Shown here: piece by piece, positions 1-60,797 of the stretch
Layout: the number at the start of each line of letters is the position of its first letter
Position numbering within the stretch: the stretch's first letter is position 1
Origin: an uncultured Clostridia bacterium
GTDB lineage: Bacteria > Bacillota > Clostridia > TANB77 > CAG-508
Assembly: GCA_944393735.1 (NCBI GenBank)
Contig: CALYBE010000001.1
Span: forward strand, 1-60,797
Direction: 5' to 3'
Length of the DNA stretch: 60,797 nt
The notes under the pieces: generated by a model
What the model was told of the DNA's origin: nothing
The model's input: the letters and a program-made list of their open reading frames with translations, nothing else
Database searches by the model: none
Position numbers and translations under genes: made by a program

Positions 1-606
1 TTAATAAAGGCTGTAGAAAAATTTGATTATACAAAAGGATTCAAATTCAGTACTTATGCAACATGGTGGATAAGACAGGCAATAACAAGAGCAATAGCAG
101 ACCAAGCAAGAACAATAAGAATTCCAGTTCATATGGTAGAAACAATAAATAGATTAATACGTACATCAAGACACTTATTACAACAACTAGGAAGAGAACC
201 AACCCCAGAAGAAATAGCAAAAGAAATGGAAATTCCTGTTGAAAAAGTAATGGAAATACAAAAAATTGCACAAGATCCAGTTTCATTGGAAACACCAATT
301 GGAGAAGAAGATGATAGTCATTTAGGAGATTTCATTCAAGATGAAGATTCACCAGCCCCACATGATGCTGCATCATACACATTATTAAGAGAACAATTAG
401 AAGAAGTCATGTCAACATTAACTCCGAGAGAAGCAAAAGTATTAAAATTAAGATTTGGATTAGAAGATGGAAAAGCTAGAACACTTGAGGAAGTCGGAAA
501 AGAATTTGATGTAACAAGAGAAAGAATTCGTCAAATAGAAGCAAAAGCTTTAAGAAAGCTAAGACATCCAAGTAGAAGTAAGAAACTAAGAGATTACATG
601 AATTAA
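1..606 (+). CDS. sigA: Primary RNA polymerase sigma factor (SigA/RpoD), C-terminal part; the 5' end lies outside the window
   Basis: Frame 1 is open from base 1 ([45 protein letters not shown]...). Region 4 signature [30 protein letters not shown] is present. The ORF track shows only the part after the internal Met at 133. Confidence 0.95.
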
Positions 607-651
607 AAAAATAATCATCTTAAGATGTTTCAAAATTTTATGAAATACCAT

Positions 652-688
652 AAAAGCTGTTGTTATAATATGATGCAACAGCTTTTTA
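652..688 (+). terminator. Rho-independent terminator after sigA
   Basis: Inverted repeat AAAAGCTGTTG / CAACAGCTTTT followed by a T-rich tail. Confidence 0.6.
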
Positions 689-859
689 TGATATACAAAT
701 ATAATTCTAAAAATATTCACAAAAAAGACATACAAAAAATGTATAATAAAAGACATAAAACTTAAAGTAATATAAATTAGAGTCATATTTTTTATATAAA
801 ATAGAAGGCGTAATAATTATTTTAAACCATATTTTCATAAAGAAAGGAAAGAAATAAAA

Positions 860-1540
860 ATGGAAGGAACATATATTTTAGTAGTAGATGATGAATCAAG
901 AATGAGAAAACTTTTAAAAGATTTCTTATCAGTCAAAGGATATCAAATATTAGAAGCAGAAGATGGAGAAAAAGCTATTGAAGTATTTGAAGAAAACAAG
1001 AATAAGATCAAATTAATATTACTAGATGTAATGATGCCAAAACTTGATGGATGGTCAGTATTAAGAAAAATAAGACAAGAATCAAATGTACCTGTAATAA
1101 TGTTAACAGCTAGAAGCGAAGAACAAGATGAGTTATTCGGATTTGAACTTGGAGTAGATGAATATATTGCAAAACCATTTAGTCCTAAAATACTAGTAGC
1201 AAGGGTTGAAGCAATTTTAAAAAGAGTATATGGAGATGCAAAACAAGTAAAAGACTATGATGGAATAGTTATTAACCAAGAAGGAAGAACAGTAACAGTA
1301 GATGGAAAACAAGTAGATTTGAGTTTGAGAGAATATGAACTTTTAAAATACTTATTAGATAATGAAAATATTGCTCTATCAAGAGATAAAATCCTAAATA
1401 ATGTATGGAATTATGATTATTATGGAGATTCAAGAACTATAGACAGTCACATTAAAAAAATAAGACACAAATTAGGTAAAAAAGGAAAATACATACAAAC
1501 AATAAGAGGAATAGGATATAAATTTGAAATAAAGAAATGA
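860..1540 (+). CDS. OmpR/PhoB-family two-component response regulator
   Basis: Receiver domain (ILVVDDE, LLDVMMPKLDG, AKPF) plus a winged-helix output domain (LSLREYELLKYL, IQTIRGIGYKF). Confidence 0.9.
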   Translation: MEGTYILVVDDESRMRKLLKDFLSVKGYQILEAEDGEKAIEVFEENKNKIKLILLDVMMPKLDGWSVLRKIRQESNVPVIMLTARSEEQDELFGFELGVDEYIAKPFSPKILVARVEAILKRVYGDAKQVKDYDGIVINQEGRTVTVDGKQVDLSLREYELLKYLLDNENIALSRDKILNNVWNYDYYGDSRTIDSHIKKIRHKLGKKGKYIQTIRGIGYKFEIKK

Positions 1541-1550
1541 GGAATTTAAA

Positions 1551-3062
1551 TTGGGAGGAATAAAAAGAAGCGCTAAATCAGTTAGAGGAAAATTATTTCT
1601 TACACTATGTGTTGTAGTAATATCAATAATTCTATTCTTAATAATAGTAAACAGCTTTGTATTAGAAAAATATTATCAATTAACAAAAAGTAATACATTA
1701 AAATCTGTATATAACACAATAAATTTATACTATAGCGGAAAAATACAAGTAGACAGTATTCCAGATGAATTAGATAAAATATCTATAAGAAACGATTTTG
1801 ATATTATAGTAAAAGATGAAAATGGTGTAGCAATTTATTTATCTAATAAAGACTTTTTATTAAATATAAGAAAAATTATAGACTTTTGGGGAATGGATAG
1901 AATGCAAGAGTCAAGTTTAGTTGAAGAAACAGACAAAATAGAAATAAGAAAAATTAGTGATACAGAAACTAAAATAACATATATGTTATTAACAGGAAAA
2001 CTAGACAATGGATATATAACATATATTAGGCTACCTTTATCCTCAATTGAAGAAAGTGTAAGAATATCTAACAGGTTTTTATACTTAATTGCTAGTATTG
2101 TAATAATTGTAGGTGGATTTGCTATAACATATATATCTAAGCAGTTCAGTAAACCTATTTCAGAAATAAGTGCAATTGCAAAGAAAATGTCTAATTTAGA
2201 TTTTAGCCAAAAATACATGGTAACAGATGATGATGAAATAAATGAACTTGGCGAAAGTATAAATGTTATGTCAGAAAAACTAGAGAAAACTATAAATCAA
2301 TTAAGAAATACAAATATAGAGCTTGAAAGAGATATTGAGAAAAAATCAAAAATAGATGAAATGAGGAAAAGCTTTATTTCTGACGTTTCACATGAATTAA
2401 AAACTCCAATTGCATTGATTCAAGGATATAGTGAAGGTCTTGTCGAAAATGTAAACTCTGATCCAGAAAGTAGAAAATTTTATGCTGAAGTAATTTTAGA
2501 TGAAGCAGGAAAAATGGACAAGCTTGTAAGACAGTTAATTGAGTTAACTAGACTTGAATATGAAAAAAGAGAATTCAATAATAGAATATTTAATATTGTA
2601 GAATTGGAAAAAGAAATTGTTAGAAGCTCTAAAGTTATGCTAGAAGAAAAAAATGTACAAGTTGAGTTTGATACAGAAGAGAATATCAATGTATTTGCAG
2701 ATGATTTTTATATTAGTCAAATTATAACCAACTACTTAACTAATGCAATTAAACATGTTAAAGAGATTAACGGAGAGAAGCATATAAAAATAACTAATAC
2801 TGTTTTACCAGAAAAAAATAAGGTTAAAATAACTGTATTTAATACAGGTGATAATATTGCTAAAGAAAATTTATCTCGTATTTGGAATAGATTTTTCAAG
2901 GTAGATGAAGCTCGTAATAGAGAAGATGGTGGAAGCGGAATAGGTCTTTCTATTGTTAGAGCTATAATGAATAATTATGGAAATGACTTTGGGGTTGAAA
3001 ACAAAGTTGATGGAGTTGAGTTCTATTTTGAAGTTGATATGACTGATGCAAAGAAAGAATAA
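1551..3062 (+). CDS. Membrane sensor histidine kinase, cognate to the preceding regulator
   Basis: N-terminal TM segments are present. H-box SHELKTPI and ATP-binding boxes (NAIKH, GGSGIGLSIV) are present. TTG start lies 5 nt after GAGGA and 10 nt after the regulator gene. Confidence 0.9.
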   Translation: MGGIKRSAKSVRGKLFLTLCVVVISIILFLIIVNSFVLEKYYQLTKSNTLKSVYNTINLYYSGKIQVDSIPDELDKISIRNDFDIIVKDENGVAIYLSNKDFLLNIRKIIDFWGMDRMQESSLVEETDKIEIRKISDTETKITYMLLTGKLDNGYITYIRLPLSSIEESVRISNRFLYLIASIVIIVGGFAITYISKQFSKPISEISAIAKKMSNLDFSQKYMVTDDDEINELGESINVMSEKLEKTINQLRNTNIELERDIEKKSKIDEMRKSFISDVSHELKTPIALIQGYSEGLVENVNSDPESRKFYAEVILDEAGKMDKLVRQLIELTRLEYEKREFNNRIFNIVELEKEIVRSSKVMLEEKNVQVEFDTEENINVFADDFYISQIITNYLTNAIKHVKEINGEKHIKITNTVLPEKNKVKITVFNTGDNIAKENLSRIWNRFFKVDEARNREDGGSGIGLSIVRAIMNNYGNDFGVENKVDGVEFYFEVDMTDAKKE

Positions 3063-3146
3063 AATTTAATAATAAAGAGACTATCGTGAAAGTTGCGTAA
3101 ATCGGAAGGGAACCCGATATACACAACTTTTTCTATACTCTCAAAA

Positions 3147-3178
3147 TAAAAACGAGATTTTTTAAAATCTCGTTTTTT
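3147..3178. terminator. Bidirectional hairpin terminator (kinase gene on +; ancestral tRNA-Gln terminator on -)
   Basis: AACGAGATTTT / AAAATCTCGTT stem is flanked by an A-run and a T-run, and abuts the left island repeat. Confidence 0.55.
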
Positions 3179-3190
3179 GGTTGGGCTGGC
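3174..3190. repeat. Island-distal att direct repeat (attL-like)
   Basis: TTTTTGGTTGGGCTGGC is identical to 16494-16510. It duplicates the last 13 nt of tRNA-Gln plus 4 nt. Confidence 0.85.
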
Positions 3191-3278
3191 AAAATATCTT
3201 TTGTAGGAAATGCTCGAATTTTCAGGATTTATAGGTTTTAACTTAAGTTTTTCATGCAATTTTCATGCGATTTAAAAA

Positions 3279-4739
3279 TTAAGATGTTTTTTCTTGAAAT
3301 AAATTATATTTGTTTTTTATTTTGTCTAGAACTTCATATAGTACTTTTTTATCTAAGTCATCCAAACAAGTATTGCTAACTGATTGTTTTAGTTTATTAA
3401 GTTCTATACTAATTATTTTATCTTGATCTAGTTTTGAATAATTTAATCCTAATTCATTTAAATAATTTTCACTTTTTGCATTGTATTTGTTTTTGTATTC
3501 TGCAAAAGCATCAAAATAAGTATTTAAAGTCACTTCAATATCTTTGTGGCCTAATAGACACTTAAGAACCTCGGCTGGCATACCTGATTCTATTTTTCTT
3601 GTAGCATATGTATGTCTTAAAACATATTGAGTTTCATTCCAACCACTTCCTATATTATTTTTTTTACAAAATCTTTTAAAAGCACTATTAGAAGCGGAAA
3701 TTGATATAAAATTATTATCCCAAAATAAAAGATTATATTTATTTTCTTTCCTTTGAGCTAATAGTTCTTTGATTATTAATTTAGCATCATTATTTAAGTC
3801 AATAATTCTATCGCCAGAATATGTTTTAGTAGTATCTCCTAATATTGTTTTTCCATTCTTATCGTGTGTTAGTGTATTTTTAATATATATTTTATTTTCT
3901 GCAAAGTTAATATTGTTAATGTCAATAGCATAAACCTCTCCTGGTCTTAGTCCTAAATTTAACATTAATAGCCATGCTAATTTATATTTATTACTAGTTT
4001 CTTTTTTTATAGATTCAATAAATTTTTTTTGCTCAGATATAGTAAAAGCTTTTACTTTTTCAGTTTTGCATTTTGATTTTGGCCTTCTAAATTCATCTTT
4101 ATCATCTAGCGGATTTAAAATCAAAATTTTTTTTCGAACAGCTTTTATAAATGTAGCATTGAGTAAACCATAATCTTTTCCTATTACTGAATCAGAATAA
4201 GATGTTATATATTTTAAATATTTGTGTATATCGTTGTCTGTTACTTCCTGAGCTGGTTTGTTCATAAATTCATGTTGTCCTAATCTATTTAATTTGGCTA
4301 AATTTGCAATATATGAATTATCAGTAGTGATATTTTTGTCATGTCTATCTTCTACAATTGATTTAGCAATATCATATAAAGTTATTTTTGATTTATCAAC
4401 AATGGCGTCATTATTAATTTTATTTATTGTGTCTAAATTGTTTTTTGCAGCATCTTTTTTCTTTTTTGCGTATTTGGGTGTGGTTCTAGTGCCATCCTTT
4501 TTAGTTGCTTGGCTTACGCTTCTTTCATAAATATAATATCTATCACAATATTTTAAACAATTAATGCACTGTTTACATTTGTCACATAGTTTTTTACAAT
4601 CTTCTCTATTGTTGCACAAATTTTTGTTATTACAATTTTTACAAGTTTCACATATTTCGAGATTTGAATTATCTTTCTTTATTTTTTGAATAAATTCGTA
4701 AACGGAACCTTCTCCATTAGATCTTCTTCCTTTTTTCAT
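3279..4739 (-). CDS. Tyrosine site-specific recombinase (phage-type integrase) with a Cys-rich N-terminal insert
   Basis: Catalytic signatures are present: LGLRPGEV, YVLRHTYATR, LLGHKDIEVTLNTY. The N-terminus RRSNGEGSVYEF is typical of Firmicute integrases. There are 13 Cys between residues ~31 and 66. Confidence 0.9.
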   Translation of the reverse strand: MKKGRRSNGEGSVYEFIQKIKKDNSNLEICETCKNCNNKNLCNNREDCKKLCDKCKQCINCLKYCDRYYIYERSVSQATKKDGTRTTPKYAKKKKDAAKNNLDTINKINNDAIVDKSKITLYDIAKSIVEDRHDKNITTDNSYIANLAKLNRLGQHEFMNKPAQEVTDNDIHKYLKYITSYSDSVIGKDYGLLNATFIKAVRKKILILNPLDDKDEFRRPKSKCKTEKVKAFTISEQKKFIESIKKETSNKYKLAWLLMLNLGLRPGEVYAIDINNINFAENKIYIKNTLTHDKNGKTILGDTTKTYSGDRIIDLNNDAKLIIKELLAQRKENKYNLLFWDNNFISISASNSAFKRFCKKNNIGSGWNETQYVLRHTYATRKIESGMPAEVLKCLLGHKDIEVTLNTYFDAFAEYKNKYNAKSENYLNELGLNYSKLDQDKIISIELNKLKQSVSNTCLDDLDKKVLYEVLDKIKNKYNLFQEKTS

Positions 4740-4926
4740 AAATAACCTTCTTTCTAATATTTTTACTGTTCAAAAAAATAAAAAAGTTGAACTTTTAATA
4801 AAAAAACAGGTTACCTGTGGATAAGTGGTTCGTAAAATTGAATATTTACCATTTATTACCAGATAATATCTATAAAATCATAAAAATTTAAATTTACTCT
4901 TTTTTACTGAAAAATTAATCATTTTA

Positions 4927-4955
4927 TTGACAGTTTTTTTTTTTTTTATTATAAT
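4927..4955 (+). promoter_or_regulatory. Consensus sigma-A promoter (TTGACA-17-TATAAT) with a T14 tract in the spacer
   Basis: TTGACA at 4927-4932, TATAAT at 4950-4955, and a 17-nt spacer that includes T14 (4934-4947). It lies ~55 nt upstream of the first T7SS-locus gene. Confidence 0.65.
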
Positions 4956-5007
4956 GAACTCAAAGTTATCATTATAAATGATAATAAATTATAAAGGAGG
5001 AAAAAAT

Positions 5008-5622
5008 ATGGCACAGATTATGAATGTTGATTATGAAGCAATGCCAAATCAAGCAAAACAAATGAGACAATATGCTATTGAACTTAATAATGAATTTAAA
5101 ACAGCATACTCATATATAGGAGATATGCATAACTCATGGTATGGAGTTAGATACAATGAGTTAGTAAGAGATTTTAATAACTTAGCACCACAGGTAAATA
5201 AACTATTAAATTTAGTAGTTACAGAAATTCCATTTGCATTAGAAACAATTGCAAATAATTATTCACAAGCAGATAGAGGACAAAATGCAACAACAGCAGA
5301 AGAAACAACACCAAATAGAATTGAAGATTTACCAATAATAAATGATGTGGGAATGAGATTTATAACTGAAGATGTTGCTAACACACAAAGAGCTGTAACA
5401 GAAAAATTTGAATCAGTAAAAGAATTAATGAACAAAATTGAAGCAGAATATGGAAAAGTACAATGGCAAAGTGAAGCTTCAGATAGTTTTAAGGCAAGGT
5501 TTACACAATTAAAGAATGAAATAATGTCATCAATAGAGAATATAAACATACAATTCACAAAATTAATGAATCAAACAAAACAAGATATTGAAACAACAGA
5601 AAAATCAAATACTGTTCAATAA
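5008..5622 (+). CDS. Tandem WXG100-like protein (putative T7SS substrate), paralog 1
   Basis: AAGGAGG lies 8 nt upstream of ATG 5008. The first half has W44-Y-G46 in a helix-turn-helix context. The second half has W153-Q-S followed by ASDSFKARF, a WXG100-like pattern. The protein is 204 aa, about twice the WXG100 size. Confidence 0.6.
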   Translation: MAQIMNVDYEAMPNQAKQMRQYAIELNNEFKTAYSYIGDMHNSWYGVRYNELVRDFNNLAPQVNKLLNLVVTEIPFALETIANNYSQADRGQNATTAEETTPNRIEDLPIINDVGMRFITEDVANTQRAVTEKFESVKELMNKIEAEYGKVQWQSEASDSFKARFTQLKNEIMSSIENINIQFTKLMNQTKQDIETTEKSNTVQ

Positions 5623-5625
5623 TAT

Positions 5626-5693
5626 GAAAGCACATATATGTGCTTTCTAAAGTAATATACAAATATTATTTTAGAAAGCATATATATGCTTTG
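5626..5693 (+). terminator. Two similar tandem hairpins after the WXG-like gene (attenuator or partial terminator)
   Basis: GAAAGCACATATATGTGCTTTC (5626-5647) and AAAGCATATATATGCTTT (5675-5693). Confidence 0.4.
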
Positions 5694-5721
5694 TTAGAAA
5701 AATTGAAAGGAGAATTTGACT

Positions 5722-6012
5722 ATGGAAAAAAGTTTTTTACCAATAGGTACAGTATTAAAATTAAAAGGGAGTAAAAAAAGATTAATGATAACAGGTTTTT
5801 TTCCAATTGAAAATGATAAAACAGAAGAAAATAAAAAAATGTGGGATTATAGTGGTTGTTTATATCCAGAAGGGATAATATCATCAAAAAACAATTTTTT
5901 ATTTAATCATAATCAAATAGATGAAGTTCAATTTATGGGATTTGTTGACGAAGAAGAAAAAAAATTTGAAGAAACAATGAAAAAAGCAATAGAAAAATTA
6001 TATAATAATTAA
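5722..6012 (+). CDS. DUF4176-like small protein (T7SSb-locus associated)
   Basis: The pattern LPIGTVLKLKGSKKRLMITG...WDYSGCLYPEG...FNHNQIDEVQFMGFVDEEE matches my recollection of the DUF4176 family. AAAGGAG lies 9 nt upstream of ATG 5722. Confidence 0.7.
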   Translation: MEKSFLPIGTVLKLKGSKKRLMITGFFPIENDKTEENKKMWDYSGCLYPEGIISSKNNFLFNHNQIDEVQFMGFVDEEEKKFEETMKKAIEKLYNN

Positions 6013-6031
6013 ACTAAGAGAGTGGAAAGTT

Positions 6032-9000
6032 ATGTTAGTAACACTAATTGGAAAAAATACTTTATATAAATTGAAATTACCAAATGAACATGATGGTAAT
6101 TATTGGATTAAAAATGATAATGAAACAAAGTTAGTTAATATTTTTGGAAGAAAAGATGAATGGCAAATATGTAGTAATGAACAAGTTAAAATATTGGCAC
6201 CAAAATCAATAACTTCTTTTAATATATCTAAGATAAAAGATGATCCAAAAAATATAATTAATAAAGTAGTGCTAAGAGAAGGAGGCATCTATTACTTAGC
6301 ATTAGATGCAGATCCTAATATTTTATTTATATTACTTTGTGAATCTATTTATGAAAGAAATTTTATACATTTACAAGTTACAGATTTTAAAAATATAACA
6401 ATTGGTAGAAGTCAAACGTGTGATATAGTTTATGATAATCCATTAATAGAACCATTACAAGCAAAAATTTTTTTGAATAATGAGAAATTGATGATTAAAA
6501 ACTTTGATACTAATTATGGAACTTTTTTAAATAATATACCAGTATCAAATAAGTTAAAACTACTTTTTTATGGTGAGATGATATTTATTATGGGATTAAG
6601 GATTGTAATTGTTGGAAAAAATATTTTTATAAACAATCCTTATAATAGAGTAACATACAATCATGAAAAATTTCAAATTATAAAAAATAATCATGAAATA
6701 ATTACTTCAATGGAAAAAAAAGATGAAAATGTAAAATTACTTTCAAAAGATGATTTTTTTACAAGAGCACCTAGGATAATTGGTAAGATTGAAAAGGAAA
6801 AGATAAAGATTGACCCTCCACCACAAAAGCAAGAAAAAAATGATAAACCATTAATATACATCATAGGACCAAGTATAGCAATAAGTATTGTTATGTTAAT
6901 GTCTTTGATATCAACAATAAGTGGTGCTTCAGGAGGAAATTCATCAAAAGCAAGAATAGTTATGTCAGTAATTACAATAGGTGCAATGTTAATAAGTATA
7001 ATACTTTTTCCAATATTAAACAATAAATATGAAAAAAAGAAAAAGAAAAAAAGAGAACAAAAAAGACAAAAAAAATATAAAGAATATATAGAAAAAAAAT
7101 TGGAACAAATAGATGATGTAATGCAAAAACAAAAGAATATTTTATTTGATGAATTTTTATCTTCAGAGGATTGTGCACAAATAATTTTGAATAAAGGCTC
7201 AAGACTTTGGGAGAGAAGAATAAATGATGATGATTTTCTTTCAATAAGAGTTGGATTAGGAAATGTACCATTAGAAGCTGATATAGAATATCCCAATAAA
7301 GAGTTTTCATTAGAAGAAGATAATTTGTTGGATTTAATAAAATATGTGGCAAATAAATCAAAATTGATTAAAAATGCTCCAATAGTAGTATCACTCACTT
7401 CTAAAAATATAGCAGCCTCAATCATAGAAAATGATGAAAGAAATACAGAAAAATTTATACAAAATTTAGTTATGCAATTAATAGCACTACATAGTTATGC
7501 GGATTTGAAAATAGTGTTTTTTTTAAAAAAAGGAAAACAAATAAAATGGGAACATATGCAAACGATTCCACACATTTGGGATAATCAAAGGCAGATAAGA
7601 TTTTGGGCAGATGACTATGAAGAAATGAAAGAAATATCAAGATATTTAGAGGTGGAATTTAATGAGAGAAAAAAATATGGAGATAAATTTGATTATAAAA
7701 CATTTTCTCCATACTATTTAATAATAACTGATGACTATAAAACAATTGCAAACTTAAAAATAGTTACAGAAATTTTAAGTATAAGAAAAAATATAGGGTT
7801 TAGTTTATTCTGTATAACTGATAATTTCATTAATTTACCTAATGAATGCCAATTATTTATAAGCATAGATGGAAATAAAGGGAAGATATTTGAAAACAAA
7901 ATAACAGAAACAACTCAAAATGAATTTTATTTTGATAATTCATTTACATTCTTTTTTGAAAATATGGGTCCAATATTATCGAATATACAAATAAGGGAAA
8001 ATACAACATCAAAATTTTCTTTACCAGAAAGTTATACATTTTTAGAAATGTATGATGCAGGAAGAATAGAACAATTAAATATATTACAGAAATGGAGAAC
8101 AAATGATTCAACTAAATCATTACAAGCACCTATAGGAATAGATATAAATGGTAATCAAATAGTATTAGATATACATGAAAAAGTACATGGACCACATGGC
8201 TTAATTGCTGGAAGTACCGGTTCTGGAAAGAGTGAATTAATAATAACTTATATACTGTCTTTAGCAGTAAATTATCATCCTAATGATGTTGAAATTATTT
8301 TAATAGATTATAAAGGAGGAGGACTATCAGGAGCTTTTCAAAAAGGAGATGTAAAGTTGCCTCATATAGTTGGAACAATTACAAATATAGATAAAGCAGG
8401 TTTACAAAGGTCACTTGTATCTATACAAAGTGAATTAAGAAGGAGACAAGTAAAATTTAATCAAGCACGAGAAAAAACAGATGAAGGAACAATTGATATA
8501 TATAAATATCAGAAATTATATCATGATGGACAGGTAAGTGAGCCAATACCACATTTATTAATAATTTGTGATGAATTTGCTGAATTAAAACAACAACAAC
8601 CAGATTTTATGGATGAATTAATGAGTGTCGCTAGAATAGGACGTAGTTTAGGTGTACACTTAATATTATCAACACAGAAACCAGCTGGTATAGTAAATGA
8701 CCAAATACGTAGTAATAGTAGATTTGAAATTTGTCTAAGAGTACAAGATAGGCAAGACAGTATTGATGTAATAAAAAGACCAGATGCAGCTGATATTAAA
8801 AATGCTGGACAGTTTTATATGTTAGTTGGAAATGATGAATATTTTACTTTTGGACTTTCTGCTTGGTCTGGAGCAAGTTATGAACCATCTGATATTATAA
8901 AGAAAAGTATAGATACTTCAATTAAATTTGTTTCTAATACAGGTTCTGTAATAAAAAAAATAGATGATAATCATAAAAAGGTTCCAATAAAGAAAAAAGA

Positions 9001-10612
9001 AGAACAATTAACAAATATTGTAAAATACATATATGAATTAGGAAAAAGTGAAAATATTAAGCTAAAACCATTATGGTTAGATACACTGCCAAATGTAATT
9101 TTATTAAATGAAATAAAGAAAAAGTATAATATAACTAAAAAAGCTGAAGATATAGTACCAGTGATTGGTGAATATGATGACCCATATAATCAAAGACAAG
9201 GTGTTGTGGAATTAAACTTTAAAAAGCAAGGTAATACAATTATATATGGAAATGCTGAAAGTGGTAAAGAGACTTTAATAAGTACAATGATATTTGATAT
9301 AATTTCAACATATGATGTAGATGAAGTACAATTATATTTATTAGATTTTGGTAGTGAAACATTAAAAATTTTTAATAATGCACCACATGTAGGAGACGTA
9401 GTTTTAAGTTTGGATTCAGAAAAAATAAGTAGATTATTTGAAATGCTTCAAAAAGAAATGAAAAGAAGAACAGAATTATTATCTAATTATGGTGGAGACA
9501 TAAAATTATATATAAAAGATACTAGAAATGCAATGCCACAAATTATAATTGTAATAAATAATTATGAAGGATTTGTAGAAAACTATGGTGAAAAATATGA
9601 TGATGTTTTACTTACTCTATGCAGAGAAGGTATAAAATATGGAATAATATTTGTATTATCAGTTAGTTCATATAACAGTATAAGATATAGATTATTACAG
9701 AATTTTAAGCAAAAAATAGCATTGCAATTGAATAATGAAGATGATTATAACAATATATTAGAAGGAATAAAAAAACAAAGACCATCACATATATTTGGTC
9801 GAGGTTTAATAAGATATGATGATATATATGAATTCCAAACAGCAACAATATGTAAAGCAGAAGAATGGAATTTATATGTAAGAAAAAAAATAGAAAAATT
9901 AAATGAAAAGTATACTAAAAAGGCTACCCCAATACCTGTATTACCAAAGAAAGTAGATATAAATGATATAAAAGAAAAAATAAAAAGTTTGGATAAATTA
10001 CCAATAGGTATATATAAATCAAATTTAAGTATAGCAACTTATGATTTTAAAAATAGTTTTATTAATATTATATCTGCAAAAAATACAGAGGTTGTTGCTG
10101 AATTTTTAATACATATTTATGAAATTTTAAAACTTATTGAAGATGTTAATATTGAAATATTTGATGGAGAAGGAATTATACGAAACAATTCAAATAATAT
10201 TAAACTTGAATATAAAAATTTTTTATTCAAAATGCAAAATAATCTAGATAAATCAAAATATAATGTATGTATAATTATTGGAATTGATAAGTTTTTAACA
10301 AGTATAGATAGTGATTTTATCCAAGATTTAAAAATAGCAGAAGAAACAAAAAAATATATATTTATTATTGCTGATAGTGTTTACAAACTAAAAAATCATG
10401 AATATGATGACTGGTATAAAAAATTTGTTACAAAAGATAAGGGAATTTGGATTGGAAATGGAATAAGTGATCAATATTTATTACATTTAAATTCAATTAA
10501 TAGAAATATTATAAATAATTGTGGAAATAGTTTTGGATATATTATTGAACAAGAAGAAGCAAAAATGATTAAGCTTGTAGGAATGAAAGATGTTGGTGAT
10601 GAAAATGAATAA
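6032..10612 (+). CDS. essC: T7SS EssC/YukB-type FtsK-SpoIIIE ATPase with N-terminal FHA-like domains
   Basis: The protein is 1526 aa. FHA-like segments are present (ITIGRSQTCDIVYDNP...GTFLNN). Two TM helices lie around aa 280-330. P-loop 1 is GSTGSGKS with Walker B LLIICDEFAEL. P-loop 2 is GNAESGKET. The third module is degenerate. Confidence 0.9.
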   Translation: MLVTLIGKNTLYKLKLPNEHDGNYWIKNDNETKLVNIFGRKDEWQICSNEQVKILAPKSITSFNISKIKDDPKNIINKVVLREGGIYYLALDADPNILFILLCESIYERNFIHLQVTDFKNITIGRSQTCDIVYDNPLIEPLQAKIFLNNEKLMIKNFDTNYGTFLNNIPVSNKLKLLFYGEMIFIMGLRIVIVGKNIFINNPYNRVTYNHEKFQIIKNNHEIITSMEKKDENVKLLSKDDFFTRAPRIIGKIEKEKIKIDPPPQKQEKNDKPLIYIIGPSIAISIVMLMSLISTISGASGGNSSKARIVMSVITIGAMLISIILFPILNNKYEKKKKKKREQKRQKKYKEYIEKKLEQIDDVMQKQKNILFDEFLSSEDCAQIILNKGSRLWERRINDDDFLSIRVGLGNVPLEADIEYPNKEFSLEEDNLLDLIKYVANKSKLIKNAPIVVSLTSKNIAASIIENDERNTEKFIQNLVMQLIALHSYADLKIVFFLKKGKQIKWEHMQTIPHIWDNQRQIRFWADDYEEMKEISRYLEVEFNERKKYGDKFDYKTFSPYYLIITDDYKTIANLKIVTEILSIRKNIGFSLFCITDNFINLPNECQLFISIDGNKGKIFENKITETTQNEFYFDNSFTFFFENMGPILSNIQIRENTTSKFSLPESYTFLEMYDAGRIEQLNILQKWRTNDSTKSLQAPIGIDINGNQIVLDIHEKVHGPHGLIAGSTGSGKSELIITYILSLAVNYHPNDVEIILIDYKGGGLSGAFQKGDVKLPHIVGTITNIDKAGLQRSLVSIQSELRRRQVKFNQAREKTDEGTIDIYKYQKLYHDGQVSEPIPHLLIICDEFAELKQQQPDFMDELMSVARIGRSLGVHLILSTQKPAGIVNDQIRSNSRFEICLRVQDRQDSIDVIKRPDAADIKNAGQFYMLVGNDEYFTFGLSAWSGASYEPSDIIKKSIDTSIKFVSNTGSVIKKIDDNHKKVPIKKKEEQLTNIVKYIYELGKSENIKLKPLWLDTLPNVILLNEIKKKYNITKKAEDIVPVIGEYDDPYNQRQGVVELNFKKQGNTIIYGNAESGKETLISTMIFDIISTYDVDEVQLYLLDFGSETLKIFNNAPHVGDVVLSLDSEKISRLFEMLQKEMKRRTELLSNYGGDIKLYIKDTRNAMPQIIIVINNYEGFVENYGEKYDDVLLTLCREGIKYGIIFVLSVSSYNSIRYRLLQNFKQKIALQLNNEDDYNNILEGIKKQRPSHIFGRGLIRYDDIYEFQTATICKAEEWNLYVRKKIEKLNEKYTKKATPIPVLPKKVDINDIKEKIKSLDKLPIGIYKSNLSIATYDFKNSFINIISAKNTEVVAEFLIHIYEILKLIEDVNIEIFDGEGIIRNNSNNIKLEYKNFLFKMQNNLDKSKYNVCIIIGIDKFLTSIDSDFIQDLKIAEETKKYIFIIADSVYKLKNHEYDDWYKKFVTKDKGIWIGNGISDQYLLHLNSINRNIINNCGNSFGYIIEQEEAKMIKLVGMKDVGDENE

Positions 10613-10856
10613 AGTATTAGTAAAAGTATATGTACCTATGTTAGAAGAAATTTATGATGTATGGATTCCTACTAATAAAAAAGTATATGAAATTATAGTA
10701 TTATTGGTGAAAGCGATTAAAGATTTAAGTGAAAAATGTTATAATCCAAAAGAATTCCCAACATTATATGATAAAATAACAGGAAATGAATTCGATTTAA
10801 ATTTATTATTAAATGATACAACAATAAAGAATGGAACAGAATTGGTTTTAATATAA
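10605..10856 (+). CDS. esaB: YukD/EsaB-like small ubiquitin-fold T7SS protein
   Basis: The 83-aa product overlaps the essC stop by 8 nt. Position, size and N-terminal beta-strand pattern (VLVKVYVP...YDVWIP) fit YukD/EsaB. Confidence 0.6.
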   Translation: MNKVLVKVYVPMLEEIYDVWIPTNKKVYEIIVLLVKAIKDLSEKCYNPKEFPTLYDKITGNEFDLNLLLNDTTIKNGTELVLI

Positions 10857-10884
10857 TACCAAAGTATTTTGAAAGGAAGATATA

Positions 10885-11712
10885 ATGAAAACACTAAAAT
10901 ATGAAAATATTGATCAGAACAAAGACAGTTCCAATGTTAGTATAAATGAGTTGTTAAAAGAGGATAAGCAATTAGTTTCTTTTATTGGACCAAGACAGAG
11001 TGGAACATCATTTCTTATAGATAATATATCAAAAATATTAGCTAGAAGAGATATAGATGTTGCAATATTAGATTTGACATCAAATAGAGCATCATATTAT
11101 ATATATACAAAAAATGAAGAAAAATTAAAACAACAACAAAAAAACTGCCTAAAAAATATAGCAGAGGGTAATCCATTAGGAATTCAAGTTGAAAAAAACT
11201 TAGTAGTTTATACAGATCTACAACGAGAAAATGAAAAAGACTTAAAAGCAGAAAAAATATTAGAAGTATTGTTAAAAAAACATAAAATAATAATTTTAGA
11301 TACTGACTTTTCAACTGATGTAAGTTACTTTTTATATTCTAAAAAAATATATTTAGTGCAGACAATGGATGTTCTAACTATCCAATCATTTACAGAATTT
11401 TTATCTAAATTAAAATTGCAAAATGCTATAAATGATGAGAAAATAAGAGTTGTGTTAAATAAATTTATAAATTTAAATGGAATTACAGAAAAAGAATTAA
11501 TAAATAGATTAGCATTTTATAATGATCCGACAAAATCATATATGCAACAATTATTTGAGAAAAATGGATTAAAGTATACAACAATTCCATATAATCAGCT
11601 TGCATATGAAACATATTTACAATATATGGCAGAATATAAAATAACTAAAGTTGAATATATAATAGGTTTTAAAAACCAACTAGATGGTTTAGCAGATGAT
11701 GTTATAAGTTAA
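10885..11712 (+). CDS. ParA/MinD-fold (SIMIBI) protein with a degenerate Walker A
   Basis: VSFIGPRQSGTSFLIDNISKILA sits at the P-loop position and lacks both lysines. A Walker-B-like IIILDTD and VVLNKF are present. Confidence 0.55.
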   Translation: MKTLKYENIDQNKDSSNVSINELLKEDKQLVSFIGPRQSGTSFLIDNISKILARRDIDVAILDLTSNRASYYIYTKNEEKLKQQQKNCLKNIAEGNPLGIQVEKNLVVYTDLQRENEKDLKAEKILEVLLKKHKIIILDTDFSTDVSYFLYSKKIYLVQTMDVLTIQSFTEFLSKLKLQNAINDEKIRVVLNKFINLNGITEKELINRLAFYNDPTKSYMQQLFEKNGLKYTTIPYNQLAYETYLQYMAEYKITKVEYIIGFKNQLDGLADDVIS

Positions 11713-11751
11713 AATATTTAAATTAAAATTAAAAGGAAGGAATGATTCACA

Positions 11752-11922
11752 TTGGATAGTAAAACTTTTTATACAAATAGTATAAATAAAAAATTTACAA
11801 CAATTAGTGGTAAAGATAAATTAAAAGGAGAATTATTCACAAAACTTATTGAACAAACAAATGAAATGATTGATAATACAAATACAAATAAAGATAATAT
11901 ACTAAAAAATATAAAAAAATAG
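11752..11922 (+). CDS. Small 56-aa helical protein upstream of the effector (below the ORF-track size cut-off)
   Basis: A TTG start lies 11 nt after AAAAGGAAGG. The frame is open to TAG at 11920-11922, which overlaps the RBS of the next gene. Product: LDSKTFYTNSINKKFTTISGKDKLKGELFTKLIEQTNEMIDNTNTNKDNILKNIKK. Confidence 0.4.
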   Translation: MDSKTFYTNSINKKFTTISGKDKLKGELFTKLIEQTNEMIDNTNTNKDNILKNIKK

Positions 11923-11935
11923 TTAGGAGGAAAGT

Positions 11936-13759
11936 ATGTTTAGTTTTTGCGAAGATGTATTTAATGAATTATGTACAAGCTTAGAGAATACAATACAAGA
12001 AATAATAACAGAAGCTAATGATAGTAAAAGTAGCGCAGAGACATTAAAACAAGAAGCAGTAGCATTAAGAGAACAAGCAGCAGAATTAAGGGAACAAGCA
12101 GTAGCATTAAGAGAACAAGCTAAAGCATTAAGAGCACAAATTCCAGGTTTAAGGGAACAAGCAGCAGTACTTTATGCAAAGCAAGAATGGAAAACAGTAA
12201 CTTCAACAGTAACAAATTCAGAAACAGGAGAAGAAGAAACAGTAAGTGAAACTGTAAGAGATTATGAAGCAGAGGCCGCCAATCAAGCACAAGCAGCAGC
12301 ATTGGAATCACAAGCAAATGCACTAGAAGTACAAGCAGCCGAACTAGAATCACAAGCAAACTCAAAAGAAGCAGAAGCTACAGTAAAAGAAGCAGAAGCA
12401 ATAGCAAAAGAAGCAGAGGCTGCAGCACTAGAATCATTATCATCAGTTTTGACAGCATCATCTGAAGCAATAGGATCACAAATAAACACATTTAAGGAAG
12501 CAAAAGTAGAAGTAGAAAAAGCTACAAATGCAACAACATCATTATTAAATGAGGGATTAAATTTAATTTCTAGTTCTTTAAGTGCAATAAGTAATGCAAG
12601 TAATTTTATAATAGGTGATTGGGGAAATGGATTAGCTTCAAATATAATAGAGAATGTTGGGACTGAAATAAAGGGAGGAATTGAAAAACTCCAAGAAATG
12701 GCAAATGAAGTTATAGATAATGTAAAAATAGCTACAACAAATGTACAAGAATTTACTAGTGAAATTGGAAATTATATTATGGAAAGTCCTTTAGGACAAG
12801 CAGCAAAAGAATTTATAGATGGTTTTACAGAACAGAATGTAGAAAGTTTGATTGATCAAAATAGAGCGAAATTAGCTAATAATATTGTATCTGCACTAAC
12901 TTTTTTTGGAGCGGATCCGGAATTTATAGAGACTATCATGGGAGATTCTGTCACAATAGAGCTAACAAATTCAGTGGAAACATTTGAAGAAGCAAAAGCA
13001 GAAGCAAAAAGATTATATGTAGAATATATAAATGGATTAGATTATACTGATGAAGAAAAACAACAATTAATTAATAAATTTAATACTGCCGTGGACAATA
13101 TAGAAGTGTTATCTGATCAGGATATGGCTAAATTAATGGGTAATGGTGATAGTGGTTTTATAACATTGGCATTTTACAATGGACCATTGGATAAAGCATA
13201 TATAAGAGAATCATCAAAAATAGACGTAGCAACAATAATTCATGAAGTAGGAGGACATGGAACAGGAAGCATGATACCACCTGAATATCAAGGGTATCAT
13301 TACTTTGATGAAGAACTTCAAAGATATGTAAAATATGAAGGAAATTTTGAGGATGCAGATTGCTTTTTACTATATATGTCAACTTCAGATAAAAATGGAA
13401 CAATTTATGCTGGAATTGATGAGGCAACTACGGAATATTTTACAAGAAAAATATATGGAGAAGTAGAAAGTACCAGTGCATATAACGGAAGTACTGATAC
13501 ATTAGAAAGTATTACTGAATCAATGAAAGAATATTGTGGTATTGATGGTGAGAAATTATTGTATGAAACATATACTGGAGAAGATAAAGATGCATTTAAG
13601 AATGTATATAATGAAATTATGGGAGATGATACAGCTTATGATGAATTAACTAATATAATGTATTCTAATAATACACAAGGTGGTTCTGAATTTACTTTGG
13701 ATGTTGAAGCATTTGCATTTGATGTAAAATGCAAGCAATACAAACAACAGAAAAAATAA
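11936..13759 (+). CDS. Putative T7SS-secreted effector: coiled-coil repeat N-terminus with a C-terminal H-E-x-x-x-H domain
   Basis: The protein is 607 aa with no signal peptide or TM segment. It has Ala/Glu/Gln-rich heptad repeats, and HEVGGH at aa 436-441. It lies inside the T7SS-like locus, followed by a small gene. Confidence 0.5.
   Translation: MFSFCEDVFNELCTSLENTIQEIITEANDSKSSAETLKQEAVALREQAAELREQAVALREQAKALRAQIPGLREQAAVLYAKQEWKTVTSTVTNSETGEEETVSETVRDYEAEAANQAQAAALESQANALEVQAAELESQANSKEAEATVKEAEAIAKEAEAAALESLSSVLTASSEAIGSQINTFKEAKVEVEKATNATTSLLNEGLNLISSSLSAISNASNFIIGDWGNGLASNIIENVGTEIKGGIEKLQEMANEVIDNVKIATTNVQEFTSEIGNYIMESPLGQAAKEFIDGFTEQNVESLIDQNRAKLANNIVSALTFFGADPEFIETIMGDSVTIELTNSVETFEEAKAEAKRLYVEYINGLDYTDEEKQQLINKFNTAVDNIEVLSDQDMAKLMGNGDSGFITLAFYNGPLDKAYIRESSKIDVATIIHEVGGHGTGSMIPPEYQGYHYFDEELQRYVKYEGNFEDADCFLLYMSTSDKNGTIYAGIDEATTEYFTRKIYGEVESTSAYNGSTDTLESITESMKEYCGIDGEKLLYETYTGEDKDAFKNVYNEIMGDDTAYDELTNIMYSNNTQGGSEFTLDVEAFAFDVKCKQYKQQKK
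12056..12160 (+). repeat. Five tandem 21-nt (7-aa) coding repeats
   Basis: Units start at 12056, 12077, 12098, 12119 and 12140. Units 1 and 3 are identical (GCAGTAGCATTAAGAGAACAA). They encode A(V/A)(A/E)LREQ. Confidence 0.9.
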
Positions 13760-13782
13760 TGTGGAAAGGAGATTAAATTAAA

Positions 13783-14292
13783 ATGGAAAATAATACAGTA
13801 ATAGAAGACTTAACAAAAGAGTTTGTAAATACAATTCCAAATGATGAAGATAAACAAGAATTGAAACAAGCATTCGAAAAATATTTATATGAATATAAAA
13901 AAGTACTAGAAAAATCTAATATAAATTCAATTGATGATGCATTAAAATTCTCAGCAAATAAAATAATGAAATTGCCATTATATAGTAAAAAACAAAAGCT
14001 AATTGAAGACGAGAGTTTTAAAGAAATACAAAAAATTTCATCAAAAGCTTTTGAACTAGCAAAAAAAGTTGTAACAGGAAAAAAAGAAGATATAGATAAG
14101 AATTTGCTAGAAGAAATGAAAAATAAGCTAAAGATATGTTTAAATGATGTAAGAGAATTTAATAAGCAACAAGCAAGTATGCTAGTTTCTGAGGGGATAT
14201 TAGATTTAGTGTTTGTAGAAAATCCAAAAACACATTTAATAAGTATAAGATTGGGAAAAAATGCAATTAGGTTAAAAAATAATATGAATTAA
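13783..14292 (+). CDS. Hypothetical cytoplasmic helical protein; candidate immunity or chaperone partner of the effector
   Basis: The 169-aa product starts 23 nt after the effector stop. It has a GGAG RBS and no hydrophobic segments. No domain is recognised. Confidence 0.35.
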   Translation: MENNTVIEDLTKEFVNTIPNDEDKQELKQAFEKYLYEYKKVLEKSNINSIDDALKFSANKIMKLPLYSKKQKLIEDESFKEIQKISSKAFELAKKVVTGKKEDIDKNLLEEMKNKLKICLNDVREFNKQQASMLVSEGILDLVFVENPKTHLISIRLGKNAIRLKNNMN

Positions 14293-14341
14293 TAGGAAAG
14301 TAAAACATATTAAAAAAAAAGAATATAGAAGGAGGAAAACT

Positions 14342-14953
14342 ATGAGTCTAACGATAACAGTAGACTATGAGAATATACCAGGACAATCTAGTCAAGCGAG
14401 AAATATTGGAATGCAAATAAATGAAATACTATTAGATGTATATAGAAATGTAACTAATATGCATAATTTCTGGTATGGAAAAAGATATAATGATATTGTA
14501 ACAAATTTTAATAGTTTAGTGCCTCAACTAAATAACTTCTTAGAAATAGTTGTATCAGAAATTCCATATATATTTGAGAAAATAGTAAATAATTTCTCTG
14601 AGGTAGATATTAAACAAAATATGACAGTAGCTCAAAAAGAAAGTGTACAACAAATTCAAACAATTCCATTATCTACAGAAGTAGGAATGAAGTATATTCA
14701 AGGGGAAGTGGCTAATATACAAAATGCAATAGAATCAGATTTTCATGAAATAATAAGTCTAATGAGTGGATTAGAAAATACAATAAATCAAATAGGAATA
14801 GAATATGAAACAGCTGATAATTTTAAGTCAGAGTTTAAAAGTTTAGCTAATTCATTTAGACAATTTATAGAAAATCTAGAAAGACAATTTACAAATGCAA
14901 TGAATGTAAATAGAACTCAAATACAAAAAGCAGAGTCAGGAAATACAATTTAA
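14342..14953 (+). CDS. Tandem WXG100-like protein, paralog 2
   Basis: It has the same architecture and conserved blocks as 5008-5622 (MHNFWYGKRYNDIV..FN.L.PQLN...VVSEIPY...NNFSE.D). GGAGG RBS. Confidence 0.6.
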   Translation: MSLTITVDYENIPGQSSQARNIGMQINEILLDVYRNVTNMHNFWYGKRYNDIVTNFNSLVPQLNNFLEIVVSEIPYIFEKIVNNFSEVDIKQNMTVAQKESVQQIQTIPLSTEVGMKYIQGEVANIQNAIESDFHEIISLMSGLENTINQIGIEYETADNFKSEFKSLANSFRQFIENLERQFTNAMNVNRTQIQKAESGNTI

Positions 14954-15200
14954 TTAATAAGCAAAATAATTATACAAATAAATATCTGACTATAATTTAT
15001 CAACTGAAAGTCGTCAATTAACAAATGTAATTAGAAAACATATAATATATTAAATTAGAAGTGAAAGGAATGATAAAAATGATATTAAAAAATATAATCG
15101 TTAATTGTTATTGTAGGTAACAATACTCTGTCTATTGTAGACATGAGTATTAAAATTCATGCCTACAATAGAGATTATATTTTATTAAATAAATTATAAG

Positions 15201-15236
15201 ACTATGTGGACATATATGTTACACATAGTTTTTTTT
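15201..15236 (+). terminator. Hairpin plus T7 terminator/attenuator ahead of the cysK fragment
   Basis: ACTATGTG...CACATAGT stem followed by TTTTTTT. Confidence 0.5.
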
Positions 15237-15253
15237 GTTAGGAGGGATTTCAA

Positions 15254-15781
15254 ATGTTTGAAAAAAATGGAGTCATAGGAAATACACCAATGATAAAAAT
15301 AAATTATAAATACAATGGAAAAGAAAAAAGGATATTTACCAAATTAGAATATTTTAATTTAACAGGAAGTATAAAAGACAGAGTTGCATTTTATATAATT
15401 AATAATGCTAAAAAAAGAGGAATTTTGAAAGAGAAAATGCCAATAGTTGAAGCTACAAGTGGAAATACAGGAATAGCATTATCAGCATTAGGAAGTTATT
15501 ACAAACATCCAGTATATATCTTTATGCCAGATTGGGCTAGTAAAGAAAGAATTGAAATAATGAAAAGCTATGGTGCAAAAATATTTTTATTTTCAAGAGA
15601 AGATGGTGGATTCATAAGATGTGTAAATGAGGCAGAAAAATTGGCAAAAGAAATAAATGGATTTTGGGCTAATCAATTTTCTAATAAAGATAATTATCTG
15701 GCTCACTATGAAATAACAGGAGAAGAGATATTAAGACAGCTTCCAGAAAAAATAATAGTTGCAATTCATATATTAATGTAA
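15254..15781 (+). pseudogene. cysK: Truncated cysteine synthase (CysK/CysM family) fragment
   Basis: The N-terminal ~165 aa match the PLP cysteine synthase pattern (GNTPM, SIKDR, TSGNTGIALS). The frame ends at 175 aa, before the GTGGT loop; full-length enzymes are ~300 aa. Confidence 0.7.
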
Positions 15782-15822
15782 TATAATGATAGTGAATAAA
15801 GATGTTGAAAGGGGGAATTGCA

Positions 15823-16323
15823 ATGGAAGAAAATATAAAATACAAAAATGATATAGTACAAGATGCATATTATCTAATAAAAAAATTTAAAGATGATGGA
15901 AAAAGTGTAACTAATTTACAAATACAAAAATTAATGTATTTTTTTGAAGCATATTATATGAATGTATATGATGTTGATAAATTGTATGATTGTAATTTTT
16001 GTGCATGGGCATATGGACCTGTAGCAATTCCACTATATAAAGAGCTAAAGAAATTTGGAAATGACAATATAGAATTGACAGAAGAAAATATAGATAGTGC
16101 AGAAAAGGTTTTTGAAGACAAAAAGAAATTACTAGACCAAATATATAATGTATTTAAAGATGTACCAGCAATGACCCTTGTAGATTTTACACATATGACT
16201 GGTTCTCCGTGGAAAGAAGTGTGGGAAAGAAACGGAGAAAAAGTAGGATATGGTGCAAATACATATATAGACAAAATAAAAACGAAAGAATGGTTTAAAG
16301 ATGTCTTCCAGAAAAGAACATAA
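15823..16323 (+). CDS. Panacea (DUF4065, SocA/GepA-like) domain protein; putative antitoxin
   Basis: NLQIQKLMYFFEAYY...FCAWAYGPVAIPLYKELKKFG matches the DUF4065 core. GGGGG RBS lies 7 nt before ATG 15823. Confidence 0.7.
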   Translation: MEENIKYKNDIVQDAYYLIKKFKDDGKSVTNLQIQKLMYFFEAYYMNVYDVDKLYDCNFCAWAYGPVAIPLYKELKKFGNDNIELTEENIDSAEKVFEDKKKLLDQIYNVFKDVPAMTLVDFTHMTGSPWKEVWERNGEKVGYGANTYIDKIKTKEWFKDVFQKRT

Positions 16324-16420
16324 ATTTGAAATAACAATCCCACGAAATGAAACTATAAATGAAAATTTTAATGCAATAACTAATGCAATAGGAAAAAAAT
16401 TTTTAAATATTTCCAAATAA
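16301..16420 (+). CDS. 39-aa ORF overlapping the 3' end of the Panacea gene (speculative partner)
   Basis: ATG 16301 to TAA 16418-16420, product MSSRKEHKFEITIPRNETINENFNAITNAIGKKFLNISK. It overlaps the upstream gene by 23 nt and has no clear RBS. Confidence 0.2.
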   Translation: MSSRKEHKFEITIPRNETINENFNAITNAIGKKFLNISK

Positions 16421-16493
16421 ATACAGTTAAAATTGTGGAAAACTAGTGATGTCAACTATTCCTAGATAATAAAAAATACCCTCAAATAGGGTA

Positions 16494-16510
16494 TTTTTGG
16501 TTGGGCTGGC
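16494..16510. repeat. tRNA-proximal att direct repeat (attR-like)
   Basis: TTTTTGGTTGGGCTGGC is identical to 3174-3190 and overlaps the tRNA-Gln 3' end. Confidence 0.85.
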
Positions 16511-16572
16511 TAGATTCGAACTAGCGCATGTTAGAGTCAAAGTCTAATGCCTTACCGCTTGGCTACAGCCCA
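16498..16572 (-). tRNA. tRNA-Gln (anticodon UUG)
   Basis: The reverse complement UGGGCUGUAGCCAAGCGGUAAGGCAUUAGACUUUGACUCUAACAUGCGCUAGUUCGAAUCUAGCCAGCCCAACCA folds as a cloverleaf. Anticodon loop is CUUUGAC, T-loop is UUCGAAU, and CCA is encoded. Confidence 0.9.
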
Positions 16573-16660
16573 GTATTAAATATTTTTTGTGGATATAGTC
16601 CTCATACTGATGCAAAATTTGCAATATCGAACATTGAAATCCACTCTTTTTGGAAAGTTA

Positions 16661-16738
16661 TGGGGTGGAAGATGGGACTCGAACCCACGGTCTCCAGTGC
16701 CACAAACTGGCGCGTTAACCAACTACGCTACATCCACC
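16661..16738 (-). tRNA. tRNA-His (anticodon GUG) with extra G-1
   Basis: The reverse complement is GGUGGAUGUAGCGUAGUUGGUUAACGCGCCAGUUUGUGGCACUGGAGACCGUGGGUUCGAGUCCCAUCUUCCACCCCA. Anticodon loop is UUGUGGC, G-1 pairs with C73, and CCA is encoded. There is one U:U mismatch in the acceptor stem. Confidence 0.85.
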
Positions 16739-17179
16739 ATTGAGTTCGCTCATTTGTGAGCACAGTATATATTTTAATCTCATTTTGATGATTTGTCAAG
16801 ACATTTTCAAGAATTTGTTAAAGTTTTTGTTTCAAAAGTTATAATTCATGTCTTATAAGATTATCCAAATAATATTGATATATTAATATTTCATAAATTT
16901 TTCGACTCAATGCAAAAATTAAAAATCTCTAAAATAATTTTACCGCCTCCATTCACTTAATCCTCGAAATTTATAATCATTTTAAAAGTAGTAAATTGTT
17001 TCATATTGATTTTTTACCTAAAATCTGTTAATATATAGTATGTAAATATGAGAAAAAAATAAAAGAAAAATCCTTATTTTATAGATAAAATAAAGATTTT
17101 TGCACAAAAAACAATGGCTTTGCACATAAATAATTTAAAAAGGAGGAAGTGTTAGTAGCAAGCTAGCATAAGAACAATT

Positions 17180-18442
17180 ATGCCAAAAGTAATAGTAATA
17201 GGTGGTGGACCAGCAGGAATGATGGCTGCTATAACAGCAAAAGAATATAGAAATGATGTAACAATAATAGAAAAAATGCCAGCATTTGGAAAGAAATTAT
17301 TAATAACAGGAAAAGGGAGATGCAACATAACTAGTTCACTATATATGAGTGAATTTATAAAGAATACCCCTGGAAATGGACGTTTTCTTTATAGTGCATT
17401 CCAAAACTTTACAAATGCAGACATAATAGACTTCTTAAAAAAACAAGGGTTAGAAGTAAAAGAGGAAAGAGGAAACAGAATATTTCCAATTACAGATAAA
17501 TCAATAGATGTTTTAAATTGTTTCCTAAAAAGAATTGACGAATTACATATAAAATACATGTTAAATACAAGAGTAGAAAAAATCTTAATAAACAACAATG
17601 AAGTCCTAGGAGTAAGGACACAAAGAGAAATAATTCAAACAGACAGAATAATATTGGCAACAGGAGGAAAAAGCTATCCATTAACTGGTTCAAGTGGTGA
17701 TGGGTACAAGATTGCATCAGAATTAGGACATAAGATAGTAGCAATTAAACCTTCATTAGTGCCATTAGTAGTTTTTGAAAAAGAAGAATGCAAAAAAATG
17801 CAAGGACTAAGTCTAAGAAATGTAGGAATAAAATTTATAGATGAAGATAAAAACAAATTAATATATGAAGACTTTGGAGAAATGATATTTACTCATTTTG
17901 GAATATCTGGTCCAATAATACTAAGTGGTTCAGCACATTTAGTAAGATACAAAGAAATTGATAATCTTATGAAGAATAAGAAAATAAAAATTATTATAGA
18001 CTTAAAGCCTGCACTAACAGAAGAACAGCTAGATGATAGAATATTACGAGATTTTAAGGAATTTAAAAATAAACAATTCAAACACAGTTTAAACAAATTA
18101 TTACCTCAAAAAATGATTCCAGTAATTATTGAAAAATCTAAAATAGATGAAGATAAAAGAGTTAATGAAATAACAAAAGAAGAAAGAAAAAAATTGATTT
18201 TTCTATTAAAAAATTTTGAAATTACTATAAAAGATTTTAGACCGGTTGAAGAAGCAATAATTACAAGTGGAGGAATAGATACAAAAGAAATTAACCCAAA
18301 AACAATGGAATCAAAGATAATAAAAGGATTATATTTTGCAGGTGAAATAATAGATGTAGATGCATATACAGGTGGATTTAATTTGCAAATAGCATATTCA
18401 ACAGGATATACAGCCGGAAAGCATTGTGGAGATATAGAATAA
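17180..18442 (+). CDS. NAD(P)/FAD-dependent oxidoreductase, HI0933/BaiN family
   Basis: N-terminal VIVIGGGPAGMMAA dinucleotide fold, GRCN motif, and C-terminal GGFNLQ..YSTGYTAG. Confidence 0.8.
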   Translation: MPKVIVIGGGPAGMMAAITAKEYRNDVTIIEKMPAFGKKLLITGKGRCNITSSLYMSEFIKNTPGNGRFLYSAFQNFTNADIIDFLKKQGLEVKEERGNRIFPITDKSIDVLNCFLKRIDELHIKYMLNTRVEKILINNNEVLGVRTQREIIQTDRIILATGGKSYPLTGSSGDGYKIASELGHKIVAIKPSLVPLVVFEKEECKKMQGLSLRNVGIKFIDEDKNKLIYEDFGEMIFTHFGISGPIILSGSAHLVRYKEIDNLMKNKKIKIIIDLKPALTEEQLDDRILRDFKEFKNKQFKHSLNKLLPQKMIPVIIEKSKIDEDKRVNEITKEERKKLIFLLKNFEITIKDFRPVEEAIITSGGIDTKEINPKTMESKIIKGLYFAGEIIDVDAYTGGFNLQIAYSTGYTAGKHCGDIE

Positions 18443-18557
18443 TTAAAACAATTGTAAAACATCAATTTAGCAACTGAAATAATTTCAGTTGCTAATAAAA
18501 ATTTATGAACTAATTTTTTACCTATGTTTATTTCTTAAGAAAGGAAAATAATAAATT

Positions 18558-19208
18558 ATGGAAAATTTTTATACAGTTCAGAATGAAGAAACAGCTGAGA
18601 TAGTAGAGAAGAAATCAAAATTCATAGCAACAATATTGAATGTAGAGAATGTAAGTCAAGCTGAGAAAAAAATAAAAGACATAAAAAAGAAATTTCACGA
18701 TGCAAAGCACAATTGTGTAGCATATAGAGTAATAGAGAATGGCAGACTTATAGAAAAATCAAGTGACGATGGTGAACCATCAGGTACAGCAGGAGGACCA
18801 ATTCTTAATATTTTACAAAAGACTAATTTATGTAATGTATTAGTTGTTCTCACAAGATATTTTGGAGGAATTTTATTAGGAACAGGTGGACTTGTTAGAG
18901 CTTATTCAGAAGTTACTCAAAAAGCAATAGATAAATGTAAATTAGTATATAAATTAAAAGGTGTAGAAACAGAAATAAAATTGGATTATGCTAATTTAGA
19001 ACTTTTTAAATATTATTGTAAAAATAATGAAATTAAAATAATAAATATAGAATATTTAGAAGATATAAATATAAAAATAGAAATGGAAGAAAATAGAAAA
19101 AATATTTTTTTGAAAGATATTGAAACAAAAAACATAAATATAAAGAAAATTCAAGACTTTAAAGAAAAATATATAAATAAAACTGTTGAAAAAATAAATA
19201 AATGGTAA
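18558..19208 (+). CDS. yigZ: YigZ/IMPACT-family protein
   Basis: KSKFIA...A.HNCVAYR....SDDGEPSGTAG.PIL...VVLTRYFGGI.LG.GGLVRAY pattern. Confidence 0.8.
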   Translation: MENFYTVQNEETAEIVEKKSKFIATILNVENVSQAEKKIKDIKKKFHDAKHNCVAYRVIENGRLIEKSSDDGEPSGTAGGPILNILQKTNLCNVLVVLTRYFGGILLGTGGLVRAYSEVTQKAIDKCKLVYKLKGVETEIKLDYANLELFKYYCKNNEIKIINIEYLEDINIKIEMEENRKNIFLKDIETKNINIKKIQDFKEKYINKTVEKINKW

Positions 19209-19225
19209 AAATTGCCAAAAAACTC

Positions 19226-19254
19226 TTGCAAAAATTTTCCTAAAGTATTATAAT
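19226..19254 (+). promoter_or_regulatory. Candidate sigma-A-type promoter upstream of spo0A
   Basis: TTGCAA (19226-19231), a 17-nt spacer, and TATAAT (19249-19254). Confidence 0.4.
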
Positions 19255-19297
19255 CAAAAATGTAAATTTTTTACAGTAAAATTTAGGAGGAAAAAAC

Positions 19298-20122
19298 ATG
19301 AGAGAAAAAATCAAAGTTTTAATTGCAGATGACAACCAAGAATTTAGCATGACATTAGCTACATATTTAAAAAGCCAAGATGATATGGCAGTAATTGGAA
19401 GAGCCAAAGATGGAAATGAAGCAGTAGACATGATAACTAATTTAACACCAGACATAGTACTATTAGATGTAATCATGCCACATTTAGATGGAATAGGAGT
19501 TTTGGAAAAATTAAATATGATAAAAATGAGCAAAAAACCAATCTGTATAATGTTATCAGCAGTAGGGCAAGACAAAATTACAAGAAGAGCAGTTGAGTTA
19601 GGTGCAGAATATTATGTGGTAAAACCATTTGACATTGAATTATTAATTTCAAGAATTAGAGAATTAAAAAATTACAAGCCAACACAAGCCAATAATTTCA
19701 TATCAAAAGATATGGCAATGACAAAAACTCAGTATATAGACATTTCAAGTAATACAGAAAATAAAGAAAATAACTTAGAAGCATTAGTTACAAATGTAAT
19801 ACATGAAGTTGGAGTTCCAGCACACATAAAAGGATATCAATATTTAAGAGAAGCAATTATTATGGTAGTTAAAGACATTGATGTAATTAATCAAATTACC
19901 AAAAGTTTATATCCTGAAATAGCAGAAAAATTTCACACAACCCCTTCGCGAGTAGAACGTGCAATCCGTCATGCCATTGAAGTTGCCTGGGGAAGAGGCC
20001 AACAAGATGTTGTAGAAAACATTTTTGGCTATACAATTTCAGCAGCAAAAGGCAAGCCTACAAATAGTGAATTTATTGCAATGATTGCTGATAAGTTAAG
20101 ATTAGAACTAAAGAGTGCTTAA
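19298..20122 (+). CDS. spo0A: Sporulation master regulator Spo0A
   Basis: Receiver domain plus the Spo0A-specific C-terminal domain ([35 protein letters not shown]). Confidence 0.95.
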
Positions 20123-20481
20123 CAAACAATTATACCTAAAATTTTCTAAATTATGAAGTCATATTTTCCATAATTTTTCTTTAATAAATCTCATCTTTTT
20201 ATAAAAACATAAAATAATAGCAACAAAATGAAAATAACAATAGAGAACAAGAGAATAAACAAAAAAATCGAAGAGATATTAAATAAAATGACATATTTAT
20301 ATAAAAAAACGATTAGTTGATTTTTTTTATTTTTTATAGTATAGTAAGAATATAAAAAAAGAGTTAAGATTTTCTAAAAACAAATTGTCATAAGAAAATC
20401 TTTCACTTTTAAAATATATTCTAGAGAGACACAACAATATGATTACGTGTCTTTCCAAAGAATAAAAAAGGAAATAAACAA

Positions 20482-21978
20482 ATGAAAGAAAATCGAACAC
20501 TAATGCAATATTTTGAATGGTATTTAAAACCAGAAGATAAACTTTGGAAAAAAGTCATTGCAAATGCACAAGATATAGCAACAATTGGAATAACTGACGT
20601 GTGGTTACCACCCGCATATAAAGGTGCAGGAGGTAAGTATGATGTAGGATATTCCGCATATGACCTATATGATTTAGGAGAATTTGACCAAAAAGGTAGT
20701 GTTGAAACAAAATATGGTACTAAAGAGGAATATTTACAAGCAATTAATGAATTACACAAAAACAATATAAAAGTATATGCAGATATTGTTTTAAATCATA
20801 AAATTGGAGCGGATGAACCAGAAACAGTATATGCAAGTGAAGAAGAACAGAAAAATCGAAATATAGATAAAACATTGCCAAAAAAAATTATAGCATGGAC
20901 AGTATATAATTTCAAAGGCAGAAATAATAAATATTCAGATTTCAAATGGAATTATACTCATTTTAATGGAACTGATTGGGATGAAAGCGGAAGAAAAAAT
21001 GGAATATTCAGATTTTGTGGAAAACATTGGGACCAAAATGTAGACACAGAAAATGGAAACTATGATTATTTAATGGGAGCAGATATAGATTTTAATAATC
21101 CAGAAGTTGTTAAAGAACTTATAAAGTGGGGAAAATGGTATTTAGAAGTAACAGAAGTAGATGCATTTAGGTTGGATGCAGTAAAACATATTAAATCAAC
21201 ATTTATGGCTGAATGGGTAAGAGCTATGCGTGAAGAAAAGCCAATACAATGTGTTGGAGAATATTGGAACAGGGATTTAAAAGCCCTAATACATTATATA
21301 GAAAAAACAAATTCAAGTATACCATTATTTGATGTTCCACTTCATTACAATTTATACGAAGCTTCAAATTCTGGTGGAAAATATGACATGGCAAAAATAT
21401 TAGATAATACTTTAGTAAAGGAAATGCCACAATTAGCTGTAACATTTGTAGATAATCATGATACAGAGCAGGGACAAGCCCTATTCTCTTGGATACAAAA
21501 TTGGTTTAAGCCATTAGCATATGCTTTAATTTTATTAAGAAAAGATGGACTTCCTTGTGTTTTCTATGGAGACTTTTATGGAGTACCATCAGGCAATATT
21601 GCTCCTATGAGAGATTGGCTAGAAAAATTGATAAAAGCAAGAAAATACTTTGCATATGGAGAGCAAATAGATTATTTTGATCACCATGATGTTATTGGTT
21701 GGGTAAGAGCTGGTGATGATGAACACCAAAATTCAGGAATGGTAGTAATTATGAGTGACGGACCTGGAGGAGGAAAAACTATAAATGTAGGAAAGAGACT
21801 TGCAAATAAAATATTTTATGATTACACAGGAAATGTTAAAGAAACAGTATATGTTGACAAAGAGGGTAATGGAATTTTCTATTGTAATGGAGGAAGTGTT
21901 TCTGTTTGGGTCAATAGGGACGGAGATTTGGTCAATGGGGACGGAGATTTTGACAACTTTTATAATAAAAAAATTTGA
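20482..21978 (+). CDS. amyA: Cytoplasmic GH13 alpha-amylase; the last ~20 codons are REP-derived
   Basis: TLMQYFEWY, DVVLNH-like IVLNHK, GFRLDAVKHI, and FVDNHD catalytic regions. No signal peptide. The 3' end reads through REP copies (21910-21957). Confidence 0.9.
   Translation: MKENRTLMQYFEWYLKPEDKLWKKVIANAQDIATIGITDVWLPPAYKGAGGKYDVGYSAYDLYDLGEFDQKGSVETKYGTKEEYLQAINELHKNNIKVYADIVLNHKIGADEPETVYASEEEQKNRNIDKTLPKKIIAWTVYNFKGRNNKYSDFKWNYTHFNGTDWDESGRKNGIFRFCGKHWDQNVDTENGNYDYLMGADIDFNNPEVVKELIKWGKWYLEVTEVDAFRLDAVKHIKSTFMAEWVRAMREEKPIQCVGEYWNRDLKALIHYIEKTNSSIPLFDVPLHYNLYEASNSGGKYDMAKILDNTLVKEMPQLAVTFVDNHDTEQGQALFSWIQNWFKPLAYALILLRKDGLPCVFYGDFYGVPSGNIAPMRDWLEKLIKARKYFAYGEQIDYFDHHDVIGWVRAGDDEHQNSGMVVIMSDGPGGGKTINVGKRLANKIFYDYTGNVKETVYVDKEGNGIFYCNGGSVSVWVNRDGDLVNGDGDFDNFYNKKI
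21910..21957 (+). repeat. REP copies (one partial plus one full) at the left end of the RAYT unit
   Basis: GTCAATAGGGACGGAGATTTG is followed by GTCAATGGGGACGGAGATTTTGACAAC. The latter is the exact reverse complement of 22835-22861. Confidence 0.9.
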
Positions 21979-22064
21979 ATAATTACAAATTTCGACAAAA
22001 AATACAAAAATAGTATGATATAATATTTGCCATTATATCATACTATTTTTTAAGGAGGAATTTA

Positions 22065-22784
22065 ATGTCAAGACTTCCGCGAAATTACATGAAGACTCCA
22101 TTTTTTCACATAATTACCCAAGGAATTGAAAAAAGGTTTATATTTGAAAAACCAGAAGATATAAAATATTATATAAAAATAATGTATAAAATAAAAGAAG
22201 AACATAACATCAATATTATAGCATATTGTATAATGAATAATCATACACATATGCTAGTGGAAACTCAAGTAATAGAACAATTAAGTAAATATATGCAAAG
22301 AATTAATACTACATATGGAAAATATTATAATAAGAAATATAATAGAGTTGGCTATGTTTTTAGAGATAGGTATAAAGCGGAAGGAATATATAGTGAAAAA
22401 CATTTATATAACTGCATAAAATATATCCATAATAATCCAGTAAAAGCTGGAATATGTAACAAAGCTGAAGAGTATCCATATTCAAATTATAAAATGATGA
22501 GAACCGAATTTAAAGAGAAATATAGTTCGATGGCTAAAAGTGATTACAGTAATGTAGAATATGAATTTATTGATGTGGATGAAAAGAATGAAAAACCATG
22601 TGATAAAATTATCGAAGTATATCTAAAAGAAAATAAGATAGACTTAAAATCTATAAAACAAAGTAAAGAAATGTTAAAGAAACTAATTATATTTTTAAAG
22701 GATGAAAATAAAATTTCGCTGAGGAAAATAGCAGAAGGAATAGAAATGAGTAGAGAGACGGTTAGAAAAATATATAATCAATAA
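22065..22784 (+). CDS. rayT: REP-associated tyrosine transposase (HUH/Y1, IS200-like) with a C-terminal HTH-like extension
   Basis: HUH motif NNHTHMLV. GYVFRDRYKAE, and the catalytic-Tyr region YIHNNPVKAG. The C-terminal ISLRKIAEGIEMSRETVRKIY resembles an HTH. Confidence 0.8.
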   Translation: MSRLPRNYMKTPFFHIITQGIEKRFIFEKPEDIKYYIKIMYKIKEEHNINIIAYCIMNNHTHMLVETQVIEQLSKYMQRINTTYGKYYNKKYNRVGYVFRDRYKAEGIYSEKHLYNCIKYIHNNPVKAGICNKAEEYPYSNYKMMRTEFKEKYSSMAKSDYSNVEYEFIDVDEKNEKPCDKIIEVYLKENKIDLKSIKQSKEMLKKLIIFLKDENKISLRKIAEGIEMSRETVRKIYNQ

Positions 22785-22834
22785 TGTAAAATCAAATATT
22801 AAACAAAAGTAGTGAGACTAGAGACCATCGTAAA

Positions 22835-22861
22835 AGTTGTCAAAATCTCCGTCCCCATTGA
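22835..22861 (-). repeat. REP copy (right end of the RAYT unit)
   Basis: GTTGTCAAAATCTCCGTCCCCATTGAC. Confidence 0.9.
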
Positions 22862-22924
22862 CATTGACAGAAAAGAGCAACAATTTTTTTCTTTTCAAAA
22901 ATTGTTGCTCTTTCAATATCAGGA

Positions 22925-23728
22925 TTATAGTTTCAAACGTTGCTGCTCTTCAAGAGAGTACATTTCCTTCAGATTTTTGAAGATGGCTTTTCTTTTACTA
23001 CTTAATTCATTTCCAAACGAAAAGAAAGGATCACTCTTTTCACAAATTGCATTTTTATTGGGATGCACTATAGTACACCCAATGCCAAAAGCTTTTGCAA
23101 CTGCTTCAACCTCAGAATTAATAGAATCTATAACAATAATCCTTGCAGGTTTAATAATTTCACCATTCCGTTTTGTCTTGCAAGTGACTTGGTTGTATGT
23201 TTCAAGTCGTAGTGTAGCCATATTTAAATCATGTAATGTGAGCCAAATGCTAGGAAATTCTGTTATATCATCTTCATTTATTGCATGTGGATCTGAATCG
23301 CAGTCCATAGGAAAAATATGAGCAATTAATTCAGGGTACATATTATAAGCAAACAGAATGTTTCCTCCCAAGCCATAATATGATACATTTTTATTGTTAA
23401 TTGTTGAAAACGAAATATAATTTCTGTTTTCAAACTGTCCAAAGTACGTTGATGGATCATTAGGATTTGAAAGCTTAGTCCCCACTCTTACTAGAAAATT
23501 GAATCTAGTACCACGAGGAATCTCTGAAATAAAGCCATGTTCTTCTATTTGAGTGTGTAAACATATGTCTTTGCAGGCATATTCCCTACACTCACTATAT
23601 GTGGGACTTTTTTTTATTTTTGCTAAAGAAGACCGGGAAATTTCCCATTCTTTATTTCGCATTTTCTTTTTTGTTGTCCCATCACTAGATGTTAAATATA
23701 GACCTTTTGATAAATTTGGATTTAGCAT
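22925..23728 (-). CDS. Hypothetical 267-aa protein bracketed by two same-orientation REP copies
   Basis: AAAGGAG lies 6-7 nt upstream of the ATG (minus strand). A hairpin terminator sits at 22873-22912. No domain is recognised. GC is slightly higher than the surroundings. Confidence 0.6.
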   Translation of the reverse strand: MLNPNLSKGLYLTSSDGTTKKKMRNKEWEISRSSLAKIKKSPTYSECREYACKDICLHTQIEEHGFISEIPRGTRFNFLVRVGTKLSNPNDPSTYFGQFENRNYISFSTINNKNVSYYGLGGNILFAYNMYPELIAHIFPMDCDSDPHAINEDDITEFPSIWLTLHDLNMATLRLETYNQVTCKTKRNGEIIKPARIIVIDSINSEVEAVAKAFGIGCTIVHPNKNAICEKSDPFFSFGNELSSKRKAIFKNLKEMYSLEEQQRLKL

Positions 23729-23843
23729 AAAAAAGCTCCTTTACTTCCTGATATAGTTAATAAAAAAATTACTACAGCAAATTGCTGTAAATCCTATAAA
23801 TTGTAACATGATTTTATGTAAATGTCAAGACACCTGCTTCACA

Positions 23844-23869
23844 TTGTCAAAATCTCCGTCCCCATTGAC
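23844..23869 (-). repeat. Solo REP copy
   Basis: TTGTCAAAATCTCCGTCCCCATTGAC, in the same orientation as 22835-22861. Confidence 0.9.
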
Positions 23870-23923
23870 AAAAATGTAAAAGTTATGCTAAAAATATATA
23901 TATGAAAAGGGGGAGATGCTATA

Positions 23924-24400
23924 ATGAAAATAGGTTTTTATGCAGGAAGTTTTGACCCATTTACAAATGGGCATTTACATGTAATTGCAAAATCTGCAGA
24001 ACTTTTTGATAAAGTCATAGTAGGGGTAGGTGTTAACTCAAACAAAAAGAGAAGATTTGATAAAGAATTAATGAAAAATGCAATAGAACAAGTGCTTATT
24101 CGTGAAAAGTTAGATAATGTAACAGTTGTATCATATGATAAACTTTCTGTAGATGCTGCATTAGATCATAGTGCAAAATTTTTGGTAAGAGGAATTAGAA
24201 ATGGCATGGATTATGAAAGTGAAGAAAATATGGCAGCAATAAATGAAGAATTATCTGGACTAGATACAATATATATTAGGGCTGGAAGTTTAGGTAATAT
24301 TAGTTCAAGTATGGTAATAGAATTACTAAAAAATGATAAAGATGTTTCTAAATATCTTCCAAAAGAAGTATTGAATATTGTAAAAAGCACCATCATTTAA
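23924..24400 (+). CDS. coaD: Pantetheine-phosphate adenylyltransferase
   Basis: YAGSFDPFTNGHLHVI (HxGH nucleotidyltransferase motif), LVRGIRN..DYE.E..MA..N, ISSS motif. 158 aa. Confidence 0.85.
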   Translation: MKIGFYAGSFDPFTNGHLHVIAKSAELFDKVIVGVGVNSNKKRRFDKELMKNAIEQVLIREKLDNVTVVSYDKLSVDAALDHSAKFLVRGIRNGMDYESEENMAAINEELSGLDTIYIRAGSLGNISSSMVIELLKNDKDVSKYLPKEVLNIVKSTII

Positions 24401-24422
24401 TTTAAATGGTGGCGCTTTTGCT

Positions 24423-24989
24423 TCAAAGTATAGTTATTTTCTCTACCAATTCATTCAAGGTTTGTGGTTGATAATCATTTTTAACAATATAATCAAATTT
24501 AAAAGTTGAATAATCAACACTAGCTGAATCTCTTTTATAAAAATATTCTTCAGAGATATGATCTCTTTCAATTACTTTATTTTTTCTTTCTATATCATCA
24601 GATAAAACCAAAATTTTAAAACTACACTTGTTCCAATACTCAGTATAGGGTAGTAAAATCCAATCTAATATCATAAAGTTATTAGTTTGTTGCAGAAAAT
24701 TATCTAATGTTTTATTCATGTAATTCCATGTTAAATCTGTAAGTATATTCATTTTTTGCTTGTCAGCAAATACTATATTTCCAACTTTTTTTCTATCTAT
24801 TTTACCATTCTCGTCCAATACTCCTATTCCGAATTTATCACATAATTCCTTAAATATATCAGGTTGAAATAGAGCTTGATGTCCAACTTCATCTACATCC
24901 ACACACTTACAATTAAGTTTTTTTGATAATAATGAAGCAAAAGTAGATTTTCCACTGCCAGATTTTCCTGTTATACCAATTACTTTCAT
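24423..24989 (-). CDS. coaE: Dephospho-CoA kinase-like P-loop kinase
   Basis: GITGKSGSGKST P-loop, and FG.GVLDENGKIDRKKVGNIVFAD resembling the CoaE pattern. Confidence 0.65.
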   Translation of the reverse strand: MKVIGITGKSGSGKSTFASLLSKKLNCKCVDVDEVGHQALFQPDIFKELCDKFGIGVLDENGKIDRKKVGNIVFADKQKMNILTDLTWNYMNKTLDNFLQQTNNFMILDWILLPYTEYWNKCSFKILVLSDDIERKNKVIERDHISEEYFYKRDSASVDYSTFKFDYIVKNDYQPQTLNELVEKITIL

Positions 24990-25081
24990 AAGTTAATACC
25001 TCCTGTTTTATACTATCTTGAGTAAAGTTACCTCTGGAATCGATAACTTCATCCAATGAAAAAGTCTACTTCTCTAAGAAA

Positions 25082-26461
25082 TTATTCAACAATCATAGGA
25101 CCAATATTAGTAACTGTACCAGCGCCTAATGTTAAAACAATATCATCTTTTTCTACATGTTCTTTCAAATAAGAAGCACAATCGTTAAGAGAAGGGATAT
25201 ATATAGCATTTTTACCTAAAGCTGTAATAGCATCAGCTAAATCTTTAGAAGAAATATTATAAGTATTGGTTTCTCTTGCTGCATAAATATCTGTAACAAT
25301 AATATTATCAAAAGAAAGTAAGCTATGTGCAAAATCATCTAAAAGATTAAATGTTCTACTATAAGTATGAGGCTGAAAAACAACCCAGGATTTATTATAT
25401 TTTTTGTTTTTTAAAGCCTTAGCAGTAGCTGCAACTTCAGTTGGATGATGACCATAGTCATCATAGACTCTAGCTCCATTAACCATACCTTTAAATTCAA
25501 ATCTTCTATCAGCACCAGTAAATTTCTCTAATGCACTTTTAATATGTTCTTTAGAAATGCCATAAGCATCACATAATGCAATACAAGCTAAAGAATTTAA
25601 GATATTATGTCTGCCAGGAATTGAGAGTTTGAAATGATCATAGAATTCACCAAACTTATAAACATCAAATTCTGGAAAGCCTTCTTCGTTAAATTTGATG
25701 TCTTGAGCCGAAAAGTCTACATCTTCATTATCTATACCATATTTAATAGCAGGTGCTTTTGAATAAACAGGTAAATCTAAACAATTAGCATCATCAGCAT
25801 TTATGATTAAATGTCCATCTTCAGGTAATAACTTAACATATTTAATAAATGCGTTCTTAACATTTTCCATATTTTTATAGTAATCTAAATGGTCATTGTC
25901 AATATTTAAAATAATTTCAGATTTTGGACTGAACTTTAAAAAACTTTCAACATATTCGCAAGCTTCAATTATAAAATTTTCACTATTTCCAACTCTGTAA
26001 TTTCCTCCAAGTTCTTTTATTATTGCGCCAACTTGAATACTTGGGTCTTTTTGAGCTTCTACAAAACATAGAGCAACAAGAGAAGTAGTAGTTGTTTTTC
26101 CATGAGTACCAGATATAGCAATAGTATTTTTATAACATCTAGTAAGTTCACCTAGAAAATCAGATCTTTCTATAGTAGAAATTCCAAGTTCTTTTGCGTG
26201 TACTAATTCAGGATTATCTTTACTAATAGCAGCAGTATAAACAACGCAATCAGCACCAACTATATTTTTGGCATCATGACCAATAAAAACTTCTATTCCT
26301 GCTTTTTTTAATATATGTAAAATTTCAGAATCAGTACGGTCACTACCTGAAACTTTAAACCCCCAGTTTACAAGAATTTCAGCAATTCCGCTCATACTAA
26401 CTCCGCCGATTCCAATCATGTGTATTTTTTTGTATTTTTTTATATTATCAATATTTGGCAT
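25082..26461 (-). CDS. murC: UDP-N-acetylmuramate--L-alanine ligase
   Basis: HMIGIGGVSMSGIAEIL, ISGTHGKTTTTS, DYGHHPTE. The start is chosen at the second Met (AAGGAG 8 nt upstream). Confidence 0.9.
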   Translation of the reverse strand: MPNIDNIKKYKKIHMIGIGGVSMSGIAEILVNWGFKVSGSDRTDSEILHILKKAGIEVFIGHDAKNIVGADCVVYTAAISKDNPELVHAKELGISTIERSDFLGELTRCYKNTIAISGTHGKTTTTSLVALCFVEAQKDPSIQVGAIIKELGGNYRVGNSENFIIEACEYVESFLKFSPKSEIILNIDNDHLDYYKNMENVKNAFIKYVKLLPEDGHLIINADDANCLDLPVYSKAPAIKYGIDNEDVDFSAQDIKFNEEGFPEFDVYKFGEFYDHFKLSIPGRHNILNSLACIALCDAYGISKEHIKSALEKFTGADRRFEFKGMVNGARVYDDYGHHPTEVAATAKALKNKKYNKSWVVFQPHTYSRTFNLLDDFAHSLLSFDNIIVTDIYAARETNTYNISSKDLADAITALGKNAIYIPSLNDCASYLKEHVEKDDIVLTLGAGTVTNIGPMIVE

Positions 26462-26770
26462 TATAAACACTCCTTGAAATATTCGCTTTTATTCAATAAA
26501 TATCAATGCATAAATAGATATATTGAATTCTTTTGTAGGATTAATTATATACTTATATAATGCAAATTTCAAGATTTTTGTGATAATAAATAAAAAAATA
26601 ATATGAAAAGTAATTATTTTCTGATATTAAAAAAATAATTTTTTTAAAAAAACAAAAAAATAATAAAAAAAAGAGGGAAAAAGTAAAACGATGGCGAATA
26701 ATAAAATAGTACATAAGAAACAATACAACATATATGTACAAATTTTAAAAAAACAGTGGAGGTGCACACA

Positions 26771-27043
26771 ATGCAAATAACAGACGTACGTTTAAGAAAA
26801 GTAAATTCAGAGAACAGAATGAAAGCTGTTGCTTCTGTAACATTCGATAATGAATTTGTTATCCATGATATCAAAGTTATCGAAAGTCAAAACGGATTAT
26901 TCATTGCTATGCCAAGCAGAAAAACTCCAAACGGAGAATTTAAAGACATAGCTCATCCAATCAATGCTGAAACAAGGGAGAAAATTCAAAAAGCAATATT
27001 AGATGCATACAATGCTCCTGAAACAGAAGAATCAGCAGAATAA
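26771..27043 (+). CDS. spoVG: Septation/sporulation protein SpoVG
   Basis: [11 protein letters not shown]...[21 protein letters not shown]...[32 protein letters not shown] before ATG 26771. Confidence 0.95.
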
Positions 27044-27542
27044 TAAATATGCTCCTTAAAAACAGGGGCATTTTTTTATATTCTTAGAAAAGTCGTCCCA
27101 TGAAATGTGTGAGTTTCCATAGAAGATAGTTATGAAAGAGTTAGATTTTATTATGCAACTTTGTTGCTTAGAAAATCTTGGTCTCGATTTTTATTTTATT
27201 AAGAAAAATTGATTGAAAAGGAAATTTAGACTTACATAACACATATGAAAAACTTAAATTTTCATATGTGACTTTGTTTCTTATAAAATCTTATTTCTAT
27301 TTTTTTATAAAATTTCATAAATAGTTATATAATAATGTCATTATCTTGCAATAATAATCCACATAATCAGAAAAAACAATTGCAATTTTGCAATTAATAT
27401 AGTAAAATATAAAAGTATAAATGTAAAAAAGAAAATATTAACAAAAGAAATAAGAAAATAGTTTAGTATAAGTCTGCACAAGTATTAAAGCTTCCAGACA
27501 GAAAGGAGAAAAGTTAACCCAAAAGGCTAACATATACGAAAA

Positions 27543-28634
27543 ATGAAAATAGGAATAGTAGGATTACCAAATGTAGGAAAAAGCACAATGTTTAACAGTA
27601 TAACAAAAGCAGGAGCTGAATGTGCAAACTATCCATTTTGTACAATAGAGCCAAACGTGGGAGTTGTAGCAGTACCAGATGAAAGAATAGATAATTTAGC
27701 CAAAATGTACAAACCACAAAAAATAACAAAAGCAATAGTAGAATTTGTAGATATTGCAGGACTTGTAAAAGGAGCAAGCAAAGGAGAAGGATTAGGAAAT
27801 AAATTTTTGTCACACATAAGAGAAGTAGATGCAATTGCACAAGTAGTAAGATGTTTTGAAGATCAGAATGTAATCCATGTAGATGGAAGTGTAAATCCTT
27901 TAAGAGACATTGAAACAATAAATTTAGAATTAATTTTTGCAGATATGGAAACACTAGAAAAAAGACTAGAAAAAGCAAAGAAAAATTTAAAAGCAGATAA
28001 AAAATATCAATCAGAAATAAATCTTATTGAAAAAATAAAAGCAAACCTAGAAAAAGGAATACCAGCTAGAGCTTTAGAATACAATGAAGATGAACAAGAA
28101 ATGTTAAAAGACATGTTTTTATTAACAGCAAAACCAATAATTTACATTGCAAACATTTCAGAGGATCAAATATCAAATGCAGAACATGATGACATGGTAA
28201 AACAAGTAAAAGAATATGCTTCAAAAGAAAATGCAGATGTAATACCATTATGTGTAAAAATAGAAGAAGAATTATCAGGACTAGATGAGCAAGATAAAAA
28301 AGAAATGCTAGAAGCTTTAGGATTGGAAGAATCTGGACTAGACAAATTAATAAAAAAGAGTTATGAATTATTAGGACTAATATCATTTTTGACGGCAGGA
28401 GAAACGGAAGTAAGGGCATGGACAATAAAGAAAGGTACTAAGGCACCACAAGCAGCAGGAAAAATCCATTCAGACATGGAAAGAGGATTTATAAAAGCAG
28501 AAATAGTATCTTATGAAGACTTAATGAGAGAAGGCTCAATGTTAGCTGCAAAAGAAAAAGGATTAGTTCGACAAGAAGGAAAAGAATACATAATGCAAGA
28601 TGGAGACATTGTAGTATTCAAATTTAATGTATAA
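27543..28634 (+). CDS. ychF: Ribosome-binding ATPase YchF
   Basis: GIVGLPNVGKST, DIAGLVKGAS.GEGLGN.FL, and C-terminal TGS-like RAWTI..G..A..AAG.IHSD..RGFI.AE. Confidence 0.95.
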   Translation: MKIGIVGLPNVGKSTMFNSITKAGAECANYPFCTIEPNVGVVAVPDERIDNLAKMYKPQKITKAIVEFVDIAGLVKGASKGEGLGNKFLSHIREVDAIAQVVRCFEDQNVIHVDGSVNPLRDIETINLELIFADMETLEKRLEKAKKNLKADKKYQSEINLIEKIKANLEKGIPARALEYNEDEQEMLKDMFLLTAKPIIYIANISEDQISNAEHDDMVKQVKEYASKENADVIPLCVKIEEELSGLDEQDKKEMLEALGLEESGLDKLIKKSYELLGLISFLTAGETEVRAWTIKKGTKAPQAAGKIHSDMERGFIKAEIVSYEDLMREGSMLAAKEKGLVRQEGKEYIMQDGDIVVFKFNV

Positions 28635-28845
28635 AATAAATATAAAATAAAAATATTAAGTATTAAATAGTAGATTAATGGTAAATAACAAAAAATTTTT
28701 AAAACCCAAAAATGGTAGGAATTGGGCTGTAATATAAATGTAATAAAAAAATATAAAAAAAATCTTGCATTTATGAAGAAAATATAGTATAAATATAATT
28801 GAGATATTTAAATACTATAGATAAAAATGAGAAAGAGGGTTCAGA

Positions 28846-29268
28846 ATGAAGAAAAAAATAATTTTAAAAATTGTGTTAGTTATGGTACTTGCATTTATGA
28901 TGCTTGCAATGTCAATGAATGTTTTAGCTGTTGATGATGGATATGATCCTGTAAGTGATGTAATAGATTTAGATGATCCAATAAGTAGTGGAGATGGTTC
29001 AGGTGGAAGTACTACTGTAGAAACGCCAACTACATCTACAGAAGATCCAACTATTGATTTAACTCCAGACACACCTACTACAGAAACCCCAACCACATCT
29101 ACAGAAACTCCTATTACGGAAACACCTACAACACCAGTAACAGGACAAGAAAATGACTTACCAAAAACTGGTATAGAAGATAATAGAACATTATTAGTTG
29201 CTATAGTAGTATTATTAGTAGGAGCAATAATCACATATAAAAAAGTAAATTATTATAAAAATATATAA
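28846..29268 (+). CDS. Small Thr/Pro-rich LPXTG cell-wall-anchored protein
   Basis: Signal peptide, TETPTTSTE-type repeats, LPKTG sorting motif followed by a hydrophobic segment and a basic tail. Confidence 0.8.
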   Translation: MKKKIILKIVLVMVLAFMMLAMSMNVLAVDDGYDPVSDVIDLDDPISSGDGSGGSTTVETPTTSTEDPTIDLTPDTPTTETPTTSTETPITETPTTPVTGQENDLPKTGIEDNRTLLVAIVVLLVGAIITYKKVNYYKNI

Positions 29269-29282
29269 GAGAAAAGTAAAAT

Positions 29283-29483
29283 AAAGGTTACCAACAGAGA
29301 AAATTAGTCACAGGCTGAGAACTAATTGTGGAAAACTTATTTGAAAAACTAACTCTTTAAATTTCTAGTGAATAAACTAGACGTGCAAGATACGTTACAA
29401 TCTAAATAAGTTAAAATTAGGATGGAACCGTGTATATAATAAAGCACTCCTATAGGTATAATGTACCTATAGGGGTGCTTTTT
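29283..29483 (+). promoter_or_regulatory. T-box leader (tRNA-sensing riboswitch) controlling thrS
   Basis: AGAGA box near 29296. T-box sequence AAATTAGGATGGAACCGTG (29414-29432). Terminator AAAGCACTCCTATAGG...CCTATAGGGGTGCTTTTT (29441-29482). Confidence 0.8.
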
Positions 29484-29624
29484 GTGGTATAGAAAAGAAT
29501 TCTTAAATTATAATTGAAATGTAAGCAACTCAGGTAAATTACTATTTTAATTATTATTTAACTATTTTATAAAATAATTTGTTAACATATGCATTAGTCC
29601 ATCTAAAAGAAAGGAATGATTTTT

Positions 29625-31565
29625 ATGATTAAAGTAACACTAAAAGATGAAAAAGTATTAGAGGTAGAAAAAGAAAAAACAGTATTAGATGTTGCAAAAC
29701 AAATAAGTGAAGGACTAGCAAGAATGGCAACATGTGCAGAAGTAAATGGAAAAGTAGAAGACATAAGATATGAATTAAAAGAAGACTGTGATTTAAATAT
29801 ATTAACATTTGAAAATAGTGAAGAAGGAAAAAAAGCATATTGGCATACAACATCACACATAATGGCACAAGCAATAAAAAGATTATATCCAAATGTACAA
29901 TTAGCAATAGGACCAGCAATAGAAAATGGATTTTATTATGATTTTGACACAGAATACAGATTTTCAGAAGAAGATTTTGAAAAAATTGAAGAAGAAATGA
30001 GAAGAATAATAAAAGAAAACTTACCAATTGAAAGATTTGAACTTCCAAGAAAAGAAGCTATAAAATTAATGAAAGATGCAAATGAAAGTTATAAAGTAGA
30101 ATTAATAGAAGATTTACCAGAAGGAGAAACAATCTCATTTTATAAACAAGGAGAATTTACAGATTTATGTGCAGGTCCACACTTAATGAGTACTGGAAAT
30201 ATAAAATTTGTAAAATTATTATCAGTCTCAGGAGCTTACTGGAGAGGAAATGAAAAAAATAAAATGCTTCAAAGAATATATGCCATTTCATTCCCTAAAA
30301 AGTCACAATTAGAAGAATATTTAAATTTATTAGAAGAAGCAAAACAAAGAGACCATAGAAAAATTGGAAAAGAACTTGAACTATTTATGACACATGAACT
30401 TGTAGGCTCAGGACTTCCAATGTATCTACCAGCAGGAGCAACAATAAGAAGAATTCTAGAAAGATATATACAAGATAAAGAAATAGAATTAGGATATAGT
30501 CATGTATATACACCATCACTTGCAAATGTAGCATTATACAAAACAAGTGGACATTGGGATCACTATAAAGAAGATATGTTCCCTATTATGAAAATGGAAA
30601 ATGAAGAATTAGTTTTAAGACCAATGAATTGTCCTCATCATATGCTTATTTATAAAAATAAAATGCGTTCATATAGAGATTTACCTATAAGAATAGGAGA
30701 ACTAGCACATGACTTTAGATATGAAGCAAGTGGAACAGTTTGTGGACTAGAAAGAGTTAGAGAAATGTGCCAAAATGACGCACACCTTTTTGTAAGACCA
30801 GATCAAATAAAAGAAGAAGTAGGAAATGTATTAAAATTAATTAAAGAAGTATATCAAAAAGACTTTGGGTTTGCTGAAAGTTCATTTAAATACAGATTAT
30901 CATTAAGAGATAAAAATAATAAAGAAAAGTATATAGATAATGATGAAATGTGGGAAACAGCAGAAGAACAGCTAAGAGCAATTCTAAAAGATATGAAAAT
31001 AGACTTTTATGAAGCAGAAGGGGAAGCAGCATTTTATGGACCCAAAATAGATATTCAAATAAAAACAGCATTAAACCATGATGTAACAATACCAACATGT
31101 CAATTAGATTTTGCATTACCAGAAAGATTTGACTTAACATATATAGGAGAGGATAATAAGGAACATAGACCAGTCGTAATCCATAGAGCAATACTTGGAA
31201 CTTCAGACAGATTCATATCTTTCTTAATAGAAGAAACAAAAGGAGCATTCCCAACATGGTTAGCACCGGTACAAGCAAAAGTTTTAACTATAACAGATAA
31301 TCAAAAAGACTATGCTCAAAAACTAAAAAATCTATTGACAAGCAAAAAAATTAGAGTTGAATTAGATGATAGAAATGAGAAAATTGGATATAAAATTAGA
31401 GAAGCACAATTACAAAAAGTACCATACATGTTAGTTATAGGAGATAAAGAAGTTGAAAACAACAGTGTAGGAGTACGTTCAAGAAAAGATGGAGACATTG
31501 GACAAATGTCAGTTGATGAATTTGTAGCTAAAATCCAAGAAGAAATTGAGACCAAAGCAAGATAA
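29625..31565 (+). CDS. thrS: Threonine--tRNA ligase
   Basis: TGS domain N-terminus, HRKIGKELELF, RPMNCPHH, class II motifs. The start is taken at the second ATG (better RBS spacing). Confidence 0.95.
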   Translation: MIKVTLKDEKVLEVEKEKTVLDVAKQISEGLARMATCAEVNGKVEDIRYELKEDCDLNILTFENSEEGKKAYWHTTSHIMAQAIKRLYPNVQLAIGPAIENGFYYDFDTEYRFSEEDFEKIEEEMRRIIKENLPIERFELPRKEAIKLMKDANESYKVELIEDLPEGETISFYKQGEFTDLCAGPHLMSTGNIKFVKLLSVSGAYWRGNEKNKMLQRIYAISFPKKSQLEEYLNLLEEAKQRDHRKIGKELELFMTHELVGSGLPMYLPAGATIRRILERYIQDKEIELGYSHVYTPSLANVALYKTSGHWDHYKEDMFPIMKMENEELVLRPMNCPHHMLIYKNKMRSYRDLPIRIGELAHDFRYEASGTVCGLERVREMCQNDAHLFVRPDQIKEEVGNVLKLIKEVYQKDFGFAESSFKYRLSLRDKNNKEKYIDNDEMWETAEEQLRAILKDMKIDFYEAEGEAAFYGPKIDIQIKTALNHDVTIPTCQLDFALPERFDLTYIGEDNKEHRPVVIHRAILGTSDRFISFLIEETKGAFPTWLAPVQAKVLTITDNQKDYAQKLKNLLTSKKIRVELDDRNEKIGYKIREAQLQKVPYMLVIGDKEVENNSVGVRSRKDGDIGQMSVDEFVAKIQEEIETKAR

Positions 31566-31578
31566 TGTCGGTGTCAAT

Positions 31579-31605
31579 GTCAATGGGGACGGAGGTTTTG
31601 ACAAC
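31579..31605 (+). repeat. REP copy
   Basis: GTCAATGGGGACGGAGGTTTTGACAAC. Confidence 0.85.
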
Positions 31606-31902
31606 ATATATAATAAAAAAGTTCAAATAATTATAAGTTTAGACAAAAAATACCAAAACAGTGTGATATAATAAAAAATATTATATCACACTATTTTGGT
31701 AAAAGGAGAAATATAATTTCAAGGCATCCAAAAATTACATGAAGACGTCATTTTTTATATAATTAACTAATCAATGAATTTATAAAAGACTTATACTAAA
31801 AAAAGCAGAAGAAATAAAAAATAAGCAAAGTGTCGGATAGAAAATTTATAATCAATAAAGTAAAATTAAATATTAGATAAAAGTTATGAGAGCATCGTAA
31901 AA

Positions 31903-31929
31903 GTTGTCAAAATCTCCGTCCCTACTGAC
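31903..31929 (-). repeat. REP copy
   Basis: GTTGTCAAAATCTCCGTCCCTACTGAC. Confidence 0.85.
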
Positions 31930-32030
31930 AAGACATGAAATTTATTTAATAAATTTTGAAAAAAAGTATAAAAAAACATAAAAACATGATATAATAGGAC
32001 TCAAAGCTGAAAAAACAAGGAGGAGATAAA

Positions 32031-32318
32031 ATGCAAGTAAGTAAAGAAGAAATATTGCATATTGCAAATTTAGCACAATTAGAACTAAAAGATGAAGAGA
32101 TAGAAAAATACATCTTAAATTTACAAGAAATATTGGATTTTGCAAATATAGTAAATAATGCACCTACTGAAGGATTAGACATTACAATAGGAGCAAATGA
32201 AGCAAAAAATATATTTAGAAAAGATGAAGTAAAAACATTTGATAACATAGAAGGATTATTACAAAATGCACCAGAACAAGACAAGCATATGTTTAAAATT
32301 CCAAAGGTGCTTGACTAA
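32031..32318 (+). CDS. gatC: Asp/Glu-tRNA amidotransferase subunit C
   Basis: 95 aa, IAxLAxLxL..EE pattern, immediately upstream of gatA. Confidence 0.9.
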   Translation: MQVSKEEILHIANLAQLELKDEEIEKYILNLQEILDFANIVNNAPTEGLDITIGANEAKNIFRKDEVKTFDNIEGLLQNAPEQDKHMFKIPKVLD

Positions 32319-32354
32319 CACTTGATTAAAACTTAAAATTAAAGGAGGAAGCAA

Positions 32355-33824
32355 ATGGATATTACAGAATTAACAGTACATGAATTACAAGGAAAATTAA
32401 AAAATAAAGAGTTAACAATAACTCAAATAAATGAAGCATATGTTAATAGAATAAAAGAAAAAGAGCCAGAAGTACAAGCGTTTATAACAGAATTAACAGA
32501 CCAAGGAATGAAGCAAGCAAAACAAATTCAAAACAAAATAGATAATGGAGAAAAAGTAGGAGATTTAGCAGGAATACCAATAGGAATAAAAGACATTATC
32601 TGTACAAAAGGTGTAAAAACAACATGTGCATCAAAAATGTTAGAAAATTTCATTGCACCATATGATGCAACAGTAATGGAAAAAATAAATGCAGAAGAAA
32701 TGATAGATTTAGGAAAACTAAATATGGATGAATTTGCAATGGGAGGTTCCACTGAATATTCATATTTTAAGAAAACAAGAAATCCATGGGATTTAAGTAG
32801 AGTTCCAGGAGGTTCATCAGGAGGTTCTGCAGCAGCAGTATCTGCAAATATGGTACCATGGGCACTAGGAACAGATACTGGAGGAAGTATACGTCAACCA
32901 GCTGCACTATGTGGAGTTGTAGGTTTAAAGCCAACATATGGACTAGTTTCAAGATATGGATTAGTAGCATTTGCATCATCACTTGACCAAGTAGGAGTAT
33001 TCACAAAAGATGTACAAGATTGTGCAATACTATTAAATGTAATTGCAGGACATGATGAAAAAGACACAACATCAGTAGATGTAGGTTCAAAAGATTATAC
33101 AAAATCATTACAAAAAGATATAAAAGGCTTAAGAATAGGAGTTCCAAAAGAATTTTATGGAGAGGGAATTAATCCAGAAGTAAAATCATGTTTAGAAACA
33201 GCAATTGCAAAATATAAAGAAATGGGAGCAGAAGTAGAAGAATTCTCATTAGACATAGCAAAATATGCATTAGCAACATATTATATAATTGCTTGTGCAG
33301 AAGCAAGTTCAAATTTAGGAAGATATGATGGAATAAGATATACATATAGATCACCAGAAGCAAAAACATTAAAAGAAATTTATAAAAAATCAAGAAGTGA
33401 AGCATTTGGTGCAGAAGTAAAAAGAAGAATTATACTTGGAACATATGTATTATCATCAGGATATTATGATGCATACTACAAAAAAGCACAACAAGTTAGA
33501 ACATTAGTAATGAATGAATTTAATAAAGCATTTGAAAAATATGATGTAATTATAACCCCAACATCACCAACAACAGCATTTAAATTAGGCTCAAAATCAA
33601 ATAATCCAATGGAAATGTATTTAGCAGATATTTGTACAGTTTCTGTAAATATTGCTGGTTTACCAGGAATTTCAGTACCATGTGGAGTTGATAGTGAAGG
33701 TATGCCAATAGGAATGCAAATAATAGGAAATAAATTTTGTGAAGAAACAATTATAAAAACAGCATATGCTTATGAACAAGAAACAAAATTTAGAGAAAAA
33801 TACAAACCTACTTTTAAAAAATAA
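32355..33824 (+). CDS. gatA: Asp/Glu-tRNA amidotransferase subunit A
   Basis: Amidase signature [11 protein letters not shown]...[12 protein letters not shown]. Confidence 0.95.
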
Positions 33825-33845
33825 ATCAAAAAGGTAGAATAAAAA

Positions 33846-34201
33846 ATGGGTGATGATTTTAAGTTTACAGCAGGACAAAAAAACAAAATATATAATGAAC
33901 AACTAAAACCACTAAAATTAAGAATATCACAAATTTTATTATATGATACAAAGCAGCGATAACATTTTTACAAGAATATAATGAACTAATTGAAAATATA
34001 CCATATAATGAATTAATGGATAAAATTACAAAGCTAGAATTTAGAATTACTGAATATGAAAAAGGACAAGTCAAAGAAAAATGTTTTGAAGATAAAAGCA
34101 AAACAATCATTATGCAAATAGAAGAACTTAATAGATTACAACAAAACAAAAATCCTAAAGCAAAGAGCTATGTTGAAAAAAATAATAAGCATTTTTTCTA
34201 G
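33846..34201 (+). pseudogene. Possible frameshifted remnant of a small gene between gatA and the GH3 gene
   Basis: A 38-codon ORF (33846-33962) is followed in another frame by an open stretch continuing into the 61-aa ORF 34016-34201. No single intact frame exists. Confidence 0.25.
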
Positions 34202-34261
34202 TAAGGTTTTTAGTAAAGTCCTTAAATTACCACTTAAGGCAGAAGAATAAGGAGATTAAAA

Positions 34262-35560
34262 GTGAAAAAAATATCAAGATCAACAAAGATATTAATAAGC
34301 ATATTATTGATATTATGTGTAATAGCAACAGTACTTGTTGTGAAAGATATAAATGAACAAAACACTAAATTAAATGAGGATTTAAGCTCTAATGCAAGTT
34401 CAACTTTAGAAACAGAAAACGATAATGATATATCTAATCCAAATGAAAACACACAAGCAAATGTAGAAACAAATACTACGCAAACTACTACAACAAATCC
34501 ACCAGAAAATGATGATGAAGATGTCTCAAATGAATTATTTGCAAAATATTATGAGCAAGCAGAACAAATAATGAAAGATATGACAATAGAAGAAAAAGTT
34601 GCTCAAATGTTTTTAGTAAGATATCCAGATAATGGAGTAATAAATCAAATAAAAAATGAAGCACCAGGAGGATATATATTATTTGGAAAAGACTTTGATA
34701 ATGAAACTAAAGAAAGCATATTAAAAGAATTAACAGAAAATCAACAAGCAAGTAAAATAGGACTTATATTTGGAGTAGATGAAGAAGGAGGAACAGTTGT
34801 AAGAGTAAGTTCTCATAAAGCATTTAGAAGTTCAAAATTTCAATCACCACAAGATATATGGAAGCAAGGTCAATTACCTAAAATATTAGAAGACTCAAAA
34901 GAAAAATCAAAATTATTAGAAAGTATAGGATTAAATATGAACTTAGCACCAGTTGTAGATGTTCCAACAAAAACTAGTTCATTTATGTATAAAAGATCAT
35001 ATGGAAGAGGAGCAGAAAAAACTGCAATATATGTAGCAAGACTAATACAAACAATGAATGAAGATAATATGATTTCTGTTATGAAACATTTCCCAGGGTA
35101 TGGCGATAATGTAGACACACATACTGGAATTGCTATTGATGAAAGGCCATACTCAACATTTGAAACATCTGATTTTCTACCATTTGAAAGTGGAATAGAA
35201 GCAGGAGGGCTATGTATCTTAGTAAGTCATAATGTAGTAAAAGCAATGGATGAAAATTATCCAGCATCATTATCAGAAAATGTTCACAAAATTCTAAGAG
35301 AAGACTTAAAATTTTCTGGAATAGTTATGACAGACGATTTATCAATGGATGCAGTAAAAACATATGCTGAGAATGGAGATGTAGCAGTACAAGCAGTACT
35401 AGCTGGAAATGATATGCTAATTTCATCAGATTTTGTAGAACAAAAACAAGAAATTTTAAAAGCAATAGAAGATAAAAAAATAAATGAAAACCTAATAAAT
35501 AAAGCAGTTAGGAGAATACTTTCAATGAAAATTGCTTATGGAATAATAGATAATATTTAA
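34262..35560 (+). CDS. Membrane-anchored glycoside hydrolase family 3 (NagZ-like beta-N-acetylhexosaminidase)
   Basis: N-terminal TM anchor. GGYILFG, DEEGG.V.R, KHFPGYG motifs. GTG start lies 7 nt after AAGGAG. Confidence 0.8.
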   Translation: MKKISRSTKILISILLILCVIATVLVVKDINEQNTKLNEDLSSNASSTLETENDNDISNPNENTQANVETNTTQTTTTNPPENDDEDVSNELFAKYYEQAEQIMKDMTIEEKVAQMFLVRYPDNGVINQIKNEAPGGYILFGKDFDNETKESILKELTENQQASKIGLIFGVDEEGGTVVRVSSHKAFRSSKFQSPQDIWKQGQLPKILEDSKEKSKLLESIGLNMNLAPVVDVPTKTSSFMYKRSYGRGAEKTAIYVARLIQTMNEDNMISVMKHFPGYGDNVDTHTGIAIDERPYSTFETSDFLPFESGIEAGGLCILVSHNVVKAMDENYPASLSENVHKILREDLKFSGIVMTDDLSMDAVKTYAENGDVAVQAVLAGNDMLISSDFVEQKQEILKAIEDKKINENLINKAVRRILSMKIAYGIIDNI

Positions 35561-35596
35561 AAATTTAATACAAAAAATAAGGAGGTTTACATACAA

Positions 35597-37036
35597 ATGG
35601 CAAGAGAAGATTATGAAGTAGTAATGGGGTTAGAAGTTCACGCAGAACTTTCAACAAAAACAAAAATATTTTGTAGTTGTCCTACAAAATTTGGAGCAAA
35701 ACCTAATACACAAGTATGCCCAATATGTATGGCAATGCCAGGAACATTACCAACGTTAAACGAAAAAGTTGTAGAATATGCAGTAAAGGCAGGTCTTGCA
35801 ACAAATTGTGAAATATCAAGAAATAGTAAAAACGATAGGAAAAACTATTTTTATCCAGATTTACCAAAAGCATATCAAATATCACAATATGACAAACCTT
35901 TATGTGAGCATGGATATATCGAGATAGAGACAAGTAAAGGAAAAAAGAAAATAGGAATAACACGTATTCATATTGAGGAAGATGCAGGAAAACTAGATCA
36001 TGATGACTTAGGTGGAGGAGCACTTGTAGACTTAAATAGAGCAGGAGTACCACTAATAGAAATAGTATCTGAACCAGATTTCCGTTCAATAGAAGAAGTA
36101 GATAGCTACTTAAAAAAATTAAAATCAATACTTGAATATATAGAAGTATCAGACTGTAAAATGCAAGAAGGTTCATATAGAGCAGATGTAAACACATCAA
36201 TCAGACCAATTGGTTCTCAAAAACTAGGAACACGTACAGAAATGAAAAACATGAACTCATTTAGAAGCATTACAAGAGCACTAGAATATGAAATAGGTAG
36301 ACAAGTTGAAGTACTAGATAATGGAGGAACAGTTGAACAAGAAACTCGAAAATGGGATGAAGTATCTGGAAAAACATTTTCAATGAGAGATAAAGAAAAT
36401 GCTGAAGATTATAGATATTTCCCAGAACCAGATTTAGTCGCAATAAAACTATCAGAAGAATATATAGAAAATATCAGAAAAACATTACCAGAAATGCCAG
36501 AAAGCAGAAAACAGAGATACTTAAATGATTACAAATTATCAGAAAAAGATGCTGGAATTATCACATCATCTAAATATCTATCTGACTTATTCGAGAAAGC
36601 AGGCGAGATATGTGGTAATTATAAGGCAGTAAATAACTGGATTATTTCAGATATTTCTAGAATTTTGAATGAAACAGAAATGGACCCAATAGAAATACCA
36701 TTTGACGCTAAACAATTAGCTAAGCTAGTAATGCTAATAGACAAAGGAACAATAAGTTCAAGTATAGGTAAAAAGGTTTTAGTTGAACTATTTAAAAATC
36801 CTAGAGACCCAGAAGAGATCATTAAAGAAAAAGGTTGGATACAAATTTCTGATGAGGGTGCAATTAAAGATGTAGTACTAAAAATTATTGAAGCAAATCC
36901 TCAATCTGTTGCAGATTATAAAGGTGGAAAAGAAAGAGCTTTAGGATTTTTAGTAGGACAAGCTATGAAAGAAACTAAAGGAAAAGCTAACCCACAAATG
37001 CTTAACAAGATGTTTGTAGAAGAATTAAAAAAATAA
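35597..37036 (+). CDS. gatB: Asp/Glu-tRNA amidotransferase subunit B
   Basis: YE.V.GLEVHAEL.T..K.FC.C, RIHIEEDAGK, and a C-terminal GatB/YqeY domain. Confidence 0.95.
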   Translation: MAREDYEVVMGLEVHAELSTKTKIFCSCPTKFGAKPNTQVCPICMAMPGTLPTLNEKVVEYAVKAGLATNCEISRNSKNDRKNYFYPDLPKAYQISQYDKPLCEHGYIEIETSKGKKKIGITRIHIEEDAGKLDHDDLGGGALVDLNRAGVPLIEIVSEPDFRSIEEVDSYLKKLKSILEYIEVSDCKMQEGSYRADVNTSIRPIGSQKLGTRTEMKNMNSFRSITRALEYEIGRQVEVLDNGGTVEQETRKWDEVSGKTFSMRDKENAEDYRYFPEPDLVAIKLSEEYIENIRKTLPEMPESRKQRYLNDYKLSEKDAGIITSSKYLSDLFEKAGEICGNYKAVNNWIISDISRILNETEMDPIEIPFDAKQLAKLVMLIDKGTISSSIGKKVLVELFKNPRDPEEIIKEKGWIQISDEGAIKDVVLKIIEANPQSVADYKGGKERALGFLVGQAMKETKGKANPQMLNKMFVEELKK

Positions 37037-37139
37037 AAAAGTATAGAGAGATTTGAAATATCAAAGTCTCTCTTTTTATTTAAAAATTATGTTAGATAAT
37101 ATTGACAAGTTAAGATGGTAGTCTATTAAAGTTGAAAAT

Positions 37140-37385
37140 TTAAATCCCTTGTTTTTTTATAAAATCAACCACAATTCCACAAATAATAAACTCAACTGCA
37201 AAAGTAAAACTTGACTTAAGCAAAGCTAAGCCCAAATGGTAAAAAAAAGCAGAACCAAGAAAAATATATGCAAGCAATACTCCTACAGAAGCAAGTGCTA
37301 GAAATGTAGAAAACAATAAACCGTATTTCATAATTTTATATGTATCTTTATCTAAATTTTTTATAGCTAAAATTATCTTTTGCAT
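37140..37385 (-). CDS. Small membrane protein (two or three TM segments)
   Basis: The 81-aa hydrophobic product is the only plausible ORF in this gap. No family is recognised. Confidence 0.4.
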   Translation of the reverse strand: MQKIILAIKNLDKDTYKIMKYGLLFSTFLALASVGVLLAYIFLGSAFFYHLGLALLKSSFTFAVEFIICGIVVDFIKKQGI

Positions 37386-37644
37386 AAAATCACCTCATAA
37401 ATATAATAACATGCTAAAAGACTAAAATCAAAGGAAATAAAAGGAATTAAAACTATTTAAAGCAATATGTTATAGAATAATTTTGCCACCAAAAATTAAG
37501 TTTAATCATAATGAACTATTGCTAAATTTTTCCGATTATTGTAAAATAAGGTGGTAAATAATAAAAAAATAAGAATATAAGCGCAAAATCTAGCAATAAA
37601 ATTAACAAGCAAAATAATAAATTAAAGAAAGGACATTCAATCAA

Positions 37645-39006
37645 ATGGCAAAACCAAAAACAATATTTGTTTGCAGTGAATGTGGAAACGAATCTCCAAA
37701 ATGGCTAGGAAAATGTCCTGCATGCAACAGTTGGAACACATTCTACGAGCAAAAAATAGAAAAATACACAGAAGAAAACAAAGTTGAAAAGAAGATAAAT
37801 AACACGCCAAAACCACTAAATGAATATGTTGGGCAAGAAGCAAACAGAACATCAACAGGATATGCAGAATTAGATAGAGTATTAGGAGGAGGGCTAGTAA
37901 AAGGCTCACTAATATTATTAGGAGGAGAACCAGGAATAGGAAAATCAACTTTAATATTGCAATTATGTGAAAAAGTACAAGGAGAAGGAAAAGTTTTATA
38001 TGTATCTGGAGAAGAATCTGCAGAGCAAATAAAATTAAGAGCAGATAGACTAGGAGTAAAAAATGGAGACATACTATTTCTAGGTGAAACAGATATAGAC
38101 ATAGTAAAAGAAGCAATAGAAAAAACAAACCCAAAACTAGTAATAATAGATTCAATACAAACAATGTATTCTGATGAAATATCAGCAGCTGCTGGAAGTG
38201 TAAGTCAAGTAAGAGAAATAACATCTCAAATAATGAGAATATGTAAATCCCAGCAAATTACAACAATTATTATAGGACATGTAACAAAAGAAGGAAATAT
38301 AGCAGGACCAAGAGTATTAGAACACATGGTAGACACAGTTTTATATTTAGAAGGAGAAAGATACAACACATATAGAATATTAAGAGCAGTAAAAAACAGA
38401 TTTGGTTCAACAAACGAAATAGGAATGTTTGAAATGAAACAAGAAGGAATGTGTGAAGTATCGAATCCATCAGACATATTAATAACAGAAAGAGATGATA
38501 ATCCTTCAGGTTCATGTATAGTAGCAAGTATGGAAGGAACAAGACCAATACTTGTAGAAATGCAAGCACTAACAGCACAATCAGTATTTGGAATACCAAA
38601 AAGAACTGCAAACGGATTTGATTATAACAGATTAGCAGTATTAATTGCAGTAATTGAAAAATGTGCAGGATTAGCTTTAGGTACACAAGATGTATATTTA
38701 AATATAGCGGGAGGAATGAAACTAAATGAACCAGCAGTTGATTTAGGAATTATAGCAACAGTATCATCAGCATACAAAAATGTTCCAATTCCTCAAGACA
38801 CAGTTATAATGGGCGAAGTAGGATTAACAGGAGAAGTTAGAAGAATAAAAAAAAAAAAAAAAAGACTAAAAGAAGCAGAAAAATTGGGATTTAAAACATG
38901 TATAATTCCAGAAAATAATAAAAAAGGCTTGAAAGATGAATTCAAATTAGATATAATAGGTGTGAAAAATATAGGGGAAGCTTTGAAAAAGCTCGGAATA
39001 AAATAA
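37645..39006 (+). CDS. radA: DNA repair protein RadA/Sms
   Basis: N-terminal zinc finger CSECG...CPAC, Walker A GGEPGIGKST, KNRFG motif, and a Lon-like C-terminal domain. It contains an A17 run at 38847-38863. Confidence 0.95.
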   Translation: MAKPKTIFVCSECGNESPKWLGKCPACNSWNTFYEQKIEKYTEENKVEKKINNTPKPLNEYVGQEANRTSTGYAELDRVLGGGLVKGSLILLGGEPGIGKSTLILQLCEKVQGEGKVLYVSGEESAEQIKLRADRLGVKNGDILFLGETDIDIVKEAIEKTNPKLVIIDSIQTMYSDEISAAAGSVSQVREITSQIMRICKSQQITTIIIGHVTKEGNIAGPRVLEHMVDTVLYLEGERYNTYRILRAVKNRFGSTNEIGMFEMKQEGMCEVSNPSDILITERDDNPSGSCIVASMEGTRPILVEMQALTAQSVFGIPKRTANGFDYNRLAVLIAVIEKCAGLALGTQDVYLNIAGGMKLNEPAVDLGIIATVSSAYKNVPIPQDTVIMGEVGLTGEVRRIKKKKKRLKEAEKLGFKTCIIPENNKKGLKDEFKLDIIGVKNIGEALKKLGIK

Positions 39007-39072
39007 AAAATTATTTTACAGAAGAATACAAATAATAAGAGCTAAGCAAAAGGAAGGAATGAGAGCAAGGTG

Positions 39073-40140
39073 ATGACATTAAAAGAAGACCCAATAGCAG
39101 AAATATTGAAGAAAATTGCCCCAGGAACACCAATAAGAGATGGACTAGAAAATATATTAAAAGCAAGAACAGGAGCTTTATTGCTAATTACAGACAAACA
39201 AGAAGTAATAAATGAAATTGTTGATGGAGGCTTTAATATAAATGAAGAATACACTTCAGCCAGACTATATGAATTAGCCAAAATGGATGGTGCGATAGTA
39301 CTAAGTGGTGATATGAAAAGAATCTTATTTGCAAATGCACAACTAATACCATCATACCAAATACCAACAGTAGAAACAGGAACAAGGCACAGAACAGCAG
39401 AAAGAACAGCAAAACAAACTGGAGAATTAGTAATAAGCATATCACAAAGAAGAAATATCATAACAGTATTTAAAGGAAACTACAGATATGTATTAGAAGA
39501 TAGAGATATGGTACTAAACAAGGCAAATCAAGCAATACAAACATTAGAAAAGTACAGAAAAGTATATGATAGCAAACTAAGTATATTAACTGAATATGAA
39601 TTCAATGATATAGTAACTTTAGATAATGTACTAACAGTAATACAAAGAGCAGAAATGGTAATGAGAATTGTAGAAGAAATTCAAAAACAAATTTATGAAC
39701 TAGGAGAAGATGGCAGACTAGTAAATATGCAACTTGAAGAATTAATAGGAGGCTTAGAAAAAGAAGAAAGCCAATTAATAAAAGACTATGTAGTTGTTGA
39801 CAAGCCAGTAGAAGAAATACAAAAAGAATTATCTGATCTATTACATGAGGATTTAATAAAACCTTCTACAATTGCAAAAATATTAGGATATGAAAGTTTT
39901 GAAAATTTTGAAGAACTTGCAGTATATCCAAAAGGATATAGAATTTTAAATAAAGTACCGCGAATGCCAAGTAGTATAGTAGATAATTTAGTAAAATCAT
40001 TCAAATCATTTCAACACATATTAGTTGCAGAAATAAGCGACTTAGATAAGGTTGAAGGAATTGGAGAAGTAAGAGCAGGAGCAATAAAACAATATTTGAA
40101 AAAAATGCAAGAACAATTTGCATTCGAAAATTTAATATAA
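39073..40140 (+). CDS. disA: DNA integrity scanning protein DisA (diadenylate cyclase)
   Basis: DAC domain (DGAIVL, TRHRTAER) and a C-terminal HhH domain (VEGIGEVRA). It directly follows radA. Confidence 0.9.
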   Translation: MTLKEDPIAEILKKIAPGTPIRDGLENILKARTGALLLITDKQEVINEIVDGGFNINEEYTSARLYELAKMDGAIVLSGDMKRILFANAQLIPSYQIPTVETGTRHRTAERTAKQTGELVISISQRRNIITVFKGNYRYVLEDRDMVLNKANQAIQTLEKYRKVYDSKLSILTEYEFNDIVTLDNVLTVIQRAEMVMRIVEEIQKQIYELGEDGRLVNMQLEELIGGLEKEESQLIKDYVVVDKPVEEIQKELSDLLHEDLIKPSTIAKILGYESFENFEELAVYPKGYRILNKVPRMPSSIVDNLVKSFKSFQHILVAEISDLDKVEGIGEVRAGAIKQYLKKMQEQFAFENLI

Positions 40141-40196
40141 GGCTTAAAATAAAAAAATAACGAATTATTTAGCCTTGAAAGAAAGGAAAGAAAAAA

Positions 40197-41030
40197 ATGG
40201 GAAAAAAATCAAACATAATAACAATAATAGCATTAATAATAATTTTAGTATTGATAGGTGGACTTGCATATGGATATTACAGAAAAGCAACAATGGAAGT
40301 AAAAAATCCTATTGTAACAATGGAGGTTGAAAATTTTGGAACAATAAAATTAGAATTATATCCAGAAGAAGCACCACAAACAGTTTCAAACTTTATAGCA
40401 TTAGCAAACAATGGATTTTACGATGGATTAAAATTTCATAGAGTAGTAAAAGGGTTCATGATACAAGGTGGAGATAAAAATGGAGATGGAACAGGTTTTC
40501 CAAGTTTAAGTGATATTGAGCCAAACATCAGTGAAGATCAAGACAGAGAATATAACATTGTTGGGGAATTTTTAGCAAATGGATATGACAACACAATAAA
40601 ACACAAAGAAGGTGTAATATCTATGGCAAGAGCAGATTATACATCTTATTCTTCAACATTAACAACACAAAGTTATAACTCAGCAGGTTCACAATTTTTC
40701 ATTATGACTGAAGATAATAACTCACTAGATGGAAGTTATGCAGCATTTGGTAAAGTAATAGAAGGAATGGATGTTGTACATGCAATTGAATCTGTTGATG
40801 TAAAAGAAGCTGAAACTTCTGACTCAACAGAAGAAGCAACAGAGGAAACTGCTGAAGAAACAACAGAAGAAACAGAAAAAAGTACACCAGTTGAAGATGT
40901 TATAATTTCAAAAGTTACAGTAGAAACTTATGGAATAGATTATGGATTACCAGAAACATTAGAAACATGGGATTACTATGATTGGGTATACCAAACATAT
41001 GGAATTGACTTAAGATCATATCAACAATAA
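40197..41030 (+). CDS. Membrane-anchored cyclophilin-type peptidyl-prolyl isomerase with an acidic Glu/Thr-rich insert
   Basis: N-terminal TM anchor. FHRV..GFMIQGGD, GSQFFI. Acidic stretch EAETSDSTEEATEETAEETTEETEK before the last strand. Confidence 0.85.
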   Translation: MGKKSNIITIIALIIILVLIGGLAYGYYRKATMEVKNPIVTMEVENFGTIKLELYPEEAPQTVSNFIALANNGFYDGLKFHRVVKGFMIQGGDKNGDGTGFPSLSDIEPNISEDQDREYNIVGEFLANGYDNTIKHKEGVISMARADYTSYSSTLTTQSYNSAGSQFFIMTEDNNSLDGSYAAFGKVIEGMDVVHAIESVDVKEAETSDSTEEATEETAEETTEETEKSTPVEDVIISKVTVETYGIDYGLPETLETWDYYDWVYQTYGIDLRSYQQ

Positions 41031-41142
41031 AATTTTTCATGATACAAACAAAATACTCACAACTTGACACAAAACTTAATATAATATTGTTTTGAACTAT
41101 TTAAGGTTTATGGCTGAATATCAGCTATCATATTTTTAAAGT

Positions 41143-41188
41143 TAATTCATATAATGATTTGCATATTTGCAAATCATTATATGAATTA
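41143..41188. promoter_or_regulatory. Perfect 21-bp inverted repeat (4-nt loop) upstream of the NRPS gene
   Basis: TAATTCATATAATGATTTGCA tatt TGCAAATCATTATATGAATTA. It lies 48 nt before the NRPS start codon. Confidence 0.5.
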
Positions 41189-41235
41189 TAACTAAAATAA
41201 AAAACTGAAAATAATGAAAAGGATGTAGTAAATAA

Positions 41236-44200
41236 ATGAAAGAATTAACAAACCCACAGAAATCAATATGGGTAACAGAGCAATATTACAAAGGAAGTTC
41301 TGTTAATAATATATGTGGAACTGCAGTAATAGATGAAAATGTTGATTTCGATAAATTAGAAAAATCTATAGAAATTGTATGTCAAAAACACGATAATTTT
41401 AAATTGAAATTTAAAATAATAAATGGGGAAGTAAAACAGGTATTATCTGAGTCAAAAAAGGTAAAGGTAGATACTATTAAAGTCGAGGGCTTAAAAGAGT
41501 TAGAAAAATATAGAGAAAAAATTGTAAAAACGCCATTTAATTTAGAAAATTCTGAAATCTTTAAATTTTATATCTTTAAATTTGAAAATGGTAAAGGAGC
41601 TTTTATGCTCAATGTACACCATTTAATTTCTGACGCATGGACACTTGCGTTCATTTGTAATGAAATCATAAAAACTTATTCAGCACTAAAACAAAATAAA
41701 GAAATCGAAACAAAGGCTATATATTCATATATAGACTATATTGAATCTGAAAAAGAATATCAAAAAAGTGAAAAATATCAAAGAGACAAAAAATATTGGG
41801 AAGAAAAATTCCAAACAATACCAGAAGTAGCAACAATACCTGGAAGCAAAAAAGGAAATATAGACTTAAATGATGCAACAGGAGAAAGAAAGCAATTTAC
41901 ATTAGAAAAAAATAAAGTAGAAAAAATAAAAAAATACTGTAAAATAAACCGAATCTCATTATACAACTTTTTTATGGCTGTATATGCAATATATATATCT
42001 GAGATTTCAAATTTAGAAGAATTCGTAATAGGAACACCAATACTTAACAGAACAAATTTCAAAGAAAAAAATGCAGCAGGAATGTTTATAAATATGGAGC
42101 CATTACGAATTAACTTAAATGGAATAAAAGACTTTAAAACATTTATAAAAAATATTGCAGAAGATTCTATGCAAATGCTTAAACATCAAAAATATTCATA
42201 TCAATGCCTATTAGAGAATTTAAGAGAAAAAAATAAGGAATTACCAAACTTATATAATATTTTAATTTCATATCAAATAACAAATGCCCAGACAAATGAA
42301 GCGGGAATAAAATATAGAACAGAATGGACATTTAATGGTTGTTGTGCGGAAAATATGGATATTCAAATATTTGACTTAAATGATACAGGAAGTTTAAATA
42401 TAGCTTATGACTATAAAACAAGCATTTATGAAGGTAGTGATATAGAAAAACTTCATAAAAGAATAGTAAATATAATTTTACAAGTAATACAAAGAGAAAA
42501 TATAGAAATAAAAGATATAGAAATAATTACATCAACCGAAAAGAAAAAATTATTATTAGATTTTAATCAAACATATTTAGAATATGACACAGAAAAACCA
42601 ATTATTAAATATTTTGAAGAACAAGTAGAAAAAACGCCAAACAATATAGCTATAGTATTTGAAAATAAAGTATTAACATATAGAGAATTAAACCAAAGAG
42701 CCAATAGTTTAGGAGCATATTTAAGAGGAAATGGTGTAGCAAATGACACAATAGTAGGAATAATGCAAGAACGTTCTGCAGAAGTATTAATAGCAATTCT
42801 TGCAGTATTAAAAGCAGGAGGAGCATATATTCCAATAGATCCAAGCTATCCAGACGACAGAATTGAATATATGTTAGAAGACAGTAATGCTGAATTTTTA
42901 TTAACAGATGAAAAGCAAAAACAAAGAATAAAAACTGATAAGAAAGTAATAAATATAAAATTAAATAATAAAGAAATTTATGGAAAAAATGAAGAGAACT
43001 TTGAAAATATTTCAGAGCCAGAAGATTTATCATATTTAATATATACATCTGGTTCAACAGGAACACCAAAAGGTGTAATGCTAACACAGCAAAATTTAAG
43101 TAATTTTTATTATGCAATGATTGAAAATATAGAATATTTAAAAGACGAAAAACCACATAAAATAATCTCTATAACAACTGTTTCATTTGACATATTTGAA
43201 TTTGAAACATTAATTTCATTAACAAGAGGATTAACTGTATACATGACAAATGAAAATGAGCAGAAAATAACAGCAGAACTAGAAAAAACAATAAAAGAAA
43301 ATCAAATAGAAATTATTCAAACAACACCTTCAGTAATGAAATTCCATTTAGATAATAATATAAATGAAGAAAATTTAAAAAGCTTAAAATATATAATGCT
43401 TGCAGGTGAGCAATTACCAAGAACACTTGTAAATAACTTAGTAAGAATTATTCCAGAAGTAACAATATATAATGGATATGGACCATCTGAAACTACAATT
43501 TTCTCTAGTACAAAAAAAGTTAAAGATAAAGAAAAAGTCACAATTGGAAGGCCAATAGCAAATACTCAAATATACATATTAAACACAAACAAAAAACTAT
43601 TGCCACAAGGTACCATTGGAGAAATGTATATTTCAGGTGATGGAGTTGGAAGAGGCTACATGAATAAAAAAGAACAAACTGAAAGTAGTTTTATTTCAAA
43701 CCCATTTATTCCAGGAACTATAATGTATAAAACAGGAGATTTAGGAGCTTTTGATGAAAAAGGAGAAATTACATGTTATGGAAGAATTGACAACCAAGTA
43801 AAAATAAGAGGATTAAGAATAGAACTTTCAGAAATAGAAAGACAGATGCAATCTATATATAATGTTGCTGATTGTGTTGTAATAAAAAAACAAGTAAATG
43901 GTAGAGAGGCATTATGTGCATATTATACTCAAAATGGACAAGTTGATGAAAGTGTTATAAAAACAGTACTACAATCTAAATTACCACAATATATGGTACC
44001 TCAATATTTTATTAGGCTACATCAAATGCCACACACACCAAATGGGAAAATAGATAGAAAAGCTTTGCCTGACCCAGAAATAAAAGAAACTAATAAAAAA
44101 ATAATAAAACCAAGAAATGAAATAGATGAAGAATTAATAAAGATAATAGAAAATATGTTTAATGTAGAACACATTAGCTTAACAGATACAATATTTGACT

Positions 44201-47200
44201 TAGGTGGAGATTCATTAACAGCAATATCATTATTGACTAAAATAGCTTCAAAATTTAATGTTCAGCTACATCTAAAAGATATATTATCAAATAACACTAT
44301 ACAAGATATTTCAGATTGTATAAAAGTAAGTAAAGAAATAGGAAATGACAAAATAAAAATTTATCCAGCACCTAAACAGGAAGTATATCCATTATCAACA
44401 GCTCAAAAAAGAATTTATTATCATGCAAAAATGATAGGAGAAAACAATACTGTTTACAATATGCCTGGAGGTATTTTAGTTGATGGACTTTTAGATGAAA
44501 ACAAGATAAAAGCAGTACTACAAAAAATAATAGAAAGGCATGAAACACTTAGAACAGCATTTATTTTGCAAGATGAATATATTGTTCAAAAAGTAGATGA
44601 TGATATTGAAATAGAAATACCTGTATATAAAGAAGCGGAGAAAGATTTAAAAAAAATATTGAACCATTTCTCAAAACCATTTAAATTAGAAAATGAACCA
44701 TTAATAAGAGCAGAAATTCATTATTTAGATAATAAGAAAACATTATTATTAATAGATGCACATCATATAATAATGGATGGAACTTCTTTAAATAACTTGA
44801 TTATAGAATTTAACAGAATTTATAATGGAGATAATTTAAAGAAACTTCCAATCCAATATAAAGATTATGCAGTATGGGAAAACAACTTTAATAAAGGTGA
44901 AAAAATAAAAGAAGATGAAAAATATTGGCTAAATAAATTTAAAAATACTAAATTTACCCAATTAAATTTGCCATATGATTATAAAATACCAGCATATAGA
45001 AGTTATAAAGGGGATAAAATAACAAAAGTACTAGAAGAAAAAGAATTTAGAAAAATAGAGAGATATGCAAAAAAAATAGGAGTATCACCATATATATTCT
45101 TTATATCGACATTTTTGGTATTATTATATAAATATACAGGACAAGAAGAAATAATATTAGGAACTCCAATTGCAAACAGAGACATAAATGAAACAAAAAG
45201 AATAATAGGAATGTTTGTAAACAACATCGTAATTGACGGAAAAATCAATCCAGAAGAAACATTTCAAGACTTTTTAAACAAAATGAAAGACCAAATTTTA
45301 AATGATTTATCAAACCAACCATATCCATTTGATATGTTGTTAAAAAAACTAGGTATACAAACAGATAATTCTAGAAACCCACTATTTGACATAATGTTTA
45401 CATATCAAAATAAAGAGGAACGTACAGTAAAAATTGATGACAAAGAATGTGAAGTAATAGAATTATATAACCATATAGCAAAATTTAATTTAAGTTTAGA
45501 AATAAAGCCTCAAATACATACAATTAATCTAGAATATTGTACAGACTTGTTTAAGATGCAAACTATTGAAAGAATGTTTGAACATTATATGAATGTTATT
45601 GACCGCATTATGTTAGACAGTAATATAAAAATAAAAGATATTGAAATCATTTCTGCAAAAGAAAAAAATAAAATACTTAATGAATTTAATGCTACAAAAT
45701 TAGAATATTCAAAAGACAGAACAGTTATAGATTTTTTTGAAGAACAAGTTCAAAAAAATCCAAATAAAATTGCGGTAGTATTTGAGGATAAAAAAATAAC
45801 ATATAAAGAGATAAACGAAAAAGCAAATCAAATAGCAAAATACATAAGAGATAGAGGAATAAAACAAAATGATATTGTTGGAATAATGATGTTAAGGTCA
45901 ATAGAACTTTTAAGCTCTATTATAGGTGTATTAAAAGCTGGAGCTTGTTATGTACCTATAGACCCAACATATCCTCAAGATAGAATAGAGTATATGCTAA
46001 AAGATAGTGATGCAAAACTTCTTATAGCTAACCATGAATTATTAAATAACATAAAATATGACAATAAAATATTTGCAGATTATGATAATACAGAAATATA
46101 TTCACAAGATATTGAAAATTTCAAAAAATATACTAAGGCTGAAAATCTAGCATATGTAATTTATACTTCTGGTTCTACAGGAAAACCTAAAGGAGTGAAA
46201 ATTACTAATCAAAATTTATATAATTTCATAATAGGAATGAAACAAATTATAGATCTAGATGAGAACAAAGTCATGTTATCTGTTACAACAATATGTTTTG
46301 ATATATTTGGATTAGAATTATGGGGCTCATTGACTTCTGGTTTAACTTTAGTTTTGGCAAATGAAAATGAACAAAATACACCAATATTAATGAATAAATT
46401 ATGTCTAAAAAATAAAGTTAATATTATGCAAACAACACCATCTAGATATTCGCTAATATTTGAAGACCAAGAAAATTTAGCTTTTTTAAATAATATGACT
46501 GATATATTAGTCGGAGGAGAACCTTTAGATGAAAGAGTATTTATAGAATTACAAAAAAATTCTAATGCAAAAATATTTAATATGTATGGACCTACAGAAA
46601 CAACAATATGGTCAACAGCAAAGGACTTAACAAATGAAAAAGAGATAACAATAGGAAAACCTATAGCAAATACACAAGTTTATGTGTTAGACGAAAATTT
46701 AAAAGTAGTACCAATAGGAATTGCGGGAGGATTGTATATTTCAGGAGATGGAGTAGGACAAGGATATTTAAATAGGGAAGATATTACAAAAGAAAGATAT
46801 ATAGAAAATCCATATTTAAAAGGCAATATAATGTATAAAACAGGAGACATTTGTAAATTTAATGAAGAAGGAGAACTATATTGTTTTGGAAGAATAGATA
46901 ATCAAGTAAAAATAAGAGGATTAAGAGTTGAATTAGATGAAATAGAAAAAGTAATAATGCAATTTCCAAATATAAAAAAGTCAAAAGTTGTAAAACAAAT
47001 TGTAAATAATAAAGAAGTAATATGTGCATATTACGTTTCAAATGGAAAAATTAAAATATCAGAATTAAGAAATCACTTATATAAATATTTACCAAATTAT
47101 ATGGTACCTTCTTATTTTACAGAATTAGAAGAATTTCCATATACACCAAATGGAAAAATAGACTCAAAAGCATTAATTCCAAATGTAGATAATATGGAAA

Positions 47201-50200
47201 GAGAAAAAGAAATAATTAAACCGATAAATCCAAAACAGCAAATAATATACGATATTTTTAAAAAAGTATTAAAATTAAAAGAAATAAGCATAGACGATAA
47301 TTTCTTTGAATATGGAGGAGATTCAATTACAGCATTGATGGTACAAGCGCAAATGGCTAAGGAAAATTTAAGTATAACGTATAGTGATATATTCAAATAT
47401 CCTACAGTTAGAAAATTATCAGAACAAGTAAAAAATAATACAGAAGTTTTAAAAATAAAAAAAGCAAAAGAAGCAGAATATTATCCAACATCATCTGCTC
47501 AAAAAAGAGTATATTTAACTAGTAATATAGACAAAAATTTGAATTTATATAACATTACAGGTGGTCTAATAATTGATGATGTATTTGACTCAAAAAAACT
47601 TCAAGAAGCAGTTAATAAAGTTGTTGATAGGCAAGAAGTGTTAAGAACATATTTTGATATTACAGAAAATGGTGAAATAGTACAAAAAATAGCAAAAAAC
47701 TTGAAAGTCGAAATAAAAGAAGTAGAAGAAAAAACAAATAATATAGATGAAATCTTTTATAAATATCAAAAACCATTTGACTTAAATAAACCACCACTAT
47801 TAAGAATATATTTAATAAAATTACCAAATAAAAAATATTTACTTATGCTAGATGTTCATCATATAATATTGGATGGCGGATCATTAAAAATATTTTTAAA
47901 TGAAGTTATAAGCTTGTATAAAGGAGAAGAGTTAGAAGATTTACAAATTAATTATAAGGACTTTGCTGTATGGGAAAATGAGCAATTAGAAAACAATAAT
48001 TTTGAAAAAAGTAAAGAATTTTGGAAGAAACAATTTGAAAATGAAATTCCTATATTGAATATGCCAACAACATATGCTAGACCTGTAAAAAGAGATTATA
48101 AAGGAGAATGTTATATAAAAATTATTCCAAAAGAAACAACTGAAAAAATAGAAAAACTAACTCAAAATAATAATATGACGCCTTATATGATAATGCTTTC
48201 AGCATATTATATCTTATTATATAAATATACTGGACAAGATGATATTATTGTTGGAACACCTGTATCAGGAAGAATATGTCATGAGCTAGAACCATTGTTA
48301 GGAATGTTTGCTAATAGCTTACCTTTGAGACAGCAATTATCATCAAATGATAGAGTTATGCAATTCTTAAATAAAGTAAAGGAACATTGTGTTGAGTGTT
48401 TTTCACATCAGGAATATCCATTTGATGTTTTGATAAAAGAATTAGATATACCAAGAGATACAAACAGAAATCCTTTATTTGATACAATGTTTGCTTATCA
48501 AAATAATGGAGTTGAAAATACTAAATTATATGAAATTTCAGCAGAATATTATGTACCAAAATCAAAAACATCTAAATTTGATATATCTTTAGAGGTTGTA
48601 CCATTAGAAAATAGTATGAAACTTTCTTTTGAATATTGGACAGGACTGTTTGATAACAAATTTATTAGTAGATTTGCCGAGCACTATTTAAATATATTGA
48701 ATTCTATAATTGAAAATCCTGAGATAGAAATAAAATATGTCTCTATGTTAGATGACGACGAAAAAAACAAAATTATATATGAATTTAATGATAATAAATT
48801 AGATTATCCAAAAGATAAAAATATAGCAGACTTATTTGAAGAACAGACTTCTACAAACAAAAATACTATAGCAGTAAAATACAATAATATGGAAATAACT
48901 TATCAAGAACTTGATGAAAAATCAAATCATATAGCAAATATACTAAATCAAAAGGGAATTAAAACAGGAGATGTTGTAGGAGTAAATTTAAATAGAAGTA
49001 TAGAACTTATAATATCAATTTTAGGTATTTTAAAAATTGGTGCAATATATATGCCACTTTATACAGAATATCCTAAAGAAAGATTAGAATTCATGTTGCA
49101 AGATAGTAATGCCAAGTTAATGATTTGTAAACATGATAATAATCTAAAATTTATGGGAATAAAAGAAATAATGGCAGATTATAAAGATATAGAAAAAGAA
49201 AAACAAGTTTTATATAAAAATACAATTTTGCCAGAGGAGATTGCTTATATAATATATACTTCGGGTTCAACAGGAAAACCAAAAGGAGTACAAATAAGAC
49301 ATGAAAATTTAATAAATTTTATATATGCCTTTAAAGAATACTATCAAAATAAAATTAATAATAAAGATAAATTTTTAGCATCTACAAATATTTCATTTGA
49401 TGTAAGTATATGGGAAATATTTTTGCCACTATTAAGTGGGGCAACATTAGTATTATACGAAGAAGAAACAATAAAAGATATATATAAATACTCAGAAGCT
49501 ATAATAGAAAATAAAATTACTGGAATATATATACCACCTAATATTTTAGAAGAAGTGTATAATATCATTAAAGAAAGAAAGAAAGATATAAAAATTGATA
49601 AAATGTTAGTTGGAGTTGAGCCAATAAGAAAAACTGTTTTAAATAAATTTTATAATCTAAATGAAAAAATGATTATAATAAATGGATATGGACCTACTGA
49701 AACAACAATATGTTGTACAGCTTTAGAATATGAAAAGGCGACAGAAGAAGGAATAGTATCAATAGGAAGACCATTGAAAAATGATCATATATATATATTA
49801 AGCAAGGATAAAAATATTCAACCAATAGGAGTAGATGGTGAAATATATGTAACTGGATGTGGTGTAGGAAGTGGATACATAAACAGAGAAGAAGAGAACA
49901 GAAAAAACTTCTTGCCAAATACATTTGACAAAAATAGCAAAATGATGTATAAAACAGGAGATATAGCAAGATGGAATGAAGATGGAACTATTAGCTTTAA
50001 AGGAAGAAATGATAACCAAGTAAAATTTTCTGGACACAGGATAGAGCTAAATGAGATAACTCATGCTATAATGGAATACCCTAGCATAATAAAAGCATAT
50101 ACAGATATTAAGAAAAAAGGAGACATAAATTACATAGTTTCTTATTATATTTCAGAAAAAGAAATTCCAACAACAGATTTGAAGATATTTTTAAAAGAAA

Positions 50201-51768
50201 AATTAGCAGGATATATGATTCCAAATTTTCTAAAACAAATGGATAAATTTCCACTAACACCAAATGGAAAAATTGACAAAGCTAAATTACCATTTGACTT
50301 TTCAGTAAAAACACAATATGTAGAACCTAGAGATGAGTTTGAAAAAAGAGTAGCTAAAATATTTAAAAAACTATTTTTATTAAAAAAAATAAGTATTGAT
50401 GATAATTTTTTCGAATTAGGAGGAGATTCATTAACAGCAATAAAGTTTCAAATAGAAGCATTAAATGAAGGGCTAAAAATAACATATTCAGATATATTTT
50501 CAAATCCTACAATAAGATTGTTGTCAGAAAATAAAAATAAAAAAATAATATATAAAATAGATGAAAAATATGATTATTCAAGAATTAATGAAATTCTTGC
50601 TAAAAATGATATATCTAATTTAAAAAATAATATATCAAAAAAGAAAATAAATAATGTACTATTAATAGGAGCAACAGGATTTTTAGGAATACATATATTA
50701 GAACAATTAATCTTATCAAAGGCAAATAAAATATATTGTTTAGTAAGAAAAAAATCAACTATGGAACCAGAATCTAGGTTAAAAAACTATATGGAATTTT
50801 ACTTTGGAGATAAATATAATAATTTAATAGGAAACAAAATAATTGTAATTAATGGTGATATTACAGATAAAATGTTTGGACAAGGAAATGAGCAAGGATA
50901 TGAAAAGATTTCACAAAAAGTTGATTGTGTTATACATACCGCAGCAATAGTAAAACATTATGGGGATTTTAAAAAATTTAATGATACTAATGTTGAAGGA
51001 ACAATAAATGTTATTAATTTCTGTAAGAAATACAATAAAAAATTGTATTACATTTCAACACTAAGTGTATCTGGAAATGTAGCTAAAAAGTCTGGAGATG
51101 AAAAAACAAGAGGTTTTAAAGAAAGTGAATTTTACATTAATCAAGATTTAAGCAATGTATATGTATTTACAAAATTCGAAGCAGAAAAGAAAATATTTGA
51201 AGCGGCTCTAAATGGTTTAAATGTTTGCGTTTTAAGAATAGGAAACATGACAAATAGATTTTCAGATGGAAAATTCCAAATAAATATATCAGAAAATGCA
51301 TTTATAAATAGAGTTAGATCTATAATAAAACTTGGAGTAGTACAAGAGAAATTTTTAACACACGGGTTAGAATTTACACCAGTAGACTTATGTGCAGAGG
51401 CTATAGTTAAAATAATAGAGTCAGACCCAGAATTTACAGTATTTCATTTATTTAATCATAATTTCTTGAACATAGGCAAATTATTGCAAATCTTAGAAAA
51501 ATTAGAAATTATTATTAAACCTGTAAGTGATGAAGAGTTTAGAAACAAAATAGAGATAGCATTAAAAGATAGCAAGATGAGAAGTGAGATAAATGGTATA
51601 ATAACAGAATTAGATAAAAATAAATTGATGAATATAATAAGTTCTGTTATACCAAATTCTGATTTTACACAAAAATATTTAAAAAATCTGGATTTTGAAT
51701 GGCCAGAAATTGATATAACATACATAAGAAAATATATAGAATATTTAAAAAATATAAAATATATATAA
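41236..51768 (+). CDS. Trimodular nonribosomal peptide synthetase, C-A-T-C-A-T-C-A-T-R (terminal reductase)
   Basis: C-domain His motifs: HHLISDAW (aa 128), HHIIMDGTS (aa 1176), HHIILDGGS (aa 2208). Three A-domain cores: YTSGSTG(T/K)PKG, YKTGD, GRxDNQVK(I/F). Three carrier motifs: GGDS(L/I)TA with Ser at about aa 993, 2030 and 3065. The C-terminal SDR-type reductase has GATGFLG (aa 3145) and YVFTK. Confidence 0.95.
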   Translation: MKELTNPQKSIWVTEQYYKGSSVNNICGTAVIDENVDFDKLEKSIEIVCQKHDNFKLKFKIINGEVKQVLSESKKVKVDTIKVEGLKELEKYREKIVKTPFNLENSEIFKFYIFKFENGKGAFMLNVHHLISDAWTLAFICNEIIKTYSALKQNKEIETKAIYSYIDYIESEKEYQKSEKYQRDKKYWEEKFQTIPEVATIPGSKKGNIDLNDATGERKQFTLEKNKVEKIKKYCKINRISLYNFFMAVYAIYISEISNLEEFVIGTPILNRTNFKEKNAAGMFINMEPLRINLNGIKDFKTFIKNIAEDSMQMLKHQKYSYQCLLENLREKNKELPNLYNILISYQITNAQTNEAGIKYRTEWTFNGCCAENMDIQIFDLNDTGSLNIAYDYKTSIYEGSDIEKLHKRIVNIILQVIQRENIEIKDIEIITSTEKKKLLLDFNQTYLEYDTEKPIIKYFEEQVEKTPNNIAIVFENKVLTYRELNQRANSLGAYLRGNGVANDTIVGIMQERSAEVLIAILAVLKAGGAYIPIDPSYPDDRIEYMLEDSNAEFLLTDEKQKQRIKTDKKVINIKLNNKEIYGKNEENFENISEPEDLSYLIYTSGSTGTPKGVMLTQQNLSNFYYAMIENIEYLKDEKPHKIISITTVSFDIFEFETLISLTRGLTVYMTNENEQKITAELEKTIKENQIEIIQTTPSVMKFHLDNNINEENLKSLKYIMLAGEQLPRTLVNNLVRIIPEVTIYNGYGPSETTIFSSTKKVKDKEKVTIGRPIANTQIYILNTNKKLLPQGTIGEMYISGDGVGRGYMNKKEQTESSFISNPFIPGTIMYKTGDLGAFDEKGEITCYGRIDNQVKIRGLRIELSEIERQMQSIYNVADCVVIKKQVNGREALCAYYTQNGQVDESVIKTVLQSKLPQYMVPQYFIRLHQMPHTPNGKIDRKALPDPEIKETNKKIIKPRNEIDEELIKIIENMFNVEHISLTDTIFDLGGDSLTAISLLTKIASKFNVQLHLKDILSNNTIQDISDCIKVSKEIGNDKIKIYPAPKQEVYPLSTAQKRIYYHAKMIGENNTVYNMPGGILVDGLLDENKIKAVLQKIIERHETLRTAFILQDEYIVQKVDDDIEIEIPVYKEAEKDLKKILNHFSKPFKLENEPLIRAEIHYLDNKKTLLLIDAHHIIMDGTSLNNLIIEFNRIYNGDNLKKLPIQYKDYAVWENNFNKGEKIKEDEKYWLNKFKNTKFTQLNLPYDYKIPAYRSYKGDKITKVLEEKEFRKIERYAKKIGVSPYIFFISTFLVLLYKYTGQEEIILGTPIANRDINETKRIIGMFVNNIVIDGKINPEETFQDFLNKMKDQILNDLSNQPYPFDMLLKKLGIQTDNSRNPLFDIMFTYQNKEERTVKIDDKECEVIELYNHIAKFNLSLEIKPQIHTINLEYCTDLFKMQTIERMFEHYMNVIDRIMLDSNIKIKDIEIISAKEKNKILNEFNATKLEYSKDRTVIDFFEEQVQKNPNKIAVVFEDKKITYKEINEKANQIAKYIRDRGIKQNDIVGIMMLRSIELLSSIIGVLKAGACYVPIDPTYPQDRIEYMLKDSDAKLLIANHELLNNIKYDNKIFADYDNTEIYSQDIENFKKYTKAENLAYVIYTSGSTGKPKGVKITNQNLYNFIIGMKQIIDLDENKVMLSVTTICFDIFGLELWGSLTSGLTLVLANENEQNTPILMNKLCLKNKVNIMQTTPSRYSLIFEDQENLAFLNNMTDILVGGEPLDERVFIELQKNSNAKIFNMYGPTETTIWSTAKDLTNEKEITIGKPIANTQVYVLDENLKVVPIGIAGGLYISGDGVGQGYLNREDITKERYIENPYLKGNIMYKTGDICKFNEEGELYCFGRIDNQVKIRGLRVELDEIEKVIMQFPNIKKSKVVKQIVNNKEVICAYYVSNGKIKISELRNHLYKYLPNYMVPSYFTELEEFPYTPNGKIDSKALIPNVDNMEREKEIIKPINPKQQIIYDIFKKVLKLKEISIDDNFFEYGGDSITALMVQAQMAKENLSITYSDIFKYPTVRKLSEQVKNNTEVLKIKKAKEAEYYPTSSAQKRVYLTSNIDKNLNLYNITGGLIIDDVFDSKKLQEAVNKVVDRQEVLRTYFDITENGEIVQKIAKNLKVEIKEVEEKTNNIDEIFYKYQKPFDLNKPPLLRIYLIKLPNKKYLLMLDVHHIILDGGSLKIFLNEVISLYKGEELEDLQINYKDFAVWENEQLENNNFEKSKEFWKKQFENEIPILNMPTTYARPVKRDYKGECYIKIIPKETTEKIEKLTQNNNMTPYMIMLSAYYILLYKYTGQDDIIVGTPVSGRICHELEPLLGMFANSLPLRQQLSSNDRVMQFLNKVKEHCVECFSHQEYPFDVLIKELDIPRDTNRNPLFDTMFAYQNNGVENTKLYEISAEYYVPKSKTSKFDISLEVVPLENSMKLSFEYWTGLFDNKFISRFAEHYLNILNSIIENPEIEIKYVSMLDDDEKNKIIYEFNDNKLDYPKDKNIADLFEEQTSTNKNTIAVKYNNMEITYQELDEKSNHIANILNQKGIKTGDVVGVNLNRSIELIISILGILKIGAIYMPLYTEYPKERLEFMLQDSNAKLMICKHDNNLKFMGIKEIMADYKDIEKEKQVLYKNTILPEEIAYIIYTSGSTGKPKGVQIRHENLINFIYAFKEYYQNKINNKDKFLASTNISFDVSIWEIFLPLLSGATLVLYEEETIKDIYKYSEAIIENKITGIYIPPNILEEVYNIIKERKKDIKIDKMLVGVEPIRKTVLNKFYNLNEKMIIINGYGPTETTICCTALEYEKATEEGIVSIGRPLKNDHIYILSKDKNIQPIGVDGEIYVTGCGVGSGYINREEENRKNFLPNTFDKNSKMMYKTGDIARWNEDGTISFKGRNDNQVKFSGHRIELNEITHAIMEYPSIIKAYTDIKKKGDINYIVSYYISEKEIPTTDLKIFLKEKLAGYMIPNFLKQMDKFPLTPNGKIDKAKLPFDFSVKTQYVEPRDEFEKRVAKIFKKLFLLKKISIDDNFFELGGDSLTAIKFQIEALNEGLKITYSDIFSNPTIRLLSENKNKKIIYKIDEKYDYSRINEILAKNDISNLKNNISKKKINNVLLIGATGFLGIHILEQLILSKANKIYCLVRKKSTMEPESRLKNYMEFYFGDKYNNLIGNKIIVINGDITDKMFGQGNEQGYEKISQKVDCVIHTAAIVKHYGDFKKFNDTNVEGTINVINFCKKYNKKLYYISTLSVSGNVAKKSGDEKTRGFKESEFYINQDLSNVYVFTKFEAEKKIFEAALNGLNVCVLRIGNMTNRFSDGKFQINISENAFINRVRSIIKLGVVQEKFLTHGLEFTPVDLCAEAIVKIIESDPEFTVFHLFNHNFLNIGKLLQILEKLEIIIKPVSDEEFRNKIEIALKDSKMRSEINGIITELDKNKLMNIISSVIPNSDFTQKYLKNLDFEWPEIDITYIRKYIEYLKNIKYI

Positions 51769-51786
51769 ATATACAAGGAGATAAAA

Positions 51787-53601
51787 ATGGAAAATATAAC
51801 ACTGGGATTATTAATAATAGTAGCAATAGCAACTATCGAAGAATTAATTATAATAATAAAAGCAGTAAACAAAAGTCAATTAAGAGGAATATTCATCTGT
51901 AATTTAGCATGCATTTTGATTTGCTTATTCGGTCAAACAGCACAGCTTTTGTTGTCTGATAGGTTTAATATACCACCAATATATTTTGAATATATTGTAT
52001 ATATAGGAACATGCTTTTTACCAGTATTTGTTCTGCTTACGGGAATTATTTTTGCAAAAACGAAAATAGTATTTAAAAAAAGATATTTAGCTTTATTTAT
52101 AATACCAGTGTTATCTCTAATTATTTTATGGACAAACAATTATCATCACTTATTTTATGAAGTGTATTCTACAAATATGAATGAAACTGTATATGGAGTT
52201 TATTTTAATACTGTTCATACAGTATATACATATGCATTAGACTTAATAGGAATGGTATATTTATTAAGATATTCTATAAAAAATTCAGGAATGTTTTCAA
52301 AACAAGCAATATTGATTGCAATTGGTTGTGCAATACCTGTAGGAGTCAATATTTTAGGTGTTTTCCAAATAGTCCCAATGAGTATATATGTAACTCCAAT
52401 ATGTTTCTCAATAACAATGTTATTAACTGCAATAGCAATATTCAAATTTCATTTTTTAGGTGTTACACCAATTTCATTGCAAAAAATTGTTGATAGAATA
52501 TCAGATAGTTATGTAGTACTAAATGATGAGAATAATATAACTGATTTCAATAAAACATTTATTAAGACTTTCAAGATAGAAGATGAAAAAATAGTTGGTG
52601 AGAATTTTTTTGATTTTTTAGAAAGACATAAAGATTATGGAATAAATATAAAAAGACTAGAAAATGCAATCATGCAAGCAAAAGCTTCTAATAATACAGT
52701 ATCATATGAGCTAAGATGTGAAAAAATAGATAAATATTTCACGGTGGAAATAACTGAAATTAACTCAGAAAATGCTTCACTAGGAACTCTAATACTATTA
52801 AAAGACATAACACAGCACAAAAAAGACTTAGAAACTATAAAAAGCAATCAGGAAGTACTAATGGAAAGAGAAAGATTAGCATCATTAGGTCAATTAATAG
52901 GAGGAATAGCACATAACTTAAAAACACCAATAATGTCCATTTCAGGTGCAACAGAAGCATTAGAAGATCTCATTAAAGAATATGATGAATCAATTGATGA
53001 TCCTCTTGTAAACTCACAAGACCATCATGAAATTGCTGCAGAAATGGAAAGTTGGATTCCTAAAATAAGAACACATATAGAATACATGTCAGATATTATT
53101 ACAACAGTTAAAGGACAAGCTGTAGTTTTATCAAATGAAGATGATGTATCATTCACAGTTAGTGAACTTGTTAAAAGAGTAGATATATTAATGAAACATG
53201 AATTAAAAAATGCATATATATATTTAAATGTAATGATGAAAACAGATGAAAATTTAAGTTTGAATGGGGATGTAAACAGTTTAGTTCAGGTTGTAAATAA
53301 TATGATTTCAAATTCAATACAAGCATATAATGGACAACGAAATAAAAATATTGAGCTAGAAGTTAATCAAAGAGGAAACTATGTAATTTTCTCAGTAAGA
53401 GATTATGCTAGTGGACTACCTCAAGAAGTTCAAGATAAACTATTTAAAGAAATGGTTACAACTAAAGGAAAAAATGGTACTGGACTTGGATTATATATGT
53501 CTTATTCAACAATAAGAGCTCATTTTGGAGGAGATATTACTTTTGAAACCAAAGAAGGAGAAGGTACTACTTTTAATATAATTATACCAATAAAAAGATA
53601 A
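51787..53601 (+). CDS. Orphan sensor histidine kinase with a multi-TM N-terminal domain and a PAS-like linker
   Basis: About 6-7 TM helices lie in the first 230 aa. H-box GGIAHNLKTPI and G-boxes GTGLGLYMS are present. It starts 18 nt after the NRPS stop with an AAGGAG RBS. No response regulator is adjacent. Confidence 0.85.
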   Translation: MENITLGLLIIVAIATIEELIIIIKAVNKSQLRGIFICNLACILICLFGQTAQLLLSDRFNIPPIYFEYIVYIGTCFLPVFVLLTGIIFAKTKIVFKKRYLALFIIPVLSLIILWTNNYHHLFYEVYSTNMNETVYGVYFNTVHTVYTYALDLIGMVYLLRYSIKNSGMFSKQAILIAIGCAIPVGVNILGVFQIVPMSIYVTPICFSITMLLTAIAIFKFHFLGVTPISLQKIVDRISDSYVVLNDENNITDFNKTFIKTFKIEDEKIVGENFFDFLERHKDYGINIKRLENAIMQAKASNNTVSYELRCEKIDKYFTVEITEINSENASLGTLILLKDITQHKKDLETIKSNQEVLMERERLASLGQLIGGIAHNLKTPIMSISGATEALEDLIKEYDESIDDPLVNSQDHHEIAAEMESWIPKIRTHIEYMSDIITTVKGQAVVLSNEDDVSFTVSELVKRVDILMKHELKNAYIYLNVMMKTDENLSLNGDVNSLVQVVNNMISNSIQAYNGQRNKNIELEVNQRGNYVIFSVRDYASGLPQEVQDKLFKEMVTTKGKNGTGLGLYMSYSTIRAHFGGDITFETKEGEGTTFNIIIPIKR

Positions 53602-53662
53602 GAGGTGAAATCTAATTCTTTTCCAACCAAAATTATACATCAAGGAAGGAATAAGATAAAAA

Positions 53663-54040
53663 ATGTTAAAAAAAATCAAACAAGATATATATGAAAATCG
53701 AATTCCAATAATAATTATTATAATTTATATTATAGTAACCCAAACAATATTTGGAATGATTTGCCCATTTAGAATATTAACTGGTATATCATGTCCAGCA
53801 TGTGGGTTAACTCGTGCATCAATAAGCTTGCTAAAAGGAGATATACCAACTGCAATAAACTATAATCCAACAGTATTTGTATGGTGGACTTTCATAATAT
53901 TATTTTTTATAGATAGATATATACATAAATTCAAATTTAATGTTTTCCCAGCAGGAGCAATAATAGTAGGTGCAATTACATTAATATGGTATGCAAATAA
54001 CATTATACAAAATTCGATTTTTTTCTATAAAATATTGTAA
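53663..54040 (+). CDS. DUF2752-like membrane protein
   Basis: CPFRILTGISCPACGLTRA motif plus TM segments. Confidence 0.65.
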   Translation: MLKKIKQDIYENRIPIIIIIIYIIVTQTIFGMICPFRILTGISCPACGLTRASISLLKGDIPTAINYNPTVFVWWTFIILFFIDRYIHKFKFNVFPAGAIIVGAITLIWYANNIIQNSIFFYKIL

Positions 54041-54099
54041 ATATTTATAATTTATGATAATATAAATTTATAAATGACTAAAGAAAGGGGATAAAAAAT

Positions 54100-54378
54100 A
54101 TGGATAACCAAAATCAAAACATACCAGAAGAATTAAGACCAATAAGCATGTGGGGATACTTTGGATATGAAATTTTATTTTCAATACCATGTGTAGGACT
54201 TATTTTATTATTAGTTTTTTCATTTGGAGGAACTAGAAATATAAATTTAAAAAACTTTGCTCGTTCATACTTTTGCTTTTTACTATTAGCAGTTGTATTA
54301 ATTGGTATTATTTTAATATCTAGTGGTGCATTTGTATATTTTAACACAGTAAATAGTTTACACCCTGTATTAAGATAA
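54100..54378 (+). CDS. Small membrane protein (two TM segments)
   Basis: 92 aa, GGGG RBS, hydrophobic helices. No family is recognised. Confidence 0.45.
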   Translation: MDNQNQNIPEELRPISMWGYFGYEILFSIPCVGLILLLVFSFGGTRNINLKNFARSYFCFLLLAVVLIGIILISSGAFVYFNTVNSLHPVLR

Positions 54379-54464
54379 TATATGATTCAGTATGGAGAAG
54401 TACTTTAAATATAAAAAAATGGCGTAGGTTTTTATAAAACTACGTCATTTTTTTATTTGTTTTT

Positions 54465-55316
54465 TTAGGATTTTAAAGTGAAACACTTTCCATTCAAATA
54501 ATTTAAAATACCACTATCAGTAGAAAAATTAAATTGTAACTTATAACTACGAAGTTGTTGATATTTAAATCCAAATTGCTTATTAACAGAATTTATTCCA
54601 TATTTTCCATCACCAATAATAGGGTAGCCAATATGAGCAAGGTGAGCTCTAATTTGGTGAGTTTTACCAGTTTCAATTTCAACTTCTAATAAAGCTGTAT
54701 TATTATCATATTCTTTTAGTACAGAATATGAAGTAATTATTTTTTGATATCCATTTTTAAAAACATCTGAAATATATACAACAGATTTTTTATTATCTTT
54801 AAAAAGATATGCCTCAAGTTTAGCCTTTTTCTGTTTTGGAATGCCATATACTAAGGCTTGATAAAATTTCCTAATTTCATGATTTTTAAATTTATCAAGT
54901 AGAATATTTAAAGATACTTCATTCTTGGCAAACAAAATTAAACCTGTAGTATTCCTATCAAGTCTATGACAAGGCATAGGATTAATATTAGGATATTTTT
55001 TATGAACAATTGTAGTTAAGCTATTTTCACCAGTAACTTCTATATTTACAGGTTTATCAATAATTAAAATATTATCATCTTCATAAATTATTTTTAAAAC
55101 AAGTGAAGGAAATAACAAAGAATCTACTATATAAATAAGAATTTCATCATTTGCTGAAACTGTAACATCTTTATTAGTTCTAATTCCATTTATTTTAATA
55201 TCTTTTTGCCTTAAAGCTTTATACAAAGTATTTGAAGATAAGCTTGGGAAAGAATCTAAAATAAATTTCGAAAGTTTTTTTCCATTATATTTATCTGTAA
55301 CAATTAATTTTTTCAT
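54465..55316 (-). CDS. RluA-family pseudouridine synthase with an N-terminal S4-like domain
   Basis: HRLDRNTTGLILFAK catalytic motif, and GKTHQIRAHLA. Confidence 0.9.
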   Translation of the reverse strand: MKKLIVTDKYNGKKLSKFILDSFPSLSSNTLYKALRQKDIKINGIRTNKDVTVSANDEILIYIVDSLLFPSLVLKIIYEDDNILIIDKPVNIEVTGENSLTTIVHKKYPNINPMPCHRLDRNTTGLILFAKNEVSLNILLDKFKNHEIRKFYQALVYGIPKQKKAKLEAYLFKDNKKSVVYISDVFKNGYQKIITSYSVLKEYDNNTALLEVEIETGKTHQIRAHLAHIGYPIIGDGKYGINSVNKQFGFKYQQLRSYKLQFNFSTDSGILNYLNGKCFTLKS

Positions 55317-55528
55317 ATTACCTCAATTCTGTTTTTTTGTAAAATATATTGTTCTTGCACAATGAATATACCACATTTTTTTCCTATTTTCAATATGTCA
55401 AGTATAGAAAAATGACGAAAAAGTGAATAAAAGTGAGAAAAAATGAGCAATCTATTAATGAATAAGACTAAAATTAAAAACTAAAAAGTTCAAATGTAAT
55501 TAAAAAGTGGATATAAGAGCATCATTGT

Positions 55529-55557
55529 TTGCAAATAGAGTAAAATTATGGTATAAT
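55529..55557 (+). promoter_or_regulatory. Candidate extended -10 sigma-A promoter for the M23 peptidase gene
   Basis: TTGCAA, a 17-nt spacer, then TGgTATAAT (TATAAT at 55552-55557). Confidence 0.5.
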
Positions 55558-55637
55558 AGATTTCGGTCGCTAAAAAATACCAAAAGATAAATGAAAAATA
55601 ATAATGATAGATATTCATTTATAAAGAAGATAGGAGA

Positions 55638-56624
55638 GTGTATATTATTTTAAAAAAGAGACTAAAATACTATACGAAAGAAAGTTGTAGGTTTTTTAGC
55701 ATAGTGGCAATGGGATTTGGTTTAGTAATAGTGATTCTTTTATTAAAATATAAACCAACATATATGGTAACTGTATCTGGAGAGCAGGTAGGTTATATAG
55801 AAGATGTAACAGAATTTGAAGATAGAATACAAAATGAAATAATTGAAATGGAAGGTAAAAATATAGATTTTGTTACAATAGAAAATATGCCAAGTTATGA
55901 AATGAAATTAGTTGATAGAACTCAAGATACAAATGAAGATGAAATATTAGTAGCATTACAAAATAATGCAACAATAATGTATAAATATTATGCAATAATT
56001 TTAAATGATGAAGTTTTAAGCTATGTAGACAATATGGATGAAGCAGAAGCAGCTGTAAATCAAATTGAAGAAGAGCATAAAGATGACTCTATACAATTAG
56101 AATTACAGATAGCAACAAACTACACAGAAAATATTGAAGAAATAGGAATAGAAACAGTACAAGTTGCACAAGAACAAGTAGAAGAAAAAGTAGAAGCACT
56201 TATAGAAGAAGATGAAAAAACTAAAATGCCAGTGGTAAATGGAGTATTATTAGCAGTAACACCAGTAAGTGGAAGAATAACTTCCAGATTTGCAGAAATA
56301 AGTAACATAAGGTCAGGAGCTCATACTGGTACAGATATAGCTTGTTCAATAGGAACTCCAATAAAGGCAGTTGCAGATGGAACAGTTACATTTGCTGCAA
56401 GAAATGGATCATATGGTAACTTAGTAAAAATATCTCACGGAAATGGTGTTGAAACTTGGTATGCACATTGCAGTAAAATTTATGCTACAGTAGGACAAAA
56501 AATAGAAGCAGGAGATGTAATTGCAGCAGTAGGTGCAACAGGTAATGTTACTGGTCCACATTTACACTTAGAGATAAGAATAAATGGGGTAGCTGTAAAT
56601 CCACAAAAATATTTATACAAATAA
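55638..56624 (+). CDS. M23-family peptidoglycan metalloendopeptidase (start codon uncertain)
   Basis: N-terminal TM segment. The C-terminal LytM domain has HTGTDI, YAHCS and GPHLHLEI motifs. The annotated GTG sits only 1 nt after GGAG, so the true start may differ. Confidence 0.85.
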   Translation: MYIILKKRLKYYTKESCRFFSIVAMGFGLVIVILLLKYKPTYMVTVSGEQVGYIEDVTEFEDRIQNEIIEMEGKNIDFVTIENMPSYEMKLVDRTQDTNEDEILVALQNNATIMYKYYAIILNDEVLSYVDNMDEAEAAVNQIEEEHKDDSIQLELQIATNYTENIEEIGIETVQVAQEQVEEKVEALIEEDEKTKMPVVNGVLLAVTPVSGRITSRFAEISNIRSGAHTGTDIACSIGTPIKAVADGTVTFAARNGSYGNLVKISHGNGVETWYAHCSKIYATVGQKIEAGDVIAAVGATGNVTGPHLHLEIRINGVAVNPQKYLYK

Positions 56625-56680
56625 CTAACATTGAATTTTAGGAATACTCCTTAAATTCAAAAATTTGTTAATTTAAATTA

Positions 56681-56728
56681 AAAAGAACTGAACTTTAAGG
56701 GAATAATCCTTGAAGTTCAGTTCTTTTT
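56681..56728. terminator. Bidirectional terminator between the M23 gene and glmS
   Basis: A 20-bp stem AAAAGAACTGAACTTTAAGG / CCTTGAAGTTCAGTTCTTTT with flanking A- and T-runs. Confidence 0.75.
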
Positions 56729-56763
56729 GATAAACTCAAAAGAAAGTCTACCAAAGTCCGAAA

Positions 56764-58605
56764 CTATTCAACTGTTACAGATTTAGCTAGATTTCTAGGC
56801 TTATCAACATCTAATCCTTTTTCTTTTGAAATATAATATGCAAGTAATTGCAAAGGAACAATAGACAAGATAGGAGAAAGTAAAGTACAAGTATCTGGAA
56901 CATTAATAATAACATCAATATTATTGCTTGGTAATTCTTTATTTGTAATAACTAAAGTTTTTGCACCACGAGTAATAACTTCCTGAATATTACTAATTGT
57001 CTTTTCAACTAGTTTCTCATCTGTTAATATACTAATAACTGTAATACCACTTTCAATCAAAGCAATTGGTCCATGTTTTAATTCACCAGCAGCATAAGCT
57101 TCAGAATGAATATATGATATTTCTTTTAATTTTAGAGAACCCTCCAAAGCAGTATTATAATCTATACCTCTACCTAAGAAGAACATATCTTTTTCTTGAT
57201 AAATAGATTTTGCATATTCTTTCATTTGAGAAGAAGTTTTTAATGCACTTTCGATTTTTTCTGGTAAAGCTAAAATCTCATTTTTTAAATCTTTAATTTC
57301 TTCAACAGGAGCACTTCCTAAAACTTCAGCAAAGTAAATAGCTAAAATATTTAGTAAAACAACTTGTGAAGTATATGCTTTTGTTGAAGCAACAGCAATT
57401 TCTGGACCTGCATGTGTAAAAATAGAATAATCAGCTTCTCTAGTAATTGAACTACCTATAACATTTGAAATTGCAAGAGTTGTAGCACCTTTTGATTTTG
57501 CAAGTTTAAGTGCTGCAATAGTATCTGCGGTTTCTCCAGATTGAGAGAGATATATACATAAAGTATTTTTGTCAATAATAGGATTTCTGTATCTAAATTC
57601 AGAAGCAACATCTACAATAACTGGAATATTGCAAAGATGTTCAATTGCACATTTTCCAGAAAGACCAGCATGCATTGCAGTTCCACAAGCTACTATATAA
57701 ATTTTGTTTATACTAAATAAGAACTCTTTTGTAAAACTCAAATCTTCGAAATTACAAGGTTCATTTTCTGGTATTCTAGAACCTATAGTTTCTCTAATTG
57801 CATTAGGTTGCTCATAAATTTCTTTTAGCATGTAGTCTTCATATCCATCTTTATCAGCACTAGTTGCATTCCAGTCGATACTTGTTACTTTCTTATTAAT
57901 TTTATTTAAATCAAAATCATAAAATACAACTTGATCTCTTGAAAGAACTGCAATTTCGTAATTATCTAAAAGGTAAAAATCCTTTGTAAAAGATAAAATA
58001 GCAGGAATATCTGAAGAAATATAATTTTCTCCATCACCTTTACCGATAACAAGAGGGCTATCTTTTCTTACTACAATTAAATTATCTGGTAAATATTTTG
58101 TTATAACTTGAATTGCAAAACTTCCTTTCAAATCTTTACATGCATGTTGTACAGCACGTAATACTTTATTTTTGTCATCTACTTTATCTTTTGAATAATA
58201 ATAATGAATAAGGTTTGGTATAACTTCTGTATCTGTTTGAGAGCGGAAAGTATAACCATTTTTAACTAAGAAATTTCTCAAATCATTATAATTTTCAATT
58301 ATTCCATTATGAACAACAGCAAAACTGTTGCTATTATCTAGATGTGGGTGAGCATTTTCTTTTGAAGGTTTTCCATGAGTAGCCCATCTAGTATGAGCAA
58401 TACCAATAGTTCCTTCTAAATCATCAATTCCATCTAAATTGTATAAGTTTTTTACTCTTCCTTTGTCTTTCATAACAGAAAGACCATTTTTCTCAATAGT
58501 TGCTATTCCGGCAGAGTCATATCCTCTGTATTCTAGTCTTAAAAGACCATTAATCAATATAGGAGCAGCTTTTTTTGTTCCTATATACCCAATAATTCCA
58601 CACAT
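56764..58605 (-). CDS. glmS: Glutamine--fructose-6-phosphate aminotransferase
   Basis: MCGIIGY N-terminal nucleophile, two SIS domains, and C-terminal KPRNLAKSVTVE. Confidence 0.97.
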   Translation of the reverse strand: MCGIIGYIGTKKAAPILINGLLRLEYRGYDSAGIATIEKNGLSVMKDKGRVKNLYNLDGIDDLEGTIGIAHTRWATHGKPSKENAHPHLDNSNSFAVVHNGIIENYNDLRNFLVKNGYTFRSQTDTEVIPNLIHYYYSKDKVDDKNKVLRAVQHACKDLKGSFAIQVITKYLPDNLIVVRKDSPLVIGKGDGENYISSDIPAILSFTKDFYLLDNYEIAVLSRDQVVFYDFDLNKINKKVTSIDWNATSADKDGYEDYMLKEIYEQPNAIRETIGSRIPENEPCNFEDLSFTKEFLFSINKIYIVACGTAMHAGLSGKCAIEHLCNIPVIVDVASEFRYRNPIIDKNTLCIYLSQSGETADTIAALKLAKSKGATTLAISNVIGSSITREADYSIFTHAGPEIAVASTKAYTSQVVLLNILAIYFAEVLGSAPVEEIKDLKNEILALPEKIESALKTSSQMKEYAKSIYQEKDMFFLGRGIDYNTALEGSLKLKEISYIHSEAYAAGELKHGPIALIESGITVISILTDEKLVEKTISNIQEVITRGAKTLVITNKELPSNNIDVIINVPDTCTLLSPILSIVPLQLLAYYISKEKGLDVDKPRNLAKSVTVE

Positions 58606-58664
58606 AGTGAATCCTCCTTATAATTATTTATTATTGTGGAATTGAAACATACTTAATAAACTTA

Positions 58665-58856
58665 TGTATTAACCTTTGTTACAATATTTATACTTCATCT
58701 ATACCTATAATTTATTCTAAAAAATTTCTGAGAAATTTCAGTTTGCTAAATATTGCTTTTTTATTAATACTGTGGTTTAAGTTAAAACCATTAGAGCATC
58801 CGCCGAATATTTCGATAACTCTAAACCTCGTCAACCATTATAAGATCCAGGCGCTA
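58665..58856 (-). ncRNA. glmS ribozyme (GlcN6P-dependent self-cleaving leader)
   Basis: The minus strand reads AGCGCCUGGAUCUUAUAAUGGUUGACGAGGUUUAGAGUUAUCGAAAUAUUCGGCGGAUGCUC, which matches the conserved core. The 3' boundary is approximate. Confidence 0.85.
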
Positions 58857-59013
58857 CATTTAATAAAATGTTTAAAACAAAAAACTCCTTTCTTAAAAAT
58901 TTGTATATTTCAATTTACCATATTATATTACAACAAAATGTGAAATGTTGCAAGTATTTGGAAAAATATAAATAGGAAATGGTTATTGTTCAGACTAAAT
59001 TTTATAAATTAAC

Positions 59014-59109
59014 TTGAAATGTTGATATATAAATATTTTTTATCAAAAACATAGCTGGGGTCTACCTATAAGTCTTTGATGAAAAAATATTTATATATCA
59101 ACATTTCAA
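59014..59109. repeat. Long inverted repeat (34-bp arms, one bulge, 27-nt GC-richer loop)
   Basis: TTGAAATGTTGATATATAAATATTTTTTATCAAA ... TTTGATGAAAAAATATTTATATATCAACATTTCAA. Confidence 0.8.
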
Positions 59110-59184
59110 ATGGCCTAAATTTGTGCTATACTGAATTGTAACAAGAAATGTCTACAATAATGAAAACGTATTTAGAATAGATAA

Positions 59185-59216
59185 GCCCCTCCACCTTTAA
59201 GAAAAGGTAGAGGGGC
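59185..59216 (-). terminator. GC-rich hairpin terminator of the lipoprotein gene
   Basis: GCCCCTCCACCTTT / AAAGGTAGAGGGGC stem just downstream of the stop on the minus strand. Confidence 0.6.
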
Positions 59217-59237
59217 ACGTGTTTGGTTATGCTTTGT

Positions 59238-59858
59238 TTAATCGATTAAATCATTGTCAAGCAAGATGTAATTTGCCCTGTGAATGTACAGAGCTTTATC
59301 ATCAATACTAAGCTTTGTTGTCTTAGGCAAATCACCAGGAATTTCCCAATAAACCGATTCACCACCATAGACAGCAATTGGAACTCCTAATTGTGAACAA
59401 ATAACTACAACCTTTGGAGTACCAATCAGATTTTTAATTTCATTGATATTTCTATCAAGAATATTGATTGTTCCTCCACTAGTTGCGACTGCAGTAGGTA
59501 GCTCGAAATTGTCAAGCCGTTCGAGACCTTTTTCGGCAAAAATTACTGTATTGCCGGTTTGATGAATACTGTGGCCATCAACTGTAATTGTAATTACACT
59601 TGATGACTCATAGTTCGTGATGCTATCACCTTCAGAGTCGACTGATTTCGTTTTTACATAATTTGCTTCAAGTCCAACTTTGTTTCCATTAATTGTGAGA
59701 ATGTCGTTTCCAAAGTTGTCATAAAAGTCAATTACGAAGTTGTTTCCAATAAGTTCTCCTTTTATGCTTTTTACTTTGCTACTTAGAAAAGCACAACTTC
59801 CTAAAGTGAGAATCAAGCAAAAGCAAAAGAGAATACTAATAAGCCGTCTTCTTTTCAT
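59238..59858 (-). CDS. Lipoprotein of unknown function (GC-richer than its surroundings)
   Basis: MKRRRLISILFCFCLILTLGSC signal plus lipobox. GGAGG lies 8 nt upstream of the Met at 59858. No domain is recognised. Confidence 0.75.
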   Translation of the reverse strand: MKRRRLISILFCFCLILTLGSCAFLSSKVKSIKGELIGNNFVIDFYDNFGNDILTINGNKVGLEANYVKTKSVDSEGDSITNYESSSVITITVDGHSIHQTGNTVIFAEKGLERLDNFELPTAVATSGGTINILDRNINEIKNLIGTPKVVVICSQLGVPIAVYGGESVYWEIPGDLPKTTKLSIDDKALYIHRANYILLDNDLID

Positions 59859-60014
59859 GATGAAACCTCCATTCATGATGTCCAAACTTTTTTCTACGCA
59901 CAAAAAGTGCTAATAATAAATATATCATAAACTGCTATGAAAATCAATATATTGAAAAGTGTTGGTTACATAAAATATAAAGACTTGAAATGTTTTTGAA
60001 ATAAGTGAAAAATC

Positions 60015-60275
60015 TTGTGGATAACATTTCTAATTTTGGTTCTTTTGCATGAAAGAATTTATTTAAGCAAAGTACCAATGGAAAATAGGTTTGACTATAC
60101 AATAAAAATAGATGCTTTAGTACAAATACAAAGAATATATTTACGAATAATGAAAAATAATAGATGGATAGATGAAAAAAAGTTTAAAGTATCACTTGAC
60201 CTGCTAAGTGAAATAGGAAAAATAAATGGAGGATTAATAAAATTCTATGGCAAAAACAATAAGAAAACAATTTAA
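60015..60275 (+). CDS. avd: Short Avd-like (four-helix-bundle) DGR accessory protein; possibly N-terminally truncated
   Basis: KVPMENRFDYTIKID... and the C-terminal LDLLSEIGKINGGLIKFYGK resemble Avd/IVS-protein family blocks. It overlaps the RT start by 29 nt. At 65-86 aa it is shorter than the typical ~110-130 aa. Confidence 0.45.
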   Translation: MWITFLILVLLHERIYLSKVPMENRFDYTIKIDALVQIQRIYLRIMKNNRWIDEKKFKVSLDLLSEIGKINGGLIKFYGKNNKKTI

Positions 60276-60797
60276 CAAATATCTAACATACGAAAATTTA
60301 ATGAATGCCCATAGATTATCCAGAAGAGGAAAAACATACAAAAAAGACATTATACTATTTGACTTAAAAAAAGAAGAATATATAGATTGGCTATTACAAC
60401 AATTAAAAACAGGACAATATCAACATGGGGGATATAGAACATTTACAATAACAGAACCCAAAAAAAGAATAATACAAGCCTCAAGATATATGGACAGAAT
60501 TGTACATAGATGGGTTGTAGATAGTTTTTTAAAACCATATTTTGAAACCCAATTTATTAGTACAACATATGCGTGTATAAAAAACAAAGGAATGCATAGA
60601 GCAACAATAGATGTTCAAAAAGTAATGAAACATTGTAAAAACACCTGGGGAGAATATTATATCTTGAAAATGGATGTTGCTAAATTTTTTCAAAATATAA
60701 ATAAAGATATTTTATTTAATATTTTAAAAAGAAAAATTAAAGATGTTCAATTATTAGACTTAATGAAAAAAATAATCTATTCAACAAAAGAAAAAAA
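60247..60797 (+). CDS. Reverse transcriptase, DGR type; the 3' end lies outside the window
   Basis: The frame is open from ATG 60247 to the window end, so it is absent from the ORF track. YRTFTITEPKKRIIQASRYMDRIVHRWV and TYACIKNKGMHRA match N-terminal blocks typical of DGR RTs. Confidence 0.7.
   Translation, partial: MAKTIRKQFNKYLTYENLMNAHRLSRRGKTYKKDIILFDLKKEEYIDWLLQQLKTGQYQHGGYRTFTITEPKKRIIQASRYMDRIVHRWVVDSFLKPYFETQFISTTYACIKNKGMHRATIDVQKVMKHCKNTWGEYYILKMDVAKFFQNINKDILFNILKRKIKDVQLLDLMKKIIYSTKEK

Follow-up and report, generated by a model that had tools for sequence, protein, structure and literature searches.

The locus analyzed here raises the question of what kind of element occupies 13.3 kb (positions 3174-16510) at the end of a tRNA-Gln(UUG) gene, and from which sources it was put together. 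The window is the whole stretch of 60,797 nucleotides that was analyzed. An earlier note, made from the sequence alone, had described the region as an integrase island bounded by a direct repeat, regarded everything between the repeats as mobile cargo and called the element neither prophage nor ICE. We consider it likely that a prophage gave rise to this chimeric integrative island and that the interior of the element was replaced, probably after integration. Judged by sequence comparison, it consists of three parts, namely an integrase end, a cargo taken from the chromosome and a phage-type right end. As a whole, it belongs to a familiar kind of mobile island, of which it is a well-documented case.

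Borders and empty sites at tRNA-Gln(UUG)

In a search of the window tolerating up to two mismatches, the 17-mer TTTTTGGTTGGGCTGGC matched only at 3174-3190 (attL core) and 16494-16510 (attR core), both on the plus strand. Since ARAGORN places an intact tRNA-Gln(ttg) at 16498-16572 on the minus strand, the right copy, which overlaps the 3' end of this integration target, contains the last 13 nt of the tRNA (GCCAGCCCAACCA); the left copy represents a partial tRNA-Gln 3' end. A tRNA-His was also called by ARAGORN (16661-16737, minus strand). The repeat, its orientation, the intact tRNA and a tyrosine recombinase gene (3279-4739) just inside the left copy were thereby found as the earlier note had read them. 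GC content showed no contrast between island and flanks.

The decisive check, proposed in the note, was the search for empty sites in related genomes. An exact empty site was found in seven metagenome contigs from strains of about 98% identity, with the order kinase gene, hairpin, single 17-mer and tRNA-Gln and no sequence intervening. In one of these contigs (L038), window positions 1-3190 correspond to 8451-11639 and positions 16494-26384 to 11623-21512, so that the flank alignments share the 17-mer and nothing else. Six contigs of a sister species (kinase 85% identical) carry the kinase, tRNA-Gln, tRNA-His and HI0933 genes without the island; in this species, too, only the hairpin and a single 17-mer separate the kinase gene from tRNA-Gln. 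The element has thus inserted at the 3' end of tRNA-Gln with exactly these borders, as had been proposed.

The note had also placed a hairpin with a T-run at each repeat copy, and folding of the tRNA-sense strand bore out both, each followed by a U-run. The left one (3149-3178; -13.7 kcal/mol, z -5.6), chromosomal and situated directly outside the island, shares bases with the T-run of the left repeat and is present in the empty site L038; it is the native hairpin that serves as a bidirectional terminator for the kinase gene on one side and the tRNA operon on the other. The right one (16472-16498, minus strand; -11.8 kcal/mol, z -4.0) was also called as a terminator at 16498-16472 and is missing from the empty site. 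It is therefore borne by the element and replaces the tRNA terminator, being now located downstream of tRNA-Gln.

Site-specific integration of the lambda/P4 type, which uses the 3' part of tRNA genes, was reportedly classified by K. P. Williams in Nucleic Acids Res 2002. Like tRNA-targeting islands and cryptic prophages with tyrosine integrases, the element has an integrase gene adjoining one of its att sites, a direct repeat equal to a tRNA 3' end, element DNA that rebuilds the tRNA, an empty site in relatives and putative arm-type repeats on both sides of the core. Unlike in such islands, the 17-bp shared core is short, covering only the acceptor/CCA end and the T-run, whereas the attP of a related phage (L125), which bears the tRNA 3' half, copies about 47 nt of the tRNA. 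A further difference is the interior, a captured chromosomal operon with identifiable joints instead of phage genes or classic foreign cargo.

The two phage-type ends

The integrase end (3191 to about 4910) is collinear with the ends of temperate phages. Its gene (3279-4739, minus strand) is intact in this strain and encodes a 486-aa tyrosine integrase with a Cys-rich N-terminal domain, which matches Phage_integrase PF00589 (E 7.5e-19) and the phrog_1 integrase (E 9e-46); the family-invariant, catalytic-type positions R265, K305, R375, H398 and Y408 are all present. For comparison with temperate phages of gut Clostridia, prophage loci L123-L130, L145 and L147 and IMG/VR contigs (e.g. IMGVR_UViG_3300045988_164474) were used. 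The closest integrases (69-73% identical, with the same Cys-rich N-terminus) are all prophage integrases at tRNA-Gln or at a tRNA-like 3' end, the latter in L147 and L133. Where their context could be retrieved, the closest homologues adjoin cI-like and cro-like genes and phage replication or terminase genes. By this comparison, tRNA-Gln(UUG) is the specific target of the integrase family, in further agreement with insertion at this tRNA. The integrase gene of the window lies at the tRNA-distal end and that of most phage relatives at the proximal end; the distal layout also exists in L147 and L133.

A repeat cluster was detected at 3246-3270 (plus strand; TTTTTCATGCAATTTTCATGCGA, with ATGCRA at 3254 and 3265), in the interval that separates the core from the integrase stop codon. 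It is collinear with repeats in prophages L147 and L133, which share the layout of the window: integrase gene, two arm repeats, about 55 bp, sense tRNA 3' end and hairpin. ATGCAA-type repeats past the integrase stop codon are common to the island and the gut phages. The other arm carries a cluster at 16369-16390 (plus strand; TAATGCAATAACTAATGCAAT, with ATGCAA at 16371 and 16383), and in phage contig L210 four similar AATGCAAT repeats adjoin the integrase 3' end. Such clusters occur five times in the whole 60.8 kb, two of them at the inner ends of the island, and from this position and rarity both are putative arm-type integrase-binding sites.

The right end (about 15755-16493) comprises these arm repeats, the replacement terminator and a phage-type Panacea (SocA-like) antitoxin gene (15802-16323, plus strand; PF13274, phrog_1281) with a promoter-like site at 15759-15787. 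As in known Panacea toxin-antitoxin modules (PMC8832971), the antitoxin gene stands in a phage-derived context, and in other strains and in phages its 211-aa partner gene follows immediately downstream; L021-type strains and nine IMG/VR phage contigs retain the intact pair, two of these contigs also having an integrase nearby. Unlike in those modules, a deletion has removed the partner gene from this strain, so that the antitoxin gene is an orphan.

Sequence comparison thus assigns phage ancestry to both ends, by the integrase and arm match to L147/L133 and by the occurrence of Panacea in nine phages, and the element is therefore best described as a gutted prophage. No phage structural, repressor, relaxase or T4SS genes are left in the island, nor was an excisionase gene recognisable in it. 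Compared with the gut phages, it lacks cI/cro, replication, terminase, capsid, tail and lysis genes, i.e. a phage body of about 35 kb is missing and has been replaced. The label "neither prophage nor ICE" accordingly holds for the gene content but not for the descent.

The captured chromosomal segment and its T7SS-like operon

The 10.85-kb interior (about 4910-15754) carries the T7SS genes and a cysK fragment and is 98.7% identical to related contigs (L216, L234, L238) in which the same genes are flanked by pfkB and a full-length 321-aa cysK. Alignments show that it comes from the chromosome and locate both joints, each at an A/T microhomology of 8-10 bp. At the left joint (4910-4919, AAAAATTAAT), the integrase-end backbone meets the captured segment: the window matches L015, another metagenome contig, up to 4918 and the native locus of L216, L234 and L238 from 4910. 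The last stretch of backbone common to L015 lies upstream of the integrase gene (4740-4909), and nucleotide homology to prophage loci stops about 30 nt upstream of its ATG. At the right joint (15750-15757, AAAAAATA), aligning the window with L216 and with phages L202 and L203 in a three-way comparison places the transition from cysK to the phage-type Panacea module, homology to the phages beginning at about 15748. The truncated cysK (PALP; 15254-15781, plus strand) retains only the 5' half, with homology to the full-length gene, found in L216 and L234, ending at 15754 and a PF00291 match to profile positions 4-158 of 295. The divergence of 1.3% between the cargo and the contigs with the native locus places the true donor outside the sampled set. 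The view that all DNA between the repeats is mobile cargo was therefore only partly right, as the T7SS genes and the cysK fragment are a piece of chromosome with a native locus in related contigs. This segment may have recombined into the already integrated element rather than having been carried in by the integrase.

The operon, all genes of which are on the plus strand, starts with a consensus sigma-70 promoter (4927-4955; TTGACA-17-TATAAT, 12 of 12 matches), which is also found in L216 and arrived with the captured segment. A fused tandem-WXG100 protein (4978-5622; 214 aa from the first ATG, 204 aa from 5008 in the gene call) matches PF06013 (E 4e-11) and TIGR03930 (score 48.4, cut-off 44.85), has a second ESAT-6-like stretch at residues 131-209 and probably acts either as a targeting factor or as a substrate secreted by the T7SS. 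Its paralogue, a second tandem-WXG100-like protein of 203 aa with WXG100/ESAT-6 matches, is encoded at 14342-14953 (72% nucleotide identity across a 164-bp stretch). The DUF4176 protein (5716-6012; PF13780, E 6e-28) is a member of an Ltc-type family of T7SS toxin chaperones (PMC12478183). EssC (6032-10612; Pfam FHA and FtsK_SpoIIIE), the ATPase powering T7SSb, passes the equivalog model TIGR03928 T7_EssCb_Firm (score 1007.7, cut-off 778.4). An 88-aa protein (10590-10856) matches PF08817 over its full length short of the Pfam cut-off (E 0.019); this YukD match was seen in 11 of 24 family members (best E 0.0012), and the protein is probably a divergent YukD/EsaB-like component with ubiquitin fold.

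The next gene (10885-11712) encodes a 275-aa protein whose AF2 model (pLDDT 80.3) gave ParA, MinD, FlhG, FleN and BcsQ as top Foldseek matches (E 3e-9, TM about 0.6). The Walker-A lysine is replaced, and G35, G40 and T41 are conserved; the protein has a predicted ParA/MinD fold and is taken as an accessory component of this T7SS subtype. A 56-aa protein (11752-11922) is kept within the cassette, with gene calls in related contigs and 43-63% identity in the cassettes of related species. The 607-aa protein with an N-terminal coiled coil (11936-13759), for which no match was found in Pfam, NCBIfam or PDB, is only 32-37% identical between species, as against about 70% for EssC, and coincides with a local GC bump to 0.34; it is a putative secreted effector or toxin. 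Its gene is accompanied in L046, L047 and L071 by that of a 169-aa protein (13783-14292) without a family match in profile searches, which by position is its putative immunity partner.

The locus resembles Bacillota type VIIb loci (S. aureus ess, B. subtilis yuk) in its EssC, the small WXG100-type proteins, the DUF4176 chaperone, the probable YukD/EsaB-like protein and the variable effector, downstream of which lies a small gene for putative immunity. It differs from them by the fused tandem WXG100 proteins and the conserved ParA/MinD-fold member with its degenerate Walker A motif. EssB/YukC, EsaA/YueB and EssA/YueC were not recognisable in the cluster or its flanks.

Order of events and mobility

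For the order of events and the role of the cargo, we infer the following course. A temperate-phage tyrosine integrase of the tRNA-Gln(UUG)-targeting family would have recombined attP with the chromosomal attB, i.e. the tRNA acceptor-stem/CCA end and the following T-run. With attP bearing the last 13 nt of the tRNA and the T-run, crossover within the 17 shared bases would rebuild the tRNA at attR with an element-supplied 3' end and terminator, and leave at attL a partial tRNA copy beside the original terminator and the integrase gene. Only two phage ends survive, one with integrase and arm repeats, the other with the Panacea toxin-antitoxin accessory module, arm repeats and terminator. In place of all that lay between them there are now 10.85 kb of ordinary chromosome, comprising a compact T7SSb-like operon under its own consensus promoter and the 5' half of cysK. 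Illegitimate recombination at the microhomologies joined this segment to the phage ends on either side, and the exchange most likely took place after the element's arrival at tRNA-Gln in this lineage. The cargo may equip the cell for interbacterial competition, with secretion of WXG-type proteins driven by EssC and with a probable toxin/immunity pair.

Alternatively, the chimera could have been built in a donor cell, e.g. as a defective transducing-phage genome with its interior swapped for host DNA, and have arrived whole and integrated itself. The intact integrase, the repeats on both att arms and the precise borders are compatible with this, as is the size of the island, which is smaller than the 37-44-kb viral contigs with related integrases; the 1.3% divergence could also mean that the cargo came from another strain. 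However, L015 carries the kinase-attL-integrase backbone at the same site with 99.8-99.9% identity to the window and other genes from exactly 4918, the left joint, although the case for replacement in place thereby depends on a single metagenome contig of 8 kb. Moreover, among 77 related EssC loci from other species, not one has this integrase, nor was its pairing with a T7SS seen among integrase relatives with examined context, and all island copies belong to one clade of at least 99.5% identity. We therefore assign assembly in a donor cell a low but appreciable probability.

Replacement within the integrated prophage, the reading preferred here, leaves the question of present mobility. That the island is still active as a mobilisable element (phage satellite or integrative mobilisable island), excising and spreading with help from a resident phage or conjugative element, would fit the integrase intact in this strain and the two identical att sites, and phages of the same integrase family could supply the excisionase; the island is also similar in size to known satellites. 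Against this, the island lacks a repressor, primase/replication, packaging, relaxase or oriT-type gene, and the 77 EssC loci gave no sign of it in other species. In the junction census, 20 attL-type, nine attR-type, seven attB-type and no attP-type junctions were counted, and a search of 45 related loci and of the JGI metagenome collection gave no circular (attP) junction. Other strains retain the cargo, but their integrase is broken in three different ways, one of them a 174-bp deletion that removes R375 and H398; an IS is also inserted upstream of the integrase gene at 4768-4784. Current activity is thus quite unlikely. These independent lesions suggest domestication, and it seems to be the cargo, not mobility, for which the island is maintained today.

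Reversed polarity, i.e. an island ancestral to the species and empty sites generated by precise integrase-mediated excision, would alter only the history and not the nature of the element. An excision event would leave behind precisely the sequence seen at the empty sites, and both states were found together in the same cohorts, but the sister species is likewise empty and the island contigs form one tight clade from which the empty-site contigs are about 2% diverged, which makes this history very improbable. A chance match or common repeat in ordinary conserved chromosome, for which nothing but the A/T-rich context speaks, was rejected as having negligible probability, since the chance expectation for the 17-mer is 0.01 (two matches in none of 100 shuffles) and exact empty sites exist. 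At the junctions themselves, the T-run comprises six T on the left and five on the right and at the empty site, and the exact shared repeat stays 17 bp despite this difference.

Insertion at tRNA-Gln(UUG)

The 13.3-kb island (3174–16510) is bounded by direct repeats which duplicate the 3′ part of tRNA-Gln(UUG) and leave this tRNA gene intact. The 17-mer TTTTTGGTTGGGCTGGC is present on the plus strand at 3174–3190 and 16494–16510, without a third match in the 60.8-kb window at up to two mismatches, against a chance expectation of 0.01. Using ARAGORN, tRNA-Gln(UUG) was placed at 16498–16572 and tRNA-His at 16661–16737, both on the minus strand; the right repeat copy therefore holds the last 13 nt of tRNA-Gln. 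In tRNA-sense orientation, a stable hairpin and a U-run come after both repeat copies. Folding yielded −13.7 kcal/mol (z −5.6) for the left and −11.8 kcal/mol (z −4.0) for the right hairpin, and the latter was also picked up by a terminator scan. When repeat, tRNA, integrase and hairpins were re-tested, all features were found where an earlier note, made from the sequence alone, had placed them.

When the response regulator in the flank, the integrase and the HI0933-like gene were looked up by exact protein sequence, only island-bearing contigs were obtained. The empty site, by which the earlier note had proposed to verify the insertion, was reached via a homologue search with the histidine kinase followed by look-ups of the 99% and 85% versions of this kinase, and its borders proved to be exact. 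Contigs carrying the 99% version, including L038 and L042, show the order kinase, hairpin, single 17-mer, tRNA-Gln, tRNA-His and HI0933. In total, the unoccupied site with one repeat copy was seen in L038–L040 and L042–L045 as well as in the sister-species contigs L031–L036; the sister species, whose kinase shows 85% identity and to which the NCBI assembly GCA_029782595.1 belongs, has kinase, tRNA-Gln, tRNA-His and HI0933 without the island. By BLAST, window 1–3190 matched L038 8451–11639 with 98.1% identity and window 16494–26384 matched L038 11623–21512 with 97.5% identity, and these two flank alignments share exactly the 17-mer as overlap. Island-bearing contigs are 99.5–100% identical to the window, empty-site contigs are ~2% divergent, and a junction census of the first 45 loci comprised 20 attL-type, 9 attR-type, 7 empty attB-type and 0 attP-type junctions. 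The island was thus inserted site-specifically by a crossover within the 17 bp, and the element DNA supplies a new tRNA 3′ end and terminator.

The T-run of the left junction (window 3173–3179) has six T versus five T in the empty site (L038 11623–11627) and at window 16494–16498; the extra T could be homopolymer drift or a recombination footprint. In the right flank, an IS200-like Y1 transposase gene (22065–22784) is located beside a ~980-bp stretch (22863–23844) with a 267-aa minus-strand ORF lacking a Pfam match. Within this region (22065–23844), the ~980-bp stretch is shared with the empty-site contig L038 and missing from L021-type island strains.

Phage ancestry of the island ends

The tyrosine recombinase (486 aa; 3279–4739, minus strand) matched PF00589 (E 7.5e-19) and phrog_1 'integrase' (E 9e-46). 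In an alignment with 17 homologues (18 sequences), R265, K305, R375, H398 and Y408 are invariant at catalytic-type positions, and nine cysteines are invariant in the N-terminal domain. The relatives with retrievable context, 69–73% identical over full length, are all prophage integrases, and next to them are genes for a cI-like repressor with HTH and Peptidase_S24 domains, for a cro-like protein, for replication and recombination, and for terminase. Scanning of IMG/VR with the single integrase protein gave no match; with the 18-sequence alignment, related integrases were recovered on viral contigs of 37–44 kb. An intact tRNA-Gln(UUG) with tRNA-His behind it is located ~190 bp from the integrase in L123–L129, L132, L136 and L145, and the attP of L125, a phage-form contig without tRNA gene, has a hairpin and ~47 nt of the tRNA 3′ half. 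On the evidence of these relatives and of the L125 attP, the target of the integrase family matches the insertion site in the window.

Two opposite attP layouts occur within this one integrase family. In the first (L123–L130, L132, L136, L145), the integrase adjoins and is convergent with the intact tRNA-Gln; in the second (L133, L147), it is located at the far end, by a partial tRNA copy. The window has its integrase at the end far from the tRNA, and the core is inverted relative to the integrase. The prophage L147 and the viral contig L133, both with an integrase 69% identical to that of the window, show the order cro, cI, int, two ATTGCAT-type repeats, ~55 bp, tRNA 3′-end-like sequence (sense), hairpin and host genes, and the alignment revealed this layout to be collinear with the left end of the window. 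While ~47 nt of the tRNA are copied in the layout-1 attP, the window shares just 13 nt plus the T-run. An incompatibility of the integrase with the att core, suggested by nine oppositely oriented phage relatives, was dropped since L147 and L133 have the layout of the window. Likewise, an inversion between palindromic hairpins and a crossover inside the hairpin were both discarded, because the hairpin is single rather than duplicated and a different hairpin is present at the right junction.

Pairs of ATGCRA motifs on the plus strand with 11–12-bp spacing are located at 3254/3265 and 16371/16383, each ~65–125 bp inside an island end, and five such clusters occur in the entire window. Also, the phage contig L210 has four AATGCAAT repeats beside the 3′ end of its integrase. 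Judged by position and rarity, the pairs are putative arm-type integrase-binding sites, one set per arm.

Like the integrase end, the right end of the island is of phage ancestry. The Panacea domain family has been described (PMC8832971). In nine IMG/VR viral contigs, Panacea is paired with a 211-aa gene, the one located behind it in L021-type island strains, with protein identities of 52–70% for Panacea and 34–59% for the partner, and two of these nine contigs have an integrase 2–3 kb off. The nucleotide identity of the Panacea module to IMG/VR phages is 67–76%. The 211-aa partner, for which no match was obtained in Pfam or PHROG, is kept in L021-type strains and phages and is deleted (~743 bp; window 16324–16400 versus L021 8340–9180) in the window, L028 and L029. 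Therefore, the Panacea antitoxin is orphaned in the window strain, which has the antitoxin and no adjacent toxin gene of a Panacea toxin-antitoxin pair.

The captured T7SS operon

Between the phage-derived ends, the interior is of chromosomal origin and was joined at microhomologies. Exact look-ups of the 169-aa and then the 88-aa protein of the T7SS locus led to the contigs L216/L234 and L238, where the same set of nine genes is flanked by a TPR gene and pfkB on one side and, on the other, by cysK at its full length of 321 aa and an ABC transporter; no integrase was found at these native loci. Window 4910–15754 is 98.7% identical to them over 10,846 bp, and the rest of the window has no match there. 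Both joints were placed by three-way alignments. At the left joint, the window tracks L015, a contig with island-type backbone and other genes, to 4918 and the native locus from 4910, with AAAAATTAAT as common stretch; at the right joint, it tracks cysK to ~15754 and the phage Panacea modules from ~15748, with AAAAAATA as common stretch. As this joint lies inside cysK, the cysK fragment is explained as the cut edge of the slab. The earlier note had regarded everything between the repeats as mobile cargo, which has to be divided in view of the native locus: T7SS genes and cysK fragment are a captured chromosomal slab, and the Panacea end is phage-derived.

L015 is an 8-kb contig with a kinase-attL-integrase backbone identical to that of the window. 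From window position 4918 on, where the window has the T7SS, L015 (1–3378) encodes a protein with a SIS domain (phrog_14703), a P-loop protein resembling kinases and a third protein of 440 aa. L015 may be a progenitor or a sibling element.

The EssC protein of the cargo is of the Firmicutes type, scoring 1007.7 bits against a cut-off of 778.4 with the NCBIfam equivalog model TIGR03928. The 214-aa and 203-aa proteins, two paralogues of ~200 aa (4978–5622 and 14342–14953), each consist of two WXG100/ESAT-6-like domains fused in tandem, and the 214-aa protein exceeded the cut-offs of TIGR03930 (48.4 versus 44.85) and PF06013 (43.4 versus 27.3). Such a fused pair amounts to a covalently linked 'heterodimer' replacing separate EsxA/EsxB-type genes. 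A sigma-70 consensus promoter (12/12) is present at 4927–4955. The 98-aa protein is a DUF4176 protein, a family recently shown to comprise chaperones of T7SSb toxins (PMC12478183). For the 88-aa protein, the match to PF08817 (YukD) is full-length and weak (E 0.019; 16.1 bits versus a cut-off of 27), and the same model matches 11 of its 24 homologues; a single-sequence AF2 model (pLDDT 54.8) was unusable.

Directly behind EssC and the YukD-like gene, a gene for a 275-aa protein (10885–11712) is conserved, for which a ParA/MinD fold was predicted with confidence (pLDDT 80.3) and whose top Foldseek matches are ParA, MinD, FlhG, FleN and BcsQ. The Walker-A lysine is changed to threonine throughout this family, which has ~200 relatives in gut metagenomes; among those listed, the only source name is 'hypothetical protein'. 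The protein could be a positioning or assembly factor of this T7SS subtype. The 607-aa protein has a coiled-coil N-terminus, gave no family match in profile searches and is only 32–37% identical between species versus ~70% for EssC. It is directly followed by the 169-aa gene, and the two are a putative toxin/immunity pair. Sequence searches of the PDB gave no useful match for the 607-, 275- or 88-aa protein.

EssB/YukC, EsaA/YueB and EssA/YueC were not detected in the island (Pfam, NCBIfam). The same holds for the native-locus flanks and related-species cassettes (three loci scanned), and for the larger ORFs, of 150 aa or more, that were scanned elsewhere in the window and comprise housekeeping genes and an NRPS. 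The latter is a 3,510-aa three-module NRPS with terminal reductase domain (41236–51768), followed by a 7TM-type histidine kinase (51787–53601); in the related MAG locus L049, the T7SS cassette is closely preceded by the same gene pair.

To determine the distribution of the cassette (window 4978–14953), EssC was scanned in one genome per GTDB species. Thereby, 77 related EssC loci (L046–L122) were found in MAGs of gut Clostridia and Bacilli, 'Tenericutes' and Erysipelotrichaceae, the best match being 72% identical (Clostridium sp. CAG:245; human-gut MAGs). The integrase was found within 10 kb of EssC in none of the 77 loci, and at the three loci with scanned flanking genes, the housekeeping genes around the cassette differ from one locus to the next: MurT/GatD on one side and RlmN/PP2C/PknB on the other in L046, RelA_SpoT and a PBP in L049, and TadA/DnaX/RecR after the cassette in L052. 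In the data sampled, this lineage alone therefore links the integrase to a T7SS. The position of the L049 cassette near tRNA-Gln was considered as a sign of shared origin and rejected, as PBP, Ddl and S1 intervene and no integrase is present. We know of no characterisation of this compact T7SS gene set, which is apparently widespread in gut Clostridia/Bacilli MAGs and may be an undescribed subtype.

Kind of element, origin and decay

In kind, the element is an island of the classic tRNA-integrating type, or a cryptic prophage. It has the tyrosine recombinase with conserved catalytic residues, the tRNA-3′-end repeats and the empty site of the former, and also features of a defective prophage, namely an integrase end collinear with L147/L133, a phage-like Panacea module and the same tRNA target. 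An intact prophage is contradicted by the gene content: neither terminase, capsid, tail, lysis nor cI/cro genes were found among the called island genes of at least 56 aa (Pfam, NCBIfam, PHROGs), whereas the integrase relatives do have phage structural and lysogeny genes. Against an ICE or IME, no relaxase, oriT, coupling protein or T4SS was found in the island (Pfam, NCBIfam), and its sole FtsK-like ATPase is EssC, recognized by the T7SS equivalog model. From the set of a PICI-like satellite (own repressor, primase/replication, packaging redirection), only an integrase is present, which speaks against this class. These profile scans agree with the opinion of the earlier note that the element is neither an obvious prophage nor an ICE.

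A prophage of this integrase family would have integrated at tRNA-Gln, and its body, from upstream of int to upstream of the Panacea module, would later have been replaced by the slab of T7SS genes and truncated cysK. Most likely this replacement happened in place, because the integrated backbone is shared by L015, in which different genes begin precisely at the left joint. Less probably, the chimera was already assembled in a donor cell and came in as one unit. The island is a clean, fully delimited case of prophage decay into a genomic island with capture of an entire chromosomal operon, for which both att sites, both joints, the native donor-type locus, the empty target and several later decay steps can all be followed in public metagenomes from a single uncultured gut species. 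New here is a phage integration scaffold with a captured compact T7SS operon whose whole history is legible. No published case of a T7SS carried by a phage-type tRNA island came up in literature searches, which is weak evidence due to incomplete coverage, and current understanding is not overturned by any of these findings. They place a strain-variable interbacterial weapon on a potentially mobilisable platform, and the compact T7SS set, with its ParA/MinD-like member and with EssB/EsaA/EssA not seen in cis, may merit separate study.

After excision, the junction of the circle is predicted to read ...AATAGGGTATTTTTGGTTGGGCTGGCAAAATATC... (attP) and the restored attB ...AAAATCTCGTTTTTGGTTGGGCTGGCTAGATTCG.... 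The predicted 30-nt attP junction was found neither in JGI metagenome contigs nor in the 45 related loci (assembled sequence), and current mobility is therefore unproven; no excisionase gene was recognisable in the island. We regard as rather improbable the wider picture of a complete secretion system carried on a phage integration module. In this picture, the compact T7SS would work with EssC, YukD-like protein, ParA/MinD-like pseudo-ATPase and fused WXG100 pairs, without EssB/EsaA/EssA, and would belong to an undescribed subtype widespread in gut Clostridia/Bacilli MAGs. Since neither the integrase nor either att arm is damaged in the window strain, a phage of this family might act as helper, excise the island and carry the entire antibacterial weapon from strain to strain among uncultured human-gut Clostridia.

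In L001–L006, L009 and L010, an IS (DDE_Tnp_1) is located 29–45 bp upstream of the integrase start codon (window-equivalent 4768–4784), and these IS-bearing strains show three different added integrase lesions: a 174-bp in-frame deletion (window-equivalent 3527–3699) with loss of residues ~348–405 including R375 and H398, a deletion of 4027–4767, and a frameshift. The integrase is intact in the window, L007, L008 and L011–L020. The T7SS cargo is kept in strains with intact and with damaged integrase alike, and this combination of integrase lesions and retained cargo fits an island undergoing domestication.

One further contig, L003, was left out of the interpretation. Its positions 16014–20681 diverge behind a copy of the first WXG gene with 95% identity and continue with genes including one for a CHC2-primase/DUF3854 protein and homologues of T7SS-adjacent proteins known from L121 and L055; this alternative cargo is either a true variant or possibly the product of an assembly switch within that WXG gene.

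Follow-up and report, generated by a model that had tools for sequence, protein, structure and literature searches.

In a 60,797-nt stretch of the genome of an uncultured Clostridia bacterium (hereafter the window), we identified a real and intact type VII protein-secretion gene cluster that is stripped-down and previously uncatalogued. Its gene set fits none of the published subtypes T7SSa-j, and the cassette type is widespread in uncultured low-GC gut Clostridia. Nine plus-strand genes are located behind a single consensus promoter, and hydropathy analysis of all nine products finds only one membrane protein, a 1526-aa EssC-type ATPase. No T7-related genes were found elsewhere in the window.

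The predicted sigma-70-type promoter (4927-4955, plus strand), a pattern match that presumably drives the operon, has the form TTGACA-17-TATAAT and lies 5' of the first gene; it matches the consensus at 12 of 12 positions, is the best site within the 12 kb scanned, and its -35 box starts at position 4927. The first gene (5008-5622, or from 4978) encodes a 204-aa tandem, i.e. fused double, WXG100 protein (WXG100 in two stretches, E=4e-11; TIGR03930, 7.8e-13), a candidate core secreted subunit of the TsxA-like kind. Such tandem proteins form a discrete family of ~200-210 aa with 228 representative clusters at 50% identity. The long hairpin 3' of this gene (5637-5684, plus strand), with a stem of 20 base pairs ahead of a T-rich tail, is a possible attenuator that would raise first-gene expression. 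The second gene (5716-6012, plus strand) encodes a 98-aa DUF4176 protein (PF13780, 6.4e-28; PDB 9dcs, E=2.9e-11), a family of toxin-specific T7SSb chaperones termed Ltc (PMC12478183); it is frequent yet optional among related loci. The last gene (14342-14953, plus strand) encodes a second tandem WXG-like protein of 203 aa (weak WXG2 match, E=2.7e-5 / 1.5e-6), a paralogue 38% identical to the first. It accompanies the 607/551-aa effector family across loci and is a candidate effector co-secretion partner.

The ATPase gene (6032-10612, plus strand) encodes an EssC/TsxC-type protein (TIGR03928, 1007.7 bits; cutoff 778.4) with an FHA domain (E=4e-9) at its N-terminus. Two segments, residues 272-301 and 306-332, exceed the transmembrane threshold, while residues 175-201 are a hydrophobic beta region inside the FHA domain. 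Both the D1 P-loop (GSTGSGKS at residue 727) and the D2 P-loop (GNAESGKET at 1073) are intact; a search of the protein for a third GxxxxGK found none, D3 being degenerate. Pfam recognises FtsK_SpoIIIE domains, but the FtsK and TraB profiles score only 59.1 and 21.5 bits, and the best solved relative in a PDB search is B. subtilis YukB (409 bits), followed by EccC, while FtsK reaches ~56 bits. These scores uphold the earlier view that the protein is EssC-like rather than a conjugative FtsK/TraB ATPase.

Two proteins with recognisable folds are encoded 3' of the ATPase gene. The first (10605-10856, plus strand) is an 83-aa ubiquitin-like protein of the YukD/EsaB type; it matches the YukD profile below cutoff (E=0.019), and in 6 of 8 relatives PF08817 aligns over its full length, again below cutoff. 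Its AF2 model (pLDDT 96.8) has a beta-grasp fold, with top TM-scores of 0.79-0.80 to EccD ubiquitin-like domains (7np7, 7npt, 7b9f, 4kv2), and a C-terminal Gly-Gly is absent. All homologues are 83 aa long, which favors the start at 10605 over 10590. YukD itself has a published role as assembly factor for the channel ATPase. The second is a 275-aa ParA/MinD-fold protein (10885-11712, plus strand; CbiA/ParA E=4e-4, below cutoff), the AF2 model of which (pLDDT 81.5) matches ParA, ParF, MinD, FlhG and BcsQ folds with TM-scores of 0.55-0.73. Its Walker A motif is degenerate (GPRQSGTS, with no lysine), and GxxxxG-T-S is kept family-wide. In the collection, 2647 blocks carry an index entry for P0039, the ParA-like protein of the L009-type cassette; the gene is present in many related loci but missing from L105-L108, which rules it out as an essential core component.

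The remaining genes appear to form a toxin module. The 607-aa protein (11936-13759, plus strand) consists of a helical N-terminal region of ~330 aa, a coiled coil derived from 21-nt repeats, and a C-terminal domain containing IIHEVGGHGTG. The N-terminus is kept in six loci, whereas the C-terminal domain is swapped in L016 and L017, and a single homologue of this domain was found. No Pfam or PDB match was obtained for the protein, including no LXG Pfam match at its N-terminus. The HEVGGH motif differs from canonical HExxH; the L105 homologue has HEVNH at the corresponding position. The preceding gene (11752-11922, plus strand) encodes a 56-aa protein with a variable, Ser/Asn-rich N-terminus and a C-terminal GKxKLKGxLFxxLIxxTNE kept in six loci, a candidate targeting or partner factor. 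The 169-aa protein gene (13783-14292, plus strand) is found in the four loci sharing the HEVGGH domain and is missing in two that lack it; homologues with 33-35% identity adjoin effector-sized genes in L105 and L108. Judging by its domain swapping, the 607-aa protein thus behaves like a candidate polymorphic toxin, and the 169-aa protein that co-varies with it is a candidate immunity protein or domain-specific partner. In L097, a strain-level module replacement is located directly 3' of wxg1.

The maximum 19-residue Kyte-Doolittle mean of any non-EssC product is at most 1.09, in a simple hydropathy window rather than a dedicated predictor. A search throughout the cassette for hydrophobic plus-strand ORFs of at least 20 aa found none, and the hydrophobic small ORFs were all antisense artefacts. 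Profile searches of the locus ORFs found no homologues of EssA, EssB or EsaA. The first-pass annotation had described a type VII locus with this same-strand run: two tandem-WXG proteins, a DUF4176-like protein, an ATPase with an FHA-like N-terminus, two transmembrane helices, two P-loops and a degenerate third module, a YukD-size gene overlapping essC by 8 nt, a ParA-like protein, and the 56-, 607- and 169-aa products. It had reported no transmembrane segment outside EssC and no EssA, EssB or EsaA. Each of these elements was recovered, the overlap holding for the 10605 start, and the WXG100, EssC and ubiquitin-like assignments support the type VII identity.

The locus is not a chance arrangement, since an identical EssC with the same gene order occurs in 11 independent metagenome contigs. 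Between species, EssC is 53-70% identical (BLASTP) over ~1526 aa without frameshifts, or 64-78% across conserved alignment columns, and all nine ORFs remain intact, tightly packed and 40-75% identical. The core cassette was seen in at least seven distinct neighborhoods: the tRNA-Gln island of the window; between murT-gatD and rlmN (L009-L011, L015, L017, L018), where the nine-gene cassette is integrase-free; adjoining prfB (L012-L014); adjoining murF-mraY-ftsW (L020, L109); adjoining CmpB and an M23 peptidase (L059); between mecA and radC-mreBCD (L105, L106); and between prfB and thrS (L107, L108). A TraG/VirD4-like gene lies upstream in the last two loci. The invariant trio comprises the fused ~204-aa double-WXG protein (L020 being the one related locus examined in which no WXG protein was recognised), EssC and the 83-aa ubiquitin-like protein. 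Across all seven contexts EssC alone has transmembrane helices, glycine-rich stretches of effector-sized proteins aside, and no other linked membrane protein, and no kinase or phosphatase, was found here or in the related loci, which were inspected over ~10 kb per side in fragmented MAGs.

The cassette appears to have entered this genome on a tRNA-Gln island of 13.3 kb, now apparently fixed in the species. The island is bounded by the direct repeat TTTTTGGTTGGGCTGGC (3174-3195 and 16494-16515), which has a G+C-rich core and is very improbable by chance in DNA of 26% GC. The att-like left copy, TTTTTGGTTGGGCTGGCAAAAT, lies just 3' of the terminator hairpin of a histidine-kinase gene and shares 17 identical nt with 16494-16510; the right copy is carried by the 3' end of a minus-strand tRNA-Gln (16498-16572), the integration site. 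A 486-aa tyrosine recombinase (3279-4739, minus strand; PF00589, E=7.5e-19) is divergent from the secretion operon and is disrupted by an IS element (DDE_Tnp_1) in most other assemblies of the species. Between the operon and the tRNA (15254-16323, plus strand) there are island cargo or remnants, namely a truncated 175-aa cysteine-synthase-like fragment covering only PALP profile positions 4-158 of 295 and an orphan 173-aa SocA/Panacea-domain protein (PF13274, 1.1e-14). The mobile-island claim is therefore correct as to tRNA integration, adjoining integrase and bounding repeats, but the cassette is not island-specific and the island is apparently fixed.

For subtype placement we used the classification of Garrett, Higginson and Palmer (2024, Microlife; PMC11217815), with a single machine-read representative per subtype, from the N-terminus to D2 and with OCR noise. 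On this basis the nearest published relative of the window ATPase is TseC of T7SSe (839 bits; 38.5% identical across residues 1-1269, FHA region included), compared with 533 bits for TsfC, 516 for TsgC and 482 for S. aureus EssC. TseC was also the best match of each of the 11 clade members tested (822-865 bits, versus 614-682 for TsiC, 514-565 for TsfC and 434-495 for S. aureus EssC), and a neighbor-joining tree of seven members places the clade as sister to TseC. By these sequence comparisons the ATPase belongs with TseC/TsdC of T7SSe/d rather than with S. aureus EssC or the Clostridial TsfC. The earlier label "T7SSb-like" was thus the wrong frame of reference: EssA, EssB and EsaA were never to be expected, and the telling gaps are TseD, F, H, I, J and K, which in T7SSe supply the kinase, the phosphatase, an FHA partner and three membrane proteins.

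With T7SSe the locus shares the nearest ATPase, a ubiquitin-like TsxB, two WXG100 units (fused here) and a Bacillota host. It lacks the membrane kinase TseD, the PPM phosphatase TseF, TseH, the ~1650-aa Sec-exported and C-terminally anchored TseI, the DUF6382+FHA protein TseJ and the single-pass TseK, which are reported as consistently encoded, TseJ and TseK at all T7SSe loci (PMC11217815); DUF4176 and the ParA-like protein are extra. Whereas TseC keeps its FHA phosphothreonine motifs at 90-99% conservation, those of our clade are degenerate throughout, which fits the absence of kinase and phosphatase (cf. Table S1, PMC11217815). T7SSg (Acetivibrio, Paenibacillus) has a similarly small set of two WXG units, ubiquitin-like protein and ATPase, the latter being its sole component with predicted transmembrane helices (Supplementary Data 3, PMC11217815); however, its more distant TsgC has no FHA domains, and neither its DUF5050 beta-propeller TsgL nor the always adjoining Tad pilus genes were found here. 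T7SSf (Clostridium acetobutylicum, C. felsineum) is likewise Clostridial, with no kinase and an FHA-bearing ATPase with poor phosphothreonine motifs, and its TsfV has Soj/MinD/ParA/BcsQ fold matches (PMC11217815) resembling those of our 275-aa protein, which lacks the TadZ-like N-terminal receiver domain. Its ATPase is not the closest, its TsfA is a single WXG100, and its phosphatase TsfF and 2-TM TsfJ are absent here. Similarities to T7SSb (S. aureus Ess, B. subtilis Yuk) include the passed EssC equivalog cutoff, YukB as best solved relative, the YukD/EsaB-type protein, the DUF4176 chaperone, and a polymorphic toxin whose N-terminus is helical and which is accompanied by small helical partners and, downstream, by a cognate protein; in contrast, EssA, EssB/YukC and EsaA/YueB are missing, the ATPase is phylogenetically outside T7SSb, the T7SSb core WXG protein is a homodimerising ~100-aa EsxA rather than a fused double unit, and the N-terminus of the effector here fails to match the LXG Pfam model. 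The claim that the locus is unusual consequently holds for a gene set outside T7SSa-j, but T7SSg has an ATPase-only membrane set and the ParA/MinD-like T7SSf TsfV was already known, which makes the locus less unusual than the first-pass annotation had held.

We consider it probable, if far from assured, that the locus is a reduced type VII cassette of the T7SSe/d ATPase lineage in uncultured low-GC gut Clostridia that works as follows. EssC oligomers would provide both motor and membrane channel, with the ubiquitin-like protein binding EssC and nucleating assembly in the way that YukD acts on YukB. An obligatory co-substrate or activator role would fall to the fused WXG protein, which would be overproduced owing to the hairpin 3' of its gene. 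Recognition of the 607-aa toxin may depend on its conserved helical N-terminus, the 56-aa protein and the second tandem-WXG paralogue acting together, with DUF4176 stabilising the toxin and the 169-aa protein neutralising it. The hydrolysis-deficient ParA-like protein could be a dispensable cytoplasmic factor for scaffolding or positioning, with the pseudokinase EssB or the T7SSf protein TsfV as loose parallels.

Against this mechanism, the systems with tested function (T7SSa and T7SSb) all require further membrane proteins, and the T7SSe subtype of TseC has four, TseD, H, I and K (PMC11217815). The same facts favor a genuine but dependent module whose membrane- or wall-spanning partners, e.g. 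a conduit resembling TseI/EsaA or small single-pass proteins of the TseH/TseK kind, are encoded elsewhere in the chromosome, a reading we regard as possible though rather unlikely. The first-pass annotation had put forward both alternatives, a self-sufficient variant and a cassette served by an apparatus from another locus. Small single-TM proteins are easily missed and poorly recognised by homology, and each flank was viewed over ~10 kb; yet none of the seven or more independent contexts has a conserved membrane neighbor, the 13-kb island brought no partner genes, the remainder of the window is T7-free, and T7SSg is a precedent for the lack of a linked partner. Core T7SS genes are normally clustered.

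A decaying, secretion-dead remnant of a fuller T7SSe-like system that lost its membrane and regulatory genes seems improbable. The many missing T7SSe components, the degenerate FHA motifs, third ATPase module and ParA-like Walker A, and the IS-disrupted integrase of many strains would agree with decay, but the nine ORFs and the D1 and D2 P-loops are intact, the promoter matches the consensus perfectly, and working T7SSb systems likewise normally have a degenerate D3 and degenerate FHA motifs (Table S1, PMC11217815). The least credible reading by far, a DNA translocase of the FtsK/SpoIIIE/TraB type that serves conjugation or chromosome segregation and belongs to a mobile element with incidental small genes, could draw on the FtsK_SpoIIIE domains, the adjoining integrase in a tRNA-integrated island, the ParA-like gene 3' of the ATPase gene and the TraG/VirD4-like genes, but is effectively refuted by the TIGR03928 and YukB scores, by the multi-ATPase-domain and FHA architecture typical of EssC, by flanking YukD-fold and WXG100 genes (the latter not in L020) and often DUF4176, and by cassettes free of mobile-element genes.

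The preferred reading is thus that of a reduced cassette, and its retention in many species, spread over dozens of protein clusters, argues for purifying selection on the reduced form itself. T7SSg is an example of a type VII gene set with no predicted membrane protein besides the ATPase.

The cassette at 4927-14953 lies in a window of 26% G+C, whose other genes include Spo0A and further Clostridial housekeeping genes. A consensus promoter (4927-4955, 12/12 match) precedes nine densely packed genes on the + strand, whose content, as revealed by open reading frames, profile searches, promoter and motifs, is in every respect that described in the first-pass annotation. The first tandem-WXG gene (5008-5622) encodes a protein of 204/214 aa with two WXG100 stretches (PF06013, E=4.1e-11; TIGR03930, 48.4 bits against a cutoff of 44.85), and the first half of its 204-aa form carries a WYG motif. 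Profile searches also identified a 98-aa DUF4176 protein (E=6e-28) and the 1526-aa ATPase EssC (TIGR03928, 1007.7 bits, cutoff 778.4), which includes an FHA domain and P-loops GSTGSGKS at residue 727 and GNAESGKET at 1073; a scan of the protein for a third P-loop found none. Weaker matches were obtained for the 83/88-aa protein (YukD, sub-threshold, PF08817 E about 0.016-0.019), the 275-aa protein (CbiA/ParA, E=4e-4) and the 203-aa second tandem-WXG protein WXG2 (14342-14953; WXG-like, E=2.7e-5 and 1.5e-6), and the 56-, 607- and 169-aa products were left without family assignment by the same searches.

EssC is the only membrane protein of the cassette, as had been proposed. In a Kyte-Doolittle scan, segments of TM grade were confined to EssC residues 272-301 and 306-332, and a search of cassette ORFs of at least 20 aa agreed, finding no hydrophobic ORF on the + strand and hydrophobic small ORFs only antisense within genes. 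The predicted lack of EssA, EssB and EsaA was also upheld, since profile searches of the nine products gave no Pfam or NCBIfam match to EssB/YukC, EssA/YueC or EsaA/YueB at E<=0.1. The traits of the T7SS core (PMC11217815) are all found in the locus: a membrane ATPase of the EccC/EssC family that has two TM helices and several FtsK-like NTPase domains, a locus-encoded WXG100 protein, and a ubiquitin-fold protein that ends in ...ELVLI, without a C-terminal Gly-Gly.

T7SSs have been split into subtypes a-j on the basis of ATPase phylogeny and gene neighbourhood (Garrett, Higginson and Palmer 2024; PMC11217815). Using the machine-read Fig. S2 of that work (PMC11217815), we rebuilt ten subtype ATPases, one OCR-derived sequence for each subtype and each running from the N-terminus to D2, and compared them with the window EssC by BLASTP. 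The best of the ten was TseC, the T7SSe ATPase (839 bits, 38.5% identical across residues 1-1269, which take in the FHA region), followed by TsiC (641 bits), TsdC (604), TsfC (533), TsgC (516), TshC (491), S. aureus EssC (482), TsjC (439), TscC (430) and EccC (85). TseC was the best subtype match, aligned from residue 1, for 11 clade members (the window and ten relatives), and the order of top matches was unchanged in the ten relatives from other loci. In a neighbour-joining tree the clade is sister to TseC and groups with TseC/TsdC. Because of the bit-score order and the tree, we place the window EssC, by sequence comparison, in the T7SSe/d ATPase lineage and not in T7SSb or the Clostridial T7SSf. 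The initial label of a T7SSb-like locus is thus not sustained, the S. aureus protein scoring far below TseC, and T7SSb identity was rejected both on this ATPase comparison and on the absence of EssA, EssB and EsaA. T7SSf, a Clostridial subtype with the ParA-like TsfV, was attractive at first, but TsfC ranks only fourth among the ATPase matches and the cassette has neither TsfF nor TsfJ, and the reading was rejected on these grounds. A literature search for later studies of T7SSe or T7SSf returned the original paper alone (PMC11217815).

The 83-aa protein belongs to a family of 71 clusters, and its AF2 model is a beta-grasp fold (pLDDT 96.8) with top Foldseek TM-scores of 0.79-0.80 to the EccD ubiquitin-like domain of ESX-5 and ESX-1; on this predicted structure it is a TsxB/YukD-type component. 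The model of the 275-aa protein (pLDDT 81.5, pTM 0.83) has a ParA/MinD fold, with ParA, ParF, MinD, FlhG and BcsQ at TM 0.55-0.73 and 11-17% identity. Its family has a Walker A of the form GxxxxG-T-S throughout (GPRQSGTS in the window copy), from which the lysine is missing, and judged by this motif the protein is probably not a working ATPase. When the PDB was searched by sequence with the 607-aa protein and with profiles of the ParA-like and YukD-like families, nothing useful emerged.

A contig scan seeded with the ParA-like family recovered mostly a different protein of 720-1700 aa, composed of a receiver, a linker and a ParA domain. Its neighbours include look-alikes of EssB (~380 aa, one TM) and EsaA (~908 aa, eight TM) that proved to be GGDEF-like and a P-type ATPase, respectively, and this neighbourhood, marked by housekeeping synteny with ireB, ruvX and rbgA, is not a hidden apparatus. 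The C-terminal domains of these proteins (L036 8546-10879 and 73 further loci among L019-L094) are the nearest relatives of the T7-linked ParA-like protein. The full-length proteins carry a receiver-like domain at the N-terminus, a low-complexity linker bearing AT-hook-like RGRGRPRKNP and ILPGF repeats, and a tail ...LNKMKKKF, a layout resembling TadZ/CpaE. Among uncultured gut Clostridia, at least 572 GTDB species genomes contain a relative. Synteny is conserved upstream, where an SH3+glucosaminidase-like protein and a 135-aa 3-TM protein are encoded; a 1-TM GGDEF-like protein and ireB-ruvX-rbgA follow downstream.

The gene arrangement of the cassette matches no subtype of a-j. The T7SSe set comprises TseA1, TseA2, TseB, TseC, the membrane kinase TseD and the phosphatase TseF (PMC11217815), together with the single-pass TseH and TseK, the large, Sec-exported and C-terminally anchored TseI, and TseJ with DUF6382 and FHA (PMC11217815). 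None of TseD, TseF, TseH, TseI, TseJ and TseK is encoded in the cassette: profile searches found no Pkinase or PP2C match in it, EssC alone has TM segments, and there is neither a DUF6382 protein nor a second protein with FHA. PP2C and PASTA-kinase genes beside locus L009 belong to a housekeeping rlmN-stp-prkC group and are missing in other contexts. T7SSe has separate genes for TseA1 and TseA2; in the cassette, two WXG100 units are joined in one 204-aa chain. The FHA motifs GR, SxxH and NG of TseC, which are 90-99% conserved as phosphothreonine motifs (PMC11217815), are degenerate here: in seven clade members GR is kept in three, SxxH is lost in all (L020 keeps the H) and NG has become Y/F-G in all, a clade-wide pattern that fits loss of kinase control. 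Compared with T7SSf, the 275-aa protein has neither a receiver domain nor the Walker A lysine, which sets it apart from TsfV as described, and neither the TsfF phosphatase nor the 2-TM TsfJ (DUF6382+FHA) is in the cassette. T7SSg differs in that TsgC lacks the FHA domain present here and scores 516 bits against 839 for TseC; DUF5050 (the TsgL beta-propeller) and Tad pilus genes are absent from both cassette and window. Individual features nevertheless each have precedents, as the ATPase alone has predicted TM helices in T7SSg (PMC11217815), and TsfV of T7SSf and, by fold matches, TshM are MinD/ParA-like (PMC11217815). The locus is accordingly less unusual than initially supposed. The a-j catalogue itself rests on RefSeq and leaves out MAGs, including lineages such as this one (PMC11217815).

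The cassette or its core recurs across uncultured gut Clostridia at unrelated chromosomal positions. The nine-gene form lies between murT-gatD and rlmN at L009-L011, L015, L017 and L018 (Clostridium sp. CAG:245), L017 being without the 169/176-aa gene; proteins of the window and L009 are 40-75% identical. L016, whose flanks fall beyond its short contig, extends from essC to WXG2 only and also lacks that gene. The core adjoins prfB with other effector genes (L012-L014), and, with the ParA-like gene, murF-mraY-ftsW (L020, L109) or CmpB and an M23 peptidase (L059). Loci without the ParA-like gene are found between mecA and radC-mreBCD (L105, L106) and between prfB and thrS (L107, L108). In the last two, a TraG/VirD4-type coupling-protein gene (L107 1316-3343, L108 1324-3348; T4SS-DNA_transf, TrwB_AAD_bind and TraG-D_C domains) lies two genes 5' of the T7 cluster with prfB between, perhaps by coincidence. 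At L109 (3134-4552) an effector-sized protein 5' of essC bears Peptidase_C39_2, further variable cargo in the clade.

The trio of a ~204-aa tandem WXG, a 1526-1536-aa EssC and an 83-88-aa ubiquitin-like protein is invariant, with the exception of L020, where no WXG was recognised. DUF4176 and ParA-like genes are frequent and dispensable, the latter always immediately 3' of the ubiquitin-like gene. The fused double-WXG forms its own family of 228 clusters at 50% identity, nearly all of 200-210 aa. In each locus TM helices are limited to EssC, barring glycine-rich hydrophobic stretches in effector-sized proteins, and no match to the EssA, EssB or EsaA families was found in any related locus within ~10 kb around each.

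In the effector module, the N-terminal ~330 residues of the 607-aa protein (11936-13759) are common to homologues in five further loci; the C-terminal domain with IIHEVGGHGTG is kept in four loci and swapped in L016 and L017, exactly the two where the 169/176-aa gene is missing. L105 encodes a 612-aa protein with HEVNH at the matching place, followed by a homologue 35% identical to the 169-aa protein. The pattern of the two genes is that of a putative polymorphic toxin and its cognate immunity or partner protein. The 607-aa protein has no Pfam or PDB match, and its C-terminal domain a single database homologue. WXG2 is a likely partner in secretion, as is the conserved 56-aa protein. In T7SSb, DUF4176 proteins are toxin-specific chaperones (PMC12478183), and the window DUF4176 protein matches the solved structure 9dcs. 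In L097 (10708-13512), from a conspecific strain, the match to window DNA breaks off at the final base of the first tandem-WXG gene (window 5623), and a different, LXG-like module takes over: a helical protein of 127 aa, one of 228 aa, and an LXG-like protein (MLSVDVSGLENN...). Six tandem 21-nt repeats at 12014-12181 (and 12293-12355) in the window encode ALREQAx heptads in the 607-aa protein, where they form part of its N-terminal coiled coil. Homologues at other loci lack the repeat segments, so this coiled coil has grown by repeat expansion.

The claim that the cassette sits on a mobile island is supported in part. A 486-aa tyrosine integrase (3279-4739) diverges from the operon, and TTTTTGGTTGGGCTGGC occurs as a direct repeat at 3174-3195 and 16494-16515, its right copy being the 3' end of tRNA-Gln (16498-16572, minus strand). 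The repeats bound a 13.3-kb island that carries, besides the integrase and the nine-gene operon, a truncated fragment of a cysteine synthase and an orphan SocA/Panacea protein. In the tRNA-proximal part (15254-16323) the cysteine-synthase-like gene is cut off after ~175 residues, and the adjoining SocA/Panacea-domain protein has no obvious toxin partner. Current mobility is the part that found no support. An identical EssC with unchanged neighbours occurs in 11 metagenome contigs, and the island is present in 22/22 contigs read with an identical flanking histidine kinase (10 places displayed), so that no empty site was found among these 22. The integrase, intact in the window, is truncated or split by an IS with a DDE_Tnp_1-type transposase in most conspecific assemblies (L002 5825-8700; same position in L003, L095-L100, L103 and L104). 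The island looks fixed in the source species and is probably no longer mobile there. Elsewhere in the window are an IS200-like Y1 transposase gene (22065-22784, ~6 kb past the island) and a 3510-aa non-ribosomal peptide synthetase (41236-51768), which has three C-A-T modules and ends in an NAD-binding reductase domain. After the synthetase comes a 7TM-receptor histidine kinase (51787-53601).

Taking gene content, folds, lineage, conservation and the absence of linked membrane partners as established, we infer a mechanism in which EssC oligomers would supply the channel as well as the motor. Their assembly would be nucleated by the ubiquitin-like protein, the part that YukD plays in B. subtilis for YukB, the channel ATPase there (PMC12637312). 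The fused WXG, which a hairpin at 5637-5684 may cause to be over-expressed, would act as co-substrate or activator. Recruitment of the toxin would depend on its helical N-terminus together with WXG2 and the 56-aa protein; DUF4176 would hold the toxin, and the 169-aa protein would neutralise it. The ParA-fold protein may be an optional scaffold or positioning factor. A further-reaching reading, somewhat less likely than not, is a naturally minimal T7SS in which hexameric EssC, assembled by its ubiquitin-like partner, would be the entire membrane translocon, dispensing with an EssB-, EsaA-, EccB-, EccD- or EccE-type scaffold and with phosphorylation control. The substrates of such a system would be a WXG dimer in one covalent chain and polymorphic toxins, with a catalytically dead ParA-fold protein as optional organiser, and at 5-9 genes and ~10 kb the system would be small enough to travel between gut Clostridia as an island.

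The main rival, a somewhat doubtful one, is that the membrane partners are unlinked and encoded elsewhere in the genome; it gains from the fact that our view covers ~10 kb around each locus, where none of them appears. That the locus is a decaying remnant is unlikely, as its ORFs are intact and conserved over many species. A DNA translocase, the remaining reading of EssC, is excluded by profile scores and by PDB matches, with YukB as the best solved relative (409 bits; EccC5, 118 bits).

The T7SS channel-former and the truly indispensable components are still debated for T7SSa and T7SSb alike. A conserved natural system whose ATPase is the sole linked membrane protein, and whose WXG pair is pre-fused, would lend itself well, as a minimal model, to reconstitution and cryo-EM. 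Should unlinked partners exist, the gene arrangement would still be new, but an ordinary one. The published a-j catalogue is extended to an abundant lineage of uncultured gut Clostridia, in which the system probably mediates toxin-based competition. The main interest of the locus lies in a candidate minimal T7SS and in what it adds to the biology of gut Clostridia.

What the first reader, a model, noticed from the sequence alone, without database searches (positions are those of the whole stretch)
4927..4955. T14 homopolymer inside the 17-nt spacer of a perfect TTGACA/TATAAT promoter driving the T7SS-like locus
Seen in the sequence: TTGACA (4927-4932), the spacer G-T14-AT (4933-4949) and TATAAT (4950-4955), about 55 nt upstream of the first locus gene. 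Established knowledge: slipped-strand mispairing in homopolymer tracts within promoter spacers changes the -35/-10 spacing. This is a known phase-variation mechanism in several bacteria. Inference: the current spacer is the optimal 17 nt (ON state), and a gain or loss of T residues would weaken the promoter. That would give stochastic ON/OFF control of a costly or antagonistic secretion system.
Basis: partly seen in the sequence, partly recalled or inferred. Interest (0 to 1): 0.65.

Follow-up and report, generated by a model that had tools for sequence, protein, structure and literature searches.

The report
Conserved T7SS promoter with T14 spacer
The T14 run really does sit inside a perfect promoter in front of a type VII secretion locus of an uncultured chicken-gut Clostridia bacterium, but comparison with about 25 strain samples and about 60 related loci shows a promoter whose 17-base spacing is strictly kept, so it looks like an ordinary strong promoter and not a demonstrated on/off switch.

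Summary
Next come DUF4176 and a true EssC (TIGR03928, 1008 bits).

The promoter call is well supported:
- It is the only 12/12 match in the window (0.08 expected).
- TATTGACA, a 17-nt spacer and TATNAT are conserved in about 60 orthologous loci with at least 10 different spacer sequences.
- A conserved 5'-UTR hairpin follows.

The phase-variation reading is not supported at strain level:
- Thirteen ENA assemblies and eight of nine Logan runs keep a 17-nt spacer.
- Two variant alleles are point substitutions that keep the length (G-T16; G-T13-AAT).
- One low-depth (4.8x) contig reads T15.
- Position by position, T14 equals the sister clade's T7-A-T6 with one A-to-T change.
- Other clades have T10, T6 or T4.

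So the run is a lineage-specific by-product of a T-rich, fixed-length spacer.

Within-population slippage could not be tested, because no raw reads or RNA runs were available. In E. coli, consensus promoters tolerate 16-18 bp spacers, so a slip would more likely retune expression than switch it off.

Interest is low.

The parts
4927..4932 (+). -35 hexamer TTGACA; the octamer TATTGACA from 4925 is invariant in relatives
   Evidence: Invariant in the alignment of 8 lineages and in about 60 orthologous loci.
4933..4949 (+). 17-nt spacer G-T14-AT
   Evidence: The spacer is 17 nt in every orthologous promoter that has TTGACA, across at least 10 different spacer sequences.
4934..4947 (+). T14 homopolymer, specific to this lineage
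   Evidence: Alleles in the same lineage are T14 (majority), T16 reading as a T17 run (L002/L099, A4948 to T), T13-A (L100, T4947 to A) and T15 (X13, depth 4.8). The sister clade has T7-A-T6 in the same columns.
4950..4955 (+). -10 hexamer TATAAT (TATTAT or TATCAT in relatives)
4965..4985 (+). 5'-UTR inverted repeat or RNA hairpin, UUAUCAUUA-UAA-AUGAUAAU, starting a few nt after the inferred transcription start (about 4962)
   Evidence: Folding energy is -5.8 kcal/mol with z = -3.3. It is conserved in 10 lineages, with two pairs showing compensatory change (U-A, U-G, C-G) and a variable loop length. The start site itself is inferred, not mapped.
4996..5000 (+). Ribosome-binding site GGAGG, 7 nt before the ATG
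   Evidence: Invariant in relatives.
5008..5622 (+). First gene: a 204-aa protein with an N-terminal WXG100 domain and a C-terminal ESAT-6-like half
   Evidence: Pfam WXG100 at E = 3e-11. TIGR03930 scores 48.7 bits against a cut-off of 44.85, and NF035934 matches residues 121-199.
5627..5692 (+). Very stable conserved stem-loop after the first gene, probably a terminator/attenuator or a 3' stabiliser
   Evidence: Folding energy is -33.5 kcal/mol with z = -7.7. Equivalent hairpins of -25 to -37 kcal/mol are present in 5 other lineages. It also appears as a terminator-like hit. The function is inferred.
5722..6012 (+). DUF4176 gene
   Evidence: Pfam PF13780 at E = 6e-28. Gene callers give 96 aa.
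6032..10612 (+). essC, the T7SSb FtsK/SpoIIIE ATPase with an FHA domain
   Evidence: TIGR03928 T7_EssCb_Firm scores 1007.7 bits against a cut-off of 778.4. Pfam finds FtsK_SpoIIIE and FHA.

Best explanation
This is the conserved, strong housekeeping-sigma (sigma-A / sigma-70 type) promoter of a T7SSb-like operon in an uncultured, low-GC chicken-gut Clostridia lineage related to Clostridium sp. CAG:245. RNA polymerase recognises TATTGACA and TATAAT held 17 bp apart (inferred from consensus and conservation). The transcript probably starts near 4962, opens with a small conserved 5' hairpin, and encodes the abundant WXG100-like substrate. A large conserved stem-loop after that gene probably limits read-through into DUF4176 and essC (inferred). 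The spacer of this promoter family is T-rich and its length is under strong purifying selection (shown by comparison). The T14 run is a lineage-specific by-product. Column by column it equals the sister clade's T7-A-T6 spacer with one A-to-T substitution, and further substitutions in the same lineage give T16 or T13-A without changing the length. It is therefore not an evolved contingency tract. Occasional slippage in a 14-base run is likely as an unavoidable side effect. Off-length variants do not become established in gut populations. By analogy with consensus E. coli promoters, they would lower expression and not silence it.
For: 1. The site is the only perfect promoter in the window, with 0.08 expected.
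2. In about 60 orthologous loci (57-100% protein identity), every promoter with TTGACA has a 17-nt spacer, across at least 10 distinct spacer sequences, with -10 = TATNAT and 49-60 nt to the ATG.
3. Conservation begins at or just upstream of -35 even where the upstream context is unrelated: integrase, IS element, pfkB, sua5, hlyIII.
4. Within the window's lineage, 13 ENA assemblies and 8 of 9 informative Logan runs have a 17-nt spacer. These are 11 ENA assemblies plus 8 runs with T14, one G-T16 and one G-T13-AAT. Both variants are substitutions, even though contigs differ by SNPs 20-60 bp upstream and by an IS insertion.
5. A positive control shows that assemblies do record homopolymer length change where it is unconstrained. 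A terminator T-run about 60 nt upstream of -35 in the sister clade reads T9, T10 and T11 among six otherwise identical contigs, while their spacers are identical.
6. The T-run is not conserved: T7-A-T6, T10, T6, T4.
7. The conserved 5'-UTR hairpin with compensatory changes places the transcript start upstream of it.
8. In E. coli consensus-promoter libraries, 16 bp is as strong as 17 bp, and the 16-, 17- and 18-bp libraries reach the same ceiling (PMC8695583).
Against: T14 is far longer than any other T-run in a window where runs of 9 or more are depleted. A run this long is intrinsically slippage-prone. In H. pylori the T14 sabA tract varies 13-16 within a strain (PMC2715451). One Logan contig (X13) reads T15. 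Several low-depth contigs end inside or beside the tract (X12, X16, L107, L108), which could reflect read-length heterogeneity. Consensus sequences cannot exclude a minority OFF or low subpopulation. No transcription start site or expression data exist. The mismatch-repair status of the organism is unknown. ENA assemblies and Logan runs may partly derive from the same samples, and X1 is a synthetic metagenome that is probably not independent of the window.
Confidence: 0.62

Rival explanations
1. This is the first reader's model: a slipped-strand contingency switch or rheostat. Replication slippage in T14 changes the -35/-10 spacing from 17 to 16 or 18 nt. That would create reversible subpopulations with reduced or absent T7SS expression, as bet-hedging for a costly antagonistic system.
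For: The tract lies exactly in the spacer of a perfect promoter. It is an extreme outlier in run length against a background depleted of long runs. One T15 consensus was found in X13. Contigs break at the tract in four low-depth assemblies. The mechanism has precedent in the M. hyorhinis vlp poly-A tract (PMC10502178) and the H. pylori sabA poly-T tract (PMC2715451).
Against: No length polymorphism was seen among 13 ENA assemblies and 8 of 9 Logan runs, whereas established phase-variable tracts differ between strains (sabA is 14 against 18). Two substitution alleles preserve the length. The tract is absent from orthologous promoters, which keep 17 nt with non-repetitive spacers, so no switch is conserved. 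The T15 call rests on one contig at 4.8x, where homopolymer sequencing error is plausible. Consensus hexamers tolerate 16-18 bp in E. coli.
Confidence: 0.2
2. The T-tract is selected for its physical properties, not its mutability. A rigid, narrow-groove, easily melted A/T tract in the spacer would tune promoter strength, supercoiling response or temperature response, or exclude or attract a DNA-binding protein.
For: All orthologous spacers are T-rich on the non-template strand, 11-16 of 17 positions in the nine clades nearest the window, against 29% T in the genome, so composition as well as length looks constrained. Spacer sequence alone changed strength about 10-fold, and AT-rich spacers were relaxation-tolerant, in E. 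coli (PMC8695583).
Against: Relatives function with interrupted runs as short as T4, so an uninterrupted tract is not required. Nothing here measures bending, melting or protein binding. The T-richness may partly reflect mutational bias in a 26% GC genome.
Confidence: 0.12
3. The run is an assembly or sequencing artefact of the window.
For: The only other long run in the window (A17 at 38847-38863, inside radA) is not reproduced in four other runs, which read AAATTTAATCGAAAAAA there.
Against: The identical T14 promoter is present in 11 independent ENA assemblies from three studies and in at least 7 independent Logan runs.
Confidence: 0.01

Closest known systems
Mycoplasma hyorhinis vlp promoters (poly-A tract between -35 and -10; Citti and Wise 1995, as summarised in PMC10502178)
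   Same: Both have an A/T homopolymer of similar length inside the spacer of a sigma-70-type promoter in a low-GC bacterium of Firmicutes ancestry. The optimal spacing is 17 nt (that figure is from my own knowledge of the 1995 paper).
   Different: In vlp, tract length differs between ON and OFF clones and the tract is present in all vlp genes. Here length is fixed across strains and the tract is absent from orthologous promoters. Mycoplasmas lack mismatch repair (own knowledge); the status here is unknown.
Helicobacter pylori sabA promoter poly-T tract (PMC2715451; PMC11162790)
   Same: Both are T-tracts of about 14 nt in a promoter region, and in sabA the effect is rheostat-like and not strictly ON/OFF.
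   Different: The sabA tract lies beside the -35 box, not between the hexamers (own knowledge). It varies 13-16 within one strain and 14 against 18 between genomes. No such variation is seen here.
Neisseria meningitidis porA/opc and Haemophilus influenzae hifA/B spacer repeats (own knowledge; Neisseria overview in PMC5084427)
   Same: In both, a simple sequence repeat in the -35/-10 spacer sets the spacing and so the promoter strength.
   Different: Those are poly-G/C or TA repeats with documented inter-strain length polymorphism and graded expression. The genes are surface antigens, not a secretion machine.
Firmicute T7SSb operons led by esxA/yukE (S. aureus ess, B. subtilis yuk; own knowledge)
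   Same: A WXG100 gene comes first, behind a strong promoter. It is followed by a stem-loop and then the machinery genes including essC.
   Different: Here the first protein is a 204-aa double-length WXG100-like protein. No EssA, EssB or EsaA homologue was recognised, and a ParA/MinD-like gene is present. Known regulation of those systems is by transcription factors, not by repeats.

Membership tests
Sigma-70/sigma-A type promoter | -35 and -10 hexamers close to TTGACA and TATAAT, separated by 16-18 bp | tested here: met
   A 12/12 match with a 17-bp spacer, unique in the window, with 0.08 expected.
Sigma-70/sigma-A type promoter | Elements conserved in orthologous loci at a fixed position upstream of the gene | tested here: met
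   TATTGACA, a 17-nt gap and TATNAT are invariant, 49-60 nt from the ATG, in about 60 loci.
Sigma-70/sigma-A type promoter | Transcription start about 7 nt downstream of -10 | not testable with these tools
   No RNA run holds the stretch. Only the conserved 5'-UTR hairpin supports a start upstream of 4965.
Simple-sequence-repeat phase-variable (contingency) promoter | A repeat tract long enough to slip, located where its length affects expression | tested here: met
   T14 fills 14 of the 17 spacer positions.
Simple-sequence-repeat phase-variable (contingency) promoter | Tract length differs between strains or isolates | tested here: not met
   Of 22 sample-level consensus sequences, 21 keep a 17-nt spacer. 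The variants G-T16 and G-T13-AAT are substitutions. One T15 contig was found at 4.8x depth.
Simple-sequence-repeat phase-variable (contingency) promoter | Length heterogeneity within a population above technical background | not testable with these tools
   All runs are served only as assembled contigs. Contig ends at the tract in X12, X16, L107 and L108 are ambiguous.
Simple-sequence-repeat phase-variable (contingency) promoter | Length change switches expression reversibly | not testable with these tools
   This needs reporter or expression data. E. coli data suggest tolerance of 16-18 bp with consensus hexamers.
Type VIIb secretion system locus | An EssC-type FtsK/SpoIIIE ATPase | tested here: met
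   TIGR03928 scores 1007.7 bits against a cut-off of 778.4.
Type VIIb secretion system locus | A WXG100 substrate gene | tested here: met
   TIGR03930 scores 48.7 bits against a cut-off of 44.85 for the first gene. The second copy at 14342-14953 is below the cut-off.
Type VIIb secretion system locus | Membrane components EssA, EssB and EsaA, and EsaB/YukD | tested here: not met
   The ORFs at 10590-14292 have no Pfam or NCBIfam match to these families. Only a weak CbiA/ParA-like hit was found. Divergent homologues are not excluded.

The most novel reading that the evidence does not exclude
The T14 spacer tract is a recently arisen, still functional slippage rheostat. It would give this chicken-gut Clostridia lineage heterogeneous expression of its T7SSb and effector genes. 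That would be the first repeat-mediated phase variation of a type VII secretion system, caught at its origin by a single A-to-T substitution in a T7-A-T6 spacer.
Probability: 0.12. Interest if true: 0.55.

Novelty: already known. Interest (0 to 1): 0.2.

Why it matters
If the tract were a working switch, it would extend repeat-based phase variation to T7SS-mediated bacterial antagonism in gut Firmicutes. It would also show how a contingency tract can be born by one point mutation in a T-rich spacer. As the evidence stands, the value is more modest:
- It defines, by comparison alone, the promoter, 5'-UTR hairpin and post-esxA stem-loop of a T7SSb-like operon family in uncultured gut Clostridia.
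- It gives a clean example of strict 17-bp spacing being held by selection while the spacer sequence drifts.
- It cautions against reading any long homopolymer in an AT-rich genome as a phase-variation device.

Tried and rejected
- Raw-read heterogeneity. Three run searches returned only Logan contigs and no RNA runs, so neither deep-read tract lengths nor transcript 5' ends could be examined.
- JGI metagenome scan for the promoter with a variable gap. It gave 0 hits.
- Genome contigs. The window's own species is not among the representatives; the nearest hit is 78% identical.
- The contig breaks at 4766/4768 in X3, X5 and X10 first looked like an island boundary. They are an IS insertion polymorphism.
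- The A17 run in radA was tried as a within-genome control for homopolymer stability. It turned out not to be reproduced in other runs, and the exact protein is not on record. It is unusable as a control, but it prompted the artefact check on T14, which T14 passed.
- Several runs that hold 95-100% of the sampled words (X3, X5-X8) laid no contig on 4800-5100. This was not resolved, and those runs were not counted.
- A palindromic-operator reading of the 5'-UTR repeat was considered. It is less likely than an RNA hairpin because the loop length varies from 3 to 7 nt and a U-G intermediate occurs.
- Literature search for phase-variable T7SS. No relevant paper was found.

Full report
**Observation**

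The sequence reads cattttaTTGACAgTTTTTTTTTTTTTTatTATAATgaac. TTGACA is at 4927-4932, G at 4933, T14 at 4934-4947, AT at 4948-4949 and TATAAT at 4950-4955. The consensus scan ranks it as the only 12/12 site in 3000-8000. TTGACA-N17-TATAAT occurs once in the whole window on both strands, against 0.08 expected from shuffles.

The first gene starts at ATG 5008, seven nt after GGAGG (4996-5000), so the -10 box ends 52 nt upstream.

T14 is a run-length outlier. A Markov-1 model expects 0.009 T-runs of 14 or more. The window is otherwise depleted of long runs: A-runs of 9 or more are 2 observed against 20 expected, and there is no T-run of 9-13.

**What the promoter drives**

- The first gene (5008-5622) encodes a 204-aa WXG100-like protein. 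Pfam gives E = 3e-11 and TIGR03930 scores above its cut-off. The C-terminal half is also ESAT-6-like.
- Next come DUF4176 (5722-6012) and a true EssC (6032-10612; TIGR03928 at 1008 bits against a cut-off of 778).
- After those are an 88-aa ORF, a ParA/MinD-like ORF, a 607-aa helical protein with no family match, a 169-aa ORF and a second WXG100-like gene.
- No EssA, EssB or EsaA was recognised. 'T7SSb-like' is therefore fair, but the machinery is atypical or divergent.

The organism is an uncultured Clostridia lineage at 26% GC, found in chicken-gut metagenomes. Its nearest named relative is Clostridium sp. CAG:245.

**Is it the functional promoter?**

I fetched orthologous loci in three ways:
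- exact-protein look-ups of homologues at 74-100% identity;
- representative genomes;
- metagenome contigs.

In every locus that has TTGACA upstream of the gene, the spacer is exactly 17 nt and the -10 box is TATNAT, 49-60 nt from the ATG. There are about 60 such loci and at least 10 different spacer sequences. The multiple alignment is ungapped from TATTGACA through the -10 box.

Conservation starts at or just before -35, even where the upstream neighbour is unrelated. In the window it is an integrase. In L001-type contigs it is the integrase plus an IS element. In L009 and L100 it is pfkB, in the 84% clade sua5, and in the 81% clade hlyIII.

Downstream of the inferred start site lies a small hairpin at 4965-4985. 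Its energy is -5.8 kcal/mol with z = -3.3. It is conserved in ten lineages, with U-A / U-G / C-G and C-G / U-A replacements and a variable loop.

This is as strong as comparative evidence for a promoter gets without RNA data. No RNA run was available.

**Is the T-run a length switch?**

*Within the window's own lineage* (identical or 89%-identical first gene), the samples break down as follows:

| Source | Samples | Spacer allele | Spacer length |
|---|---|---|---|
| ENA assemblies, three studies | 11 | G-T14-AT | 17 |
| ENA assembly L002 = L099 | 1 | G-T16 (A4948 to T), reading as a T17 run | 17 |
| ENA assembly L100 | 1 | G-T13-AAT (T4947 to A) | 17 |
| Logan runs X1, X2, X4, X9, X10, X11, X14, X15 | 8 | T14, no gap | 17 |
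| Logan run X13 | 1 | one extra T (one 221-nt contig, depth 4.8, ending five nt past the -10 box) | 18 |

- X12, X16, L107 and L108 have contigs that end in or at the tract and are uninformative.
- The T14 contigs are not clones of one sequence. They differ by three SNPs within 60 bp upstream, by a 1.4-kb IS insertion at 4768-4784, by a deletion in the integrase and by the pfkB context.
- A 14-base run should gain or lose units far faster than single bases are substituted (established knowledge of slippage). Two substitution alleles against at most one indel allele therefore means that length change is selected against.
- A positive control exists. In the 84% clade, a terminator T-run about 60 nt upstream of -35 reads T9 (four contigs), T10 and T11 in otherwise identical contigs, while their spacers are identical. 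Assemblies therefore do register homopolymer length change where it is tolerated.

*Across lineages*, the run is not conserved:

| Lineage | Spacer |
|---|---|
| 84% clade | A-T7-A-T6-AT |
| 81% clade | ATACA-T10-AT |
| 74-78% clades | ATATTTTTTGTTATTGG, TTATTTTTTGATATTGG and TTTAAATTTTGTATTGT |

Aligned column by column without gaps, the window's spacer differs from the 84% clade only at position 1 (G/A) and position 9 (T/A). T14 is simply T7 and T6 fused by one A-to-T substitution. Most spacers are T-rich: 11-16 of 17 positions in the nine clades nearest the window, falling to 5-9 in three more distant ones. A long run is therefore an expected occasional outcome of drift in such a spacer.

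In E. coli synthetic libraries with consensus hexamers, 16-bp spacers were on average as strong as 17-bp ones. The 16-, 17- and 18-bp libraries reached the same ceiling, and spacer sequence alone gave about 10-fold variation (PMC8695583). A perfect TTGACA/TATAAT pair is therefore the kind of promoter least likely to be silenced by plus or minus one base.

Established promoter tracts behave differently from this one. The H. pylori sabA T-tract is 13-16 within one strain and 14 against 18 between genomes (PMC2715451). M. hyorhinis vlp genes all carry the poly-A tract and switch with its length (PMC10502178).

**Conclusion**

The best-supported reading (0.62) is an ordinary, conserved, strong sigma-A promoter with a fixed 17-bp T-rich spacer, in which T14 is a lineage-specific by-product.

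The switch or rheostat model keeps 0.2. The tract is long enough to slip, one T15 consensus exists, and minority variants were untestable.

A structural role for the T-tract gets 0.12.

An artefact is excluded for T14, but not for the A17 run in radA.

**Limits**

- There were no raw reads, no RNA data and no isolate.
- ENA assemblies and Logan runs may overlap in samples.
- X1 is a synthetic metagenome that reproduces even the window's private A17, so it is probably derived from the same assembly.
- The mismatch-repair status of the organism is unknown.
- The functions given for the two hairpins are inferences.

Noticed in passing
window 38847-38863 (inside radA, 37645-39006): An A17 run encodes RRIKKKKKKRLKEA in RadA (TIGR00416, 610 bits). 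Contigs of X2, X4, X10 and X9 read AAATTTAATCGAAAAAA here. That is the same length with six bases different, and it gives the usual RRINLIEKRLKEA. Only X1 (a synthetic metagenome) reproduces A17, and the exact protein is absent from the gene index. It is probably an assembly or consensus artefact, or a private variant, of the window's source.
   Followed up: yes
window 5627-5692; also L012, L019, L036, L037, L097 after the first gene: A very stable stem-loop (-33.5 kcal/mol, z = -7.7) lies between the WXG100-like gene and DUF4176. It is conserved at -25 to -37 kcal/mol in five other lineages. GTGCTTTC can pair either with the upstream GAAAGCAC or with the downstream GAAAGCAT, so alternative structures are possible. 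It is a likely terminator/attenuator or stabiliser that sets the ratio of substrate to machinery.
   Followed up: partly
window 4965-4985: A conserved 5'-UTR hairpin (TATCATT..AATGATA) starts a few nt after the inferred transcription start. It shows compensatory changes across lineages. It may be a 5' mRNA stabiliser or a regulatory site.
   Followed up: partly
window 4768-4784; L001, L003, L005, L007, L008, L010, L011: A 1.4-kb insertion (DDE_Tnp_1 transposase plus a 110-aa ORF) is flanked by the duplicated 17 bp at 4768-4784, about 145 bp upstream of -35, in many contigs. The same contigs carry a deletion in the integrase (428 aa against 486 aa). The promoter is unchanged.
   Followed up: yes
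window 7031-7044 (essC); L007: One assembly (ERZ16268111) has a 14-nt deletion between two GAAAAAAAGA repeats in the lysine-rich stretch of essC, splitting the gene into 344-aa and 1189-aa ORFs. L008's contig ends at the same spot. This is either natural inactivation of the T7SS by repeat slippage in the coding sequence or an assembly error.
   Followed up: partly
L012-L017, about 60 nt upstream of -35: The T-run of the sua5 terminator reads T9 (four contigs), T10 and T11 among otherwise identical contigs. This is real or technical homopolymer length polymorphism at an unconstrained site. It was used as a control.
   Followed up: yes
L009/L103 and L100, immediately upstream of -35: In the pfkB context the 12-mer AAAATTAATAAT is repeated three times in tandem right before TATTGACA. 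Homology to the window starts only at 4910.
   Followed up: no
L011 (ERZ16268121): The same upstream region and T14 promoter drive an 89%-identical WXG100-like gene that is followed by unrelated small ORFs instead of DUF4176 and essC. The promoter and first gene behave as a cassette that recombines into other contexts.
   Followed up: no
window 41236-51768: A 3510-aa three-module NRPS (three each of condensation, AMP-binding and PP-binding domains) carries a terminal NAD-binding reductase domain. A 7TM histidine kinase follows it. The architecture resembles the peptide-aldehyde NRPSs of gut Clostridia (own knowledge).
   Followed up: no
window 3279-4739 (-), 15254-16737: A tyrosine recombinase with a Cys-rich N-terminus lies divergent from the T7SS promoter. 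At the far end of the locus are a truncated CysK (175 aa), a SocA/Panacea antitoxin-domain gene, and tRNA-Gln and tRNA-His. The T7SS region may be part of a mobile or rearranging island.
   Followed up: no
whole window: Homopolymers of 9 or more bases are strongly depleted relative to a Markov-1 expectation (A: 2 against 20). There are 14 A-runs and 7 T-runs of 8, and almost nothing longer.
   Followed up: yes
runs X3, X5-X8: The word index says these runs hold 95-100% of 4768-7500, yet no contig was laid on 4800-5100. This discrepancy between the tools was not resolved.
   Followed up: no

Follow-up and report, generated by a model that had tools for sequence, protein, structure and literature searches.

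In the window, the 60,797-nucleotide stretch of DNA from an uncultured Clostridia bacterium that was analysed here, a substrate module (11752-14953) occupies the 3' part of a T7SS-like operon of nine genes that is itself conserved (4978-14953; Table 1). The genes for the WXG100, DUF4176, FHA+FtsK and YukD-like proteins are tightly spaced behind a single consensus promoter, and scanning 5684-14953 for terminator-like sites revealed none. A search for RNA runs also gave none. The ParA/MinD-like protein gave no match in a PDB sequence search. EsaA, EssA and EssB found no match among the other ORFs of the cassette, none of which has a transmembrane segment, and EssC is the sole membrane- or wall-spanning component that the cassette encodes. 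The module closes with a second tandem-WXG100 gene whose product is 38% identical to the first copy and scores below the Pfam gathering cut-off (WXG100 E 2.7e-5, 24.8 bits against 27.3); in loci L001 and L018 each substrate module also ends with one such copy. The order of the apparatus genes is kept in L001, L004, L006, L009 and L018, and the order of the whole cassette is conserved at differing chromosomal sites in at least six loci. Between the window and L006 the apparatus genes are 61-76% identical and the genes of the effector module 36-49%, by which measure the effector module diverges much faster than the apparatus. The positions that an earlier, sequence-only reading had assigned to the ORFs, the repeats, the HEVGGH motif and the 23-nt gap between the 607-aa and 169-aa genes were all reproduced.

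Table 1. Position of the cassette genes and of the domains and motifs predicted in the 607-aa protein (window coordinates).
Feature	Position	Strand	Remarks
Sigma-70-like promoter	4927-4955	+	TTGACA-17-TATAAT, 12/12 consensus match, 5' of cassette
Tandem WXG100 protein	4978-5622	+	Pfam WXG100 E 4.1e-11
DUF4176 protein	5716-6012	+	
EssC-like FHA+FtsK ATPase	6032-10612	+	FtsK_SpoIIIE E 1e-50, FHA E 4.2e-9
YukD-like protein	10590-10856	+	
ParA/MinD-like protein	10885-11712	+	275 aa, without Walker A lysine
56-aa small protein gene	11752-11922	+	TTG start; GGAAGG 11 nt 5' of TTG
607-aa protein	11936-13759	+	Proposed three-domain T7SS substrate/effector
N-terminal domain, aa 1-198	11936-12529	+	Predicted antiparallel coiled-coil hairpin
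Five 21-nt/heptad repeats	12056-12160	+	Hairpin arm 1; TRF period 21, 4.7 copies, score 126
Ala/Glu-rich heptad block	12285-12436	+	Hairpin arm 2; period 21/42
Gly-rich middle domain, aa 199-334	12530-12937	+	Helical in model, low confidence
C-terminal domain, aa 335-607	12938-13756	+	Predicted gluzincin-like metallopeptidase
HEVGGH, aa 436-441	13241-13258	+	Putative zinc/catalytic motif; predicted helix aa 431-443
DEATTE, aa 495-500	13418-13435	+	In next long predicted helix, aa 492-507
169-aa cytosolic partner	13783-14292	+	Proposed inhibitor/immunity protein
Second tandem-WXG100 protein	14342-14953	+	203 aa, closes substrate module; beyond the stretch covered by the sequence-only reading

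With 110 D+E against 46 K+R the 607-aa protein is acidic; it has neither a signal peptide, as had been noticed before, nor a transmembrane segment (maximal 19-residue Kyte-Doolittle mean 1.09). Its N-terminal domain is modelled by AF2 as a helix (aa 2-81), a β-hairpin tip (aa 85-108, nt 12188-12259) and a return helix that starts at aa 110 and extends past the domain to aa 225, with pLDDT values of 83-96 at aa 31-90 and 81-95 at aa 101-150. Both repeat blocks described earlier were found; the five units of the first encode AVALREQ, AAELREQ, AVALREQ, AKALRAQ and IPGLREQ, with units 1 and 3 having the same DNA sequence. Since the blocks correspond to the two arms of one hairpin, the arm lengths must change together, and between species this is what the alignment shows: P0003 lacks 7 aa in arm 1 and 7 aa in arm 2, and more distant homologues lack 23 aa and 28 aa, respectively (alignment A1). 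It had been suggested that the perfect 21-mers could drive length variation. No repeat indel was seen in strains X6, X15 and X16, three assemblies that differ by 4-46 substitutions and whose contigs can hide minor variants, and the close homologues P0001 and P0002 are of the same length; the indel-free repeats in the three assemblies speak against variation driven by slippage.

By a local HMM ('nterm') the hairpin is present in substrates with four different C-termini, and we propose that it is a secretion or targeting domain common to all the paralogous substrates. An assignment to the LXG family was rejected because neither the 607-aa protein, scanned against Pfam with E values up to 1 admitted, nor its type-2 relatives matched LXG (PF04740). 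The PDB sequences, queried with the protein and with the profiles A2 and A5, yielded designed coiled coils only, or nothing, and the Foldseek matches of the full-length model (V-ATPase stalks, NheA, Tsr) were discarded as uninformative coiled-coil look-alikes.

The middle domain is poorly ordered in the model, with pLDDT below 50 across aa 199-345, and the corresponding HMM ('mid') finds one or two copies per paralogue, the domain being duplicated in some. Its distribution matches that of the 56-aa gene, which lies directly 5' of 8 out of 9 substrates with a middle domain and of none of those that lack it; the 587-aa gene of L001 encodes a middle domain with no small ORF directly upstream. The small ORF was looked for in homologous loci and found, and it is a real, conserved gene: its homologues have 58-93 aa, share 15 invariant positions and carry in their conserved C-terminal half the motif (D/N)KLKGxLF(T/S)KLIxxTN(E/D)xI. 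Compared codon by codon with its counterpart in L001, the window gene has 8 synonymous and 17 non-synonymous differences and 29 identical codons, and its product has no match in Pfam or NCBIfam. Two details of the earlier description were revised. The ORF does not end inside the ribosome-binding site of the 607-aa gene; its TAG (11920-11922) stops 2 nt before AGGAGG (11925-11930) and so abuts it. The small protein had also been paired with the N-terminal region, and the co-occurrence is with the Gly-rich middle domain instead; for this reason the hairpin was given up as its partner, and the 56-aa protein is likely to be a partner of the middle domain. In T7SSb toxins, disordered middle domains are bound by DUF4176 proteins (PMC12478183). 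By analogy, we propose that the middle domain here may be the binding site of the small protein, of the DUF4176 chaperone, or of both.

The C-terminal domain is modelled with confidence (AF2 pLDDT 90.9, pTM 0.89), but it has no match in Pfam, NCBIfam or PDB sequences, and a 22-member alignment of C-termini gave nothing above noise in Pfam or NCBIfam. A fold comparison had been put forward as a way to tell a toxin from a structural family. The Foldseek run that we made of the domain against PDB and BFVD gave no significant match, neither to a structural family nor to a zincin; the best PDB match, and the sole Foldseek hit of any sort for this domain, was the peptidase domain of the M9 collagenase ColH (7zoc; E 0.21, probability 0.30).

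E496, within DEATTE, is the putative third metal ligand in addition to the HEVGGH histidines, in a family pattern (N/D)E(A/S)xT(E/D), and E496, T499 and E500 are nearly invariant. Of the 22 aligned sequences, which span 21-55% identity, about 20 keep the five residues H, E, H, E and E. The small ORF, HExxGH, DEATTE and the 169-aa gene are all kept in relatives at 33-47% identity; these features are not a product of chance. The position of HEVGGH aligns to a canonical HExxH (HESNH, HE(x)NH) in P0011, P0023 and P0025-29, of which P0023 and P0025-29 are type-2 toxins; HExxH is also found in P0035, and a divergent L018 paralogue has HELVH. Weak matches to Reprolysin, M10 and M91 came from the HExxH members only. 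In one member, P0016, the HExxGH and DEATTE residues are lost while the fold-level sequence and the partner gene are retained. The sequence-only reading had warned that HExxxH is not the canonical zincin motif; the caution was reasonable, but the sister sequences are canonical and M49 peptidases use a functional HEXXGH (PMC5805324).

The predicted order of secondary structure, β strands followed by the HExxGH helix and then the glutamate helix, resembles thermolysin (M4) and collagenase (M9), in which the helix with the HExxH-type motif is likewise preceded by β strands, and the (N/D)ExxT(E/D) of the second helix resembles the thermolysin motif NEXXSD (PMC5424795). From the HExxH of the sister sequences together with this thermolysin-like helix, the domain is therefore probably a gluzincin-type metallopeptidase of an undescribed family. 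It differs from the known gluzincins in the six-residue motif of this clade, in the helical C-terminal subdomain, which is unmatched, and in showing no significant similarity to them in sequence or fold; also, the two motif helices are 55 residues apart here and 20 in thermolysin. Membership of M49 was considered and rejected, as the hexapeptide alone is held in common, there is no M49 Pfam match and the second motif here is DEATTE. The second motif of M49 is EEXR(K)AE(D), and M49 enzymes are, unlike this domain, two-lobed cytosolic exopeptidases of ~700 aa. The HExxGH common to both is convergent and does not signal membership. M49 does offer a precedent, since HEXXGH is its functional zinc motif and HEXXH members occur in the same family (PMC5805324, PMC9820243).

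The 169-aa protein has no transmembrane segment (maximal 19-residue Kyte-Doolittle mean 0.77), and in Pfam and NCBIfam scans none of the module proteins gave anything above noise. A motif LVSEGxLD is kept in the four type-1 partners; when type-2 partners are added, only S, E and D are invariant (alignments A4, A6). We surveyed co-occurrence in about 14 related loci. The partner gene lies 3' of a peptidase domain in 10 distinct loci, including those of type-2 toxins with different N-termini in L013 (hhalign probability 99.4%, E 2.8e-21) and L016 (E 1.4e-23), whereas three paralogues that lack the domain are not followed by it; two peptidase-bearing genes, in L014 and at 568-1896 of L018, have no adjacent partner. 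The partner gene thereby goes with the C-terminal domain and not with either of two unrelated N-terminal architectures. Following the peptidase domain whatever the N-terminus, and missing where the domain is missing, resembles the behaviour of an immunity or inhibitor protein.

The substrates themselves are modular. Paralogues in L001 are 69% identical over aa 1-334 and have different C-termini, and the C-terminus of a paralogue can be a peptidase, duplicated middle domains, a coiled coil or a divergent HELVH peptidase. The peptidase domain also ends proteins of 720-880 aa with different N-termini. In every locus examined a substrate of the peptidase type occupies the same slot, after the ParA-like gene. 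Such conservation of the slot is greater than is usual for polymorphic toxins.

A T7SS effector cassette had already been proposed from this DNA. The comparison supports it through the conservation of the ORFs, the tracking of the partner, the exchange of C-termini and the operon genes, and departs from it over the N-terminal pairing and the length variation. The mechanism that we consider probable is that the 607-aa protein is a zinc peptidase effector exported by the T7SS, that the 169-aa protein is its cognate inhibitor or immunity protein and that the 56-aa protein assists the middle domain. The EssC-like ATPase encoded upstream would export the 607-aa protein, with the N-terminal hairpin serving as the shared recognition domain and probably bundling with the tandem-WXG100 proteins as LXG domains do with Lap factors. 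The 56-aa protein, possibly with the DUF4176 chaperone, would keep the middle domain soluble or folded. The metal ligands would be H436, H441 and E496, with E437 as catalytic base, and one added glycine sets the HExxGH site apart from HExxH. In the producer, the cytosolic 169-aa protein would bind and block the C-terminal domain, and the target of the exported peptidase may be a competing bacterium.

One other option is that the 607-aa protein is no toxin but serves the secretion machine itself as a dedicated accessory, for example a peptidase that opens the wall or processes substrates, with the 169-aa protein as its chaperone or pre-export inhibitor. Such a role would fit a single substrate type in a fixed slot after the ParA-like gene in all loci examined and a cassette that, EssC aside, has no membrane- or wall-spanning part, and the T7SSb of S. 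aureus recruits a dedicated wall hydrolase, EssH (PMC13059805). Yet the 607-aa gene diverges faster (36% identity) than the apparatus (61-76%), its C-terminus is swapped among paralogues, the domain also ends the 720-880-aa proteins with their differing N-termini, and no similarity to known peptidoglycan hydrolase families was found with Pfam or Foldseek. We consider such an accessory role unlikely.

Another hypothesis is that the protease is secreted against host or extracellular proteins of the gut and that the 169-aa protein does no more than protect the producer's cytoplasm before export. The organism is known from metagenomes of chicken gut and faeces, and in other species host cells are the target of T7SS substrates (PMC8675928). 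The partner homologues that a search returned were all single-domain proteins of 165-247 aa, both contexts that were looked up are linked to a cassette, and nothing in this search pointed to orphan immunity arrays, which are typical of antibacterial toxins. However, antibacterial toxin-immunity pairs likewise show a strict coupling to a cytosolic inhibitor and fast divergence of both members, and a host target seems to us improbable. That the HExxGH domain is non-catalytic, its metal site spoiled by the extra residue, and belongs to a structural or adhesive substrate with the 169-aa protein as export chaperone would agree with P0016, which keeps fold-level sequence and partner but none of the putative ligands, and with the lack of a significant structural match to peptidases, but it is very hard to reconcile with the conservation of H, E, H, E and E across the family, the canonical HExxH of the sister clades and the activity of HEXXGH enzymes in M49 (PMC5805324).

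The effector reading places the module next to the LXG toxins of T7SSb, such as TelA-TelE and EsaD/EsaG, which come with Lap targeting factors, with chaperones of the DUF4176 (Ltc) type and with immunity genes downstream (PMC12478183, PMC10801868). The two are alike in their helical N-terminal targeting region, poorly ordered middle and C-terminal effector domain, in their variable C-termini, in the DUF4176 and WXG100-like genes at the locus together with an FHA-bearing EssC-type ATPase, and in the small cytosolic gene directly downstream that tracks the toxin domain. They differ in that Pfam and NCBIfam scans found here neither an LXG domain nor Lap genes (DUF3130, DUF3958), that heptad repeats build the N-terminal hairpin, which has a β-hairpin tip, that tandem WXG100 fusions of ~205 aa are the analogous WXG partners and that the middle domain comes with a novel protein of 56 aa. 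Compared with the T7SSb set (EsxA, EsaA, EssA, EsaB, EssB, EssC), WXG100 and an FHA/FtsK EssC are present and EssA, EssB and EsaA are missing from the cassette.

The T7SSf of Clostridia (Garrett, Higginson & Palmer 2024, PMC11217815) has an EssC orthologue that bears FHA domains at its N-terminus, together with a WXG100 protein, a YukD-like protein and TsfV, a further ATPase-like component of the cytoplasm with a TadZ-like part. Candidate substrates are encoded at its locus along with their WXG-like partners and with immunity genes. The cassette resembles it in its clostridial host, WXG100, YukD-like and FHA EssC proteins and in having an additional ATPase-like component; however, the ParA/MinD-like protein here lacks a receiver domain and the Walker A lysine, and the PPM phosphatase TsfF and TsfJ (DUF6382-FHA) are absent from the nine cassette genes in the window and in L001, L004, L006 and L018. 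A PP2C gene near L004 and L018 is a member of a flanking housekeeping pair of the PrkC type.

T7SS effector delivery is known mainly from the LXG toxins of staphylococci, streptococci and bacilli. We tentatively suggest, holding it possible but somewhat short of an even chance, that the nine-gene cassette is a self-contained, relocatable minimal T7SS subtype outside T7SSa-j, with its own substrate family and a new gluzincin family. If so, the subtype would comprise EssC, a YukD-like protein, a lysine-less ParA-like protein, DUF4176 and tandem-fused WXG100, and its substrates would be defined by the heptad-repeat hairpin, the β-hairpin tip and the small protein specific to the middle domain. 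The peptidases would be the second family, after M49, in which hexapeptide HExxGH and pentapeptide HExxH metal sites coexist. As proposed here, the module itself follows the LXG-type logic of targeting, chaperoned middle, effector and cognate inhibitor with unrelated parts in uncultured gut Clostridia. The cassette is apparently the smallest T7SS gene set seen so far, and a compact system in which to ask what EssC needs for the export of large substrates. The family is very rare, with 27 representatives among 1.84 billion proteins, and its ecological weight is therefore probably small; what it offers is a candidate protease-inhibitor pair and a peptidase-like fold, undescribed but modelled with confidence, in which HExxH and HExxGH are naturally switched.

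The 169-aa partner gene accompanies the peptidase domain of the 607-aa protein. Every ORF of the window and of 13 distinct related loci was scanned with local HMMs for the hairpin, middle and peptidase domains, the 169-aa protein and the small protein. In the window and in L001 (587 aa), L004, L006, L009, L010, L011 and L018-20 (425 aa), the gene that encodes the peptidase domain is directly followed by a partner homologue. So are two type-2 toxins, relatives of 720-880 aa that have canonical HExxH and unrelated N-terminal 500-600 residues, in L013 (hhalign 99.4% probability, E 2.8e-21) and L016 (HMM E 1.4e-23). No partner comes after three paralogues in which hairpin and middle domain are present and the peptidase domain is missing (L001, 511 aa; L018, 395 and 569 aa). 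Two exceptions have no adjacent partner: L014 and the divergent HELVH paralogue of L018. Since the partner tracks the peptidase domain across N-termini and is absent without it, this putative inhibitor gene behaves as cognate immunity or inhibitor genes do. The quicker divergence of the module than of the apparatus genes (see table) fits an effector/inhibitor pair. The observation made by the sequence-only reading is real, and its interpretation as a polymorphic-toxin-like cassette is right in its core, with three details revised below.

The C-terminal 273 residues were modelled with 22 sequences (pLDDT 90.9, pTM 0.89), and the predicted order is beta strands, the HEVGGH helix, a beta insertion, the DEATTE helix and five helices. 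Profile libraries and PDB sequence searches do not recognise the domain, and Foldseek with this model gave no significant match (top: M9 collagenase H peptidase domain, E 0.21). At the HEVGGH position of the alignment, HESNH stands in the family member P0011 and HE(x)NH(x)LG, a canonical HExxH, in a sister clade (P0023, P0025-29). A later search added P0034 with HEGDH and P0035 with HEINH, and the L018 paralogue (568-1896) has HELVH and FNEAVTD. As these relatives show the canonical motif at the same position, the window's clade has gained one Gly, giving HExGGH. The HEXXGH of family M49 works as a zinc site, and HEXXH occurs beside it within that family (PMC5805324, PMC9820243). All the compared relatives have in common (N/D)E(A/S)xT(E/D) on the next helix, a sequence similar to NEXXSD of thermolysin, in which the Glu serves as third zinc ligand (PMC5424795). 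Motifs and predicted secondary structure thus make a gluzincin-type metallopeptidase, of a family so far undescribed, the probable identity of the domain. One homologue, P0016 (L011 783-2609), has QNANNG in place of HExGGH and NDASNG in place of DEATTE, so that all putative ligands are lost, while a 171-aa partner gene still follows; this paralogue is probably catalytically dead. Beside the effector reading we retain three others, in which the 607-aa protein is a dedicated accessory peptidase of the secretion machine, a host-directed protease or a non-catalytic substrate.

AlphaFold2 on an 8-sequence alignment predicts for the full-length protein a helix (2-81), a beta hairpin (85-108) and a second helix (110-225), with high confidence at aa 31-150 and a poorly determined region at aa 199-345. 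In this model each repeat block forms one arm of the predicted hairpin. The arm lengths co-vary: P0003 is shorter by exactly 7 residues per arm, the distant homologues by 23 (arm 1) and 28 (arm 2), and both heptad arms of P0016 are greatly lengthened. It was proposed earlier that the perfect 21-mers could drive length variation; yet contigs from three runs, 4-46 substitutions from the window, have no indel in either block, and P0001 and P0002 are also of 607 residues. Strain variation of this kind is not seen because the blocks would be hairpin arms that change length together. No hydrophobic segment in the 56-, 607- and 169-aa proteins has the length needed for a signal peptide or transmembrane helix, in agreement with the earlier remark that the large protein lacks a signal peptide.

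The small ORF is conserved at homologous loci: 15 of its positions are invariant, and it carries the motif KLKGxLFxKLIxxTN. Its stop, previously placed inside the RBS of the next gene, ends 2 nt before AGGAGG. Of the 9 substrates with a middle domain, 8 have it directly upstream, and none of those without one do (L018 425 aa, L011, L013, L016); it therefore tracks the middle domain and not the hairpin, which revises its suggested pairing with the N-terminal region. The exception is the 587-aa gene of L001. Its neighbour there (1668-3203), a 511-aa paralogue 69% identical over aa 1-334, has the small ORF upstream and a second Gly-rich middle-domain copy replacing the peptidase domain; DUF4176 genes number two in L001. 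DUF4176 proteins are chaperones of disordered middle domains in T7SSb toxins (PMC12478183).

In place of the small ORF, the type-2 toxins are preceded by a coiled-coil gene, which encodes 124 aa in L013 (gene at 927-1301) and 148 aa in L016 (gene at 6053-6499); a weak YwqH-like match of the L013 gene (E 0.0021) suggests a Lap-like partner. The toxin of L016 seems to be divided between two ORFs, of 457 and 421 aa. L018/L020 (568-15288) hold an expanded cassette of four substrates with the hairpin domain in common: a 442-aa protein with a divergent HELVH peptidase, a 425-aa protein with the HEVGGH peptidase and no middle domain, and two proteins (395 and 569 aa) that have one or more middle domains and end in a coiled coil. 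The first substrate slot is broken into fragments in L019 and L020.

The module occupies the 3' end of a nine-gene plus-strand cassette. On re-examination, the ORF, repeat and HEVGGH coordinates and the 23-nt gap all proved correct.

Window features, with identity to the related locus L006
Feature	Position	Strand	Identity	Remark
Tyrosine integrase, phage-type	3279-4739	-		surroundings
Promoter	4927-4955			TTGACA-17-TATAAT, 12/12 sigma-70 consensus
Tandem WXG100, first (apparatus)	4978-5622	+	73%	
Stem-loop	5626-5684			20 pairs
DUF4176 (apparatus)	5716-6012	+	65%	
EssC-like FHA + FtsK ATPase (apparatus)	6032-10612	+	73%	
YukD-like, 88 aa (apparatus)	10590-10856	+	76%	
ParA/MinD-like, 275 aa (apparatus)	10885-11712	+	61%	
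56-aa gene (module)	11752-11922	+	about 40%	TTG 11752 start, TAG 11922 end
607-aa gene (module)	11936-13759	+	36%	
Five 21-nt units	12056-12160			units 1 and 3 identical; TRF period 21, 4.7 copies, score 126
Ala/Glu block	12285-12436			period 21/42
HEVGGH	13241-13258			
169-aa gene (module)	13783-14292	+	45%	23-nt gap after 607-aa gene
Tandem WXG100, second (module)	14342-14953	+	49%	
Surroundings	15254-16323			
Surroundings	16498-16737	-		
ORFs of 71, 48, 56 aa	16528-16759			overlap tRNA-Gln and tRNA-His
Orthologues of L006 flanks	18558-21978		64-83%	surroundings
Non-ribosomal peptide synthetase, 3510 aa	41236-51768			
Histidine kinase	51787-53601			7TM N-terminal region

The perfect promoter before the first tandem-WXG gene, and a window scan without terminator-like sites between 5684 and 14953, indicate that the cassette is probably a single operon. 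The long stem-loop immediately after that gene could be an attenuator, raising the WXG transcript above that of the downstream genes. In the cassettes compared, DUF4176 always immediately precedes essC, and one tandem WXG100 gene closes every substrate module, so the module should extend to 14953. The ParA/MinD-like gene is kept in every cassette. Its protein has a weak CbiA match and reads G-P-R-Q-S-G-T-S at the Walker A position, whose lysine is missing from each of the five orthologues compared (GxxxSGT[ST]). The protein may be a pseudo-ATPase, or its P-loop may be an unusual one.

The module shares the logic of LXG toxins with their Laps, Ltc chaperones and immunity proteins, but LXG, DUF3130 and DUF3958 profiles gave no match and membership of the LXG family was therefore rejected. 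Of the T7SS variants described by Garrett et al. (PMC11217815), T7SSf is nearest by gene content: it too occurs in Clostridia, and its parts include a YukD-like protein, an additional ATPase-like component and an EssC orthologue that bears FHA. It also has TsfF and TsfJ, both lacking here. No EsaA, EssA or EssB homologues are found in the cassette, which by gene content may be a further minimal T7SS variant.

The cassette gene order is found again in metagenomic contigs and in two MAG-level species (Clostridium sp. CAG:245 and a Clostridia bacterium), with flanking genes that vary between loci. In the window the cassette sits between the integrase and tRNA-Gln/tRNA-His. The orthologues of the genes flanking the L006 cassette (Impact, Spo0A, amylase) are contiguous in the window without a cassette, so that it appears to relocate as a unit. 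Members are rare: 5.8 billion sequences contained 7 clusters homologous to the 607-aa protein, the C-terminal domain profile found 27 representatives among 1.84 billion, and every family member found is without a Pfam domain or source name. DNA near-identical to the window is present in chicken-gut metagenomes. Neighbours of the cassette include a truncated PALP/cysteine-synthase-like fragment (profile positions 4-158 of 295 only) and a SocA/Panacea antitoxin-domain gene, and the three small ORFs over the tRNA genes are almost certainly not genes. Farther along, the peptide synthetase, with three condensation/AMP-binding/PP-binding sets and a terminal reductase domain, is followed by the histidine kinase gene.
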